A DNA stretch of 64,000 nucleotides from Iphione sp. A-MEVVRFRX5 (lineage: Eukaryota), in assembly GCA_976226885.1 (NCBI GenBank), contig OZ320321.1:26970001-27034000 (forward strand), given 5' to 3'. Every line of letters begins with the position of its first letter. The stretch's first letter is position 1. Shown here piece by piece: positions 1 to 64,000 of the stretch. Below the pieces are notes generated by a model. It was not told the DNA's origin, did not search any database, and saw only the letters and a list, made by a program, of their open reading frames with translations. Made by a program: the position numbers and the translations under genes.

Positions 1-1209
1 CGGGGTTACAGCTGCGACAGGTTTTTGAATTTCTTCCTTCAATTTCTGTATCTGTTCTTTCAGAGTGTCTTCTGTAACAATGGTGCCAATTTTCTTCTTT
101 TTAGCGTACATTTCTTCCATTTCAACCACACGGATTGCTTCCTCCAAGGTTTTAACGTCAGCACACATACACTTCAATTCAAGCTTATCGCCAAGTGCTC
201 GTTGAAAGAATGCTACAGAAAAAGAATCTCTGGTCTCACGGTCAACTGCAGGATAGGCTCTTCTCATCAACCTGCGTACTGTATCCGCGACTTCTTTAGG
301 CATTTGGTCCTTTTCCCTTCTTAGCGCTGCTACCCTCTTCTGGTACGTAGATGTCTCGGCCGAGGTCAAGTCGCCATAGAAAGAACGGGCCGAACCTGTT
401 AGGGACAGTGCTAACATGCTCTTCTTCGTCGGAAGATCCCAATCGCTCACTCGAGCCCATTCTTCGAATTGTGAGTGCCATCCCTCCCAGTCTGCTTTGC
501 CATCGTATCGTTCCAGTTTGAGCAGGGTAATACGTGAGGGTTGTTTCGCTGCAACGGTCGTTACAGGCTTCGGTGATGATGAGGCGCTCTTCTCTATCTT
601 GCGTCGCAATTTCTGTTTGAGTTCCAACTTCCTGGCTTCGTCCATCAGGGATTTGCTGCCAGATTCTTCCTCGGTCTCGCCGGAATTCTGCAAATCGTCG
701 TCTTGCTTGATTCGACGGTTCTTCAGTCGATACTTGCTCCTCTGCTGAACAGTAACAGGAGGAGTTCCTGGTAGACGTGGATCTATTCGAGGAGTCTGGT
801 CGCTCTGACTCTCGACATCGACCTCTTCTCCATCCTCGTGTACAGGGGGGTCCTCTCCATCCTCGTGAACAGAATCCTGTGGCTGCCCATGCCCAGGGAC
901 AGGGTCGACATTCTCGTCGATTACCTCTACCACGTCCTCGTCCTCGTCCTCGTCCTCGGGCGGCTGGTTCCCCCCTTGGTCGATCTACACGTTCACATCT
1001 ATCGGTATCGGCAGAGGCTGTGGCTCTATTGGCACAGGTTGGTTGTTCTGCAGATTCTGGATAGGGTGCAGCTCGATATTTGGGTCGTGTTCCGGTGGTA
1101 GATTCTGGTGGGGACCCTGAGGCGGCTGATCCTGGTTCCCATTCTGGTTCTGGAGAACTCCTTGGTCTTGGTCCGGGTTGATCCCGTTCGCTCCGTTGGC
1201 TGCCATCAC
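1..1209 (-). pseudogene. gag: Gypsy/Ty3 LTR-retrotransposon gag (runs off the window edge; one in-frame TAG at 985-987)
   Basis: The frame of ORF 985..1209 continues past the TAG without further stops to base 1 (manual translation). It contains KLERYDGKADWEGWHSQFEEWARVSDWDLPTKKSMLALSLTGSARSFY and DTVRRLMRRAYP, typical Gypsy gag motifs. It lies directly downstream of a PBS and LTR. Confidence 0.85.
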
Positions 1210-1274
1210 TCATCTAGGCGTAGTTTCGTTTTATTGCTATCAGGAACTCGAAAAGTATGTCTTTTTCTCTCCTT

Positions 1275-1297
1275 TTCGAATCCCACCGCTGCCACCA
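1275..1297 (-). other. Primer-binding site complementary to the tRNA-Leu 3' end
   Basis: The + strand reads TTCGAATCCCACCGCTGCCACCA, the 3' end of eukaryotic tRNA-Leu including CCA. It is 3 nt from the LTR terminus (TGTAAC at 1301). Confidence 0.9.
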
Positions 1298-1300
1298 AAA

Positions 1301-1735
1301 TGTAACGTGACTAGCGTAGAGAGAAATGAGAAGTCAACGAATTGAGTAAAAATAATCTTGAGAAAAAGTAGAATATAAGTTTTACTCCAAAATACACTAA
1401 ATTGTTGTGCACGGAATGGTCTCTCTCCAGCGTGCAAAGAGAAAGGGTCTGTTTATTCCAGAAAACATGGGTTTATATATGACAGTGTTACATAAGAGTT
1501 GCTAAAAATAGGATGTCTAGACGTCTGCTTATGCGCAGCAAATAAACAATCCGCGAAGTGCCCCTACTACGCAGTATCACAATCCGTGAGATACCTCTAC
1601 TACGCAATATCTCTACCAGTCCGGAAGCTGTCACGGACTGTACCCTTTCGTGGATCGCGGATTCTGTTACGGACCGTTCTCATGGACCAACCATCCTTCT
1701 AGCATTATACGCTCTTATTACATGCGCACACTACA
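1301..1735 (-). mobile_element. 5' LTR of the Gypsy element (LTR family A)
   Basis: Minus strand begins TGTAGTGTG and ends GTTACA. It carries a TATA-like ATATATAAAC and AATAAACAGACCC. Shares blocks with 10379-10790 and 25231-25658. Confidence 0.8.
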
Positions 1736-2044
1736 TTTTTAATGGGCAACCAGTGATGTCTGTGAGATATTGGGTGATTCCTGCCCAGAATGCTTGGGAG
1801 AATGCGGGGAATTCTATTTCCGAATAAATGATTTGAGAAATAGAATCAGGTTTTTTGCAAAAGTAAAAATGAAGATTTGAGATTGGAATGAGTTCCTATG
1901 TGAAACGGTTTGCACATGCACATGAGAATGCTTGTGTGTCTGAGCGAATTTGAATGTCAAGTGTAGGGAGATTTTCTTTAGAGGGTTTTGGAGTTTTGGG
2001 AGTTTTAGGATGTTCAGATTGTTTTGAGTGTTTGGATGATTTGG

Positions 2045-2647
2045 TTATTGATTTGGGCATTGTTGTGATGGTGTTTGTTTTGTTAGATGGACCTGGTGTT
2101 GGTGTTGGTGAAGGTGGTGGTGGTGGTGGTGGTATTTGTGATTTTGGTCATGCTGGTACTGATGCTGGTGTTGGTGTTGGTGTGAGAGTGTTTGGGTCAC
2201 TGTTTGGGGTGCATTGTATTTGTGTGACATATGCAGTTGTGGATTTGGGGTGTCTGGAGGAGCAGGGATGTTGTAAGTACTTTTGAAAGTGAGGATTTCA
2301 TCATCGTCATTGTTGTTTTGGTCACTGTTGGAGGTGATGAGGTGGGACAGGTCATTTTGGTGTTTGGCTTCTTGAGGAGGAATGTCCATTGGGGGACAGA
2401 TGTCTTTTCCATCCTCAAAGAGGAGTTCATATAGTTCATTGAGTGAGTCAGTAAGCATTGTTACAAATGCTAGATTTGTAAATGAATACATGAGATATAT
2501 AGCAATAATGATAGATACAATGTAATTGATATACAGATTTGAAAATGTACACATGAGATATATAATTGTACACAATGATGAAAAATTTGATACAATGGTG
2601 CAGTAGTAGTAACGGTGTTGATAAGTAGTTTTTTGTACAGTTCTCAA
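2045..2647 (-). pseudogene. Uncharacterised low-complexity reading frame downstream of Polinton polB (possible Polinton accessory ORF)
   Basis: Open frames with acidic and His/Gln/Pro-rich composition over a (GGT)n tract at ~2105-2135. Same strand as polB. No family motif recognised. Confidence 0.25.
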
Positions 2648-2857
2648 GAGAGTGTCACTTTTGCCAGATTCGCAGACTTCGTAGATGTATACTTGATTGG
2701 TTTGGCTCAGATGCTCTCGTGAGCAAGATTTTTTTTGTGTTTTTTTGATTTTATAATTTTATTTTTAATTATCCAATATAGTTACTATCACCATCATTAT
2801 CATCATCATATACAGTGTGCTCATTTCTTACAATGAAAGAGAGAGAGAAGAGAGACC

Positions 2858-5800
2858 TTAAATATCTAATGGAAGCATACTGACACAATCATCACACACT
2901 TTGTGTTTGATATATTGATAACCAAGACCCCTTTAGGGCTGTTTAAAAGTAACTACATGATGGTCGATAACTAGGAAGGAGCTATTGCAGACATCATGAC
3001 TCTTTTTAGTTTTAAGAACTTCACTATAGATAGTGGGTGTTAGATTATTCTGTTTTTGAATGCTTCCCTTACAACTAATTTTGGTTTTTTCTCCTTTTTA
3101 TACTATGTAACATTTATAGCCGATTGTTAGTGTACAGGTTAAAGTTAAACCCGGGATTAACTAACCCGGGGGTTAAGTCCGCTGTCCGCTAGGTTAACTG
3201 AACCGGCTAACCGTGTTAGCGGAGATTCAACTAAACCGCTCAGAATTTTATGTGTACTTTGGGATTGCTGGGAAACGGGAAAGCATTTTACGGAATAAAG
3301 GTTATTATTTGATTTTTGTGTCATATGTGTTCATGTTTTACTTGAAATAATGTAATTTAGTAAATATTGACATACTTTTGGCCTCTCGAATTTGTTAACA
3401 TCACTACGTTATTTCTTATCTGACGTCACCTGTAGTTGGTTACCATAGTTACTCGCGGGAAAGCACCGGCGCCCAGGGCTCAACCGCTGGCGCGGCATGA
3501 CCGCAAGTGTGAAATATCATAGCATGCTGGCCATATTGACAATAATATTGACTATTTAGTTGCCTCGACGTAATTCAAGGAAGGTACAACAATGGCAAAC
3601 CGTAGACACATCCACCCTGACTGTGTCGCCGATGACACGGTGCTCTGCCCCTACAGATACATAAATCCCATTGGTGACGGAGGTAAGCCACATTTAAAAA
3701 ATTGAATTTCATTGAAAATATTTAAATTCGTGTCATTTTCTTTATCTATACTTGATCCTCTTAACAGAAATATATCATAAAAAACTCACCACAAGCCAAA
3801 AATCGAAGGAAAATGCACATTTGGATAAGTGCGGGTACCGGGCGACCGCAATTATTTTCCTTCATTAGCGGACGCAAGAAGGTGGCCACCAGCAACAGAA
3901 TGGTTTGCGGTCGAAAACAAAATCTTTTGAGCACCTTCTCCTCCCTATACATTAGCAGAGGGTTCAAGGGGTCAGATAAATGCCTCAGCGTGTAGTCTTC
4001 CTCATCTTCTGTACGCCTACGAGTTCGTCTGCTCAAACGTCGGGCTGCCATTTTTAAGCGTTTTAAGTATTTAAACCTACTAGGGACCCAGGGTTAGTTT
4101 AACCGGTTTAACTTTACAAAGCGGACATTCTTGCAAACGGGTTTAGCGGATATGCCTAGCGGTTTTAACTTAAGCGGATTAAGTCATCGTTTTAAGTGCG
4201 CCAACAATCGGCTATTAGAGTTAAGAGAAGTCATTTGATTTCCTTCCCATTCGATTTTGAAAAGACCTGGGTACCTTGATCGTATTTCAACCGTTTCTGA
4301 CAACAGGGAGTTGGTATCCATGGTAAGATAAATGTTTGAGCTGCCTCATAATTTTTACAATGGTTAATGGTTATTACAGGATTCTGATGGAAACTATAAG
4401 TGTCTTTCTTTGAAGTAGTCTGCTTTGAGATTTGGTTTAACTAAATTATCTAGTTTTGTATCAGTAAGAGCTATGTAGAGACTGTCTGTGTCCATTTCAC
4501 AGAGTTCGAAATCTTTTAGATCAAAGAACTTGAGTAAGTAATTGTAATAGAAAGATAACATTTTTAAATTAGCATATTGGTATACCATAAACCCTATTTG
4601 AATAGGAAGATTGTGAATAATTTTGGTGGGAATTGATGTGATTTCTATTGTGTTATCACTTCTATCTTCTGCATGTTGAACAGACCAGTGGAGTAATAAA
4701 CATCTAGCTTTTTGTGGTGAGACATAACAGGTGACAGTAAAATTTTGTTTGTTTGTAATTGTTTTTCCATAAGAGCTGTCTCCTAATAGGTTGTACAGAT
4801 CAGAAAGAATTATACAACTTGTATCTTGGTCATCCATGCATCGAGCTTTTGTAACTTCATTCACAAAATTGTTGAATGTGCATTCTGGAAGATATTCAAC
4901 TACTAGATGAACTTTGCTGACTAATAATCCTTTATTAAGGTACCATTGCAATAAGTGAGTGCCTAGTAGAATTTTTTCACCAAAATAGCTACCTATTAGT
5001 TGATGCTGTGGTCTTCTAGGTAGGTTTTCATATGTGCTCCTACTTTTAACCTACTTGAATATTTTTAAAAATGGGTGTCATTTCAGAAAAGGTTTCACAT
5101 AGTTCTTTGAGTGTATGAATATCAAATTTTGCGGGTCCTAAAAGTTTTCCCTCTTTGATTTGTGAAATGATATATGATTCAGAGAGTAATTTCATTTTTG
5201 GACGGGGCACATTCCAGTGCTTTTTGACAGCACTAACTTCTGGTTCTTTACATAAAACTAAACAGTCATATTCGTATATACTTATGACCTCATAACCTAA
5301 TTTTTCTAAGTAGCAAGTGGATACTGTGGTTTTGAAAGCACAATCTCCAGCTTCTTTCCTATTCTTTGGATCAGCAAAAGACATGGATAATTCGACATGG
5401 ATGACCATGCCAATAGCAGCCATGAAACTGATATATGTTTTTTTTGTTGGGGACGATACCATCAACACTTATTTGACATTCACCGATACAAATTTCATCT
5501 CCATAATTGTATTGGTGTAGAATGTTAACTTTGTCTACATAGCTTCGATAACAAAGCCACTCAGTGACAGCGAAGCTAATTTTCTGTGTGGCAGAATTTG
5601 TTTGCGGCACTGTACAATATAAAACCCTGCACAATGAGCCTCTCCCATATATTTGAGATAGCGGCTGTTGGTTTCCACTACTAATATGTGTCTACAACAT
5701 TAACTTTCACTACCATACTTGTTTTTTTAAATGAATGTTTCACCAATTTTGTGGAATTGATGAAAAATGATAGAGGGACCACCAACTAGATTTTTTTGCA

Positions 5801-6230
5801 CAAGTTTGTGAATGTCTGCATCTGCTTTATTAAAGAGAATATAAGGAGTGTTTTGTTAAATGTTTTGGAATAAGAATCTAAGTGTGAGTCCTGCTAAAGT
5901 AACACCATCTTTGAACATATCAATACCATGTTCAAAAAAGAATTCTGAATGTTTTTGTATAGATGCTATGAACGGTTGGACATCTTTATAGTTATAATAA
6001 ATTAAGTAGTCTCTGAATGTTTGCATGTCTTTTTTTTTCCAAACCTCCTGACATAATTGATAATTTTGTTTAGAGATGGTTTGCTGGTTTAGTGAACTGT
6101 AAAAAGCACTCCATGGAGCAAAAGAATTATTGTTTAATTTATGAATATCATCCATTCATTCATAATGAAAGAATCCTTTATGATCTTTTTTGAGAAAAGC
6201 TTTTCAATAATTTGCATACAAATAGTTGAA
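2858..6230 (-). pseudogene. polB: Polinton/Maverick (adintovirus) protein-primed DNA polymerase B, frameshifted and interrupted by a Harbinger insertion
   Basis: Motifs in the expected order: KGFFHYEWMD (~6170), DYLIYYNYKDV, VGGPSIIFH (~5775), the QFHGCYWHGHPC nuclease-like insert, LLGDSSYGK, CEMDTDSLY, and C-terminal GLGYQYIKHKVCDDCVSMLPLDI* ending at 2858 on the far side of the insertion. Confidence 0.9.
3117..4214 (-). mobile_element. PIF/Harbinger DNA transposon, internally deleted
   Basis: 19-bp TIRs TAGCCGATTGTTAGTGTAC / GTGCGCCAACAATCGGCTA (3 mismatches). TTA target duplication at 3114-3116 and 4215-4217. ORF 3761-4051 resembles a Harbinger transposase N-terminal HTH region (PALIQMCIFLRFLACGEF). 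Confidence 0.85.
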
Positions 6231-6479
6231 CATGTAGTTGAACATGGTAGTTGAACATGTCTAAGAAAATTGTATGCTGTGTGTATATTGCTATATACTG
6301 GTTTGACCAGCAATATTCAAAACAAAAAAAAACAGTTATTCAGGTTAACTTCCACCCTGATATTCATTATAAATACTCCAACATTCATAACATCTAAATA
6401 AAGGATCAATTTGAGGCTTGTAGAAGCAAATTACTAACCTAAAAAGATGAAAGAATGCAGTATTGGAGAAAACAGACAA

Positions 6480-6640
6480 CCACCACGATGAAATCTGCGA
6501 CAGTGACGTATGTTCCCGCGCTGCCAAAATCTGGGTCAAATTGTCACGTGAAACTACGGGGTTACATGATTGGCGGGACCTCACGTCAATCATTACGGTG
6601 ACGTCCCACGGCGATCAGCCAATTAGACCTACACGCCATG
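6480..6640. promoter_or_regulatory. CpG-rich divergent intergenic region between Polinton polB and capsid genes
   Basis: TGACGT half-sites at 6504, 6583 (rev) and 6599. E2F-like TTCCCGCG at 6513 and TTGGCGGG at 6570. CCAAT at 6569 (rev) and 6619. Confidence 0.4.
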
Positions 6641-7879
6641 CCCGCTACTCAGAAAGATGTCATATGCAGTCAAAAAATGACGAAAACAACCAACAACACC
6701 TTAACAGACAACACTACCACATTTGTCTTCATGTTCGAACCCAACGCACTCTACATCAATCTTGATGTCGTACTCTACCTCTACCTCAAGTTGTACAAGC
6801 CAACAGCACTCCCATCACCCATGCTCAAGATGCAGCTCCCATGAACAACATTGCACACTCACTTTTCAGTAATGTGCAAATGTTGATCAATGGAGAAAAA
6901 ATCACCAGCAACAGTGATGAATACACATACAAAGCATACATACTTGATCTCCTATCCAAAGACAAGGGTCAAAAAGACACCTGGCTGAAGGGATGCCAAA
7001 AATGGTATGAAGATACACATGGACAAATGGAGACAAGAGGAGATGCTAACAAAGGATGGACAGCTTGAAAAACTGAAGCCTGCAGTGCCAATACACATGC
7101 ACTCCTCATGCACCCTCATATAGATCCCTTGAGGCAATGCAAATACTTACCCGGACAATGCGAACTCAGATTCATCTTTGAACATTCGCCTGAAGCATTC
7201 TACATGCACCAAGCAGCAAATGCAGGATGTCATATCCAAATCACCAAAGTGGAAATGAGTCTGTGGCAATGTCAAATCTGCCCAGAGGTTGTAAAGTTTC
7301 ATAATAAAATGATCTACACACCTTGATTTGGTCCATTCAACTATCCGATCCAAAGGTCTCGAGTCACAAAGCACACACTCAACCAAGCAGCAACTGAGTA
7401 GAGCTGGACACAACCAGACACGTCCCAGATACCTACACAAACAGTGCTTTGCTTCATTAAAGAAACGAGTAGCTCGGGTCACAATGAAGAGAACCCATAC
7501 TTCTTCCGCCCCTACAATCTGAAAAAAGCTAATGTCAAGTACCATGATCTCAAGTACGAACTGAATACCGACTTCGACAGTGGCAACTTCATACAAGCTT
7601 ATGCTCAACTGTTCTCTGAAACAGGGCTTGAAATAGTTGAGAAGCACTGTGGCATCACCCCCAAACACTTCAAAGGAGGTAGTGCACTGTTTGCTTTTGA
7701 TCTCACACCAGACCAGAAGACAAACAGGTCAATCTGATCTGGCAAACTTACTGCGCTTCTTACTGCAATTTGGAGCAGCCACAGAACAGGCCATCTCTGT
7801 AATGATATGTTCCTTCTATGACAACCTGATCACACTCAACAGTGATCGTCTCCCAACAACCGACTACCACATGGTCTAA
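6638..7879 (+). pseudogene. Polinton/adintovirus major capsid protein (double jelly-roll), frameshifted
   Basis: Fragments across ORFs 6638-7879: NNIAHSLFSNVQMLINGEKIT, YKAYILDLLS, HIDPLRQCKYLP, ENPYFFRPYNL, FKGGSALFAFDLTPD, SFYDNLITLNSDR. These match Polinton MCP motifs. Confidence 0.85.
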
Positions 7880-7903
7880 AAGAAGCCGCAAAAGCAGGCC
7901 AGG

Positions 7904-8248
7904 TTGATGCATACCTCTGACAATGACTACATCCTAAGAAACAATCCTTACACACAACATTATTACCTTGGCACATTTCCAAGTGATCTAATCTCCAAAC
8001 ACCCCAAACCTAATAGCTGTTTCATCAGTAACACAGATCTACACACAAAACAAGGACAATATTCGGTAGCCCTCTACACTGACGCTCTCTTACAAAGTTA
8101 TTATTTTGACTCATACAGTCTATCTCCATTTATCCCAAACTACATTTGCTTCCTTCATAAAGCTGAAAAGTGGGACTTCAATAAAAAACAACTACAACAA
8201 CTTTATTCTACTAAATGTGGGGAACACTGCATAAGCTTCCTAATCTAA
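7904..8248 (+). pseudogene. Polinton adenain-like cysteine (maturation) protease
   Basis: LGTFPSD..FISNTD...GQYSVA..YYFDSY...QLQQLYSTKCGEHCI. The usual catalytic His (GxHWVA) reads Tyr. It follows the MCP directly. Confidence 0.85.
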
Positions 8249-8274
8249 ACATGTCGTTCACAGGATCTACATCA

Positions 8275-8900
8275 TATAATAATAATAATAATAATAATTG
8301 ATTTTATTCATTCCAAGGATCGTCTTAACGGACGGTTTTCATAGTGTGGAATGCTTGTGTACAAGGTCTTGTCTGACAGTTAACTGACATGACCAGGTGA
8401 TGAATGTTATGAAATGGGATATTTACAATTGCAATAGTTGTACATTAGATAGAAGAGCAGGTAATTAGTAGAATCCGGTCAATGCATGATTTTAGTAGTC
8501 CCTTTCACATATGGACATTGATAAAAAGCTCGTACATGAATTGAATTCTTTTGCTTCAGTCATATTTCTAAAGAGTGGATCTAAAGCATTCCAACATTTT
8601 GGCCCAACATAGATAATTGAATTTCGGTATGTATTAATTCTGGGAATTTCTTGCCTAAGCACTGGACCATCAGATGTTCTTGTGTGTGAGTCAGCTTTCA
8701 TAGGTAGCAGGTTGATTCTTATACTTCTAAACATTGTTTTGAGAATAATATTAGTCCGTCTCAGGTAAGTGCTGCTTATTCCAAAAGTTTGGTGGAGGTC
8801 TTTATTGTGAATCTCATAATTTTTTAATTGCCCTTTATGCTTCATTCTATATATAATTCTAAGTGCTCTGTTTTGCATTGTTTGAATTCTTTGTAGTGTT
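8275..8900 (-). mobile_element. 5'-truncated LINE (CR1/L2-like) 3' end with (TAT)n tail
   Basis: ORF 8492-8878 (QNRALRII...NSIIYVGPKCWNAL) is typical of the post-RT C-terminus. (AAT)n at ~8278-8297 is the tail. Confidence 0.75.
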
Positions 8901-9249
8901 TTTGAGTTGCAAGTTGTTAAGTAGATGGTGCAGTAGTCGATGATTGGTTGTATTGTAACATATGATGAAACAGATGCAGTTTCTTCCTCTTCTCTATATG
9001 GATCGAGACACGAATCACTACTAATAGCATCCGGTGTAGACTCAACACCGGCGTATGCAGAAGACCAGAAGGCAACATCATTTCACTTCCTTCGTCAACC
9101 ACACCCCACCGATCCACACTTGAACATGAAAGTGAAGACGGGATGGAAGAGAAAAAAGAAAAAGAGGAAAAAGAAGAAGAAGAATTCAACATCATTTTGG
9201 AAGGGTGCAATCTATGTTATGTAAATGTCCATATACTATCAAGAATGAT

Positions 9250-9668
9250 ACCCCTCATTTCTACCAGTTCCTGGTCACTCTAGACCGGGTTTGGCTTGAG
9301 ACATAGTGCAATATTTGCTGTAAGAGTTGTTCTTCTGTTGGTATGATCAACCATTTTCCCTACCAGTAACATGCTAGGATAGTTAGCATCCGCTTTGACT
9401 CCCTATGTGTTTATGCCATTTGCACTGTTCCACTATTACATATCTCAAACTGTGTTCTTAGCTAGTATTCATTAACATTTATGTATGTACTATATTGACT
9501 TCAATTATGCTCAATCACCTGTCAAAATGCTTACTCTCATGTTATTTAAGTTTAGCCTAGTTCCAATCTTATGTTCTGTTTGTACTTATGTTTATATTAA
9601 TCACGGAATACTCAATGTCATAACTGAGTTAATTAATAGAAGAATTGAATTGAATTGAATTGAACTTA
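9250..9668 (+). mobile_element. Degenerate LINE 3' end with (GAATT)n tail
   Basis: GAATT x4-5 at ~9642-9665 after an AT-rich UTR-like stretch. Only faint coding similarity upstream. Confidence 0.4.
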
Positions 9669-10378
9669 TCATCAGATTTGTAAAGAGGTATCACTTTAGT
9701 AGTGTTTCATGAGTGAATAATATTTGCCCTCTATATTGATGGGATAAAACAGACTACAATAAATTGCTACATGTGCCTAGACATAATTTAAAGAACTTTG
9801 TTCAAATACCATCAATATTCACAGATTTGGAGTTTTTCATACTCATAATTAAGTGTACAAGGCCATCCTTATTAACCAAATCTATATCAAATTTCAATCC
9901 AACCTTTGGACTTTGGCATAGTATCTGGTAAATGTTTAGTGAAATTGTTCACTACATTAAAAAGCAATTCTCTGAAAGCATTAGCAAGGGCCTTAAATAT
10001 AATAATGCTATACCAAGCCAGTCACATTAAAAGTGTACAAATGAATAATGATTTCTGTACATTAATAATGGAAAAATAAGGTTATTGTGACAGTTAAACA
10101 ACATTTTGTTGTGTTAAAATTTGAAACAATCCAAGAAACATTCTAAAAATACAGGCTAATCCTAGATGTCTGAAGGCATTCTTCACCCTCTACATGGTAA
10201 TGCCTGAAGGCATCATCAGGCTTTGGCCTTGCAATGCCTGAAGGCATCATCCATACTTATAGGGTGAATACATTATGAACTGTATGCAGTAACAGACTGC
10301 AGGCAGGCATTAACACATTTGGAATTCAAGAAACTGTACCAGTTGTATTCTCTGAAGGTATCCACATTTGGTTTATTT

Positions 10379-10790
10379 TGTAGTGTGTGAATAAGTGTAA
10401 AAGTATGATCTGGCTCAGAGAATCCATGATCTATGATGAGCGATTCATCTGAGATGATCTGTTACAGACTGTTTTGCACAAATAGAGAGTGCGTAGTAGG
10501 GGGAACAGTGTAGATGGAACCTCTAATGCAGTAGATTCAGATACTGCATAGATTCCTCCAGACCAGACATATGTCTAGACAGTATACTATTTTTAGTAAC
10601 CATTATGTAACACTGTAGTATACAAACCCCATGTTTTTCTGAATAAACAGACCCTCTCTCTTTGTACACATGAGAGAGTTCACCCCATGCACAACAAGTT
10701 CAGTGTAATTGGAGTGAACCAGATTCTTATCTTTGTTATTTTGTTCAACTCTTGGCAGGCAAGAGCTTATCTAGACATCAACAACTTACA
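10379..10790 (+). mobile_element. Solo LTR, family A
   Basis: TGTAGTG...CTTACA flanked by an ATTT 4-bp TSD (10375-10378 / 10791-10794). Shares GAATAAACAGACCC and CACAACAA.TT.AGTGTA blocks with LTR 1301-1735. Confidence 0.85.
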
Positions 10791-11440
10791 ATTTGATGAC
10801 AAACAAGAATGTTTTATTCAAACAGTATGTGGCCTTATCAAAATGTTTTCTAGATTTAAGGTAACTTTACATTTCTTGAGTCATTCTGATCATCAATGGT
10901 GGTGCTGGTTTGAAATATGAATTTATTTGTGGCTTCCCAAATGTGGAGCTGAGATCAAAGTTGTCCACTGAATGGTTCTATCAGAATATAGATAAACATT
11001 TACTTCCACCTAGAGATATTCAGACCTTTATCGGTTAGCAATTGTTTAAGTAATTGAAGTCTATGACCCCTGAAGAAGTCTCACACATAAGACGAAGTGT
11101 TGTGAAAAATGTTGTGAAATGTTAAATGTACTAAATGCACAAAATGTATGATAAAACTAACAAATCACAAATGAAGTTAAAAGTATTGGTGCTCCTTTAT
11201 CTGCACAGTAGAAGTCTATATATTTTCAGCTATATGTGAAATTCGCGTTGCCGCGGGAGCACGCAGGGATTCACTCTTTCCCTTGGGATCGTAATGAAGG
11301 TTAATGTTGGAACAGAATACCTCTGATATGGGACTGCTTTCAGGTCCTGTACTTCCTTCTTCTCCTTCTTTCTCTCTTTGATCCACAGGCTGGTTCCAGT
11401 CTCAGGTCACAATCTGATGTCTTTCTTCTCTGTCCCCAAT

Positions 11441-11549
11441 CAGGGCTCAATAAAGTTTGTAGTACTGTTAGGGCCTAATAAAGTTGTAATACTGTCAGGG
11501 CCTAATAAAGTTGTAGTACGGTCAGGGCCCAATAAAGTTATAGTTCAGC
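11441..11549 (+). repeat. Four tandem 27-28 bp units, each containing AATAAA
   Basis: Consensus CAGGGCCTAATAAAGTTGTAGTACTGT x4. Confidence 0.9.
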
Positions 11550-12192
11550 CCTGTGTTGATGCACCTTTCGTGTTGTTTTTATAACAAATGCTTACCATGC
11601 AGTGGCCGAGGTTGGAGAAGAGGAATGACAAGGAGTCCTGGTGTACAATTTCCAGAGGGTTTTTATTCCTGAGCACATCGATGGGATGATGCTCTCCCCT
11701 CCTGACAGCACAAGATGGTATAATGGATGTGTGGCAGGCTTAACTCACTAGGGATAGGTGTCGGGCTTAGGAGTCAGACCAGAGCCTCTGTCTTGCAGTC
11801 CCAGGCAGGAGAGCCAGAGTTCATGTAGTAGATGAAGGGAAGGGCCCGGGCTGGCCCTTAGCAGGCTGGGTGGCTGGGAGCCTGGCTGGCTTGACTGAAG
11901 TCCTGGGTGGCTGTCTGGCTGCCTGGGGAAGACTGGAGGCCTGGAGGCTGCTGGATGCAGGAGAGGTCTGGTCTGATCTCGGCCGCCGTCTTCAGGTGTG
12001 GATCCCAGAAGCGAGATGCCCAGGGGAGGTGAGGATGCTCCTTATATCCTACCCTGTCCCTGGCCACTCTCTTCCTATTGGCTAAGGAATGGACTATTTT
12101 GATTGGCCAGTTTGGGGAGGAGGCCTTCTCTGATTGGCCCGCATAAGCAAGTACCCCATGCCTGAATGCCAGAGGATCAAAGAAATTCCGTA

Positions 12193-12600
12193 GGGTCATA
12201 AAATGAGGGCCATAAACTGGTCATAAACCGAAAGGGTAATAAATTTTGGATTCCAGCCAGGGCCATAAAACGATCGTAAATTGAAAAGGCAGGGGAATTC
12301 AGGTACAAAGCCATAAAACCTGGTACTGCCTGGTGAGCGTGAAGGCAGGCTCTTTGAAGCGGCCGACATCTGGTATTGGGTCATAAAAAGGGAATATTCC
12401 GGTGTGGCATGTTAGCTCCCTTTGGCTGGGGTCATAAAAAGGTAGCAATTTGTTTTTATGTGATTACTAAATTCCAGCTGGGTCGTAAAAAGGTAGGAAT
12501 TTCTTCAATCTGTTTGCTACATTCTGGCTGGGTCATAAAAAGGGAGGAATTGCTTTCACCTGCTGGCTCCCCATGGGTATGGGCCATAAAAAGGTAGGAA
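12193..12600 (+). promoter_or_regulatory. Homotypic cluster of ~12 GGYCRTAAA motifs (Cdx/posterior-Hox-like), probably inside an LTR-like element
   Basis: GGGTCATAAAA, GGGCCATAAA, GGGTCGTAAAA and variants at ~12193, 12207, 12219, 12234, 12260, 12272, 12309, 12378, 12429, 12480, 12530 and 12581, all on one strand. Confidence 0.55.
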
Positions 12601-13622
12601 TCTTTCTGATCTGCTTAATTACATTCCTGAGGGGAGTATTGGTGTCTCGGGGGGGGGGGTGTGTGTGAGTATATGCCAAGGAGTTGGCGCAAAGGGCTTA
12701 GAGAGGGTTTTAGTTTTAATTTTGTATATTAAAATCGATATTTGATGGAGTTGTTGATCTAACATATAAAGAAAAACTTCTTGCCTTCCTTGACATGGAG
12801 AGCTGAGACTTCAACTATATATTAAATTTTTGTAACACAGTCATGTTTAGATTGTTGTTCATGAGATTAGATTGTTGTTATGCCATTTAGTGGGATAACA
12901 TGGTCTTTCTGATATAACATTATGTAAATTGTAACGATTGTCATAACCATAAGAATGCAATTGTGTAAAGTGTATAGATATATGTATCTTAAGCATGGCC
13001 TTGTACAAGATAAAGAAGAGCAGATAAAAACTTTTGTTAGTGCTTGTAATTCAGGGAAAGGCTACATGATTCATACAGAATCTGTTATGGTCAAGCAATC
13101 CCCTTTCTTCTTGGTAGCAGTAGCATTCTTTTTTCTGGGAATGTTGGTGAACTCAGTGTAAGGCTTTCATGAATTATTGCAATAAAATCCTCTAAATCAA
13201 TAGACAATACTAAGTGCGATGTACCACAAATTAACTAAGATTCTTACCAATATTTATATGTGTCTAACACACTAGTTAAAGCATATATAAATGAGGAGCT
13301 TAGACCTTCTCTTCAGACTTGTCTGACTGCTGTCACAGAACCTGTATCACAGTTCTGGAATAAAGCCTGACAAAGAACCGGACTGGTGCAGTATAATCAT
13401 TTATTGTTACATTGTGGAAGAATGGGCATTGCTTAGGAAGAGCTGACAGCCAAAGTAAAAAATAAGCTACAGAACAAATAATTGTAGAGATCCACAAATC
13501 TCACATTCATACTTGAATAAATGGATCAATTTGTTGCCAAGAATACAGTTACAATGTTTTTGCATGTCTCTTGAATATATATCAAGACTGAAGCAAAGTG
13601 TTTTCTGATGTCATATATAAAG

Positions 13623-13805
13623 TACAGTTAACTTTTTGTACAGAAGACCACTTTAGGGACAGGAAACATTTGGTCTCTGTTGTAGTCTGATCTCCTTTGT
13701 GATCTCATTCTGTAGAGAAACTCTACGTGTTGGGTACTCTTGGAATCTGGTCTCTGTTGCAATCTGGTCTCTCTGATCTGGTCTTCAAGTGACAGTCAGC
13801 TGTAG
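13623..13805. mobile_element. Tc1/mariner-type MITE in the probable PGRP 3' UTR
   Basis: Imperfect TIRs TACAGTTAAC..AAGACC / GGTCTTCAAG..CAGCTGTA with TA ends. Confidence 0.5.
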
Positions 13806-13854
13806 GTTGTATTTTGGTTGCTGACATTGTGTTCGGTGATTTGGTGATTTATCA

Positions 13855-15071
13855 CTAAACTGAACTAGAATAGTTAGGCCAGGTTCTAATAATGGAATAC
13901 AGAGTGTTGCCTGGACATGCAGTGCTGCGGACTTGGCGATGTCCATGGAGTTTGAAGTTCAGCGTCACCTGACCCTATATTAAAGAAATTGATAATACCA
14001 TGATTTCATTCTGGTAAATCCTTTTAATTTTGATAAATGATTAATAATTTAGATGTATGTGATTTCTATGATCACCTTCAAATAAACCCTGTTCTTTTAT
14101 TGAGAAAATTCTGTGTCATGCATTTGCAAAATTAAACAACAGTATTGTAATTGTTTCACTGCATACTATGGTTGCAGTTCATGTTTCACATAATACTAAT
14201 TAGATACTCTATTAAATCAACAAAGGACATACTGAAACTTATTGTTAGTCATGTAGTCTGATTATTTACTGTTATAAGATAATACAGGAACTGCCATTCC
14301 AAAGTTGTCATATTTATTTGACTACTGGGCACTAAGCAATGAAAGGCAGAGCACAAGTCTAAGTGCTGAACTCTTGGTCCTACAGTTCTACCTCACTGAC
14401 TATTGAATATGATTAAATTTCTTACCCAATCAGCAAAGTGTTCATATATCAATTTCTTGGCGGCTTGAAGAGCAGCAGGTGTTGGACTTGCGTTCATAAA
14501 GTTACCAATGAAACAAATTCCAAGTGAGTTTGAATTGTATCCTGAGGTGTGCGAACCACGTCTATACGAACCACGACCAACATAGATATTACCATCACCA
14601 CCAATAAGGTAGTTATAGGCAATATCCCACCAACCTATATATGACAACATGACACTGATAAAAATTCTGTAAAGCAGCATAAATTATTTGTATTGTCAGG
14701 AATGTAAATATGACAACAAAACAATCAGCATTTTTTGAATAAATACATAGATGTCCTTATTTTAACAATAAGGCTTCTATTATTACATCACTGAACAGAA
14801 ACATTTGACTTATGTAGTTCAGTTTGTTTATTAAACAACATTGAAACATTTAATAACAGTGTTGGTGGTAACAACAAATCCTTACCCCTGACATTCATGT
14901 GGTATGCTTGGATACTGCGAACTCGTGCCTCACAAAAAGTTTGCGTATAACATTGAGGTCCAGCTGAATGATGGATGAATACCTGACGAATTGGAAGTAC
15001 TAGCCTGTTTACATGCCGATGTTTGCGTGCATTCCATTCAGCCCGAGAAACCCATTTGGCATTGGACAATG
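13855..15071 (-). CDS. PGRP: Peptidoglycan recognition protein, amidase type (N-acetylmuramoyl-L-alanine amidase); 5' exon(s) not found
   Basis: Exons 15071-14886, 14634-14426 and 13974-13855 have canonical AG/GT and compatible phases. They give ...WVSRAEWNAR...FIHHSAG...[31 protein letters not shown]...HTSGYNSNSLGICFIGNF...GHRQVRSTACPGNTLYSIIRTWPNYSSSV*. Zn ligands H/H/C plus the catalytic Tyr and Thr are present. Confidence 0.95.
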
Positions 15072-16453
15072 CTATTGAAACAAAGAAATGTACTTAATAC
15101 AATAAAATACTTAATTCAATCCATAAACCAAGGATTCTTTGTTACTTAAATGTATATTCATGAAGTCGGCAATCCGGGCACTTGTGACGAGCAAGGTGTA
15201 AACAAAGAGTTGTCAACCCCAATTTGATAAGGATTTCAAAGGTGTCATAAGGCTTCATTGTGATAAATGTATAGGTTTATCATTTATCTAAATGACTTAA
15301 TAAGTGTTTAGATTTAAATCCCTTTTTAAAATGTGTAATTCAGCAAAAATACTGCAGAGGTGAAGAGTGGGTGATAATCAGGGAGTTTCTACATATTCTT
15401 GTGTGAACTCTAAGGACTTGTAAAAAGAACCTAATGACAATTTTAACATATGCACTTAATCTAAAGGTAGTTCTACATGTGTGTTCATTATAATGTCAGA
15501 ATTAGCATTCAAATCAATGTCAAATTATTATTATGAGACCAAACAGTACAATAGCTCAAAGAGAGAAGTCCACTTGTTTTCACCTCCACCTTGGGCTCCC
15601 TGACCTATATCTGACTAAGGCCACCACTCTTATCTGCCACTGTGACGTCATGCCGACTTGAAGAATAGTATGTAAATTTGTCAGTGACATTAAAATTTTG
15701 ATTCTGCATTACATGTACTTTAAGGTAGGTATAAAAAAAATCTGCGATTAATTTTTCAATGCACAATATACCACTGTTTTGCTGTATTTCATTATTATGT
15801 TGTGTATACCAACCTTCTTACTACAAATCTATTTTAATTACTGCCTAATATTTGTTGTATGGCATATTATACTGTGATGTAAGTATATTTGCAAATTGCA
15901 GCCCTTTCAAAATACTTAATTCTACTGAAATTAACCTTTCGGAGGTCAAATACATCAGCATATATCCTCTAGTGTAATATTTCCGGATAGAAAAGAATTT
16001 CAAGTACAAAGGTACTATAGTCACTAAATTATTGTATATGTATACAGGTACTCTGTGCACCTGTTAAATTCCTTAGTCTGTATGAACTGCTAATGAATAT
16101 CCTATATCCCTGTACTGCCATATTATGATTAAAGAAATCATAACATTTCCTCTAAAGATAGTGCGGGGACTTCACCATAAAGTATTGAATTTTTTACAGG
16201 AGACAACTTACTATTTTTAAGCAGAAGAACCACATAAATCATGCCAACCATTAACTTGAAGGATGCCATGCTTGGTGATAGATGTCCACAGAGATGGGTC
16301 TACAAAAATATATGAATATAGTAAGTTTGTGATTTCCAAACACTCCGAATTAAAATATACTTGAACATGAGACAAGGTAAACATGTATGTTATCACAGTG
16401 ATCATCTGAAACCAGAAAGTTGCCTCTATATGACTAAGCATATATCAAAATTA

Positions 16454-16632
16454 CAGTGGAGTCTCTATTTCCGACCACATCGATTTCCGACCATTCTTGC
16501 TATTCTGACCATCTGAGATTGGAACTAAAGTCCTCATTCTTATAATTGACCATAATCTATTTATGACCCAACTTGCCATTACGACCAGTTGCGCTTGGTC
16601 CAGAGGTATGGTCGTAAATAGGGACTCTACTG
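16454..16632. mobile_element. Tc1/mariner-type MITE
   Basis: TIRs CAGTGGAGTCTCTATTT / AAATAGGGACTCTACTG with TA duplications. Internal CGACCA repeats. Related to 21422-21598. Confidence 0.8.
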
Positions 16633-17464
16633 TATAGTCAGATATTAACTTACCAACAGACCATGAAAGAAACACGACCAACTGGTGGATACACTTGGCT
16701 CAGAGCCAAATGGTATTTATACATGATGGTAATACACCAAGATGGAAATAGGACTACCTTGCACACATTTTAAGCCAAGTCCCTACCTTTGTTTGTTTTG
16801 TATCATTTAATGTCATTCTGATTACAAATTTAGTGTTTATTAAAAGTGCTTTATATTAATATATTCCAAATCAAAACAGATATTTCAACATTTCTTTCCA
16901 TTTATGTGTGTACTGTAGATATGTAAATATATTTGTATTTCATTCACTTTCTTCCATATATGAAATTCAGTTTTACTTTTCTCATGTTGGCTATGGATGT
17001 CTGCTCTTACTGCATATGAACAATGGTATGCCACCTATGAAAACTGGGAACAGGATTTGAACTACATTTGTATTGAGCCTTATAGACCACAAATCATTAA
17101 ATATAGCCATTACAACACAGCCTCTCATACTTTATCAGACCAGTCACAAAATAATGGAAAAAATAACACATTCTAGAAGGCAGAATGGCAATCTGTTTAT
17201 GATTGACTTTGTTATATATCTCACAACTCAATGACTTTTGTGTTCCATCACAGTCACTTGTCACTTTGACACTTTTGTGTTGGTCTCCCATGCCAAAGGA
17301 CCTGGATTCAACTCAGCTGTTGCCAGCTCTCAAATAGAAAAACTGTACATATAAAAGCCCAAATTTCTTTTGTTAAGTATAACATCAAGTTATTTCTTTC
17401 CCTAAATTAGAGAAACTTTTTTAAAAATATTGGTAGCACCTGAGCAGTTAATCATGGCTTTGTG

Positions 17465-18640
17465 TCAACTTACATCAAGAAAATAGTCAAAATAAACAAG
17501 GGTGTTTGTTATGACTGTTTTAGCTGCTTTTATATTTATTTCTTTTGGTAGAAGACCAATCTGAGTGTGATGGTATTTTTCTCCGTCCACTGTAATATAT
17601 AGACCAAAGACAGATGATTTGTATCCTTTGTGCTTTGCTAGGGCTGAAAGAGCTTTCAGGTTTTTCTGTATTGGTATAGCTTCTGTCGGTAGGTCCTCCC
17701 TTATCCACATCCCAGGGTGTTTCGCCAATAGATTGAAGCGATTTTTAAATATTGAATCACGCTGCTCAACAGTAGAGAAGACAATATGAACTGGTGGTGT
17801 GTTTGATTTGTCTACAACCTGCCCACGCGATATGGAACTATCTTTCATGGAAGGGATGATGTCCCTGAGAATTTGAGCAATTTGAGTTTTGACTGACATT
17901 TTATTGTCAACAGTTGCACCATGAAGAATCAAGTTTGCCCTTCTTTCCCTAATCTCGTTGTCAAGATTTGTGTTTTTTATTTCATTCAGTTGGGTCTTAA
18001 GTTGCTGATTTTCTCCTCGTAGTGACTGTATTTCTTGTTGAGCTTTAGCAAGATCTGCTTTAAGCTCCTCAAGTTTAATGGAGATTTCTAAACTTTCATT
18101 ATTTGAGGAGTTTACAGTAGCCTCTAGACCAGTCATGGTTGGTTGCGCAGATTTGTATGACGATTTTTGGTTGGATACTGAGCTGTTTTGTGTTTGTGAG
18201 AGAGAGTCAATAAGCTGCTTCAACACTGATATTGCCTCATTTGGAACATTTGTGCAGTTAGCGCTTATATTAGTGTTATTTGTTTTGTTAGTATTGTCAA
18301 AGTTCGGACTTATCTGGTCTGAGTCATTCACCCGTGCGTCATTGTCCACGTTGACCGGGACCAGTGAGGAGGGTGACCCGTTAGCTTGACCAGCTTGACC
18401 ACCGTCTGAGCCCTTGTTTGCTCCTTTGTCCGGTTTCGTTGGTGTTGTTCCCTTATTTCCTCTCATGTTCTTGCCTTCTCCAGCCATTTTTCGGTTCAAT
18501 GTTTGATATACAGCAACTAATCTGTCTAATGGCATATTTGCAATGAGTATTTTCCTACTAAGACTTGAATTTTTCAGAATAATCCCGTCTCAACGCGGGA
18601 GCGCACCCTTTACACGTCCTACTCGGTTGACGCCATTTTG
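17465..18640 (-). mobile_element. LINE 5' end: GC-rich 5' UTR plus an open ORF1 (coiled coil + RRM); ORF2 absent
   Basis: The 356-aa ORF has a heptad region followed by ERRANLILHG, PVHIVF, WIREDLP and ITVDGEKY, typical of invertebrate CR1/L2-type ORF1. Confidence 0.8.
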
Positions 18641-21162
18641 CTGAGAGATTAAGTACACTGTATCATAATCTGTCATAATCTGTATCATAATCTGCCATTT
18701 TGCATCTATCAACCAAAAAGATGTCCAATCAAATGCATCAGCCACATCACAAAAACTGCATCAGCAGCCCTCAGGTGTCACCATGGTAACAAAGTAAATG
18801 ATTGGTCACTGATTTTAGCTAAATCTAAATTCTTATTAGTCAGTCTAAGGCTTTGTATGTTATATTTGTAGGATATATTACATATTTTCAAGGGATTTGG
18901 CAGATATGATGTATGTACCTATTAAAAAGCACTATGTAATACCTCTTATTATACATATGCCTCTTGCTAGTGAAGGTGTAATGGATATTCGTCTGTTACA
19001 TTCTATGTAATCAATAAAACACAGTGCAAACTATGACAAAGTTACTTAAAATCAAACATCAACTCCAATTCTATAGTATTATTTAAAAATTAGACTACAA
19101 ATCAATATATTACTTCAAATATTCAAGGGCTTGCTTTCATCATAACACATATGTATACATGTAGTGCTAAACAAGGCATTAACTCAGTTTATGCAAATGA
19201 TGTAGGTCATGTGACCAGTTTTACAAGGGATCTTCTTGATATTGGTGAGTTTCTTGTCAGAATTGAGGAAAAGTGTATATTCTGGGTACATTTAGAAAAT
19301 TGCATGAAAAAAGCTTGAAAAGTGAATCTACAGCATATACACTAACTCCCATCGTACATATCTGTATGATTTTACCATTGTTGGACGGTAAGGGGTTAAA
19401 TCATTATAGAAACAAGTATATTTAACTCTAAATATAAATATCTTTCTGTAATAGGATATGGATAGCAATTCAAGCCAGGAGACGAAAATGATCAAGAAGG
19501 AAAATCATTATATCTGGTGTTTATCACGACACCAACATGTGTCCATAATTCCTATCTCCCAGCCCTCAACACATCAGAACTTTTACATACATATATGAAA
19601 TTATAGGAGGTGACTTTATGCAAATAGGAAGGCCAAAATTAGATGAGTGAGGAAGCAAAGACAAAGACAATGATAAAGGTGGAAATATTCTGGATGGAAA
19701 GAGAAAATGAGACAGAAAGGGGTATTGATGTATAGATGAATGTACAAATGTTATGATTGAAATGTTTATTGAAATGAGTCAATATTTCTATTCTGAAGCA
19801 GTTGAGCTTTCTTTACGGATTATTGTGAGAACTGGTGAACTGCTATCTGTTTGCAACCACTTTGGGGACTGTACAAATGTGGTCTCCTCAGCGAGGGTGT
19901 CACCCCTGATGATGGACTCCCTCTCTCCCTCTCACTGAGCCAAGTACACATTCCTTAGACAGTGGGGTGGGGGGGCAACCCTATCAAAGGACTCCCTATC
20001 TCCCTCTGCTGTGCTTAATTCATTGTCTGTACCTGCTGGGAATCTTTATAAAAAAGGACAACAGAAAAGGAGCCAAAAGATAGACTAGCATTGCCCCAGT
20101 ACTGAACCTAAAGAAACCACGTACACACTTATATACAAGATCTTTTCTGTATTCATGTACATAAATGTGGAAAGGGCTCCCAATTTACATCAGGACCTGT
20201 TTGGATAGCTGAAAGTTCAAAAGAAGACTAGCCATTCATCAGTCTGCCATGACAATACGTTGAGAGCAAGCATTTCTCCTGGAAGATGATTTTATAATAG
20301 ACATCATAATAGCATTTATTTCAAAGTTGCTAAAATAGATCAGAATATGGAAACATTGGAACCACAGTATAGTATCAGTATGTGTGATAGAACTGTGCAG
20401 ATAAAGGCATTTTTATTGTGCTGTTCTTAATTGTATTAAAGTCTCAAAAACTTGCAATTATGACAAATAGCTGTACAGAAAATCAGAACAAGGAATATAC
20501 TCGGATATGAAAAGAGAAGCAGTTAGACCTCGATCTCTATAACAAAACATAGCTACCAGACAACAAAATAGCTACCTATGCAACTGAAGTAATAGACATG
20601 TAGTGAGGCATGAGTGACAATGGTTATATCGTGTAAATATATCTTGTAAAACATTGTTCAGTTCATCTATTCTATTGTTTAGTTCATCTATTCTATTGAT
20701 CAGTGCATCTATTCCCAGAGAGACCTTGTGAAGAGAATAAAGAATCTTGAATTACTAGCAAAAGTTCTGCTTGGGCCTAAATTAGTCATTCCCAATAGGT
20801 TGTCACTCTGGTGATTGGTCATCAACTGAGTGTCCTCTGTAATGTGTATGTTTTGGATGAATGGGTGTAACATTCCAGTAATACATAGTGCTAATTGCCC
20901 TCTCTCCATATGAACTAGCAAACCAGGTATATCAGTGAGCGGTTTAAAACAGATGCACTGGTCTATGCACAGCAAAAAGTATTGCTGTAGCTAATATGTA
21001 TGTATGGAGATGAATAGATGACATGTGAACAAATGCTGAAAATGACAAAGGGGAAAATCATGCATGGGTGCATGAAGGAAAGTATATTTCATAGCAATAG
21101 TATCAACATAGCAAGGTAATAAAAGTGAAAATTCCCCACTAACCCCTTTACACAACAGGTAT

Positions 21163-21415
21163 TTCAAGATTCAAGATTGTTTATTAATCAAATCTTCGCG
21201 CACAATTGCACAAGGTTCTCCGTGATTAATACAATACTCCAAACCAAGATTTTTTAAAAAGTCATGTACACAGCAAAGTTATATAATGTGACAGACAATA
21301 CAAATTATGATACAGAAATATAATAAAATATATACTTGTTACCATAACCAATTAGGTGGTCTTTTCATTGGCAAACACAACAGTCATCATAGATTCCAGT
21401 TGAGAAACGCTTAAG
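21163..21415 (-). mobile_element. Short LINE-like 3' fragment with (CTTGAA)-type tail
   Basis: The + strand TTTCAAGATTCAAGATTGTTTATT reads as AATAAA followed by a short tandem tail on the minus strand. Confidence 0.35.
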
Positions 21416-21421
21416 GATATA

Positions 21422-21598
21422 CAGTGGAATCTTAATTTACGACCACATTGATTTGCGACCATTCTCTATTTAAGACCACCTAAAGTGGGTACAAAAATGT
21501 TGTTTTCTATACATTTGATACCCTATTTGCGACCAAATTCACTATTACGACCACTTTTTATGGGAACAAAGGGGTGGTTGTAAATAGAGATTCCACTG
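21422..21598. mobile_element. Tc1/mariner-type MITE (same family as 16454-16632)
   Basis: TIRs CAGTGGAATCTTAATTTAC / GTAAATAGAGATTCCACTG with TA duplications. Confidence 0.8.
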
Positions 21599-23387
21599 TA
21601 ACTACAGCATCCTGCACAGTAAAAATGCTCAGCGTACACTCCTCGAGACCATCTGTTACATAGTACTGGCTTCATGATGTTATTTCACCCTTGATTCAAA
21701 AATAAGTTATAGTGCTTTTATCACAGATACTACAATAAATTGAATTGGTCATAGATACCTTAAAGAGAAAAGTCATTTATCACGGGTATACAGATGACAT
21801 TGAAAACCAGTTCCTATAAAAATAACGACTTCCAGTGTAAGCTCTACTAGACCCTGTAAGTACTGACTTCAAAATGCTATACTTTAGTGGGTTACAACTT
21901 CAGTAACAACACACAGGTATTACTATTTAACGTTTAAAATGACTGCTCATATCTCCTGTTGGATATCCTATAACAAATCACCACTTACTGTCTGAGGGAC
22001 TGGAGCAAGCTTAGATGTTGTCGTCAGAATTTCCACTGTCCTTCTCTGAGTATTAACACAATTCACAGGTTGGTTTTCTTGGTGTAGCTCCTCCTACTGC
22101 CTACATCACAAGTACATGATAAATGAGGAGACAAACAGTCATATATCAAGGCACCCCAATGGGAAATACTGGACAAAAACTCAAATCTTTGTGCATCACG
22201 GGACAACATCAACCGGTGCATGAAGGCTCTAAACACCAGGTCACCAAACAACTGGGACAAGCATTGTGGAGGAGTATATCACAAATGTGTCAATGTGTCA
22301 AAAGTATCATGACTTCACAAAAGGAAAAACACAGTGTTGTACCTGGGTGGCTGACAATCTCACGATGGCTCCATTACTCAACAAGAGGAGAAGGATAAAA
22401 AGGCATTGCCTGACTGGACCAATACTAGACATTACATCGAGGATGAGCTCCACAAAGATCTGCCATACAGGGAACCGATCAGAGCTAAGGACACCCGTCC
22501 ATTTGCTGAACAGTGGGAAACAACTTTCTCTTGGGGAATCTAGCAAAGTAATAAACAAAGTAATAAACATTTTGGAGAAGCTAGCAAATTAATAAACAAA
22601 GTAAACATTTTGGGAATAGATGGTATGTTGTGTCAGCATGCAGTAGCCGACGGGGAAGGTGAATACAAATGATAGGGACACACTATTTGAACCAGGAAGT
22701 AGTGAATCACGAGCTGACTTTTGGAAATGTTTCAGGTTAAAGTCACAGAGTCAGATGACAGGAGGGATAGGAAAGATTACAGTGTCATTATTATGGAACT
22801 TAGGATTTATTTAGACTTGATTTGTTTTGATATATATTAATCTTCTTCAGTTACAGATTTTTCAGCCTCAGTCCTTCCAGTAGTGAAGGTAAGATACTCA
22901 CTCTAAATTATACTTTACTATACATGGATCTGACCTCCACTGACTAGCACGAGCAGCCATCACAGTAGACACTTAAACCTGGGCAAATACAGAGACGTAT
23001 GTATGGCATGTTAATTAAGATTCTTCATGCAAGTTCTGAAGCACTGTATGTTCAAAAAAGGCAGTTTGAAGGTATAGGTAGTCCAATAGATGGCATTCAA
23101 GTGAATTTGATTGTTATAATTATGTGATATTATGGGCTGCAGATTATGTTAGGGTTGGTGGCTAAGTACAGTTGAACCTCGACAACTAGATCCCCATCAA
23201 CCAGACTACTGTGACAAGCGGTCTAAGCTTGAGAGGATGGAAATATTTCAGTTGAATTTTGTCTCAGACATCTGGATATCAACTCGCCCAAGATGTTTTG
23301 TGAAAACATTTGATCCTGGCATGCACATCCTCTATAGGCACAACACTAAAGTTTGGATGACCTCTCTTCTGTGGGACGATTTCTTAC

Positions 23388-23590
23388 CAGGCCCGTAGCC
23401 AGGAGGTTTTGCGGGGGGTATCTGAAAGGTGAGTTAGAGAGGTGGAACTCCTAGTTACAAAGGTGGAACTCCCAGTTACAAAGGTGGAACTCCTAGTTAG
23501 CCATGAACATATTTCCTCACTTCTATTTACCACATTTTGTATGAATTTTTGTCTGGATGGAATTATGAGTCTTCTGGGGGGTATCTGACA
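23388..23590. mobile_element. Non-autonomous element beginning CAGGCCCGTAGCC, with an internal 21-bp x3 repeat
   Basis: Same terminus as 41966-42152. AGGTGGAACTCCTAGTTACAA x3 at ~23440-23502. Right end not clearly seen. Confidence 0.45.
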
Positions 23591-24664
23591 ATTATGCAGG
23601 ATTTCCCCACAAGATACTAGTAGACTTCCTCAGTAACAAGATCTAGTAACAGGAGTATTTAAATGGAAATAGGGAGAGTCTATTGGATGAGCTTTGAGAG
23701 TATATTATACAGAATGTGGTTAGAGTAAACAAAACCTTGTATCTTGAAGCTTGAAGGTAAAGCAGCATTAGGTTTAAGGAATTAAATTGATTTCATTAGG
23801 GTGAATAGTGAACTCCGTATAATAATGACATTAGAGTGGGCAAGTAATAAAATAGGCTGTGTTAGTTATTTCAGTGGATATATAGCACAGTTTTTGGACT
23901 ACCGCAATCAAATGTCCATTGAGAGAGTGGACTGATGTGTCCCTCTTTGTGCCCATCTATCTGGTTTCACATCCCAAGTGGTTCTTTGGGTGAACCTTTT
24001 CAAAAGTAGAAATACTGAGCCCTTTTCACTTTTTTTGACTGAGGTGGTGGAGTTTGTTTGATTGGTATCTTTAATTTGGTTGAGAGTTTGGAGGTTGTTT
24101 TTATTGAAGCATGCAGAAGAGGATAAGGAAAGGGAGGTGGGTTCTGGGTAGGAGTGGAGGGTTAATGTGAGAAAAGAACTTTTAAGTTATGCAGAGTGAA
24201 GAGAGACTGGTGGTGTCTGTTTGTGACAAGCAACATGAAGTTAGTGGTCATACAAGATGAACAGTGTGATCATAAGTAGTATTACAGGTATTGAGACATA
24301 TGCTAGATACTCATGATATGCCAGGAAGTTTTCACTTATAAAATAGGTTTATCAGTGTGTGATCTGTCAAAAAAGATTATAAACATGGCAGGTGAACTGA
24401 TTTATTGATACACAAACAGTGTGATTGTGAATATTACCAGTGTGCGTATGTATATGTGTATGTCACACAATAATGGAACAAAGAAATCAGAACGTACCAC
24501 AAGAGAGGGATATCATGGACTCAGATTTATCCAATAATAATTACAATCTGCTTGACAACACAATCATATATGTTGTATGTATAAGAACTATGCTGATAAA
24601 CATGGTCCAATAATGTGATAGACCACTGCCACATTATCATGATAAAGGAGAATCAGGTAGTATA

Positions 24665-25180
24665 CAGAGGTTACTCCAAAACCAAACACTCAAAAACCGA
24701 ATTTCCCCAAATCCCAACAATATATCTGGGAACCGAACATTTCTCTCTATTTAGATACTCATATAACCGAACGATTCTATCCGAAATCGGAACAATTTTC
24801 AGACGAATTTGGATGATTTTAACGAACTTGGGGGAGAGCAACTGGGCTCGCAGTCAGCTCGCCTATGTGGAAATCATTCAAAATTGTCCAAATTCGTCTG
24901 AAACTCAGCCAAATTCTCTGAAACTCAGCCAAATTCGTCTGAAAATCGGCGAAATTCAGCAAAATTCGTGCAAAATTGACCAAAAATGGTCAAAATTCCC
25001 CCGAAAATCGGCAGAAATCTGCCAAATTCGTCCCAAAATGGACAAAAATCAAAGGGTTATGCTAACCCCTAACTGAGTGAAATTGACAGTGGCCTCAGGC
25101 CACTATTTGAAATCTGAATTATCCCAAAACCAAACAATTTTGGTGGAAACGGCGATCGTTCGGATTTGGAGTATCCTCTG
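24665..25180. mobile_element. MITE with TA target site and internal ~21-bp repeats
   Basis: TIRs CAGAGGTTACTCCAAA / TTTGGAGTATCCTCTG with TA on both sides. Repeated CCAAATTC..CTGAAA units at ~24887-24970. Confidence 0.8.
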
Positions 25181-25230
25181 TATATACATGTGTGTACCAG
25201 GTTGCCATCATTGTGAATAATCAAATGTAT

Positions 25231-25658
25231 TGTCACGTGTCAAAGTCTGGATGAGCTCTAGCTGCCAAAGGTTGAGTTATAAATAAAATTAACAAAGAGA
25301 AAAGAATCTGGTTCACCCAAATTACATGAATATAGTTGTGCATGGGGTTTTGTTTCTCATGTGTGCTAAGAGAAAGGGTCTGTTTATTCAAGAAAAACAT
25401 GGGTTTATATATGACATGGTTACATAAGAGTTTCTAAAAACAGTACACTGTCTAAACATATGTCTGGTATGGAGGAATCTGCACAGTATCCACCCGTCGC
25501 AGTAAATTCTTATTGCGCAATACCTTTATTATGGATTGTGATCCGTGAGTGTCACAGATCATTCATCACCAATCGCTCCTCACAGATCGCCTCATGGATT
25601 ACCTGTCACAGATTCCTTTAAGCTGTCTTAGACAACATTCATACATGCACACACCACA
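25231..25658 (-). mobile_element. Solo LTR, family A
   Basis: TG...CA termini flanked by a GTAT TSD (25227-25230 / 25659-25662). 25371-25440 closely matches 1440-1510. Confidence 0.85.
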
Positions 25659-26099
25659 GTATGCATTGTAAAGTACTGCAAAGGCACTGAGTATGAAGTC
25701 AATTTCAGAAACATTGTTGCACTTTCCAAGACTCATGTGCCTAGATAGATTGAAGATGAGGAGGGGATGTAGTGAGGAAGAAAAGAGTCCCAAAATCATT
25801 TTTTGTGAAGTTCCAGGGAACTGGGAACATTTACAGGAAGGATTGAAATAGACAACAGTTCTTGGAAATAAGCAGTGGGGGATTGAACTGAATCATTTAC
25901 AGGATGTGATTCCATTTGTTTTGTGTGGACTGGTCGTAATGGTGAATGTATTAGTTGAGGATGTATTGGTTTGTGGTACTGTCAATATAATTACTGCATA
26001 TAGCTACTTCATTAACAGATATTGATAGGAACGAGGTTCTCATTAATACATATTAAAGTCAAACCTCCTAATGTGGAATTGTGACATTATTGTAAAGTG

Positions 26100-26540
26100 G
26101 GCCAATAAAGTTGCTGTGAACACCAAAGTTACTGGTTCCAAACTGTTTATTTCCTTCCCAAACCAGTGTTTATATAGCCCTTCTAAGTGCTAATCCACCA
26201 ATCAGAGGCCTAGACTCACTGACTAACCAATCAAAACACAGTTGCATTAATTACAACAATGTATCATACCAGTAAGAATGTTTTTAGCCAATAAGTACAC
26301 TTTCCTTTATAAAAGATACAGAGTAACAAGTTGTAGAATGTTTTCCACTAATCAGAGAGCTCCCCCATATTAGGAGATATGGGATGATATCTCAGTAACC
26401 AATCACAGCTTTAATACCTAATATGGGAGATGGGGTGATCTCCCACCAGCCAATCAGAGTAGAGTAACTTAGTAGTGGAAATTTCCACTAGATCATCAAC
26501 CAATCACAGCACAGAAACACAGTAGTGGAAATTTCCATGA
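26100..26540 (+). promoter_or_regulatory. Cluster of 7 CCAAT boxes plus two GGAAATTTCC palindromes
   Basis: CCAAT at ~26102, 26198, 26227, 26288, 26399, 26450 and 26500 (five are CCAATCA). AGTAGTGGAAATTTCCA occurs twice (~26471, ~26521). Confidence 0.5.
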
Positions 26541-26689
26541 GGTCATCAAACTGTACTCATTGGCCTCTAAGTGTATGTGGCATCAGAAGTTGCACTCATT
26601 GATCCCAAGTCTTGCACTCAATCACACCTGTTATTAGCATTGTAACTAAACCTAGGCTTTAGCCTACACTCTCCCCTGCTTAATCTCAG

Positions 26690-27459
26690 TGTAACACAGT
26701 AGTGTTATGTTGCGGACATTCGGACGATCGGACGTCCGGATGTCGGATATCATGTGACGGACGTACGGACATTCGGTCATTTGGACCAGGCGGACATTCG
26801 GGTATTCGGACGTCCGGGTCTGGGACATCATATTGCGGACAATTGAGTTTTACTAAACTACTAATAGAACGTGTTATGTCTTTATTGTAATGGTAAAGCA
26901 AAAGAAAGAGAGTTCTATTGTACAGTGTATAGATATAAGTCTTTTAACAAGGATCCTCGATTCACAGACAACAGGTGTATCATGTTGCTGACATGGCGCC
27001 ATCGACAGTCTGGGAATCGACATCCCACACACCAGTAGACACTCATAAACTATGTTCAGGTGACAGGTTAGTCTAAACAAACATTGTGTCGGAGTGGGGA
27101 TTTCGAGGCACTTCCAGGATGGGTAGTGACAGCTTTCACATCCATCATCGAAGGGTGCTAGGGTGGGACCGAGGGTTAATGTAATTCTTGACCTATCCCA
27201 ACCCAAGGGCACGTGCTCAGGTCGAAGGTCCGGAGACCTATGACCTAAGGTTAGGATATGTCACACACTTTGTGCTTAGGTTGTGAACTATGACCGGGAG
27301 GGTGCTAACCTCTGACATAGGGACGTGAACTATCTGTATATAATGTCTTGATCCCCTCACCACTTTTCGGAGAGCTCTGATCTGCCACCTTGTAGTGTCT
27401 ACCTGCTGAAATAAAGATCAACCAACTTGGAAACCTGTGTCGTCTTGAGTTGTGTTACA
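26690..27459 (+). mobile_element. Solo LTR, family B
   Basis: TGTAACAC...GTGTTACA flanked by a TCAG TSD (26686-26689 / 27460-27463). TATATAA and AATAAA near the 3' end. Homologous to 33628-34072. Confidence 0.9.
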
Positions 27460-27689
27460 TCAGACATGGGTATTCAAGAGAAGACGGTACTCACCCCTCA
27501 TGGTCTTGCATGAGGTTGACATTCCCACTCCCAAGGGCGGTCACCAGGAACAGACCTTCCACAAACTTTCGGAATATCCAGCCACACCAACTAAGTCTTT
27601 TGAATGGGGTAAACTTCTTAAATAACATAGTTCTTAATTAAAAAAAAACCAAACTTCCTAACTAACTGATTGTCCCCTCAGGGGGGGAC

Positions 27690-29600
27690 CTTATCTAAAT
27701 AGCCCAGAAATCTGGAGGAGCCACAGGGTGGGTATACGGAGGGGTGGACTGGCTGATGTCAAACACAGTGGGGGCTGTTTGTGAAAGCCGATGCCGATTA
27801 TCCTCTTGCTGAGTGTCCCTAAGCCATACTGTCGCTGGAAGAGGGGTTTGTTCTAACAGGTATTGCATTTGGCTAATCACCTCATTGTGTATGTCACCCA
27901 GGGCCATGGGGTCACCCCACACCTCAGCCAAAGGCCAGTGCATCCCTGGTAGAAGCAGGAAAGGTTGCTCTCTTAGAGGAGCCAGAATATTGGCCAGCAT
28001 AGCCCTGGTGTCCAAAAATTGGAGGACCCATGCAACCAACAATCTCCCCATCAGGCGCAAGCCCCCGTCAGCTCCACTCCACCCCTCTGGAGACCAGTGT
28101 ACCCACAGCGGCAGCCAGACACTTCCACAGGTTGGGTTCAATCTCATTACTGCTGGGAGGGGTGGTACGAGCCCCCCCCCCCCCCCAAGAAGTTGCTGGC
28201 TCGTTGATTTTTTGGGGCACCGTTCATGTCTCGCCTCTAGGCATTGCCTGGCCCTTCTGCAACAAAGGGCCACTGACGGGGACGCACCTGCTCTGGCTCT
28301 TCTCCCACTGTTGCCTCTACTTGCATCTGGGCCTCCTCTGTCATGAATGGCCACTGAGGGGGGCACACCTGCTCCTGGCCTTCCCTTACGGCTGCTTCCT
28401 CTTGCATCTGAGCCAGTCCTGTTCCTTTGTGATGTGGGGGTGGGTCAATAGATGACATGTTTGCCTCCGGTGTCTCGTTGAGCTGCTCTGGATGTCCCGC
28501 AGCCGCCGCCACTGCCTCTTGGGGTAGTGCTGGATCGGGGTCTGGCTTGTCCTCTTCTGACTCACTCCACTCCAGTTCCTCGAGTGGCTGGCCCTGGGCT
28601 GGGACATCCTGTGGTACCTCAGACAGGAAGCATTCCATAGCCTTCTGCATCACCTTCTCTCTCAGGTTCCATAAGTCCCTTGCAGCCACAATGGCCCACA
28701 TAACGTGGTCATTTGGCACCTTCGTTTTTTTCCCTCTCACCATGTACCAGGTGGAATAGTCCTCAGTATACTGGGTCTGTTAGGCACATTTCTTTGGCCC
28801 AGGGGTGATGTTGTCTCACATGGGTGAGCCATGAGTGGTTGTTGCAATGGGAGGTGCAACAAAATATACAGGCCATGGGATGCCTACTCTTTCCCTTGTG
28901 CTGCTCCCTGGTGTGGCGGCGTCACTTGTGCTGATCAGCATAGGGGTGCCGTTTCCCTCTCTTCTCGCAAATTGCACAGAGCACATGCCCCTCCAGTACA
29001 GGCTCATCTGGATCCAGCACCCTGCCCGGCATCCTCTGACTTTAAACTTCGGGGACAGCGTGTGGCGGTAATATAACTTCGGCTTACCGTCCTCCGGCCT
29101 GTCCAGTGAGAAAACTTCCTTATGTGCTGTGGCACCTGTTTTTGACAAATTTTGGGCTACCTCCATTGCCCGCCCAGTGAGAAAACTCCTCTTTGTGATA
29201 TGGCAGCCTCTCATACCGCCTTCTCAAAGATGCTGTCAACAGTGGGTACCACTGTCGCAAAGGGCATCTCCAAATATGGGAAGTCATAAAGTTTCGTGCT
29301 CAACTTTCGGGCTCCGTTCCATCTTGTATCATCTATAGAATGTAATCCATTCAAACCATTCTTTTTTATCTTTTCAGGCTGTCTCCATCCCAACCTCATG
29401 CCAGCCACGTCATATAATGAAGTTTGATGTTGTCACATCGAATTCTTCCTCATTTCAAGCCCAAAAGTTGATGTAGACAGCTGTTGTCGCTTCTCGCACC
29501 ATGTTATCGAGTATTAGGACTGATATCACTGCCCAGAAAACACCACCGCTCCCTCCCCAAAGGTTGGGACAACACTCAACTATCGCCGAACATGTAAGTA
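27690..29600 (-). pseudogene. Degenerate Gypsy integrase C-terminal region and 3' ORF
   Basis: AMEVAQNLSKTGATAHKE, GPKK..YSTWYMVRGKKTKV and LHQLLGLK fragments resemble a Gypsy integrase core/tail. Many frameshifts. Confidence 0.5.
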
Positions 29601-30137
29601 AGCCAGGTACTCTTAATTTCTTCCATTCCCTGAAATTAGAAGTGGGACTAAATTTTCTTGATGTCCCCCTTCCCCTGAAATTAGAAGAGATGTAAGTAAG
29701 GCCAGGTGCTCTTGATGTCTGTCACTGTGTCTTCCCAACCCAATCTCACCCCACCTTCTTTTTTTTTCAAGGGGGGTAGTGGATATCCTCAGTGAACAGT
29801 GTCCAATGACAACGGTCCTCTTGTCATCTCTCCTGCCTCCTTCAATACCGGATAGATCGTCTCTCTTCAAATAGAGCAGACCCTTGTCTTTCCTACTCTC
29901 AGGTTTCCCCCACCCACTGTTATGGACCTCTCCTATGGTGGTTATGCACCCACCAACCCACAGTAGGTGTCCCTTCTATTTTTTAAAATTTTTATCCCCA
30001 GACGTCCAATTTTTACCCCCATTAGGGGCTCTCCTGGCTACTAGCAGCTACCCCTTGCTATCTCCTTTCCGCAGGTATGGAGACCCCCTTATGCCCTTCC
30101 CAGGCGGACCCGCCATGGTCCTCGGCGAGGAATTCCC

Positions 30138-30953
30138 GTGAGTACTCTCCCTTTTAATACTGATCTTGATACCTGTTTCTACTTCCTCAACTCCATTGCC
30201 ATGCTTACTGACCCAATCTGTCATCCTCAATATCCTCTGACATCCCTATCTTTCCTTTTATTCCCCAGGGGTGTACCATTCGTGGACATCTACACTCCTG
30301 GCCCACACCTGCAGGGCACGGGGGTGCAAGCAAACCCTGAGGCCCCCTTCTTTCTGGATGTCCCTGGGCACCTGGCATTGTAGGGGCCAGACCATACAGT
30401 TGACATCACAGTGCTCCAGAGTGACGACATCATCGCTGGCATATTTGCCAGTGACCAGCAGCAGCCAGCCACTGTCATCTGGACGAGGGACCTTCCTCCA
30501 GCCACCATGGTCTGGCTCCAGGATGAGGCACTGCCCTCGCCCTGCTCCATGGAGGCCCTCCTGTCTGGCGCTGGAGAGGGGGGGATCATGGACACCACCA
30601 ATGCGTCCCACCCCAGCAAGGATTCTTCAGAGTGGGAACACGTGAGTTTGTCCATCAGCGTCCTCAACCCCGGCCTCACCTCTGATGACGACAGTGGCAT
30701 TGAAGGAAGCCAGGGTGACGATCCCCCCACTCCTGGTACTCCCACAGCATTAACGTACTCCAGCTACACATCCAGTAGTACAGAGGGAGCCTTCGGCCCC
30801 AGGCCCCCCCAGTGCCTCATCTATGTCCACCCCGGACACCCCCAGCCGCTCCCCTGTCATCCCCTCAGGGCTAGATATTCACGCTATGAAATGGTGGTGC
30901 AGTGGGCTGGTCCCCGGGGATGCTGTCTTCTGGCCAATTTACATTTCCTCTGA
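30138..30953 (+). pseudogene. GC-rich frame with a single internal stop (30381-30383); probable retroelement accessory ORF
   Basis: ORFs 30138-30383 and 30411-30953 are in the same frame. AATAAA follows at ~30989. A PPT-like TTTTTTTCAAGGGGGGTAG lies at ~29761-29779. Confidence 0.3.
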
Positions 30954-31495
30954 TGAGGATTGAACTCCACCTGTTCCCTTTATGCCAATAAACCTACCTA
31001 ACTTATATGTGTGGCTTACCGCCTCTTCTATTATCCCATACTCATGTAAGCAGCTCACAGCATAGGCCCCCCCTCTACAGGGACCTAACAGCTAAAATTA
31101 GTGCTAGATAGCAACAGATAACACTGTCACTTACCCACGGTAATGCCACTGCCACATATCTATACTTGTTGTCGCCTTGTCCACGAGAAGCACAATGACC
31201 ATTCACCTCGTAGACATGCAGTTAACATTATCAATAGGGGAAAATGCTGATGCGGTTTTTTCGGATTTGAAATACGTTTTATATAGAAAAGTATTTTCTT
31301 GTGTAGACTTGATTAAGATCTAAGGTGTAAAATTTGTAACCAACAAGAAATAAAGTTAAAGCACCAAAAATTGGTCATTCTCCTCGATCAGGAAATTTCA
31401 TGGTCTGTGACTGATGGCCATCGGCCATAGCCTATACCTATTGATATCAGAATATAAAGCATTAAAGTCCTGGCTTCGATCGCAACTGCATTGTC

Positions 31496-32505
31496 CTAGG
31501 GTAGTTCTCCGGGTTCCTTCCATCCCTTAGGATCTACAGCAAATAAACAGTGAAACTTCCACTGACCATATGAAGCCGCCATTTGGGGGTGAGCGCACTT
31601 CAGCTGTCCAGTCCAGGACTTGGACTCACAAGCGGTGCCTTTCCCGAGATACCATGGGCAGGCCATACGGAGGAGAATGCCACCCATAACCCTAAATGTT
31701 GCATAGAAGCTTGTTTAAGCTGGATATGTAGGATATATAACAGAGAACACCAACTTAACATACGCATTCACTCACCACCATAATGGTAACAGAACAGGAC
31801 ACTTTACACAACGTTCCAGTACGTAGCATTGGAAGAGCGCGGGGCGGGCTTTCCAAACTTTGCTGCCACATACATTTTCAGATTCTTAGCCTAGATTGGG
31901 TACTTTCGGCGTGTTCTTTTAGTCAGAATCCTTCCCTACTAGTTTCCCTCTTCCATCATGTTCCTGTATTTTGCATCATTTCCTCGGCCATTTAATTTTC
32001 AGATAATATTTCAGGGATACTGGGCTTACTTATATAAAGCACATAGTACTTAGTCTGTCAGAACATTTTCTTCAGATCCCTGGGATACCATGTTCCAATA
32101 CCCCCCCCCCGGCAGGACCTTTCATCTTTAGAAGGGAGTTGGTTCCCCCCTAACGCTGGCTGCACTCTCGCATCCGACGTTCAGCCTGTTTTTGTCTGTA
32201 AAGTCCTACTTTGCCTTCTTCCAACTGGTCAGATTTATTGCGACGATAGATTTATTCTGACGATACTTCCTGCCACAAAAAAGAAGGACACAGGGGCGGC
32301 GATGGTTCTCATGTCTCTCCTGTGCTGTTGATGCACTCAGCACCTGCTTCCCCTCACAGCAAGGACAGGCCATTTGAAGAAGACAACTTTTTGAGGATAT
32401 CCTATGAATTTTCCAAAGGTGACAGTGCAGACCGCTCAATGAAGAACATTCCAATGAACAGATATCACAAATTGTCTGTGATTTTATGTTTATATATTTC
32501 AACAT
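31496..32505 (-). pseudogene. Possible decayed Cys-rich DNA transposase (KDZ/Zisupton-like)
   Basis: C2H2-like CDIC...HLWKIH, then CPCC, then GG....CP(H)G...ES across a frameshift. Weak and fragmentary. Confidence 0.25.
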
Positions 32506-33351
32506 AAACGTAGCAGGGTAATACCCTTGACAAGTACTTTACTTTATAAGCTATCTGTCCCTTGACAAAATCCGACGAGGGTTAATTATTCCGATTTTCC
32601 ATTGTTCAAAAATGTTACGCATGATGCTGCCTTCCATATTGATTTTTACTTTTCATGTATGTTCTCTTTTTCAGGGCATGTTCCAGTACGTTGTATATTA
32701 ATTTAAAAATTTATAAATTAACTCTCACCAAAGGAAGTGTTATGGTACACTGTGACGGTGTTAGCATACACGTACGCCACTTGCTTGAGGGAAAATATAC
32801 AAGTTTAGTTACCTTATGCAGGTGTGGATATTGACGTCAGGACAGATGGTGGCCAAGTCGGGATACAGGTGGTGCATTCTAGGTACCAGCCAGCTTTTGT
32901 TCTAATTCTTTCTTTAGCTTTTCAATTCGCTCTTCTATTTTATCTTCTGACTGCACCGATCAGATTTTCTTTTGGCTGGCATACTACTCTTCCATCTCTA
33001 CACAGAGACAGACGATTGTTACACGACAGAGCACCTCCTCCTCATGGAAGAGGCCTGCCAGCATTCACTCTGTGTTCTCTCTTCCTACCTTATCCCTGGC
33101 CCTGGTCTTAGCCATACCTCTGATTTGGATCTGGTTTTTTCCTTTTAGATTTCTGCTTGCAGTACTTCCTGTTCTTTTCCATATAAGTCCACTGCTGCTT
33201 TGTGAGTGGAACCAGCCCTGGGTTGATTGCTACTTGGGGTGGGAGGACGCTGTGGTACTCCCTCAATCCTGTCTCTGTGCACTGTAGCCATCACTCACCA
33301 GGCATTCGGGTCTGCCTCTTTACAGATGATCTTCCCTTATATAGAAGATCA

Positions 33352-33365
33352 CACTGCTACCACCA
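33352..33365 (-). other. Second, degenerate tRNA-Leu PBS abutting an LTR end at 33369
   Basis: CACTGCTACCACCA matches 12/14 bases of the tRNA-Leu end. It is followed by AAATGTAAC, the same junction as at 1298-1306. Confidence 0.6.
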
Positions 33366-33627
33366 AAATGTAACATAAACCTGGTCTGAGAGTTACATTA
33401 CTGGGATAGCTGGTGGAATAAGCAATGTCCACATAGAACAATCTGGTTTACACCACATGCAGAACTCTGCTGGATGTAACTCTCTCAAGGTGCAGTGACG
33501 GAATGTCTTTTTATTCACAAAAATTCCTGCCTATCTATTGCAGTAACCTGGAACATTGTGCTTTTACTAGCTAAGAACTTCAAACTCATATTTTAAAGTC
33601 TCAGGCTGGAATCAAGCCAACTCAAAA

Positions 33628-34072
33628 TGTAATACAACTCAAGATGACACAGGTTTCCAAGTTGGTTGATCTTCTTTATTACGGACAGCTAGACGCTTAC
33701 AGATGGTAGCTGCAGAGCTCTCCAAAATGTGCAGAGAAATCAAGATATTATATACAGATAGTACATGACCCTAAGAAGAGAGTTCATAACCCTATGGTCA
33801 TAGTTCATAGCCTTAAGTACAAAGTCTGTGACATGTTGCAACCTTAGGTCATAGTTCACCTGACCTGGGTCATGACCGGTCATTTTTCGAAACATATAGC
33901 AATTACAAATTCCATAATTATTGAGACATTTTACATGTACACATAATTATGTCCACAATGTCTACAAAACTTACTGTACACAAAATTATATATCTAATAT
34001 GTGCAAAACCCAATTGTCTGCAATATAGTGACCATATGTCTGAATGTCCGCTTATTAACACACTGTGTTACA
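33628..34072 (-). mobile_element. Solo LTR, family B (shorter, internally deleted copy)
   Basis: Reverse complement starts TGTAACACAGT and ends GAAGATCAACCAACTTGGAAACCTGTGTCATCTTGAGTTGTATTACA, matching 26690-27459. Flanks are AAAA/GAAA (3/4 match). Confidence 0.85.
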
Positions 34073-34272
34073 GAAACAAATATTTAAAATTTTGAAGACA
34101 AGCTAGTGATGGTAACGATATGTTGCTATGAGGGTATTCCAATGGAAGGCATTGTGATCCCAACTCATTCATTGCACTGCAGGTGCATGGCTGGTGGCAG
34201 GTATTGATTATATATCGGAAACCAATCACCCCAAAATAAGGTTTTGAAGGCTATTTAAACATTAATCATGGA

Positions 34273-35939
34273 TGACAATCCAGTGGAGGAAGTGAATGAG
34301 AGGATAACTTTCCTCTCACTACCCTACTGCTTTCGGCGTGAATAGAGAAGGATCTACCCAAAACCCATCCATTGAGACATTCGATGATTCTGATGTTGGA
34401 ATTCAACCTGTTGCGGACCTGGAAAAGACAACAACAGTACTGGATTTCTTCAGTGTGTTCACAGTTGACTTTATAGGACAACTTGTTACACAGACCACCG
34501 AATATGACAAGACTGAGACAAGCGCCCACCCAAAAAACATGAGGGAAAGTGGTCTGACATCACACCTGGACGCCTTTCGCAATTATTGGATAAACCATGC
34601 TGATGGGGTTTCTACGAAAACCAAGAATCAAAGGTTATTGGTCCACCGTACCAGAAATAGCCATGCCTATGTTTAATAGAGTCATGCCCAGAGATGTCTT
34701 CATCCAAATCATGTGGTATAAAGTACTAGCGTTTGGTAACCATAGAAACATTTCTATTGTAAATTTGTGATAGAACTGCAATTACAAATTTTTCTAGCAT
34801 TATATGAAAGTATTTGAATTAGTGTGTCTCTTTCTCCATTATCATATATATATGAATTTTGGTGGTTCCATTTCCAACAAAAAGACAGACGCTCTCACCC
34901 ACAGTGACTCCTCAACAAGCTCAATAAGACGAGTGGACTGGATATCCCATGCATTCAACAACATTACTGAGGCAGTATTTAAACCAAGATGTGAAATCGC
35001 CATAGATAAGATGATGATCAAGCACAAGGGTACTGTAAATGCCCAAGAAGTCTGTGAAATCGAGCCTAAAATGCTGAGCTCTGGCTGAAACTGCCACAGG
35101 TATGTATTAAGAGTATCCAGTATAGATATTGTGTCTCTCCCTAATAAAAAAAAATTGCAAAGAAAAGTAAATAGGCCAGATTACTTTCATATTCGTCTAT
35201 TTCAAAACCTTCGAATATTAGATTTTTTTTTATGAAGACATACAGTATAAACAATCTGTTTTGCAATGTATGTCCTCCAAGTCATCCTGCATTACGTAAG
35301 ATAGGAACGCTTGCCGACATCCCTATTTGACTCCATTCTTATGAGGCTACGTTGGTCTGCTGACATGTTAGGAAAATGCCATCATCTTTTTTGTGACAAT
35401 TTCTATAATACTGTTCATATGTTCGAATCCCTTCTTGGTTATAATAATTCTTGTTGTGGGACGGTTAGGCTTAACAGAAAAGGACTACCAAAGACAATCA
35501 TGGTAGAAAAACAGCTGAACATCAGGAACAAAGGTGATTGTTTATTGTCCAAAGCGGAAATCGAAAATTATCTGTACGGCATGACTGTAAGTAGTACACG
35601 TTCTATCTACCATCCACGGAAGCATTACGGAAGAAGGACCCTGAGACTGGCAAGTTCAGTAAGCAAGAAATTCCCTGTACTGATATTGTCATCGCAGACA
35701 ACGCTCATATGGGCACGGTGGATCTCTCAAACCAATTATATAAAAATTATTCCTTTGGTAGAATTATTCCCTACAGCTTTATGTGCCATCTGATGAGAGT
35801 TAAATTTCAAAGCAAATTCCCCTACCCATCCCAGACTAGTTGCATACAAGAAAAATACAATGATTCTACAAGTAAAAAACAAAGCAAGTGTGATTGTGGC
35901 CAAAGTGATGCCTATCTGTGCGCCGCGGGATGTTCCTGA
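34273..35939 (+). pseudogene. piggyBac (PGBD4-like) transposase pseudogene
   Basis: VLDFFSVF, GFLRKPRIKGYWST, EIAIDKMMIKHKG, HHLFCDNFYN, CGTVRLNRKGLP and HMGTVDLSNQL are piggyBac DDD-domain motifs. Frameshifted. Confidence 0.85.
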
Positions 35940-36086
35940 ATGTTTCACATCCCGACAGACTATGCTTGAAGTACAGTATAGGAATAGGAAAACATTTCAA
36001 GGTAGATTGAAATGGTGAGAAAACTGACTAGCAATGGATTACTTCGGAGCAATGGATTACTTCGGAGCAATAAATAATAATGATTA

Positions 36087-36510
36087 ACCTTACTTTCCAG
36101 CCTCGAACTTTCAGCAGAATATACCATTTAATAATTTATTCCAAAGCAAAGCAAGTGTATACCTTCTTTGACATAATATATAACCGACTCGGTAATCGCC
36201 AGAATGTACAAAAAACAGGGATAATTCCATTTATATCCATGCATAAAGGCAATCAGTAATTAGTCCCAGATCAATAATCCATAATGTCTACAGGAGTCAC
36301 CTTACTTTCCAGCCTCGAACTTTCAGCAGAATATACCATTTAATAATTCATTCCAAAGCAAAGCAAGTGTATACCTTCTTTGACATAATATATAACCGAC
36401 TCGGTATTCGCCAGAATGTACAAAAAACAGGGATAATTCCATTTATATCCATGCACAAAGGCAATCAGTAATTAGTCCCAGATCAATGATCCATAATGTC
36501 TACAGGAGTC
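36087..36510. repeat. Tandem duplication of a 212-bp unit (~98% identical)
   Basis: Units 36087-36298 and 36299-36510 show 4 visible substitutions. An 18-bp x2.5 repeat precedes them at ~36031-36070. Confidence 0.95.
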
Positions 36511-37399
36511 ATATCTAATTTGTCTGAATATAATAGAATAACCAGCCCAGTCATGGACTGCACCTTGTATTTTGTAACGTTTGGGTGTCGCCCTTTGTGG
36601 TGAAGCAACATTACACGCTCGCTGTGATGTTACGTCATGTACTAATAGGTGGCCGCCTGGAATGGGTTTAGTCTTGAGCTGGAATTACTCTGACTTGAAA
36701 TGCAAAAAGGTTTGGCTCAGTGCAATCTGCAGATCTTCCAGCAGAAGGTAATTAAGAGGTGTCAATTGTTTCTAAATCTAGATATTCTTACATAACCGAG
36801 GCTAAGTTTAGAGCCAGACTTTGTATATACGGGCAGAAATTTTCTTAATAAACAGATAGTCTTTTACTGCACTTGAAAAGAGCAACACTGAGCACTTTTT
36901 CTGTGTGGCCATTTTTTTTATTCTCAAGCAGGCTCTCATCCTAGACCAGGCACTTGCTGAACTATATGATCAGTACCCTTGTGGCTTGCCCAATACACTA
37001 TGTCACAATACATACAACACATCTTCTTATTTGCCAATGACTATTTCAATAGTCCTATTGGAATCGGAGGCTGGATTCTTTTATCAGAAAGTATATATTG
37101 GAACTGGTATTGAAACCCCAATCTGACATAATGCAAACTTACGTACTCAGATTGCTTACAAGGATTCTGAACAGTACACTTCTTTGTTCGAGAGAGTTCA
37201 AGAGAAAAAGATTACAACTGAGCTTTATGATCGGTATAGCCACCCTTTTCAACGAGATTAGAAAACCTGTGAAAGGATTTATTTTACTTGTTGGTTCCAT
37301 CATTTTATCCTATTTCATAGGTATGTTTTAATATTTCACTGATCACCAGCTCGCACATACACCACTAAATGACGCTATGACAATCAGTTAAACCGGTAG

Positions 37400-38790
37400 C
37401 CATGATATTTTAGGCTTTAGCAAAGATTCTATTGGATAGTGGTGATCGGTTAATTGAGTAAACTTTCTTCTCATTTCACTTTAAATGGATCATAAATCTA
37501 TTCCACATACTTACATTCCGCACCTTTCTTTAACAGTGATTTGATATAATTTATTCTTAAGTTAATGTCGTTAAGCAGGTCATGGAGGCAATGCCAACTT
37601 GTTTTTTCAACAACAGATCTTATTGACTTTACAATCATCTGAACTGCATCTTCGTCCTCTCGCCGAAAAACAGAGCTAACAACCAGTGCTAAGATATAAC
37701 ACGGTGCTAGGGCTAGAGAATGTCAGGGTGTACTGTTAATATATCAACTTTTACATAAGCTATCATCAGGGTTAAAAATTATCGCGTCATTCTGGTCTGA
37801 GATCACTGGTCAATAACAGATTGCAATAGAACCAATCTAATGAGACTACTAGAGGGACGAGCTATTTCTCTCCTTATTGGAGAGGGGTATTTATCTGATG
37901 TAGAATACGGTGTTGGGAAGGGAAGAATTCCCCTTAAATACACAGTTAGCCTTCCTAGTTACATTGGCCGCAGGATGAGTTGCTATTGTAGTGGCATAGG
38001 CCTGTTTACTTCCAGGATTTGGTCATTTGGGTATAATTTTACGGTGACAGACTTGGTGGTAGGAAATAATTGTTTTGAAAGTTTGAATTTTTCACGTCTG
38101 GGGTATTCAGACGTTTGATTTCTGACGACATTCATAATATCTTGAATCACTCATTGCTAGTCTAGGAGGTTGACTTCTTCGAGCAAGGTACGTCGGTCGA
38201 AATTAACATTGGATGTGAACGTGACTATTAAAGGTATTTTTACAATACGGTGAATTTCGCTGGTGTAAATCCTTCTTGCTCTTGCCATAGCCTTCTCTTT
38301 CACTCAGGTGTTAATGAATGGACATGGTCTTGTCCTGGACAAAGCTAATGGAGACATTGTCGAATGTTCACTATTTTCCTCACGTTTCGATCAGTTCTAT
38401 ACTATCTTCGTTATAATTATTATCTTCGCTTATCATCAGGCGCCTACTTCAAAGGGTTGTTACAGTATTCTGCTACCTCTTCCGCTGAGTTTGATTAACT
38501 CAGTATCTGGCTCTCTATCCTCGAACTTGGAATCATTTTTGTACACTTTGGGTCAACATAACAGTGCCAATCTTCCTTCTTAATTTCAAGGAACAAGAAA
38601 TTGTCCAGACACGCTGGTACAAAGTTCGCTGTTTTCGCCATGTTTTATGGTAAAACATTCAGAGATTGTTAGGTTTTGTCTTAATCTGACGGTTCAATAT
38701 CTATCAGGACTCCATTGAGAAAATGCATCCAAAAACCTGCACAGCATAAAACTGTTTAATTGGTATACTTGGCCTCAATTGCCTCAGGAA
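37400..38790 (-). mobile_element. Degenerate Penelope-like retroelement (RT thumb / GIY-YIG region)
   Basis: Fragments LFLEIKKEDWHCY..CTKMIP, EKAMARARRI..KIPLIVTF and ECKYVE echo Penelope motifs. Many stops. Confidence 0.4.
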
Positions 38791-38801
38791 CGCATAATTA
38801 C

Positions 38802-38824
38802 TGACGTCAGCAAGATGTATATAA
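38802..38824 (+). promoter_or_regulatory. Core promoter of the cystine-knot gene: CRE and TATA box
   Basis: Perfect TGACGTCA at 38802-38809 and TATATAA at 38818-38824, ~90 bp upstream of the ATG at 38912. Confidence 0.65.
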
Positions 38825-38911
38825 CGTGGGGTCCTTGTAGACTGGCTTCAGAAGCTAGTGACAGTCTCTCACTACATTGTTTTCCCTACACTTGCCAGGA
38901 AGCTGATAGAT

Positions 38912-40295
38912 ATGGCTTTTAAAGTTCTACTTGCCCTTTGCCTTGTGGCAACTGTGCTTGGAGGTGAGTTTACTCTTTTACATAATGTAAAAAATAGTGG
39001 AAATCATACTATAGCTTTTAACTCTGTATCTGTATTTTGTCTCCATTTCTGGCCTGTTCATTAGTTAAGGGCAATACCAACCGGAGTATTTTAATGTAAT
39101 TCAACGTGTATATTTCCATCTTTCAGGTGTTGTTGTCCCCCGACGGGTAAGTTCTCTATTACGTGGTTATATTTGTGAATACGTTAAATAAGTCCTCTTG
39201 TACCATCTACCTTCGTCTGTATACCAAAGAAAACGAAAAAGAAACAAAAAAAGATAAAGATAAAGACGCGAATGTAGTCTTAATAACGCTACTATTGTAG
39301 ACAAAACAAATATATACCACATGCCTCAAATTTATTTTTCATAATACCACCAATCAAATGTAAACGTGGTGTCGCAATTATAAACTGTTACATATGTCAT
39401 TGGTAAAAAACAGCATCCCTGTATAACGGGCAATGACAATAAATTCAAATTCAAAATTCAAATATATTCAGGTCTTTAGTATGCTGATTTCCTAAAGATT
39501 TTGCTCTTTTACTTTATCGTTTTATCCAGGAGACCTGCAGAACGGTGGCTTTCCATCGCCGTGTTCATAAGAGAATCCAGCTGGGCCCTGGCTATGCCAA
39601 GACCTGTGTTGGTGTCGTAGTTGACAAGAGATGTGAAGGTTCTTGCAACAACATCTATGGTGGTCTTCTTGGTTATGCTGGTGTAGGTGCCTATGGTGCA
39701 TATGGTCCTGGACTTGGATATGGTCATGGACTTGGATATGCCCATGGACTTGGATATGGAAAAGGAGCCTATGGACTTGGATATGGCCGTGGACTTGGAT
39801 ATGGAAAGGGAGCCTATGGACTTGGATATGGCCGTGGACTTGGATATGGAAAGGGAGCCTATGGTCTTGGATATGGCCGTGGACTTGGATATGGCTATGG
39901 AGCCCACGGACTTGGTCTTGGACATGGTATTTACGGAGGCCTTGGCCCTGTCAACAACCGCTGCTGCAGGGCACATGGTACTACAACGGTTTCTCAGTGG
40001 GTCAAACTTAACTGCGGCAAACATGGAGCGAAAAAGGTCCAACTCACCGTGGACGTTCCAAGACGGTGTGCCTGTAACTATTGGTAAGTGTTTCAAGTGT
40101 TTTAAAAGCAGAAACTACTTCGTTATATTTGCAAAGCTAAAATGGTATTTAAAAACTTTCTTCCATATAAAGCCTGCCATTTTTAGGCAAAATTGCATTA
40201 TTTAAGGCACCAAAGTGGCCTAGACACCTAAAAGTAAGCTGAAAATATTAATTCTTTACCACTTACAAAACCTATTCATTTTCAGCAAAGCCTAA
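38912..40295 (+). CDS. Secreted 10-Cys cystine-knot protein (GPA2/bursicon/CTCK-like framework) with a 105-aa Gly/Tyr-rich GLGY-repeat insert; 211 aa
   Basis: Exons 38912-38963, 39127-39146, 39530-40083 and 40286-40295 all have canonical GT/AG and consistent phases. Signal peptide MAFKVLLALCLVATVLG. Mature Cys pattern C-x22-C-x8-CEGSC-x105-CC-x15-C-x17-CAC-x2-C-KA*. AATAAA at 40432. Confidence 0.9.
39746..39880 (+). repeat. Coding 45-bp x3 tandem repeat (GLGYGKGAYGLGYGR)
   Basis: Three near-identical 45-nt units within exon 3, differing only at synonymous positions. Confidence 0.95.
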
Positions 40296-41965
40296 ATCTT
40301 CTGGGACGTGTGAGGATATTCACGAGACTAACCAATCAACACGGGCATTCACTAACTATGCTTTCGACACCATTATAAACGTGGAGCTCCATGGTGTCAT
40401 CCTATTACCTAAGTGCTTATTCAATGATTTCAATAAAATGATTCAGTGTAAACTATACCTGAAGTCCTTGCTGTTATTTCGCATGACCAACAGATGCTTT
40501 GCAAGCGAAATGCTACTAGTAGTTAGTTGTATTAATGCTGATTATACTGATTTATATTGATCATGGAAATGGTTTTTTTTCATAAAAAAATTTTTCTGTA
40601 AGAATTTTTATTGATCCTGATAAGGATTATGTATTTATCCTGATAATAACATGTATTGATCCTTTATGCTGTAATGATTTTGATAATTTGTAATGGTGAG
40701 AACAAAGTAATCAACTAATCAGGCCATCAAAATCTCACCTTTGAGTCACTAATTTTCATATGTCATCTATAATCATAAGAATACAATAATGGAGTCAGGG
40801 ATGTGAAGATCGGATTGATAAAAGGTTATAAACATCATTTAAATCATCCAAATAGCACACTAATGTCATAACCTGTTAAAATATTGCTTTTAATTACGGA
40901 AAATTGTAAGCGTGGTTATAGGTCAATTTATCTAGTCAGGAATACATGTAAATGAGTCATGACGTGTCACATGACGACTACTCGATAGATCATACTTCTG
41001 TAAATCCCATTATGACCCGGGGTATACAGGGCAAACTTTCTTTCAGACTCAATTGCCAGAATAAATTATTCTGCACATCGTAAGCAAATACAGCAAACAC
41101 CAAGCCAGAGGAGATTTCCCAGACGGAACCGTTCATATTACTCATGAGAGATTCAAATTAAAGTTCAAGTTCTTTATTTATGATCTCCATAAAAAGATAC
41201 AGAGCTTTCCATCATAAATGCCGACTGTTGCAATACAAAAGTGGGTAGATAAATTGTCACATGGCAGCGAATGGCTAAAAGGTAGTTTATAAGACAGTAA
41301 ATGTTAATGTTTTCAATACAAAACCTTTAGATCAGCACATATAGATAAGATAGATATTGCATGGATTGTAAAATATAATAATATATGATAACTGCTGTAC
41401 TGGTTATAACAGACTATGAGATCACAGTCAATGTTCCTCTCAGTGTATCACAGGTCATTTATACGATCACTGTATCCAGAGACAAAAAATAAAAATTCTC
41501 GGGGATTAATGCTACTATAAGTGACTACAGATGTCGTCTAATGTGACTGGATGGAGTGAGATAATAAAATTAGCCAGTCCCAAGCTTGGTCTTCTAAGCA
41601 GGTCTCGACTGTAGTTAACATACTCTCTAAATTTATACAATGCATGTCCAATAGATGTCTTTTCTGTCGCAATTGCTTTGCCATTTTATGTGTTTTAGGG
41701 TTTATATGTAAAATCTGTATATTTATGAAATATATATTTTGATAACTTAAAATTATGATAGGCATGAAAAGAATAGAAACTGACATAGGAGACAAAGCTT
41801 GGGACTGGATGATTTTTGTCTCTGTCAGGGGTTTGTCTCCCCTGTACGTTGATTACTAATGTCAACATTCTGTAGTGACTGGATGATTTTGGTCTCTCGT
41901 TTGCATTGGTCTCCCCTGTAACTTCCTATGAAGCACACAACATTTTATGAATGTTTTATAACGTT

Positions 41966-42152
41966 CAGGCCCGTAGCCAAGGGGGTACCAGGGGTATCAG
42001 CTGATACCCCCCTACAAAGACCTGGAGGTCCACCCAGAGAATGAATGTCCCATAAGAAGTGAGGAAAGTTCAGAAACGTGAGGAAATGTGAGGAAACGTA
42101 TTGATTGATTGCCAGGAGATATCCCTTAGAAAAATTTCGGGCCACGGGCCTG
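41966..42152. mobile_element. MITE with CAGGCCCGTAGCC / GGCCACGGGCCTG TIRs
   Basis: 13-bp TIRs with 1 mismatch. No clear TSD. Confidence 0.6.
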
Positions 42153-42229
42153 ACATTATCATTTGATTAGTACCTTTTAAAAGATTTTAAGAACATTTCG
42201 TCCCAGCCAAGGACACTTAGGTGTGGGAA

Positions 42230-43450
42230 TATCTAGGAACAACAGGAGGACAGCCACTGATGGGTTTAGCACCTGGAGAGGTGGAGACTTCTAGAGCAAC
42301 AGGAGGTTGGCCACGGATGGGGGTAGCACCTGGAAAGGTATGCCGACCTCTAGAGTGATATGAGGTTGACCAAGGTTACAACGTAAAATATGAATGGGAA
42401 TATAAAAGTAGGCTGAAAGAATGGGAACTCGAAACCAAAATTTATTTTCAATTGTATTTACTTTATCATTTAAATTTTTAGGTTACTTTTATTTTATTCA
42501 TTATTTTTTATTACTTTTTTTAAATTTTATTTTAACAGTACATGTAGAAAAGAAAGTTATATGGTTTATGAGAACGATGAAATTGATCTGGCTACAAATA
42601 CTTGATGTATACTTTTCTGCCAGTATGAATAAAGGTTGAAATGAAATGAAGGATGGGGGTAGCACCTGGAGAGGTGTGGGGACCTCTAGAGTAACTCCTG
42701 GAGAGGTGTGAGACCTGTAAGAGCAACAGCAGGCCGGCCAAGGACCGGGGTAAACGAAAACTCATGCTGATGGGTCGACCGATATGAAGTGACGTTCTTG
42801 TCTTAGTATCAGTGATAACCTTATCATTACACAATGTAACGACGGATGGAAACTGGAAAGTTCAACATCAGGTGCAGCAGAAGGCCAACACTGGGGCAGA
42901 GTCCTTAGTCAAACAATAGAGGGGAGCCACAATCCAATATTTTATGGAGTTATTATTTTTTGGTATTCTGGTTCAAACGATTGTTACAGGTACGGTCCCT
43001 TGTCAAATGTAATTTAGAACAGTCCCGTTATAATTATCAACAAAAAAAAACATCTTAAGGTGTTTTGACATTTCCAATTATTAGTGTTTTATTATAGGTG
43101 CCTACATATGCCTGCTAATGCATACTACAAACAGTTATAGAAAGAAGGTTCCAGCTGCTATAAAGGTAAGACCTGGACAATTACAATATGTTCTCTATGG
43201 CAGAGAAAAGCACATACAGGACACGGGAAGTTACCATTGGGAATATCGCCTTGTGTCTATTGGAGTAAATGGTGAGGTCAAGGAATTGACAGAAAGTTAG
43301 GATGTCTTCGAATGACAAATGACCCGTAACCTTGTCATGGATAAAGCATTGGCCCTCAGCTTGGAGTTGAAATTTAAATTTCACCCCGCGGCAGTCGGGT
43401 CACTGTAGCTATTGACTTTGGACGTGTACTGTCTTTCAGGAATAAAGACT
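42230..43450 (-). mobile_element. Second Penelope-like RT fragment with ~60-bp internal repeats
   Basis: KFQLQAEG..TFCQFLDLTIY resembles an RT thumb motif. TAGCACCTGGA(G/A)AGGT is repeated at ~42270, ~42324 and ~42660. Confidence 0.35.
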
Positions 43451-43899
43451 TGAAATTTGCAATACGGACTCGAGTTGTTTCGAGTCTTTCTTTCGTACGG
43501 ATAGATTATTTCCTCAATCGATTTCCTTGTTAAAAGGACTACTTACGTGATGCATGGACACATGTTCTAAGTCACTATACGAATATTCTGCGTTTCCTAG
43601 AAGATCGTTTGGATAACAATTTTTTCTCGGATACCGAGTTATATGTGCAGCCGACTACGATATCCCGATAATTCGTTCATATATCCAACATAGGAATGCG
43701 CACGTTTCGAGACCAGACGGAGCATGGAATGATTAAATGATCACGATTTCAATACACCTCTCCAAAATGTGAATCAGAAAGAATGAGGCCAGATGGCGCT
43801 GCGCCAAGACGTCGTGATATGGTATGATGGTGGATAGGCGCATGCTACTATAGTCGATATGATCATCACCTTTTTCACTTGGGCACGTGCACAGGAACT

Positions 43900-44870
43900 G
43901 CAGACGTGTAGGCTATATCTGTATGTACGGGAGACATACACATAAGTATTAGAGACATGCAAACATGTATGGGAGACATATGGATGTAAGGGAGACGTGC
44001 ATACATGTTCATGAGAAACATCCATGCATGTATAGACGTCATGCATGTTTGAATGGGAGACACATACAGTAAGACCTCACTATTCCAACACTGCATGGTT
44101 CCAAATGATTATGCCTGCAATAGTTAAGGTGGTGGAATAGTGAGGCAGCTGTATTTTAATGGATAAAGCTGAAGAATAGATATATAAATCTAATGAATAG
44201 ACAATATAAAAGTCATGCATGAATGAATGGGCAAACACATGAATTGCAAACATATGAACATTACTTGGGAGACATGTCGCAGCTGAAATGATTCCCCAAA
44301 CTGACAATGCCTATATATCGAACAAAATCTTAAACAACCAAAATTAGCAGTTATGGAGGATTGTACCTAAGTGTATGAGAAAAAGCGTCCATGCATATAT
44401 AGAATTCAGGCATACATGTTTGGGAGAGACATACATATGTAGTGGCTTATATACATGAATTGTAGGCTCACATATATGGATGGTAGACAATACATGAATG
44501 AGAAAACCACATGCTTATTTTGAGGACGCACATACATGCATGGTAGACGCTCACATGGGAATGGTAGACAAACATACATGAATGGGAGACATGCATGCAT
44601 GTATGAAATGCATACCATTGTAAGTGACATGCGAACATGCATCAGACACACACATACACATGTAATGGAGACCTGTTGGGAGTTTAAGGGCAAACATGTA
44701 TGGGAGACATGTACATGAATAGGGCTCATATGGGAGACATACATACCAGTATGGGAGACATGCATCCATGTATGGAAGACACACATACATTAATGGGGGA
44801 GATACATACACATAGGGGAGACACATACCACTAAGGTATACATACATACATACATACATACATACATAAA
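43900..44870. repeat. Degenerate minisatellite of GGGAGAC + (CATA/CATG)n units
   Basis: About 13 GG(G)AGAC cores in purine/pyrimidine-alternating sequence, ending in (TACA)n at ~44836-44866. Confidence 0.7.
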
Positions 44871-47800
44871 TGGGAGGTAGTTGACATGCACATAAGTCTG
44901 CAAATAAATCTGATTTGATTGTTTTCTTATCTCGTAAGTCTGAATAGAAAGATTTCTAGTCTCTGAAGTCTGGCGTCACATTCTTCTTGTCTCCCAGGTC
45001 TTATATCATTGTTTCCTCCTCAGCCACGCCCGAATGTTTTGTTCTTCTCATCTATTAATGATGAATTTTTTATGCTCTCAGTCTGAGCTGCGGGTGTGGC
45101 CAATGATCCTGTATTGTCCTCCTTACAGTACGTTTTCAAGTTTACCACCTGAATAACCCTTTCCAGATCCCTCGATAGAGTACTCTATTAGCCCACTGAA
45201 AGCTAAAATTGTATTGAAATACTCCCATAGTATGAGTTAATAACGTATTGAAGTAGAAATGCAGAGAAAAGGCTTGAAAATGCAAAAATTAGGTAAACAA
45301 ATGTTTGTTTTCAATTTGGAACGTTTGAAGACATCCTAGATTAGCCATGGGAATTGCTAATAGAATATATATATATATATATTGTATGGGTTAAATATGA
45401 ATTTAAAGTTTTTCATATAGCTAAATTAAAGACACCATGGTCGCCTCAAGGGCACTGTTAACTATATACACTATTCAGCGGTTAAGTAAAGATGTGTATC
45501 TATAACTGACGCCTCCTGGGAGCAAAATGGTTTTAAAAACTTTCATACCCTTCTATCAAAGTAACATGCATTACTAGATTAACTTTATTGACGAAGCCTC
45601 TGAGAACAAAGCCTCGTTATGGCGAAGTTTCCGATATTCACAGATTTCAAACCAATCTGCTCGATAAGGAAACGACAATAAGAGTCGGGGAAAGATCATA
45701 AAAAAACATGAGAATTATTGATAAACGAGTGTCTCTGATAGCAAAATGCCCCACAGTGAAGTGATCCCACAAAACATGCCTACTTCGTACAAAGAGCTGC
45801 ACCCGTCTATGCATTTGATTCGATCAACGATACGTCCAAACTTGAGCGATGGATTGTGCTGATTTTATAGAACTGCTGGCATTTTGAATATGCCACAAAG
45901 TGAGTATACACTCGCCCTGATATATGGATTTAATCTCTTAAAGGAACCTGATGGTACGCCGGAATGAACGAACGCTGTGACTGTTAAAGCGAGACGCCGT
46001 TGACCAGATATGGCATGTAGTGATCTTTCGTAATACTATCCATAGCCGGACCACACTATTGTACCCACCTCACCCCTGAGATTTAGGTAAATGCTGACCT
46101 GGGAGATTTCTACATAAGTATGAGTGCATTACACCATGCCCCGTGTATCTTATAATTGCACATTAGAAGTGATCCTAAATATGAGTCCTCCTTTCACTGT
46201 AAACAAGTATAATTCTGCCTCCCTCTTGTAGGGTCGTAGACATTTACTTTTATTAGTTATTATTGTCTCGGGTTGACATTCTCTAATTGCTAAAAAAGCA
46301 TCACTTTTTACCGCATTTCCCTTCCAACAGTGTCTAGATATGTCCTCTCCTCGTGTATCGTCTTCTGTAATTTTTCTTATCGTCAATAGCTGTCTACCTT
46401 TAAAAAAAACTCTGGGTTATGATGCCGGCTTATCATACGCCTTGGGATGTAAATGACTATTTTCCGTTCTCATCGTGCACTGTGTTCTCTGTCTGATGGT
46501 AAAAGAAACGTGTGTAGATGCATATTATTTCACTTGTTGCTGTTTCAGATTGCAGAAGATGCATGAGTTGATATGGATATCATTTTCACTGCCTGATTAT
46601 TAATGAAGCCCGGGATTGTAAAAATGCATGACTTTATATCATGCAGTACATTCTCCATTCTAAAAAAGCATGATTTCCAATGATGTGTTATATATTCTCT
46701 ATAATAATGAAGAAAGATTTCATACTGTGCATTACATCTCCTAAGAGAGCGCCAGCTCACGTTAGATTTCAATTTTACCTTCTGATTAGAACAAAGCATG
46801 AGTATATTTTTCGTATTCCGCTTTCTATTATAAGGGATCGTATTTCATGCCATGTCAAATGTTCATGTTCATGCCATGTTTAAATGAAGCATTATTTCAT
46901 ATCATGTGTTATATTCTCTTTTATAACGAGTGCATTACCGTGCATAACGCTCCCTAAGAGAAGCAGCAGCTCGTGTTGCGTACGCGTCTGCTCCCTAAAA
47001 TAGCATCGTGGACGGAATGCATGAGTCGTGGGAGTCTGGCGCACAAGCCAAAACTGCGTAGGAGGTAGGTTTCGTGCGTGTGTGCGTGTACGTGTGTGTC
47101 TCGTACTTGTGTTACCTCGCATGTGTACAAGCCATGCGGGCTACATGAACAGCCGCTGTGCATTTTTCGTACGTTGGAGCACGAGCCTTTGTGGTTGGAT
47201 GTGTCTGTGTGTGTGTCTGTATGTGTGGCAGTGGACACACACTCAATACGCAAAAGAGAAAGTTCACGCGCACTACGGGGCGGCGCATGCGTCACTCCGT
47301 GCACATGCGCATCTCGACCTTTCCGGGCGTCTACACGAAAGGCCAGCCAAGTGTTTCCAAGATCCGGGGTCCTTCATGGAATCCTCCCATGGTTTATGGT
47401 TCAGGTTGGACCTACATTGGGGACAACTGGGAACCGGAATCAGAACATAATGTTTCATATGTTTCCTTTGATTAATCATCTTAAGGTCAACTGTCGTCTT
47501 CAAAATGTTGTCGACTAATTTATAAGCCTACTTTGGAAGTGTCTCGAACTTCCTTTTCTTCTACATGAGTCATCGCCCCCTCCCTCTTTTTGTGTTGATT
47601 ATGGATGGTTATACAGACCCACTAAAGTAAATATTGACATCGGTAAGTTCCGAGCATGTCCCTGTCGAACCCCATCCCCAATGCGTCCCCCCGTCCAACC
47701 CCCCCCCCACAATCCCCTCTCCCCCGCCCCTCCCAAACATATAACCCTTCACGTACGGAGCTGCTCGGACATAAGGCGAGGTGAAGTTTGATACAAACTC

Positions 47801-48113
47801 TGAGCTGCTTCTACAAGGCCCTCCTACTATCCACCTACCTGTCCTTTCAGCTGTCCGCCCAACTATCTGTCCGCCTGCCTGTATACGTGTCCGTCCACCT
47901 ATTCATTCTCCTGTCAGCCAACCTGTCCTTCTATCTGTCCGTACAGCTGTCTGCCCATCTGTCCATTCTACCAGTTTACCTGTCCTTCTTCCTGTACGCT
48001 TATCGTTCCATTCTCCTTCACGCCCATCCACCCGCTCACCTGCACGCCCACCTGTCTGCCCACCAGTCGGCCTGCCTGCGCGTCTTCCTGTCCGGGACGC
48101 CAGTGTCCTCCAG

Positions 48114-48209
48114 ACCATGACGGCCGCCGCCCTGGAGCCCCCGGAGGAGGTGGACCTCACGCCGCCAGAGGGCACCACGGATGTGGAGGCAGCCGCTGAG
48201 GAGGCACAG
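48114..48209 (+). other. Orphan GC-rich exon-like segment (96 nt; TMTAAALEPPEEVDLTPPEGTTDVEAAAEEAQ)
   Basis: A long pyrimidine-rich upstream tract ends in CAG. The segment is an open phase 0-0 frame with GC3-rich codons, followed by a GT donor at 48210. Confidence 0.4.
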
Positions 48210-48216
48210 GTGGGAA

Positions 48217-48278
<62 letters not shown>
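48217..48278. repeat. Compound microsatellite (GT)n(GA)n
   Basis: Directly visible. Confidence 0.95.
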
Positions 48279-48281
<3 letters not shown>

Positions 48282-49459
48282 AGATTGCGTGTATGTAATT
48301 TGTGGGGGCACATGAGCAAGTAACTTAGATGAATGTATAGAAGTCAATAGTTTTCTCTATGTACGAAATCCATCAAATTACGTGTATTGATTATGTAGTT
48401 TAGTTTTTCATATTATGTGCTAGTGGAAACGATTTTATACATTCTTCTTATAGATGTGCAGGTTAATCAGAATAATACAAGTGTATATAGTCCCTAATCT
48501 GAATGATATTTTATTTATGTTTTGATTGGTTAACCCCTGAGGCCCAGCTGCGCTTTTCGCAATTTGTGTCAGGAAATCTTCATGGTACATGTAATTTACA
48601 TAATTTTTTTGCTCTCTAATCAACCATAGTAATTGGGACCTTTTTTAGAACATCAAGGGTCCACATTGATTACAAAGTATGTTATGAGGCTACAAATGTT
48701 TTCACGGATGATGGAAGGTAAGGACAGTTGAAGTTGGCAGAAAATTATCCAGTTAAATTAGTGGTATTATTCTGGGTTGCCACTGTACAACCAATCCAGC
48801 ATATATATGCTCCTCTGTGCCTGCATATCATACAACTACAACTCACTTTGTGGGCAACTCAACTAGGTGGGGCAGCTTATTTTTTCCAGGTTCCAATTGT
48901 GTATTTTCTATGGTGTATACAACTCGGGTAGGATGGCAACTCAAAGTAAACGGCGAAAATTTCTGGTTCCATTGGGGGTCATAATTCTGAGTTGCTACTG
49001 TATGCTCAGACACAAAGAAGATAATATGTGTGTAGCAGTGCTGTGTGATTACACGGTTTTCGGCTGTCTATGGATATATTGCCTAAGTATGTTATGCTGT
49101 GTGGTAACATATTTGTATAGCTATCCACCAGATTATAATCATTGACTATTGTTTGTGGAATGGTGATTACACTTTACATATAACATTAAAGGCACCTTTT
49201 TGAAGTGTGTACTATTAACAACTGGGTTAATAATAGATTGCTTCTAATAAAACCAAATTTACCTACAAAAATCACTTTTATTAAGTCGGATAAGTGTTGA
49301 AAACAAAAATACAAGCATATATATGGACTGTGAACCTAAAATATCAAATACCAATGACAATTCCAATTCTGTATCATGAAAAACGCCCTGTTTAGGGCGA
49401 TGATCAGAAAAGAATTGTTTTCGATTCATTTCAACTCAATATTTCAAATTTCATTGATT

Positions 49460-49775
49460 CTCTTTCTGCTTCATCCTCTCTCTCCCTCCCTCTCTTCTCG
49501 TCCTTTCTCTTCCTTTCTCTCTCTCCTTCTCTCGATCTGTCTCCCATTCTCTCAGGCACTCAAACAGTTCCCTCCGAGTTGTTTCGATTTCCCGTTCCAC
49601 CCACCTTCTCTCTTTCCGTCCACCTTCTCTGTCATCCCTCGTTTACCTCCTCATTTTCTGTTCATTCTCCTCCCCTCAGGTTTCTTTTCCTCTTTCTTTT
49701 TCTCCATTTCTCTCCTTGTCTTCCGCTGCTCAACTTTTTCTCTTCCTTCTGCTGCTCCCAGTCTTCCTCCGTAAT
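49460..49775 (+). repeat. Polypyrimidine low-complexity tract
   Basis: ~300 bp of mostly C/T. Confidence 0.8.
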
Positions 49776-52700
49776 ATTACCAGTACTTCATTAGTTATCA
49801 GTTATTAAGGTTTCGGTTGTTATTGGGCAATATGGCTATAGTTTCTCTATCGACGCATCGCAAATGCATATAAACTTTGACCAGGGAGAAGGACATATGT
49901 ATATCCAGTGTTCTGCACTCATATTACACAGTTGCCAATTTTGTGTAGTCGCAAACTGCATGTTGGTAAAACTAGTGCTTCAGTCATGGAAACCATATGT
50001 GCATAACCGATGACGTGCACTAACACTACTGTATATTTGCTAAAAAAAACAACCTTGAACTATGATTCGATTTAGTGCAAAACATATCTATGTCACAAAC
50101 CGTCGCAATTTCATGGCCCCCACTAATGTCTCGACATTATTATGATGTTCAGGGATGTATCAACTGTGGACAGACAATCTGTATGTCGGGTTCTGCCTGA
50201 TCTTATTACAGGCATCACACCACACGAATGAGCAGCGCTGCGTAATTTTATTCGACAAGAAACAAAACCTGCATAACATATAACAGCATGCCATCAAACC
50301 TATTCCTGTTGGAATTAACAAAACGTGAAATAAGACACTATTTATTGCTTTATATTGGTTCAGGATATGACGCTATATTTTATTTGCATATACACAAAAC
50401 AATGGCGAGTATTGTGCGACAGTTGGATAATTTAAGTGTTGCATTCACTGAAGATTTGGGTGAGGACTATGTATGTATTTCCCAAGTATACGTTTTCACC
50501 AAGATACAAGGGAATTGGGCTCAACTTGCGACACCATCATTCTCTGGCTTTCTTTAATTGGTAACTAGTTTTGAAAACTGATTGCATCATAGTATCGTCC
50601 CTCAGTTGTACTGCATCTACGAAGACACGTGGGGATTAAGGGAAACAGGCTAGGGACTTCATTCCACCAAGACTGGCTGATGTTATGTACCATCCTCAGA
50701 TAAACCTGAGTTCATCTTTCACTGCATTTTAGAGTAGATTATAAGGATCACTGACATCTCGGTTTTCAAAGCAGTGACCTAGGATAGATCCCGCGACAAT
50801 CGCTCTTTTATCACATTTGGTTGCCTCTGTGAGGTAAAACTGTATGACTGGGACTCTACATTTTGGTCTCTCAACTGCTTTGGTCTCTTCTGCAGGTTGG
50901 TCGCCCCGCATGTCAGTGACATATACATAATGGTAAATGGTCAATATAGAAATCGGTCCGTTCTAAGCAAACTGGTCTCTCCCCTGGCTTGGTCTCCCCT
51001 GCGGAATAGTCGCTAAATGTTTTTCAAATGTAATTCATATGGACAAGATCTAGAATCAGGACAGTCTTGACAGTAGAAGATATTGTCTTCTCATAACTCC
51101 AGAGTGTAAAGCAAGCATGGCTTTAAATCAGCAGAGGTGTTTGATTTTATTTTCGTTGCACGCAATCGTTGTATACATAATGATAAAGTTTCCAATGAAG
51201 TCCATATGAAATAGTCAAGTTGATTGGCAACATATGGATAGATAGTGAAGTAAGACAGATACAAACTGAGTGGTGCTAAGAGACTCCTCTGTTAAATCAG
51301 CAGAGAGATTGAGCTTTGGTAAATGTAGAAGTTAGACTACTTGAGAAAGGGAGCATTGAGTGGTGGCAGGTCCATCTGTGATAATTACCATGGTTACTGC
51401 CCCCATTCTTCCACAGCTTATTAGCTACGACTGTGTGTAGTGTAGCATTCTTCTATTGGAATACGTATGAATGTACCAATCGTTCATGACCCTAAGGTGA
51501 CCACAGTGCTACAAATCTTTCCTTGAATCGAAACACTGGCCTGTCTCATGGTCACACCCGTGTCTTATTCATTGATGTGTATCATGAATACCTACCAACT
51601 GACTTCCAATACTACTATGTGCAACTAAGTGCACAACTTCGAATATTTATTTAATTTAAACGTGCTCACATTTCCATATGTATGTAGTCAACAGTTCATT
51701 TTCTGAATTTCGTTAAACGTTCATTTGACAATGATCAGTTTAGTTGATACACTGCACTGTCAATCTAGTAGACATATTTAAAAAGATTTTCTACAGGAAT
51801 TTATATGTCAATTTGTACAGACATTTACCTTACAAATTATTTTACATAATTAACTACTGCTCTTTTGTAGACATTTGACCACTGATTTCAAAATATCTTT
51901 ATCTGCCCGTTGAGTATACACAATGAACTGTTATTTACTAAAATTATGTAGCTGTCAATTTAATACCTGCATTTGTCATTAGTTTCCTGCATGGCGTTGT
52001 AAGGTTTAGTGTGAATTTCATCAGACACTGATGATGCAAGCATGTTGACCTAACCCTTTTGAAAAACATCTTTTGTTTCCCTGATCACATTCATGTTTTT
52101 CCAACACATGGATTATGAATAATCAGTACTTTGGATTTTATGTCTCACCTTTTTTCATTACAGATAATCTAGACACTGGCGACACTTATTTCATTTCTTA
52201 TGTAATTCATTTTTTTGGTTCGATTATAGATATGTAATCCGTGATTTGTTTGGTGGATTCAGTTATTGAATGTTTTAATCAATGCAAACATGCATTTGAG
52301 CATCAGTTTACTGTACTTATTTAACCCTTATTAGACATAATGTTGCAATGCTTAATGTGTATTTCGTCATCCATAGGTGATGCAAGTGTCTCAAATTGCT
52401 TTCACCACAAATACATGTATTTTGTTTTCCATAGTTGCACACATAAGAAAGTCTTTCATGTATATAACAAATACTCAGAATAACTTATATATATATGCAT
52501 GTCTAGCCCTCCTAAAACCCGCACAAAGGGGAACACAAATATATTACAACTTTAACAATGAGACTTACCAGTCTTGAAAAATGCTACTCATTATAGCAAG
52601 AGTATAATTCACCTTCCAGTAAATATATACACTTAACTAATCTAGTCCAATTGATTTTATGTTCTGTTTCTGAGATAAAACACAAAAATGAAGGACGACA

Positions 52701-54539
52701 ATTCTAAATGGTGCTGTAAACACGAGGAACATTGAGGTCTGCTATTATAAGTGCATTCTTTATCATGAGAAGTATCAAATTTTTGAGACTGGTGTGTTTA
52801 ATCTTATCATAATATAATGTTCACAATTTTCATGGTCATTGTAACAAAAAGGAAAATAGAAGTCTACTACTTATACATAATTTCCTCCTCATTGGAAGTG
52901 TTACACCGTGTCGCACTTAATGTGTTCTTGACTTTGGCTACAAAATGGCATGCATTTATCATACATATAAAGATACAGGTAATGTGATTAGATAAAGATA
53001 AGGTCATCCCATCATCCCAGTCACTAAGAGTGACCAATAGGACTTATGTTACAAAAAACACTTCTAACATTGGTCATATCTTTATACATAGTGATCAGTT
53101 TTGGTACTGTAATTTAAGATTTTGTTTAAGGCTGCAAGCCTATATGAAAGTGGCCAAAGTGCAGCGTTAAAAAGGGGGTAATCTGAGAATGAACAAGAAG
53201 AAGTTTGATATATTTACATTATAAAAATTGTTGACATGCTTCTGCTAGAGTTGATGCCTCCATTTTTGGATTTGTTTAAACTCTTTGTCATCTCATGTTA
53301 TCTTCATATTTTCCACATCTTCTTTAGGTTTAGAAGTCAGGAGATATTAAAATAGCATTAAATATAGTTCTAGTAGGAAAGTCTAATCCAATCTCTGTAA
53401 AGCTCTGCACACTCCAAAACTGAATTAAAAGCTGTACATGTTTTCATACAACAAATTGTTTCTTACTATATACATACTCAGATTTCCAAAACACTCAATT
53501 TCTGAATCTGAACATTATTCTTTGGTGAAAATTCAATATATTCATATTCGAAAACTGAATGACCTTCTCCAGGCATCCCCCTCCATTATGTACATCAGAG
53601 CATTAGGTGATTATGGAGGACTTTGCACCTTCCCCAGGCATCCCCCGAAGTAACTCATCCTTAACTGAATCAAAGAGATAGCTGTAGACAGGGGATAGCT
53701 ACTCATGGAAGGGTTCATGCCTTCTACAGGTATCCCCCAATGTTATGAAGATCAAAGCATTAGGTGACTATGGAGGACTTGGCATCTTCTTCAGCCATGG
53801 CTTAACTTATGCCTTACCCTTCAGCCAGTCAAAGTGATAGCGACCCATTGAAGGGTTTGTACCTTCTTCAGATGTGCCCCGGGGGTAATTATGTTTTATT
53901 TCCTATTTCCAGGTATGAATAAAAATTGCTTTTCAGAGGCAATTGCTGTACTATTTCAAGTTTAGAATAGTTTACATTACTATTACAAAATTTATTTCAT
54001 CTTTCTAGCTATGCATACCCAAATGGATACTTTTGAGGGATAATCGCTGCAATGTTTTGAAGTTTAAAATAGTTCCCATGATAAAGAAAAGTGGCCTTAT
54101 GCTACAACTGACACTGGGATGAGGAGAGTGGCCTTAGGCCATAATTTGAAATCTAAAAAATCCAAAAACTAAACCTTTTCAACCAAAATGGCCGATGTTC
54201 AGTTTTCGAGTCTTGATTGTATATCAATATTTTTATTACATTTTCATTTCCTCTTTCGGATGGACCGTACTTTTAAGGATAATTCCTAAAATTAGACAAA
54301 TTATTCCACAAAGAGCTATCCAGGGGCTACAATTTTGTATTTCATATCTGCCGATAGCATATATCATTGCAAATATCAGCTAAAAGTTGTTTCCTAACAT
54401 GGAAATACATCCATTGCTGAGATTTAAACATAGTGTTAGCCTGCCGGGTAGACTATAGTGGACTAACTTGACTGATTAAGAAGGACCAGAATATATTTAT
54501 GAAGGTTTGCAGTTACGATCAGGGTGAGAGTTTGATTTC

Positions 54540-54730
54540 GGGTCTGGGTTTAGGTGAGCCTTAAGCTTATAGGCGAGTCTGAGGGTCAGGGTTAGAGTTA
54601 GGTTAGGGCAAGAGTTTTGGTTAGAGATAAGTACAAGTAAGGGTTAGGCTTAGAGTTAGCTTGACAGTAAGGATCAGAATAGGGGTTAGATTAAAATGAG
54701 AATGAGGATGAAAATGATGGTAAGGGTTAT
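54540..54730 (+). repeat. Degenerate interstitial GGTTAG-type (telomere-like) repeats
   Basis: GGGTTAG, GGTTAGGG, GGTTAGAG and similar scattered over ~190 bp. Confidence 0.5.
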
Positions 54731-57700
54731 GGTCAAAGTCAGAGAAGTTTCCCTAGTGGTTATGTGTCCCTAGGTAGGAATTCTACTGTATTCGTTCCTA
54801 TAAAACATACATTAAATCTTATTCACACATTTATCTGTTAATTCAGTTCACATCTGTTACTTACAATTTTGTAAACACACTTTACCCTTGTCGGTGGCTG
54901 GTGTTGCAATATCCATTGTGTATTTCATCATAGTCTGATGATGCAATCACATACGATGATACAGATTTAAAAATGACCTGTTTCCTGAGATATCGTTTTT
55001 GCAATCAGTCGTGAACTAGAGGAGGTAACAAAGGGGACTAAAGAAGGTCAATGGGTGTATTTTATACTCTGCAAAGGCCTCCTGCCCCCCCAAACCACAA
55101 GGGAAAGGTCACAACCTACGGATGACGGACATTGACATCACTGAGGTCAACTTTAATTTGTATACCATTATGCACGTCAAACTAAAGGTCAAGGTCGACG
55201 GGACAAATACTGATGGACGCGGAAATGCGAGCTTCAAACGCAAATGTATTGTTTGAAAAACGACTCAGAAAGGGAAGAGATGCTTTTTGTATACTGCAGT
55301 TTCGTTGGATGTGCATTTTGTTTGTAGGTTTAAAAGGAACATGGAAATAATGTTCTGTTGTCTCCTGGTTCGAACTAAAATTGTGAATTTGCTTCACTAA
55401 CGTCTTTGATGAGGGAAAGAATTAAAGAAAGGAAGGTTTCAGTTTAAGGCAGGACAGGCTTGGTTCTCGGACTTCTGCAGATCCAGTTTTTCAATACCTC
55501 TCAACAATGCTTCCGGGATTAAACATATGAATGTGTTAATGCTTAATACAGATAACAGATCATTACCACTTTCGAAAAGCTGGTGTTGATAGCACATAAA
55601 TTCTGCGTAAACCTAATCAAGACCATTAAATGTATTCTATTAAAGTATTTGAAAAATATTAGAAGCCTGCAAACATGTTAATCTATTTGTTTTTATGAAC
55701 ACATAATTATACAGGTGTTTCGTTTTGTTGATACATTAACATGAACAAAACCTGTAGAACAAAATAATCCAACAAGATTTTACAGCGTGTGATTGCAAAA
55801 CTGAGAGCTCTTCTGGAATATGGAAATGGAGATAATTTCGGAATTGATTGCTGTGCTCGCCAGTGTACATATCTGTATTGTGTAGGATTCCAGCCTTGTC
55901 TTCTCCAAAACTAGAGTGGGAGAAGTTGTGAGGCAAGGAATTGTGCTTCCTAAAGATTCCTTAAGATCGGTTTTCTACGCTCCCTTTTCCTATGTCGAGT
56001 GGAATTTCAGTCATAATGATTCAGTTGCTGTGCCCTTGTTGATGGCAAGAAACGTCGCTAAAGTACAATCATATCGAATGAAAGGTGCAATTCGAGAACA
56101 CCAGTCTAGTAAAATGATGTATCAGCCACTATACTAGATGGTATATATATCTTCAATCTGACCTCGTGAAGTGAACGCTTGCCAGCCAATTTTCTTCACC
56201 ACCTTGGTGCCATTCTGCACAACAAAGCGTCCTTAATATCCTTGAAGAATGCTTTGCCAATTTCCTTTTAAAGTGAGATTTTACTATGTATGTTTTTCCA
56301 CTTAGGTTTTTTAAGCTCTAACGAATCAAACGCATTTTTCATGAAGAAATGCTTACTAATTCAGATGGGGTATTGGTTTCCTTTCCATTCATCACTCACG
56401 TTCTTCTACCAAGTATTGTTATCATTTTTATATGTGTTCTTTTGGTTTGTGTCTTTCTATTCTACTTGGCGTACATCTGCATGTTGATTTTAATTTATGT
56501 CTGTCTGTCTTTTTTATTTCATATTCTGTCTGTTCTGTGTGCTATCTTAGTTCCAATGGACTTATAAAATGTTTCTTGCTTCGTAAATATTTTCAGAGTA
56601 AATAAAGTACCGACACCTACAGTACAAAATTTTGTTGCTCAGACCACAGTTTTTTTATACGATATCAGTTTCATTCAAATCTAAGCTGTAAAAGTGTTAG
56701 TGCTCTAAACATTTGTTGATATCGGTATGAATTGACATTGAAAAAAAACGTACCGACCCCATATTTTTCCAACTTGTTACGGAAAGACAGATATCTTTTT
56801 CGGCTTATTTGTGCCAAGTTGCGACTCTCCTTTGTCATAATCCTTCCAGTTATTTAATTTATGTTTAATTTCATTATACTTGCAACTACCTGATCTTATC
56901 TAACTTTCTGGTGAATAATCACTACTGGCATACGTTACCTGGATGCCAGTAGACCTGTGATAAGGCATTTATGTTCTGTCTAGCGACAGTGTTCTGTGTT
57001 GCTACCAACCCTGTGATACCCTTTCTTGTACCTACACCTGTGATTAGGAACAGTGTGAACTCATGTCGGCTTTCTAGTTTATCATTGCCTCTTCATAGCA
57101 CAATGATTTCTTCTTGCACTTGTTAATTTTCCCACATAGAATACCTCTTAAGGATGTGAGAAATAAATTATCAATAAAATATCAATATCAATTTGTAAGA
57201 CCTTTCGGAAATGACGATTGTCTCTTATTTGACTTATGACCGATGCCATGCATTTAATTTCTGTCTTTTAAACTCGAAATGAGAATTGTTACAGTTTGAC
57301 TAACAGAGGTTAAATCGAATGGAATTTGTCAGTAGCATAAAAGACAGGGTCTACCAACAGATAGCCAGATTCACTCAAACACTTGTCGATGAGTATGTAC
57401 TGCTGTCATTCAATTGTCCATTGTTTCAGCAATAAATAAAGAATCAAACTTGAACCTGAATCAAACCTGTTCTGAGTTGCTGCTACATCTGTCTGTCATT
57501 CTTAATTCATATTTGTCTGTTCTTTTTGGTTTTTACCTCTCTGACTGTTTCAGTTCATATCCAGTCTGTCTTGTATAGTGTACATACCACCATTTCCGTT
57601 CAGTTTATATGTGTCTGTTTTGTAGGATATAAAATAATCTGAGAACCAGAATCAGGACATGATTGGTAGCTTGCAGAGGCGGCTGTCTCCGGGGACACGT

Positions 57701-60700
57701 TCTCCCCGGAGACAAGTATTAAAGACTACAAGACCAAATGATAATGATGGCTTATGGTGACTCAGAGATTGATAGAAAAAGAGGACTTTGCCCTAAATCT
57801 CTAAAGTAATGTCTTTTTGAGTGTCCTTTTACTTAATAGTACATGCTTTCGGGAATGAAATGTCTCTGTAACCAGCCGGGTGTTAATAGTTAATCCATGA
57901 CCTATAATCATTAAAGTACACACATTGTAGCTTTATTATGTTGATCCAATTCCAGAACGAATCGAAACTTCTCAAAACAAAATAGGTATTTGATATTTTT
58001 GGAATATTTATCATTCTTAGTTATTTTTAATAATTTATTTTTAATACACGTAGTTGTATCCATGTCTCTGTGTCTAAAGTGATTGAAGGATTTATTGATG
58101 CATGCAGTACACCCCTCACTATTGGAACACCTCATTTTTGCAGGCATGACGACTAGATAAAAAGCAGTTCTGCAGTAGCGGGTAGTATTGTATATCTATG
58201 AAGAATTCATCCTTCTATAAAGATTCAACAGTCCTCCCGCAAGCTACCAACTATATGAGGTTCTTTCTATATTTCGCTCAAAGAAACCTTGTGTTTTATT
58301 TGTTTGTTTTGACGCTATCACCTTATTTACTATCTCCACCGCTTGTTGCAGTACCTCTGATTGATCAGTTCTATGGCACTGTGGTGTGGGGCTGACATGC
58401 CAGTTACACAATGAAAGCAATGAATATTGAAGTGAAAGTGGTGAACATTGCAGTGAAAGTGGTGAGCATTACACTGAAAGCAGTAAACGAAACAGTTTTG
58501 AGACAGTTCTTTTTAAGGATAATTGTCGTTTTTGTACATTTTACCTCATATTAATGGGTCTGAAGATACCTGAACGATTTTTTTTGCTGTAGATTTTCAA
58601 CCTTGTAAAGGTAGATGAGTGTATTGTAACTAAAGTAGTTCACCATGTATCTCCTTCTCTCTCTACACATACACATGAATGTATATATGTATCAATACAT
58701 ACCTACAAAAATACGCACGAACATACATGCATACATACATAGTTATGCATTGAAAGTAAATGATATCATACTTCTTTGGCAGTGTATTTCTTTCACGTCT
58801 AGACGACTGCAAAGTTTGTTTACTTTTTCCCCGTAGAATATGGCCTTATTTTTAATGTTCACATCTTTTCTTCTTCACCCGTTTTGCCTCCTGGCGTACT
58901 ATGTCGTTGGAATGGAATCTAGTTTGATTCTCTATCAGGTTTTTGAGTTTTTCACACATATTGTTTTTATATTATGTGGGTTGTACAGCGCCAAAAACGA
59001 CTTGCACAAGTCCGAAATTGTCACATATTGGAGCAACGTCAAATTATTTGTATAGAATATCACCTTAATTTTTTCAGTTTGTTAGCAGAAACACGGAACT
59101 TTTTTTATGCCTTATGAAGCTGAAATCGGCTGATCGGCTAATTAGAATGCAATTATGGTACGTAGGATACATACATATACATGCACATGAATACAGCTGT
59201 GGAATCATGGACAGAAGACGAACCAATCAGAAAGCGTCGTTTTGCAACATTATCAAACATTTCTGCATATTTGTGACGTAAAATGTTGGTATGGTATACA
59301 AGATCTTCTCGGATATTTTTTTAACTCTCGGCGATCCTTTATTAGGGTAATGTTTTCTTTCATACCTGCGAGATGCATGTTATGCGAGTTCTTAAGGTTA
59401 GGATTATGCAAGTCTAGTTTGACCTCCCATGATCGTCCGTGTTGGCCGATGGCCTATGACCTCCCTTACTATTTCTGACTTTTCTCTAGCTTCAGCATGT
59501 CTAATCTACTCCAGACATCTCTCCTATTCCTCGGTCTCTCATATAGGCACTCATGACCTGTGGGGTTTTTTTGTGGGGAAAAACATCTCATTATTCCTAT
59601 TATTTCGAAACAAAATAACTTTTTGTATACATCATGACATATATCCATATATTTACATATCTCTATATACATCCAAAGGGAGGAGTGAAGGTTATGATAT
59701 CACTCAGTGTACATATTCAGAACTACCTTGTTTTTACTTAATTTTTATATGTTCACGAGTTGAGAAAGTTCACGTACTTAAAGCAGTAACATACATTTCT
59801 CCAAATAACAAGGATCCACCGAAACCTCAGATTGAACTGTATTAGTCTTATTAAGAAGTTTAAACGAATAGTTACATTGAAAGAAGACATCAAAGATGAA
59901 GTCTTGAACTAAGACATTTGCAAAAAAACTACATCGTACTAAAAATATCATTAACAGTAGAACAAAGCAAAAAAGAAATTCCCCATCTTATTTAATGATA
60001 TTCAGTGTTGTAGGAGGAGCGAATTTGTCATTTATTTAATTCATATGTTAATAACTTAAGTTTCTCTGCTCGGGAGTGATTTCCTCTTTATTGTCTAAAT
60101 AAAACATTACCTGTGCGTTAGTTGCATGGACGTCCATCACATCAAAGTAAATGTATAAAGCAGTGCTATCTAAAGCCGAAAGTTCTTGATGTTCCCAGCC
60201 TGTCGTTCCCTTGACCGACTACCTCCCACCCACCCACCCACCCACCCGCCCTTGCCTGTATCATTTGCTTGGCTGATATTAATTATCATGCTCGGCTCCA
60301 ACCGGATCCCGGGTGACTCCAACAGTGAAACCTTCCCCTGTCCCGACCTTGATGCCAGACAAGAGTGCCCCTTGCGCCGTCTGGCGTTGGGGGGTGGTGG
60401 GGGGAGCGGGGGGAGGAGGCGGGAGGGGAGCCGTCGTGCTAGTATGCAGTCCCAGGTGTGCCTGTCGGCTCAGGTGTGATCGTGATCGTAGTGGTGGGAC
60501 TTCAAAGCTAGTCGCCTGGTTTAGCCGCCTACCTCTGCGGTTTTATATACCTAGAGCGGCCATTTTCAGTGAAGGGAGGGAGGGGGTTAAGTTTATTTAT
60601 AGCCTTTAACCCTCCCTTCAGGAAATGAAATATCCTCTCCCCAGTTAGAAATTATGGCGCAAAATAAGCAGCAGTTAAACCAACGGTTGACATAACAGGA

Positions 60701-61636
60701 CACGCACAATGTGTGCCTGACGCAGATTCAGATTTCCAACGTTATATGTTCAAAGTGATGCACCTATGAAATGTGAAAGATAACATTGCCTCGGTCAGTT
60801 TAAGGAAACGCTATCTCGAAAATGTATCAGGCAAATGAAGCATCTAAGATAAACTGTTGAACAAGATAAAAAAAAACGCAGAAAAAATCATTCTTTAACA
60901 TTTGAAACTAAAAGTGTACCGAATCTGTGTATTTGTTTTTAATGTATACACTATAATAGCTAATCTATTTATTAATACCTAATGGATATACCGGTATATG
61001 GACTCAATCTGTATCCGAAACCGGAATATTGATTAATAATGTGATAAAAATATATGGTTAGCCTTCACGATACGGTGACCTCACTAATCAGGTCGCTAAT
61101 ATACTGAAAAACGCATACAATCAGTGCAGATGGAACGAAATACATTTATATCATAAACAACAAGTTTCCCCTCACTGATCCAGCCACCACACTATTCAGG
61201 CCAAATCAGCATGGAACCTTTTTGTGACCTGCTTTGTTAAAGCCCGCTATATATAAATACATATACAGTAGCAGCTGACCTTGTAGGCAACTCGACAAGG
61301 ATGGTAACTCAGAAATAAGGACATATTTTGCAGGTCCCAGTGGTTTATTTTCAATACTATAACTTACTAAGGTAGCACAAGATTATGAATAAATTACGTG
61401 CTAAACCTGCTGCTTTACTGCCGATCAGAGTCGAAGTATATACTATAATGTAAAATATAATAGGAGCAAGCTAACTTGTTGAATCATGCCGGCTAAAGTT
61501 GGCCATTCAGTTGAACAGGTGCGTCTATTGATTGTATGGAATTTCATTCCAGTATACTCAAACTTTGATAATATTTTACTCCAACCATGCTATTTTTAAC
61601 ACCTTTCCTCTAACCAGTAGCTGGGCCTTCCTCCGC

Positions 61637-61693
61637 CTCTCTCTCTCTCTCTCCCTCTCTCTCTCTCCACACACACACACGCACACACACACA
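61637..61693. repeat. Compound microsatellite (CT)n(CA)n
   Basis: Directly visible. It is the reverse-complement arrangement of 48217-48278. Confidence 0.95.
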
Positions 61694-64000
61694 AATGAAG
61701 GTTCTCGTCAGTATTTACCCATCTAATATACACCCGCCTGGCTTCCAGCCAATAGCGTAGGGCGTAGCATACAGAAGAGCCCCCCATCGTGTCCTTGAAC
61801 GGCACGTATGACCTCTGGTGGTAGAGAGCTGAGTGGTAGTGCTCGCACCTTCTTCCGGTCGTTCCTGCCGGTCACCAGGTGTCGCCTCGACGATGGTCTG
61901 TACGTCAGTGAATACAATAGGAGGAGGGAAATCTTGCTTCCTCATCCTTCGAGGGGGAATAAAACCGGGTGAAATACCTTCTTACTTGTCTCTATGTACA
62001 GACCAATGGACCAATCGCGACATTGCGTAATAACATCCAAAATTACGATACATTTACATCCAAAGAATAAAACTCTTATTGACTGTGGGCGATTACATGT
62101 ATGTGATTCCTGTTTCAATCAGGACATCCTCTGAAGCGGCCACCCCTTAATACGGAGAGTAGTGAGTTAGAACCAAATGTTAACTTTCTACAGTTGGCCA
62201 GCACTTTGTGAACACTGATCATATAAATTTTACTCATATCCGGATGCATTTAAAGGAGTCCATTGTGCTTTAAGTCTTTAATTATCTCCCTCTCAAACAA
62301 TCCTGAAATATTTTGCCAGATAACCATCTAGTTATCTGAAACAGATGGGTGTGTCCACTATGCCTGACCATCTATCTATAGTGGACTGTTCAGTCATTCA
62401 TTCTAGTTTTAAGAAACTAAGACTGACTTTCTCTCCCATGTCTGACAATGTTTTAGTATAAAAAATATCCACTTCTCAATCGCCAAGTAAATCAATTTCA
62501 CACCCACCTGTAGTCTCCTAAAAAATTAGACTCTTAGCTATGCCTCTCCACCAGATCTAGATATTGTAAACTTGAGTGGAACCGCGGATACCGGTGTATA
62601 CATAGTTAGCCAGTCCTGTGAAACACTGTAGTCGTCGACTCCTACATGGGGTGTTTGTTGGCCGTGATCGAGTAAGTACACCTAGAGGCCATGCAAGGGA
62701 GTCAGTTTTATTCTCAAGTTGAATATAAATCAAAACCCAATAACAGGAGTTTGGTTATATGTGGTAATTTTATTGGTGAATATTGCAGGCTCAACGCTTC
62801 GCATCTCTTATATCCTTATTCAGGAGCAAGTTCCTTTTATCGCCTCATGGAGGTATACCGAATATTTAAATACACTTTTTCATTTTGCTGCCAACCGGAA
62901 CAGTGATTTTGGTTTGATGCAAAAAAAATTAGTATTACGAAGATAGGAAAAATAATTATGACGAAGGTGATAAGACACCAAGAGCTCTTGCGTCTGCCTT
63001 AGAGACCCTTCTTGGTCTCTTTTATTTTTACATTATTTTTCCATCATGTATTTAACCAGGAGCTAGGTTTCAGCTTTTTCAGCTGTTCTCCCATATGAAT
63101 CCTGAGGTAGTATACTGCTATTTATTACTAAGAATTGAAAGACCAGAATACCTGGGGTTGCTCCCTACTCTTATTTCAAACAGGTTTCTGGGTTCTTTTT
63201 GTGCATAGGGGAAAGAATCCTAAATACCTACAACCTTTATTACGAAGTTGTGCACCATTCTGGGTTGGGGCTACAGTAAATTATATATCAAGGCATTTTA
63301 TAATATATTCAGAAGGTGTGCCAATGTTGCCCCTGCATCCACTGTGGGGTTTATCAGGACTAATAAAGCTTACTTTAACCCTCGATCTCTACTTTCCATT
63401 TCACTGCACTAGGCTCTTAGTCCTGCCTCTCTATCAAGCCAAGAACTGTTGACCTTGACTGCCCTGACCTTTATGTAGTACATACCTCAGTTTTACTTCC
63501 CGTTAACCTATTGCGGTTTTTACCCCGTATAAATATTCCCTTTCGCACTGGATTCGCGGCCTCCGTTCTCTTTGATCTCTCAATCCCACCACCTGCATGA
63601 TTAAACTCGTCCAAAACATTAGCTCTCCCATGTCGGCCAGTGCCACGCAGAACCACCTCCTCCACCCATTCCTACCCACCCCCACCGCCCCAGTGCAGGT
63701 ACCGTCTACACCACCGCCATTGAGTGGACCGTTGGGCGTTGGTGCGACAGAGACCCACCAGGTGGCTGCACACACCTGATCTCCTGTTCAAGAGGTAATG
63801 GCAGTAGCTCATCCTAGCGGAAAGCAACGTGGGGAAAAACAGAATCTGAAACGGGGAAGAAAGGGTGAATGACTTCTTCTCGGATCCTCCAAAAGCCTCT
63901 GTTGTATTCTTGTAGGTATTGATTTTGCGAGGGCATTTACTTCATTCAATCTGACAGGCACATCAAATAGCCTTCAGGTATGAATAATTCTCCCTCGGCT

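What the first reader, a model, noticed from the sequence alone, without database searches (positions are those of the whole stretch)
38912..40295. Chimeric secreted protein: hormone-type cystine knot carrying a Gly/Tyr structural-protein domain in loop 2
Seen: four exons splice into a 211-aa ORF with a signal peptide and ten mature cysteines spaced C-x22-C-x8-CEGSC-x105-CC-x15-C-x17-CAC-x2-C. The 105 residues between CxGxC and CC contain 44 Gly, 18 Tyr and nine GLGY motifs, plus Lys/Arg/His. Established: CxGxC..CC..C..CxC..C is the cystine-knot signature of glycoprotein-hormone, bursicon, DAN and mucin/vWF CTCK domains. As I recall the GPA2 sequence, it has this 10-Cys order, x8 before CxGxC, a CxC-x2-C end, and a loop 2 of only ~25-30 aa. 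GGLGY/GLGYG repeats characterise lamprin, insect chorion/cuticle proteins, shematrins and DOPA-crosslinked cements. Inference: a dimerising knot may have been co-opted as a crosslinking or assembly hub for an extracellular material (cuticle, tube, jaw, cement, egg case). I do not recognise it as a described family.
Basis: partly seen in the sequence, partly recalled or inferred. Interest (0 to 1): 0.92.

Follow-up and report, generated by a model that had tools for sequence, protein, structure and literature searches.

The report
Cystine-knot protein with Gly/Tyr-repeat loop
A well-formed four-exon gene in an unidentified invertebrate-like genome encodes a small, very basic secreted protein whose ten cysteines follow the order of the hormone subunit GPA2, but whose middle loop is a 105-residue glycine/tyrosine repeat of the kind seen in hard or sticky animal materials; no relative was found in any database searched.

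Summary
Exons 38912-38963, 39127-39146, 39530-40083 and 40286-40295 (+), all GT-AG, give a 211-aa protein. It has a signal peptide and ten mature Cys spaced 22, 8, CEGSC, 105, CC, 15, 17, CAC, 2. The loop holds 44 Gly, 18 Tyr and nine GLGY.

The Cys order is that of the 10-Cys, 8-residue-ring knot proteins. A published table gives human GPA2 as C-16-C-8-CxGxC-26-CC-13-C-15-CxC-2-C, and loop 2 is 15-31 aa in every protein listed there. Language-model features of the whole protein, the N half and the C half each land on DAN/CTCK/glycoprotein-hormone/bursicon clusters.

Nothing firmer could be obtained:
- Pfam gave no hit and PDB sequences none (17-19).
- No true homologue appeared among 1.84 billion representatives (29, 30).
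- The AlphaFold model was unusable (25, 45).

Ten Cys is an even number, so covalent dimerisation through the knot is not expected. The "crosslinking hub" idea is therefore weakened; crosslinking through loop tyrosines is more plausible.

Best reading: a lineage-specific knot-stapled Gly/Tyr loop protein for an extracellular material. The function is inferred only. The scan noted similar genes elsewhere in this genome; those notes are unchecked.

The parts
38802..38809 (+). TGACGTCA palindrome (CRE-like) just upstream of the TATA box
   Evidence: pattern search; function not tested
38818..38824 (+). TATATAA, putative TATA box about 90 nt upstream of the ATG
   Evidence: sequence
38912..38963 (+). 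exon 1: start codon and signal peptide (residues 1-17 plus one base); phase-1 donor G|GTGAGT
39127..39146 (+). exon 2: 20-nt micro-exon (residues 18-24, ending in the dibasic PRR). It is needed to keep exons 1 and 3 in frame. Acceptor tttcag|G, donor CGG|GTAAGT
39530..39646 (+). exon 3, first part: N half of the knot (residues 25-63). Holds Cys 1 (C27), Cys I (C50) and the ring half CEGSC (C59, C63)
   Evidence: framework compared; atlas features
39647..39961 (+). exon 3, middle: loop 2 (residues 64-168). 105 aa with 44 Gly, 18 Tyr, nine GLGY, 11 K/R/H and no acidic residue
39726..39915 (+). 45-bp (15-codon) tandem repeat, 4.2 copies, 93% matches. Three identical GLGYGKGAYGLGYGR units differ at two synonymous sites
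39962..40083 (+). exon 3, last part: C half of the knot. Holds CC (Cys II C169, Cys 4 C170), Cys III (C186), the ring half CAC (C204, C206) and the first two bases (TG) of the Cys IV codon
   Evidence: atlas features (0.88, 187 shared features, PF00007 cluster)
40286..40295 (+). exon 4: 10 nt. Completes the codon of the tenth Cys (TG|C, C209), then Lys-Ala-stop
40432..40437 (+). AATAAA polyadenylation signal, 137 nt after the stop codon

Best explanation
This is a real, intact gene for a small (about 20 kDa mature), strongly basic (pI about 9.8) secreted protein. Its two Cys-rich ends most likely fold together into an 8-residue-ring cystine knot of the GPA2/DAN 10-Cys type. By homology of position the disulfides would be C59-C204 and C63-C206 for the ring, C27-C170 through the ring, C50-C186 between fingers 1 and 3, and C169-C209 from the end of loop 2 to the C-terminus. 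The knot would pin the two ends of a 105-residue Gly/Tyr/Leu repeat (GLGYG plus a K/R/H every 7-8 residues) next to each other. The low-complexity segment would then be a closed, protease-shielded loop projecting from the end of the knot opposite the two beta-hairpin fingers. I infer that the protein is a building block of an extracellular material (cement, tube, cuticle, chaeta, jaw or matrix) rather than a hormone. In this reading the loop supplies multivalent Tyr/cation-pi 'stickers' for condensation or beta-sheet assembly, and Tyr supplies DOPA or dityrosine crosslinks. The knot supplies a rigid, stable, possibly non-covalently dimerising core. Shown: the gene model, the composition, the Cys framework and the recent repeat expansion. 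Inferred: the fold, the disulfide map, any dimerisation and the material function.
For: The gene model is coherent, with canonical splice sites, a signal peptide, a TATA box and a polyA signal. Splicing of the last 202-nt intron restores the tenth Cys at exactly the x2 spacing that the framework needs. The Cys order and type are identical to hGPA2 in the table of PMC3224965; loop 1 is 22+8 against 16+8, loop 3 is 15+17 against 13+15, and only loop 2 is out of range at 105 against 15-31. The framework never arises in 2,000,000 shuffles and is unique in the six-frame translation of the window. ESM Atlas features of the whole protein, of residues 1-46 and of residues 138-184 of exon 3 each give DAN/CTCK/GPH/partner-of-bursicon clusters as all top hits. 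The C half scores 0.88 with 187 shared features against a PF00007 cluster. The low-confidence AF2 model places two long beta-hairpins exactly where fingers 1 and 3 belong. For the material reading: pI 9.76 with 33 K/R/H against 4 D/E and no N-glycosylation sequon (and the sequence); a loop composition like the basic Gly-rich DOPA cement proteins Pc-1/Pc-2, KRMP, which has a basic domain plus a Gly/Tyr domain, and the GLGYG-containing squid ring-teeth segments; and a very recent in-frame repeat expansion typical of structural repeat proteins. Unchecked first-reader notes report further knot proteins with Tyr-rich loops elsewhere in this genome.
Against: No profile or structural confirmation of the knot was obtained. 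Pfam gave nothing at E up to 10 for exon 3 or either half. No PDB chain matched. The AF2 model has pLDDT 46 and its Foldseek matches are meaningless. The atlas scores are in the range the tool calls 'leads only', and they probably read the same Cys pattern as a human reader does. No homologue of the knot halves was found among 1.84 billion representatives, in the word-indexed searches of 5.8 billion clusters or in the metagenome scan. There is therefore no conservation, covariation or phylogeny to lean on. There are no transcript, tissue or proteomic data, and the organism is unknown. The function rests on composition only.
Confidence: 0.5

Rival explanations
1. The ends are not a cystine knot. 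The protein is a Gly/Tyr-rich matrix or cement protein (KRMP/shematrin/Pc-1-like class) capped by unrelated disulfide-rich basic termini, and their Cys spacing mimics the GPA2 framework by convergence.
For: No Pfam, PDB or fold hit and no detectable homology to any knot family among 1.84 billion proteins. KRMPs already show a 'basic domain plus Gly/Tyr domain' design.
Against: All ten Cys fall in the GPA2 order, including the CxGxC with its Gly, CxC, an adjacent CC and a final C at x2. Both halves separately give cystine-knot clusters by features. The framework appeared in 0 of 2,000,000 shuffles.
Confidence: 0.2
2. It is a signalling ligand: a divergent GPA2/bursicon/DAN-like hormone, cytokine or BMP antagonist whose loop 2 has expanded by repeat slippage, with the loop neutral or modulating receptor or matrix binding.
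For: The Cys framework is that of hormone and antagonist families. There is a CRE-like TGACGTCA beside the TATA box and a dibasic PRR site before the first knot Cys.
Against: There is no sequence similarity to any GPA2, bursicon or DAN protein, although such families are normally recognisable across bilaterians. There is no N-glycosylation sequon. Half of the mature protein is a GLGYG repeat with regularly spaced basic residues. Loop 2 is 3-4 times longer than in any listed member. Reported paralogues with other Tyr-rich loops (unchecked) suggest selection on the loops themselves.
Confidence: 0.12
3. It is a cationic glycine-rich host-defence protein (antimicrobial or antifungal effector) stabilised by a disulfide core.
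For: It is secreted, has pI 9.8, is rich in Gly, Tyr and His, and has no acidic residues in the loop. A peptidoglycan-recognition-protein exon lies 24 kb upstream.
Against: The PGRP is distant and there is no cluster. At about 20 kDa with a 105-aa regular repeat it is larger and more regular than typical Gly-rich peptides. No homologue supports this reading.
Confidence: 0.1
4. The gene model is an artefact or the locus is not expressed: a chance ORF over a coding-looking microsatellite, or a young pseudogene.
For: All three forward frames and the antisense strand are open across the repeat. There is no transcript evidence and no database copy of the protein.
Against: Four exons join in frame only with the 20-nt micro-exon and have consensus splice sites. 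The model also has a signal peptide, TATA box, Kozak context, polyA signal and an intact 10-Cys framework completed across an intron. The antisense ORF has no ATG and no signal peptide.
Confidence: 0.05

Closest known systems
GPA2 (glycoprotein hormone alpha-2), 10-Cys 8-residue-ring cystine-knot proteins
   Same: Same number, order and type of Cys: C-n-C-8-CxGxC-loop2-CC-n-C-n-CxC-2-C. Exactly 8 residues lie between Cys I and the ring, Cys II/4 are adjacent and Cys IV sits at x2. All Cys are expected to pair within the chain.
   Different: Loop 2 is 105 aa of GLGYG repeat against 23-30 aa. Loops 1 and 3 are a few residues longer. There is no detectable sequence similarity, no N-glycan sequon and an extreme basic charge. 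It is not an orthologue.
DAN/NBL1, gremlin and cerberus (BMP antagonists)
   Same: 8-residue ring plus the loop1-loop3 disulfide. DAN also has 10 Cys with a II-IV bridge. DAN-family clusters are the top atlas feature hits.
   Different: In DAN-family proteins Cys II is separated from Cys 4 by two residues (C-2-C) and loop 2 is 15-18 aa. There is no PF03045 hit.
CTCK domains of gel-forming mucins, von Willebrand factor and Norrin
   Different: As I recall them, CTCKs have 11 Cys with C-x-CC and use the extra Cys for interchain bonds, and the polymer-forming part lies N-terminal to the knot. Here there are 10 Cys, a plain CC, and the repetitive part sits inside loop 2. There is no PF00007 hit.
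Basic Gly/Tyr-rich material proteins: sabellariid cement Pc-1/Pc-2, KRMP and shematrin of pearl oysters, squid suckerins, lamprin
   Same: Secreted, basic, with Gly/Tyr repeats containing GLGY-type motifs. Tyr is often converted to DOPA or crosslinked (lamprin and shematrin from memory).
   Different: These are compositional classes, not homologues. None is described with its repeat enclosed in a cystine-knot loop. The exhaustive search returned only low-complexity matches.
Horseshoe-crab coagulogen
   Same: Precedent (from memory) for a cystine-knot-superfamily protein that is itself the monomer of an extracellular gel.
   Different: It has an NGF-like knot, not the CxGxC/CxC 8-residue ring. 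It polymerises after proteolysis and has no low-complexity repeat.

Membership tests
8-residue-ring cystine-knot superfamily (GPH/GPA2/DAN/CTCK/TGF-beta type) | Ring half 1: C-x-G-x-C with the conserved Gly | tested here: met
   CEGSC at residues 59-63; definition from PMC3224965
8-residue-ring cystine-knot superfamily (GPH/GPA2/DAN/CTCK/TGF-beta type) | Ring half 2: C-x-C near the C-terminus, downstream of a Cys 4 that can thread the ring together with an upstream Cys 1 | tested here: met
   CAC at 204-206; Cys 1 is C27 and Cys 4 is C170, in the required order
8-residue-ring cystine-knot superfamily (GPH/GPA2/DAN/CTCK/TGF-beta type) | Match to a curated profile (Pfam PF00007 Cys_knot, PF03045 DAN, PF00236 Hormone_6) | tested here: not met
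   No family at E up to 10 for exon 3 (184 aa) or either half alone. The insert-free construct could not be submitted, because a non-contiguous protein has no reference, so the fairest version of this test was not run.
8-residue-ring cystine-knot superfamily (GPH/GPA2/DAN/CTCK/TGF-beta type) | Three-dimensional knot fold with two beta-hairpin fingers | tested here: inconclusive
   The single-sequence AF2 model has pLDDT 46; hairpins are predicted at the expected positions but without confidence. Foldseek against PDB was uninformative. No homologues were available to build an alignment.
8-residue-ring cystine-knot superfamily (GPH/GPA2/DAN/CTCK/TGF-beta type) | Actual disulfide connectivity (1-4 through the ring formed by 2-5 and 3-6) | not testable with these tools
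   Needs mass-spectrometric disulfide mapping or a solved structure
GPA2 (orthologue of the hormone subunit) | 10 Cys arranged 1, I, 2, 3, II-4 adjacent, III, 5, 6, IV | tested here: met
GPA2 (orthologue of the hormone subunit) | Recognisable sequence similarity to GPA2/GPH-alpha, and loop 2 of about 23-30 aa | tested here: not met
   No knot-family hit in the exhaustive phmmer search and none in PDB sequences at E up to 10. Loop 2 is 105 aa.
CTCK (mucin/vWF/Norrin type) | Odd or extra Cys (C-x-CC plus a C-terminal Cys) available for interchain disulfides | tested here: not met
   Only CC is present, and ten Cys is an even number. The CTCK Cys pattern is recalled from memory and was not checked with a tool.
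Gly/Tyr-rich structural proteins (suckerin, shematrin, KRMP, Pc-1/2, lamprin) | Secreted, with a Gly/Tyr-dominated tandem repeat and a basic charge | tested here: met
   This is a compositional class, not a homology family.
Gly/Tyr-rich structural proteins (suckerin, shematrin, KRMP, Pc-1/2, lamprin) | Presence in an extracellular material; Tyr modification to DOPA or dityrosine | not testable with these tools
   Needs proteomics and amino-acid analysis of the animal's secreted structures

The most novel reading that the evidence does not exclude
A lineage-specific family in which a GPA2-type cystine knot has been turned from a hormone scaffold into a 'staple' that closes a low-complexity Tyr-rich sticker loop, giving a new kind of building block for an extracellular material. 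The codon of the tenth Cys (Cys IV) is split by the last intron. Retention of that intron would end the protein at ...CACNYW and leave Cys II unpaired, which is the situation the cited paper suspects gives interchain bonding in gremlin, cerberus and BMPs. Splicing could therefore switch the protein between a closed monomer and a covalently dimerising crosslinker.
Probability: 0.35. Interest if true: 0.8.

Novelty: new variant of a known kind. Interest (0 to 1): 0.62.

Why it matters
If the fold and the material role hold, this would be the first case I know of in which a growth-factor or hormone-type cystine knot carries a structural low-complexity domain inside one of its own loops. That would link two well-studied but separate fields: cystine-knot ligands and Gly/Tyr-rich biological materials. 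It would show a new way of building extracellular materials, in which a repeat is topologically closed and end-protected by a disulfide knot. It would also offer a compact, recombinantly tractable design for biomimetic adhesives or hard polymers. Finally, it would give a concrete example of a hormone scaffold being recruited to a structural role, or the reverse. The claim can be tested directly with RNA-seq, proteomics and disulfide mapping.

Tried and rejected
- **Pfam on exon 3 and on each knot half:** no hit.
- **PDB sequence search, whole protein and halves:** only noise.
- **The search for homologous proteins:**
  - The whole exon 3 gave two low-complexity hits.
  - The N half had no candidate sharing words with it.
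  - The third search went on a PGRP exon to identify the organism and found nothing.
- **Exhaustive phmmer against 1.84 billion representatives:** 11 hits, all Gly-rich low complexity, none over the knot.
- **Metagenome locus scan:** nothing.
- **Exact look-up of nine ORFs of the window:** none is in the collection, so the genome is not in the protein database and the organism stayed unidentified.
- **Single-sequence AlphaFold and Foldseek against PDB:** unusable.
- **Search for a paralogue in the window:** tblastn and a six-frame regex found none. The weak hit at 22109-22270 contains a stop and is noise.
- **Antisense 195-aa ORF over the repeat:** rejected, because it has a TTG start, no signal peptide and no splice context.
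- **Rfam and tRNA scans of the window:** empty.
- **Literature searches for a described knot-plus-Gly/Tyr architecture:** none found.
- **Not done:** Pfam, HHpred or AlphaFold on the insert-free core. A non-contiguous protein has no reference in these tools, and I did not type it.

Full report
**1. The observation**

The region was read directly and the four proposed exons were joined in a script.
- The exons are 38912-38963, 39127-39146, 39530-40083 and 40286-40295 on the + strand.
- Their splice sites are canonical: G|GTGAGT, tttcag|G, CGG|GTAAGT, tatccag|G, TG|GTAAGT and ttttcag|C.
- The introns are 163, 383 and 202 nt long and lie in phases 1, 0 and 2.
- The CDS is 636 nt, which gives 211 aa.

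The first 17 residues form a typical signal peptide. The 20-nt micro-exon is required to keep the signal-peptide exon in frame with the large exon.

The mature cysteines lie at 27, 50, 59, 63, 169, 170, 186, 204, 206 and 209. The 105-residue stretch between CEGSC and CC holds 44 Gly, 18 Tyr, 14 Leu and nine GLGY motifs.

Several features fit a real transcription unit:
- a TATA box at 38818;
- a G at -3 and a G at +4 around the ATG;
- AATAAA 137 nt after the stop codon.

**2. More than chance**

- The loop is built on a 45-bp (15-codon) tandem repeat, with 4.2 copies at 93% matches.
- Three consecutive 15-aa units are identical in protein and differ at only two synonymous positions. The array therefore expanded recently and in frame.
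- Shuffling the 82 non-loop residues 2,000,000 times never gave the full Cys framework.
- In the six-frame translation of the whole 64-kb window, the C-half pattern occurs once, and the two halves co-occur only in this gene.
- The antisense ORF and the other forward frames are open merely because the repeat contains no stop codons. None of them has a start codon, a signal peptide or a splice context.

**3. What the cysteine framework is**

A comparative paper on 8-residue-ring cystine-knot proteins (PMC3224965) tabulates the arrangements.
- Human GPA2 reads C-16-C-8-C-x-G-x-C-26-CC-13-C-15-C-x-C-2-C. Invertebrate GPA2s vary only slightly.
- The window protein reads C-22-C-8-CEGSC-105-CC-15-C-17-CAC-2-C.

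Every Cys class of that scheme is present, in the same order:

| Class in PMC3224965 | Residue here |
|---|---|
| Knot Cys 1 | C27 |
| Cys I (loop 1) | C50 |
| Knot Cys 2 and 3 (ring half CxGxC) | C59, C63 |
| Cys II (next to Cys 4) | C169 |
| Knot Cys 4 | C170 |
| Cys III (loop 3) | C186 |
| Knot Cys 5 and 6 (ring half CxC) | C204, C206 |
| Cys IV (two residues after the ring) | C209 |

Loop 2 is 15-31 residues in all proteins listed there; here it is 105. By positional homology the disulfides would be 27-170, 59-204, 63-206, 50-186 and 169-209. This map is an inference.

The same paper states that members with an even number of Cys pair them all within the chain and are not expected to make interchain bonds.

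**4. Independent support for the fold, and its limits**

Three ESM Atlas feature look-ups were run:
- the whole exon-3 protein, score 0.73;
- residues 1-46, score 0.75;
- residues 138-184, score 0.88 with 187 shared features.

All three returned clusters named DAN, CTCK, glycoprotein-hormone beta or alpha-2, and partner of bursicon as essentially all top hits. The tool itself rates scores under 0.9 as leads. Only the C-half result falls in the band where a high shared-feature count favours true membership, and that calibration was not measured for parts of proteins.

The conventional tests found nothing or were unusable:
- Pfam gave no family for exon 3 or for either half, even at E up to 10.
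- phmmer against all PDB chains gave only noise.
- The single-sequence AlphaFold model had pLDDT 46. It did place two long hairpins where fingers 1 and 3 should be.
- Its Foldseek matches were meaningless.

The fairest test would be a profile search or a fold prediction of the core with the insert removed. It could not be run, because a non-contiguous protein has no reference in these tools.

**5. Relatives**

None was found.
- The word-indexed search of 5.8 billion clusters returned two low-complexity hits, and nothing for the N half.
- The exhaustive phmmer search of 1.84 billion representatives returned 11 hits at E < 0.001. Inspection showed all of them to be Gly-rich low-complexity matches to the loop.
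- A metagenome scan found nothing.
- Nine ORFs of the window are absent from the 15-billion-protein collection. This genome is therefore not represented there, and the organism could not be identified.
- There is no paralogue within the window.
- The scan's own unchecked notes list, elsewhere in this genome, a [quoted passage not shown] and an [quoted passage not shown].
- Another unchecked note mentions an annelid-type cuticle collagen.

I could not read those loci. They are leads that this is a gene family in an invertebrate.

**6. How it most likely works**

The mature protein is about 20 kDa with pI 9.76. It has 33 K/R/H against 4 D/E, the loop has no acidic residue, and there is no N-glycosylation sequon (and the sequence).

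The loop is a regular array of GLGYG with a basic residue every 7-8 positions. This combination resembles three groups of known proteins:
- the basic Gly-rich DOPA-bearing cement proteins of sabellariid worms;
- the "basic domain plus Gly/Tyr domain" KRMPs of pearl oysters;
- the GLGYG-containing segments of squid ring-teeth proteins.

If the ends form the knot, residues 63 and 169/170 sit side by side. The repeat is then a closed loop that emerges opposite the two fingers.

My best reading has three parts:
- The knot is a rigid, protease-resistant staple.
- The loop is a multivalent Tyr/cation-pi sticker that condenses or stacks.
- Tyr oxidation cures the material.

Any dimerisation of the knot would be non-covalent.

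One speculative point concerns the last intron. The codon of Cys IV is split by it (TG|C). Retention of the intron reads ...CACNYW-stop. That would leave Cys II unpaired, which is the condition the cited paper suspects gives interchain bonding in 7- and 9-Cys relatives.

**7. Rivals**

- **Convergent Cys-rich caps on a Gly/Tyr matrix protein (0.20).** This is kept alive by the lack of any profile or fold hit.
- **A divergent hormone or antagonist with a slipped loop (0.12).** It is disfavoured by the composition, the charge, the missing glycosylation sites and the absence of any similarity to conserved hormone families.
- **A cationic Gly-rich defence protein (0.10).** The only contextual hint is a PGRP exon 24 kb away.
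- **Artefact or pseudogene (0.05).**

**8. Novelty and verdict**

No paper in the searchable library combines a cystine knot with a Gly/Tyr structural repeat. No database protein shows the architecture.

I class it as a new variant of a known kind: an 8-residue-ring cystine-knot framework of GPA2 type with a structural low-complexity domain in loop 2. This depends on the fold being confirmed.

- Observation: confirmed.
- Interpretation: partly supported.
- Interest: 0.62.

Noticed in passing
window 14396-14683 (-) and probably 14791-15093 (-): Exons of a peptidoglycan-recognition protein. The ORF at 14396-14683 matches Pfam Amidase_2 (PF01510) at E 5.9e-13. The upstream ORF looks like the preceding part of the domain by eye but gave no Pfam hit.
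   Followed up: partly
window 35311-35793 (+): Fragment of a piggyBac-type transposase (PF13843 DDE_Tnp_1_7, E 1.1e-07), apparently broken by stops.
   Followed up: partly
window 4397-6155 (-): A run of ORFs includes a weak Vsr-like endonuclease motif (PF03852, E 0.0012, ...FHGCYWHGH...). It is probably a degraded mobile element.
   Followed up: no
window 26000-32000: An island of about 50% G+C in a window that is otherwise about 38% G+C. It has many overlapping ORFs on both strands and no Pfam hits. It may be a repeat or an old insertion.
   Followed up: no
window 17468-18535 (-): An intact 356-aa ATG ORF, rich in Ser/Asn/Gln, with only sub-threshold coiled-coil-type Pfam matches (THOC7, CCDC93). 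It is not in the protein collection by exact look-up.
   Followed up: partly
window 38802-38809: A perfect TGACGTCA (cAMP-response-element consensus) lies 9 bp upstream of the TATA box of the knot gene. Its function was not tested.
   Followed up: no
window 40084-40285 (last intron): The codon of the tenth Cys is split TG|C by this intron. Read-through gives Trp and then a stop (...CACNYW*), that is, a 9-Cys product with one unpaired Cys. This could be a splice-controlled switch.
   Followed up: partly
window 47900-48350 and 44400-44960: CA/GA-type microsatellites and Cys/Val/Tyr-rich pseudo-ORFs produced by simple repeats. They account for the weak tblastn hits to the Gly-rich loop near 47650-47755.
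   Followed up: no
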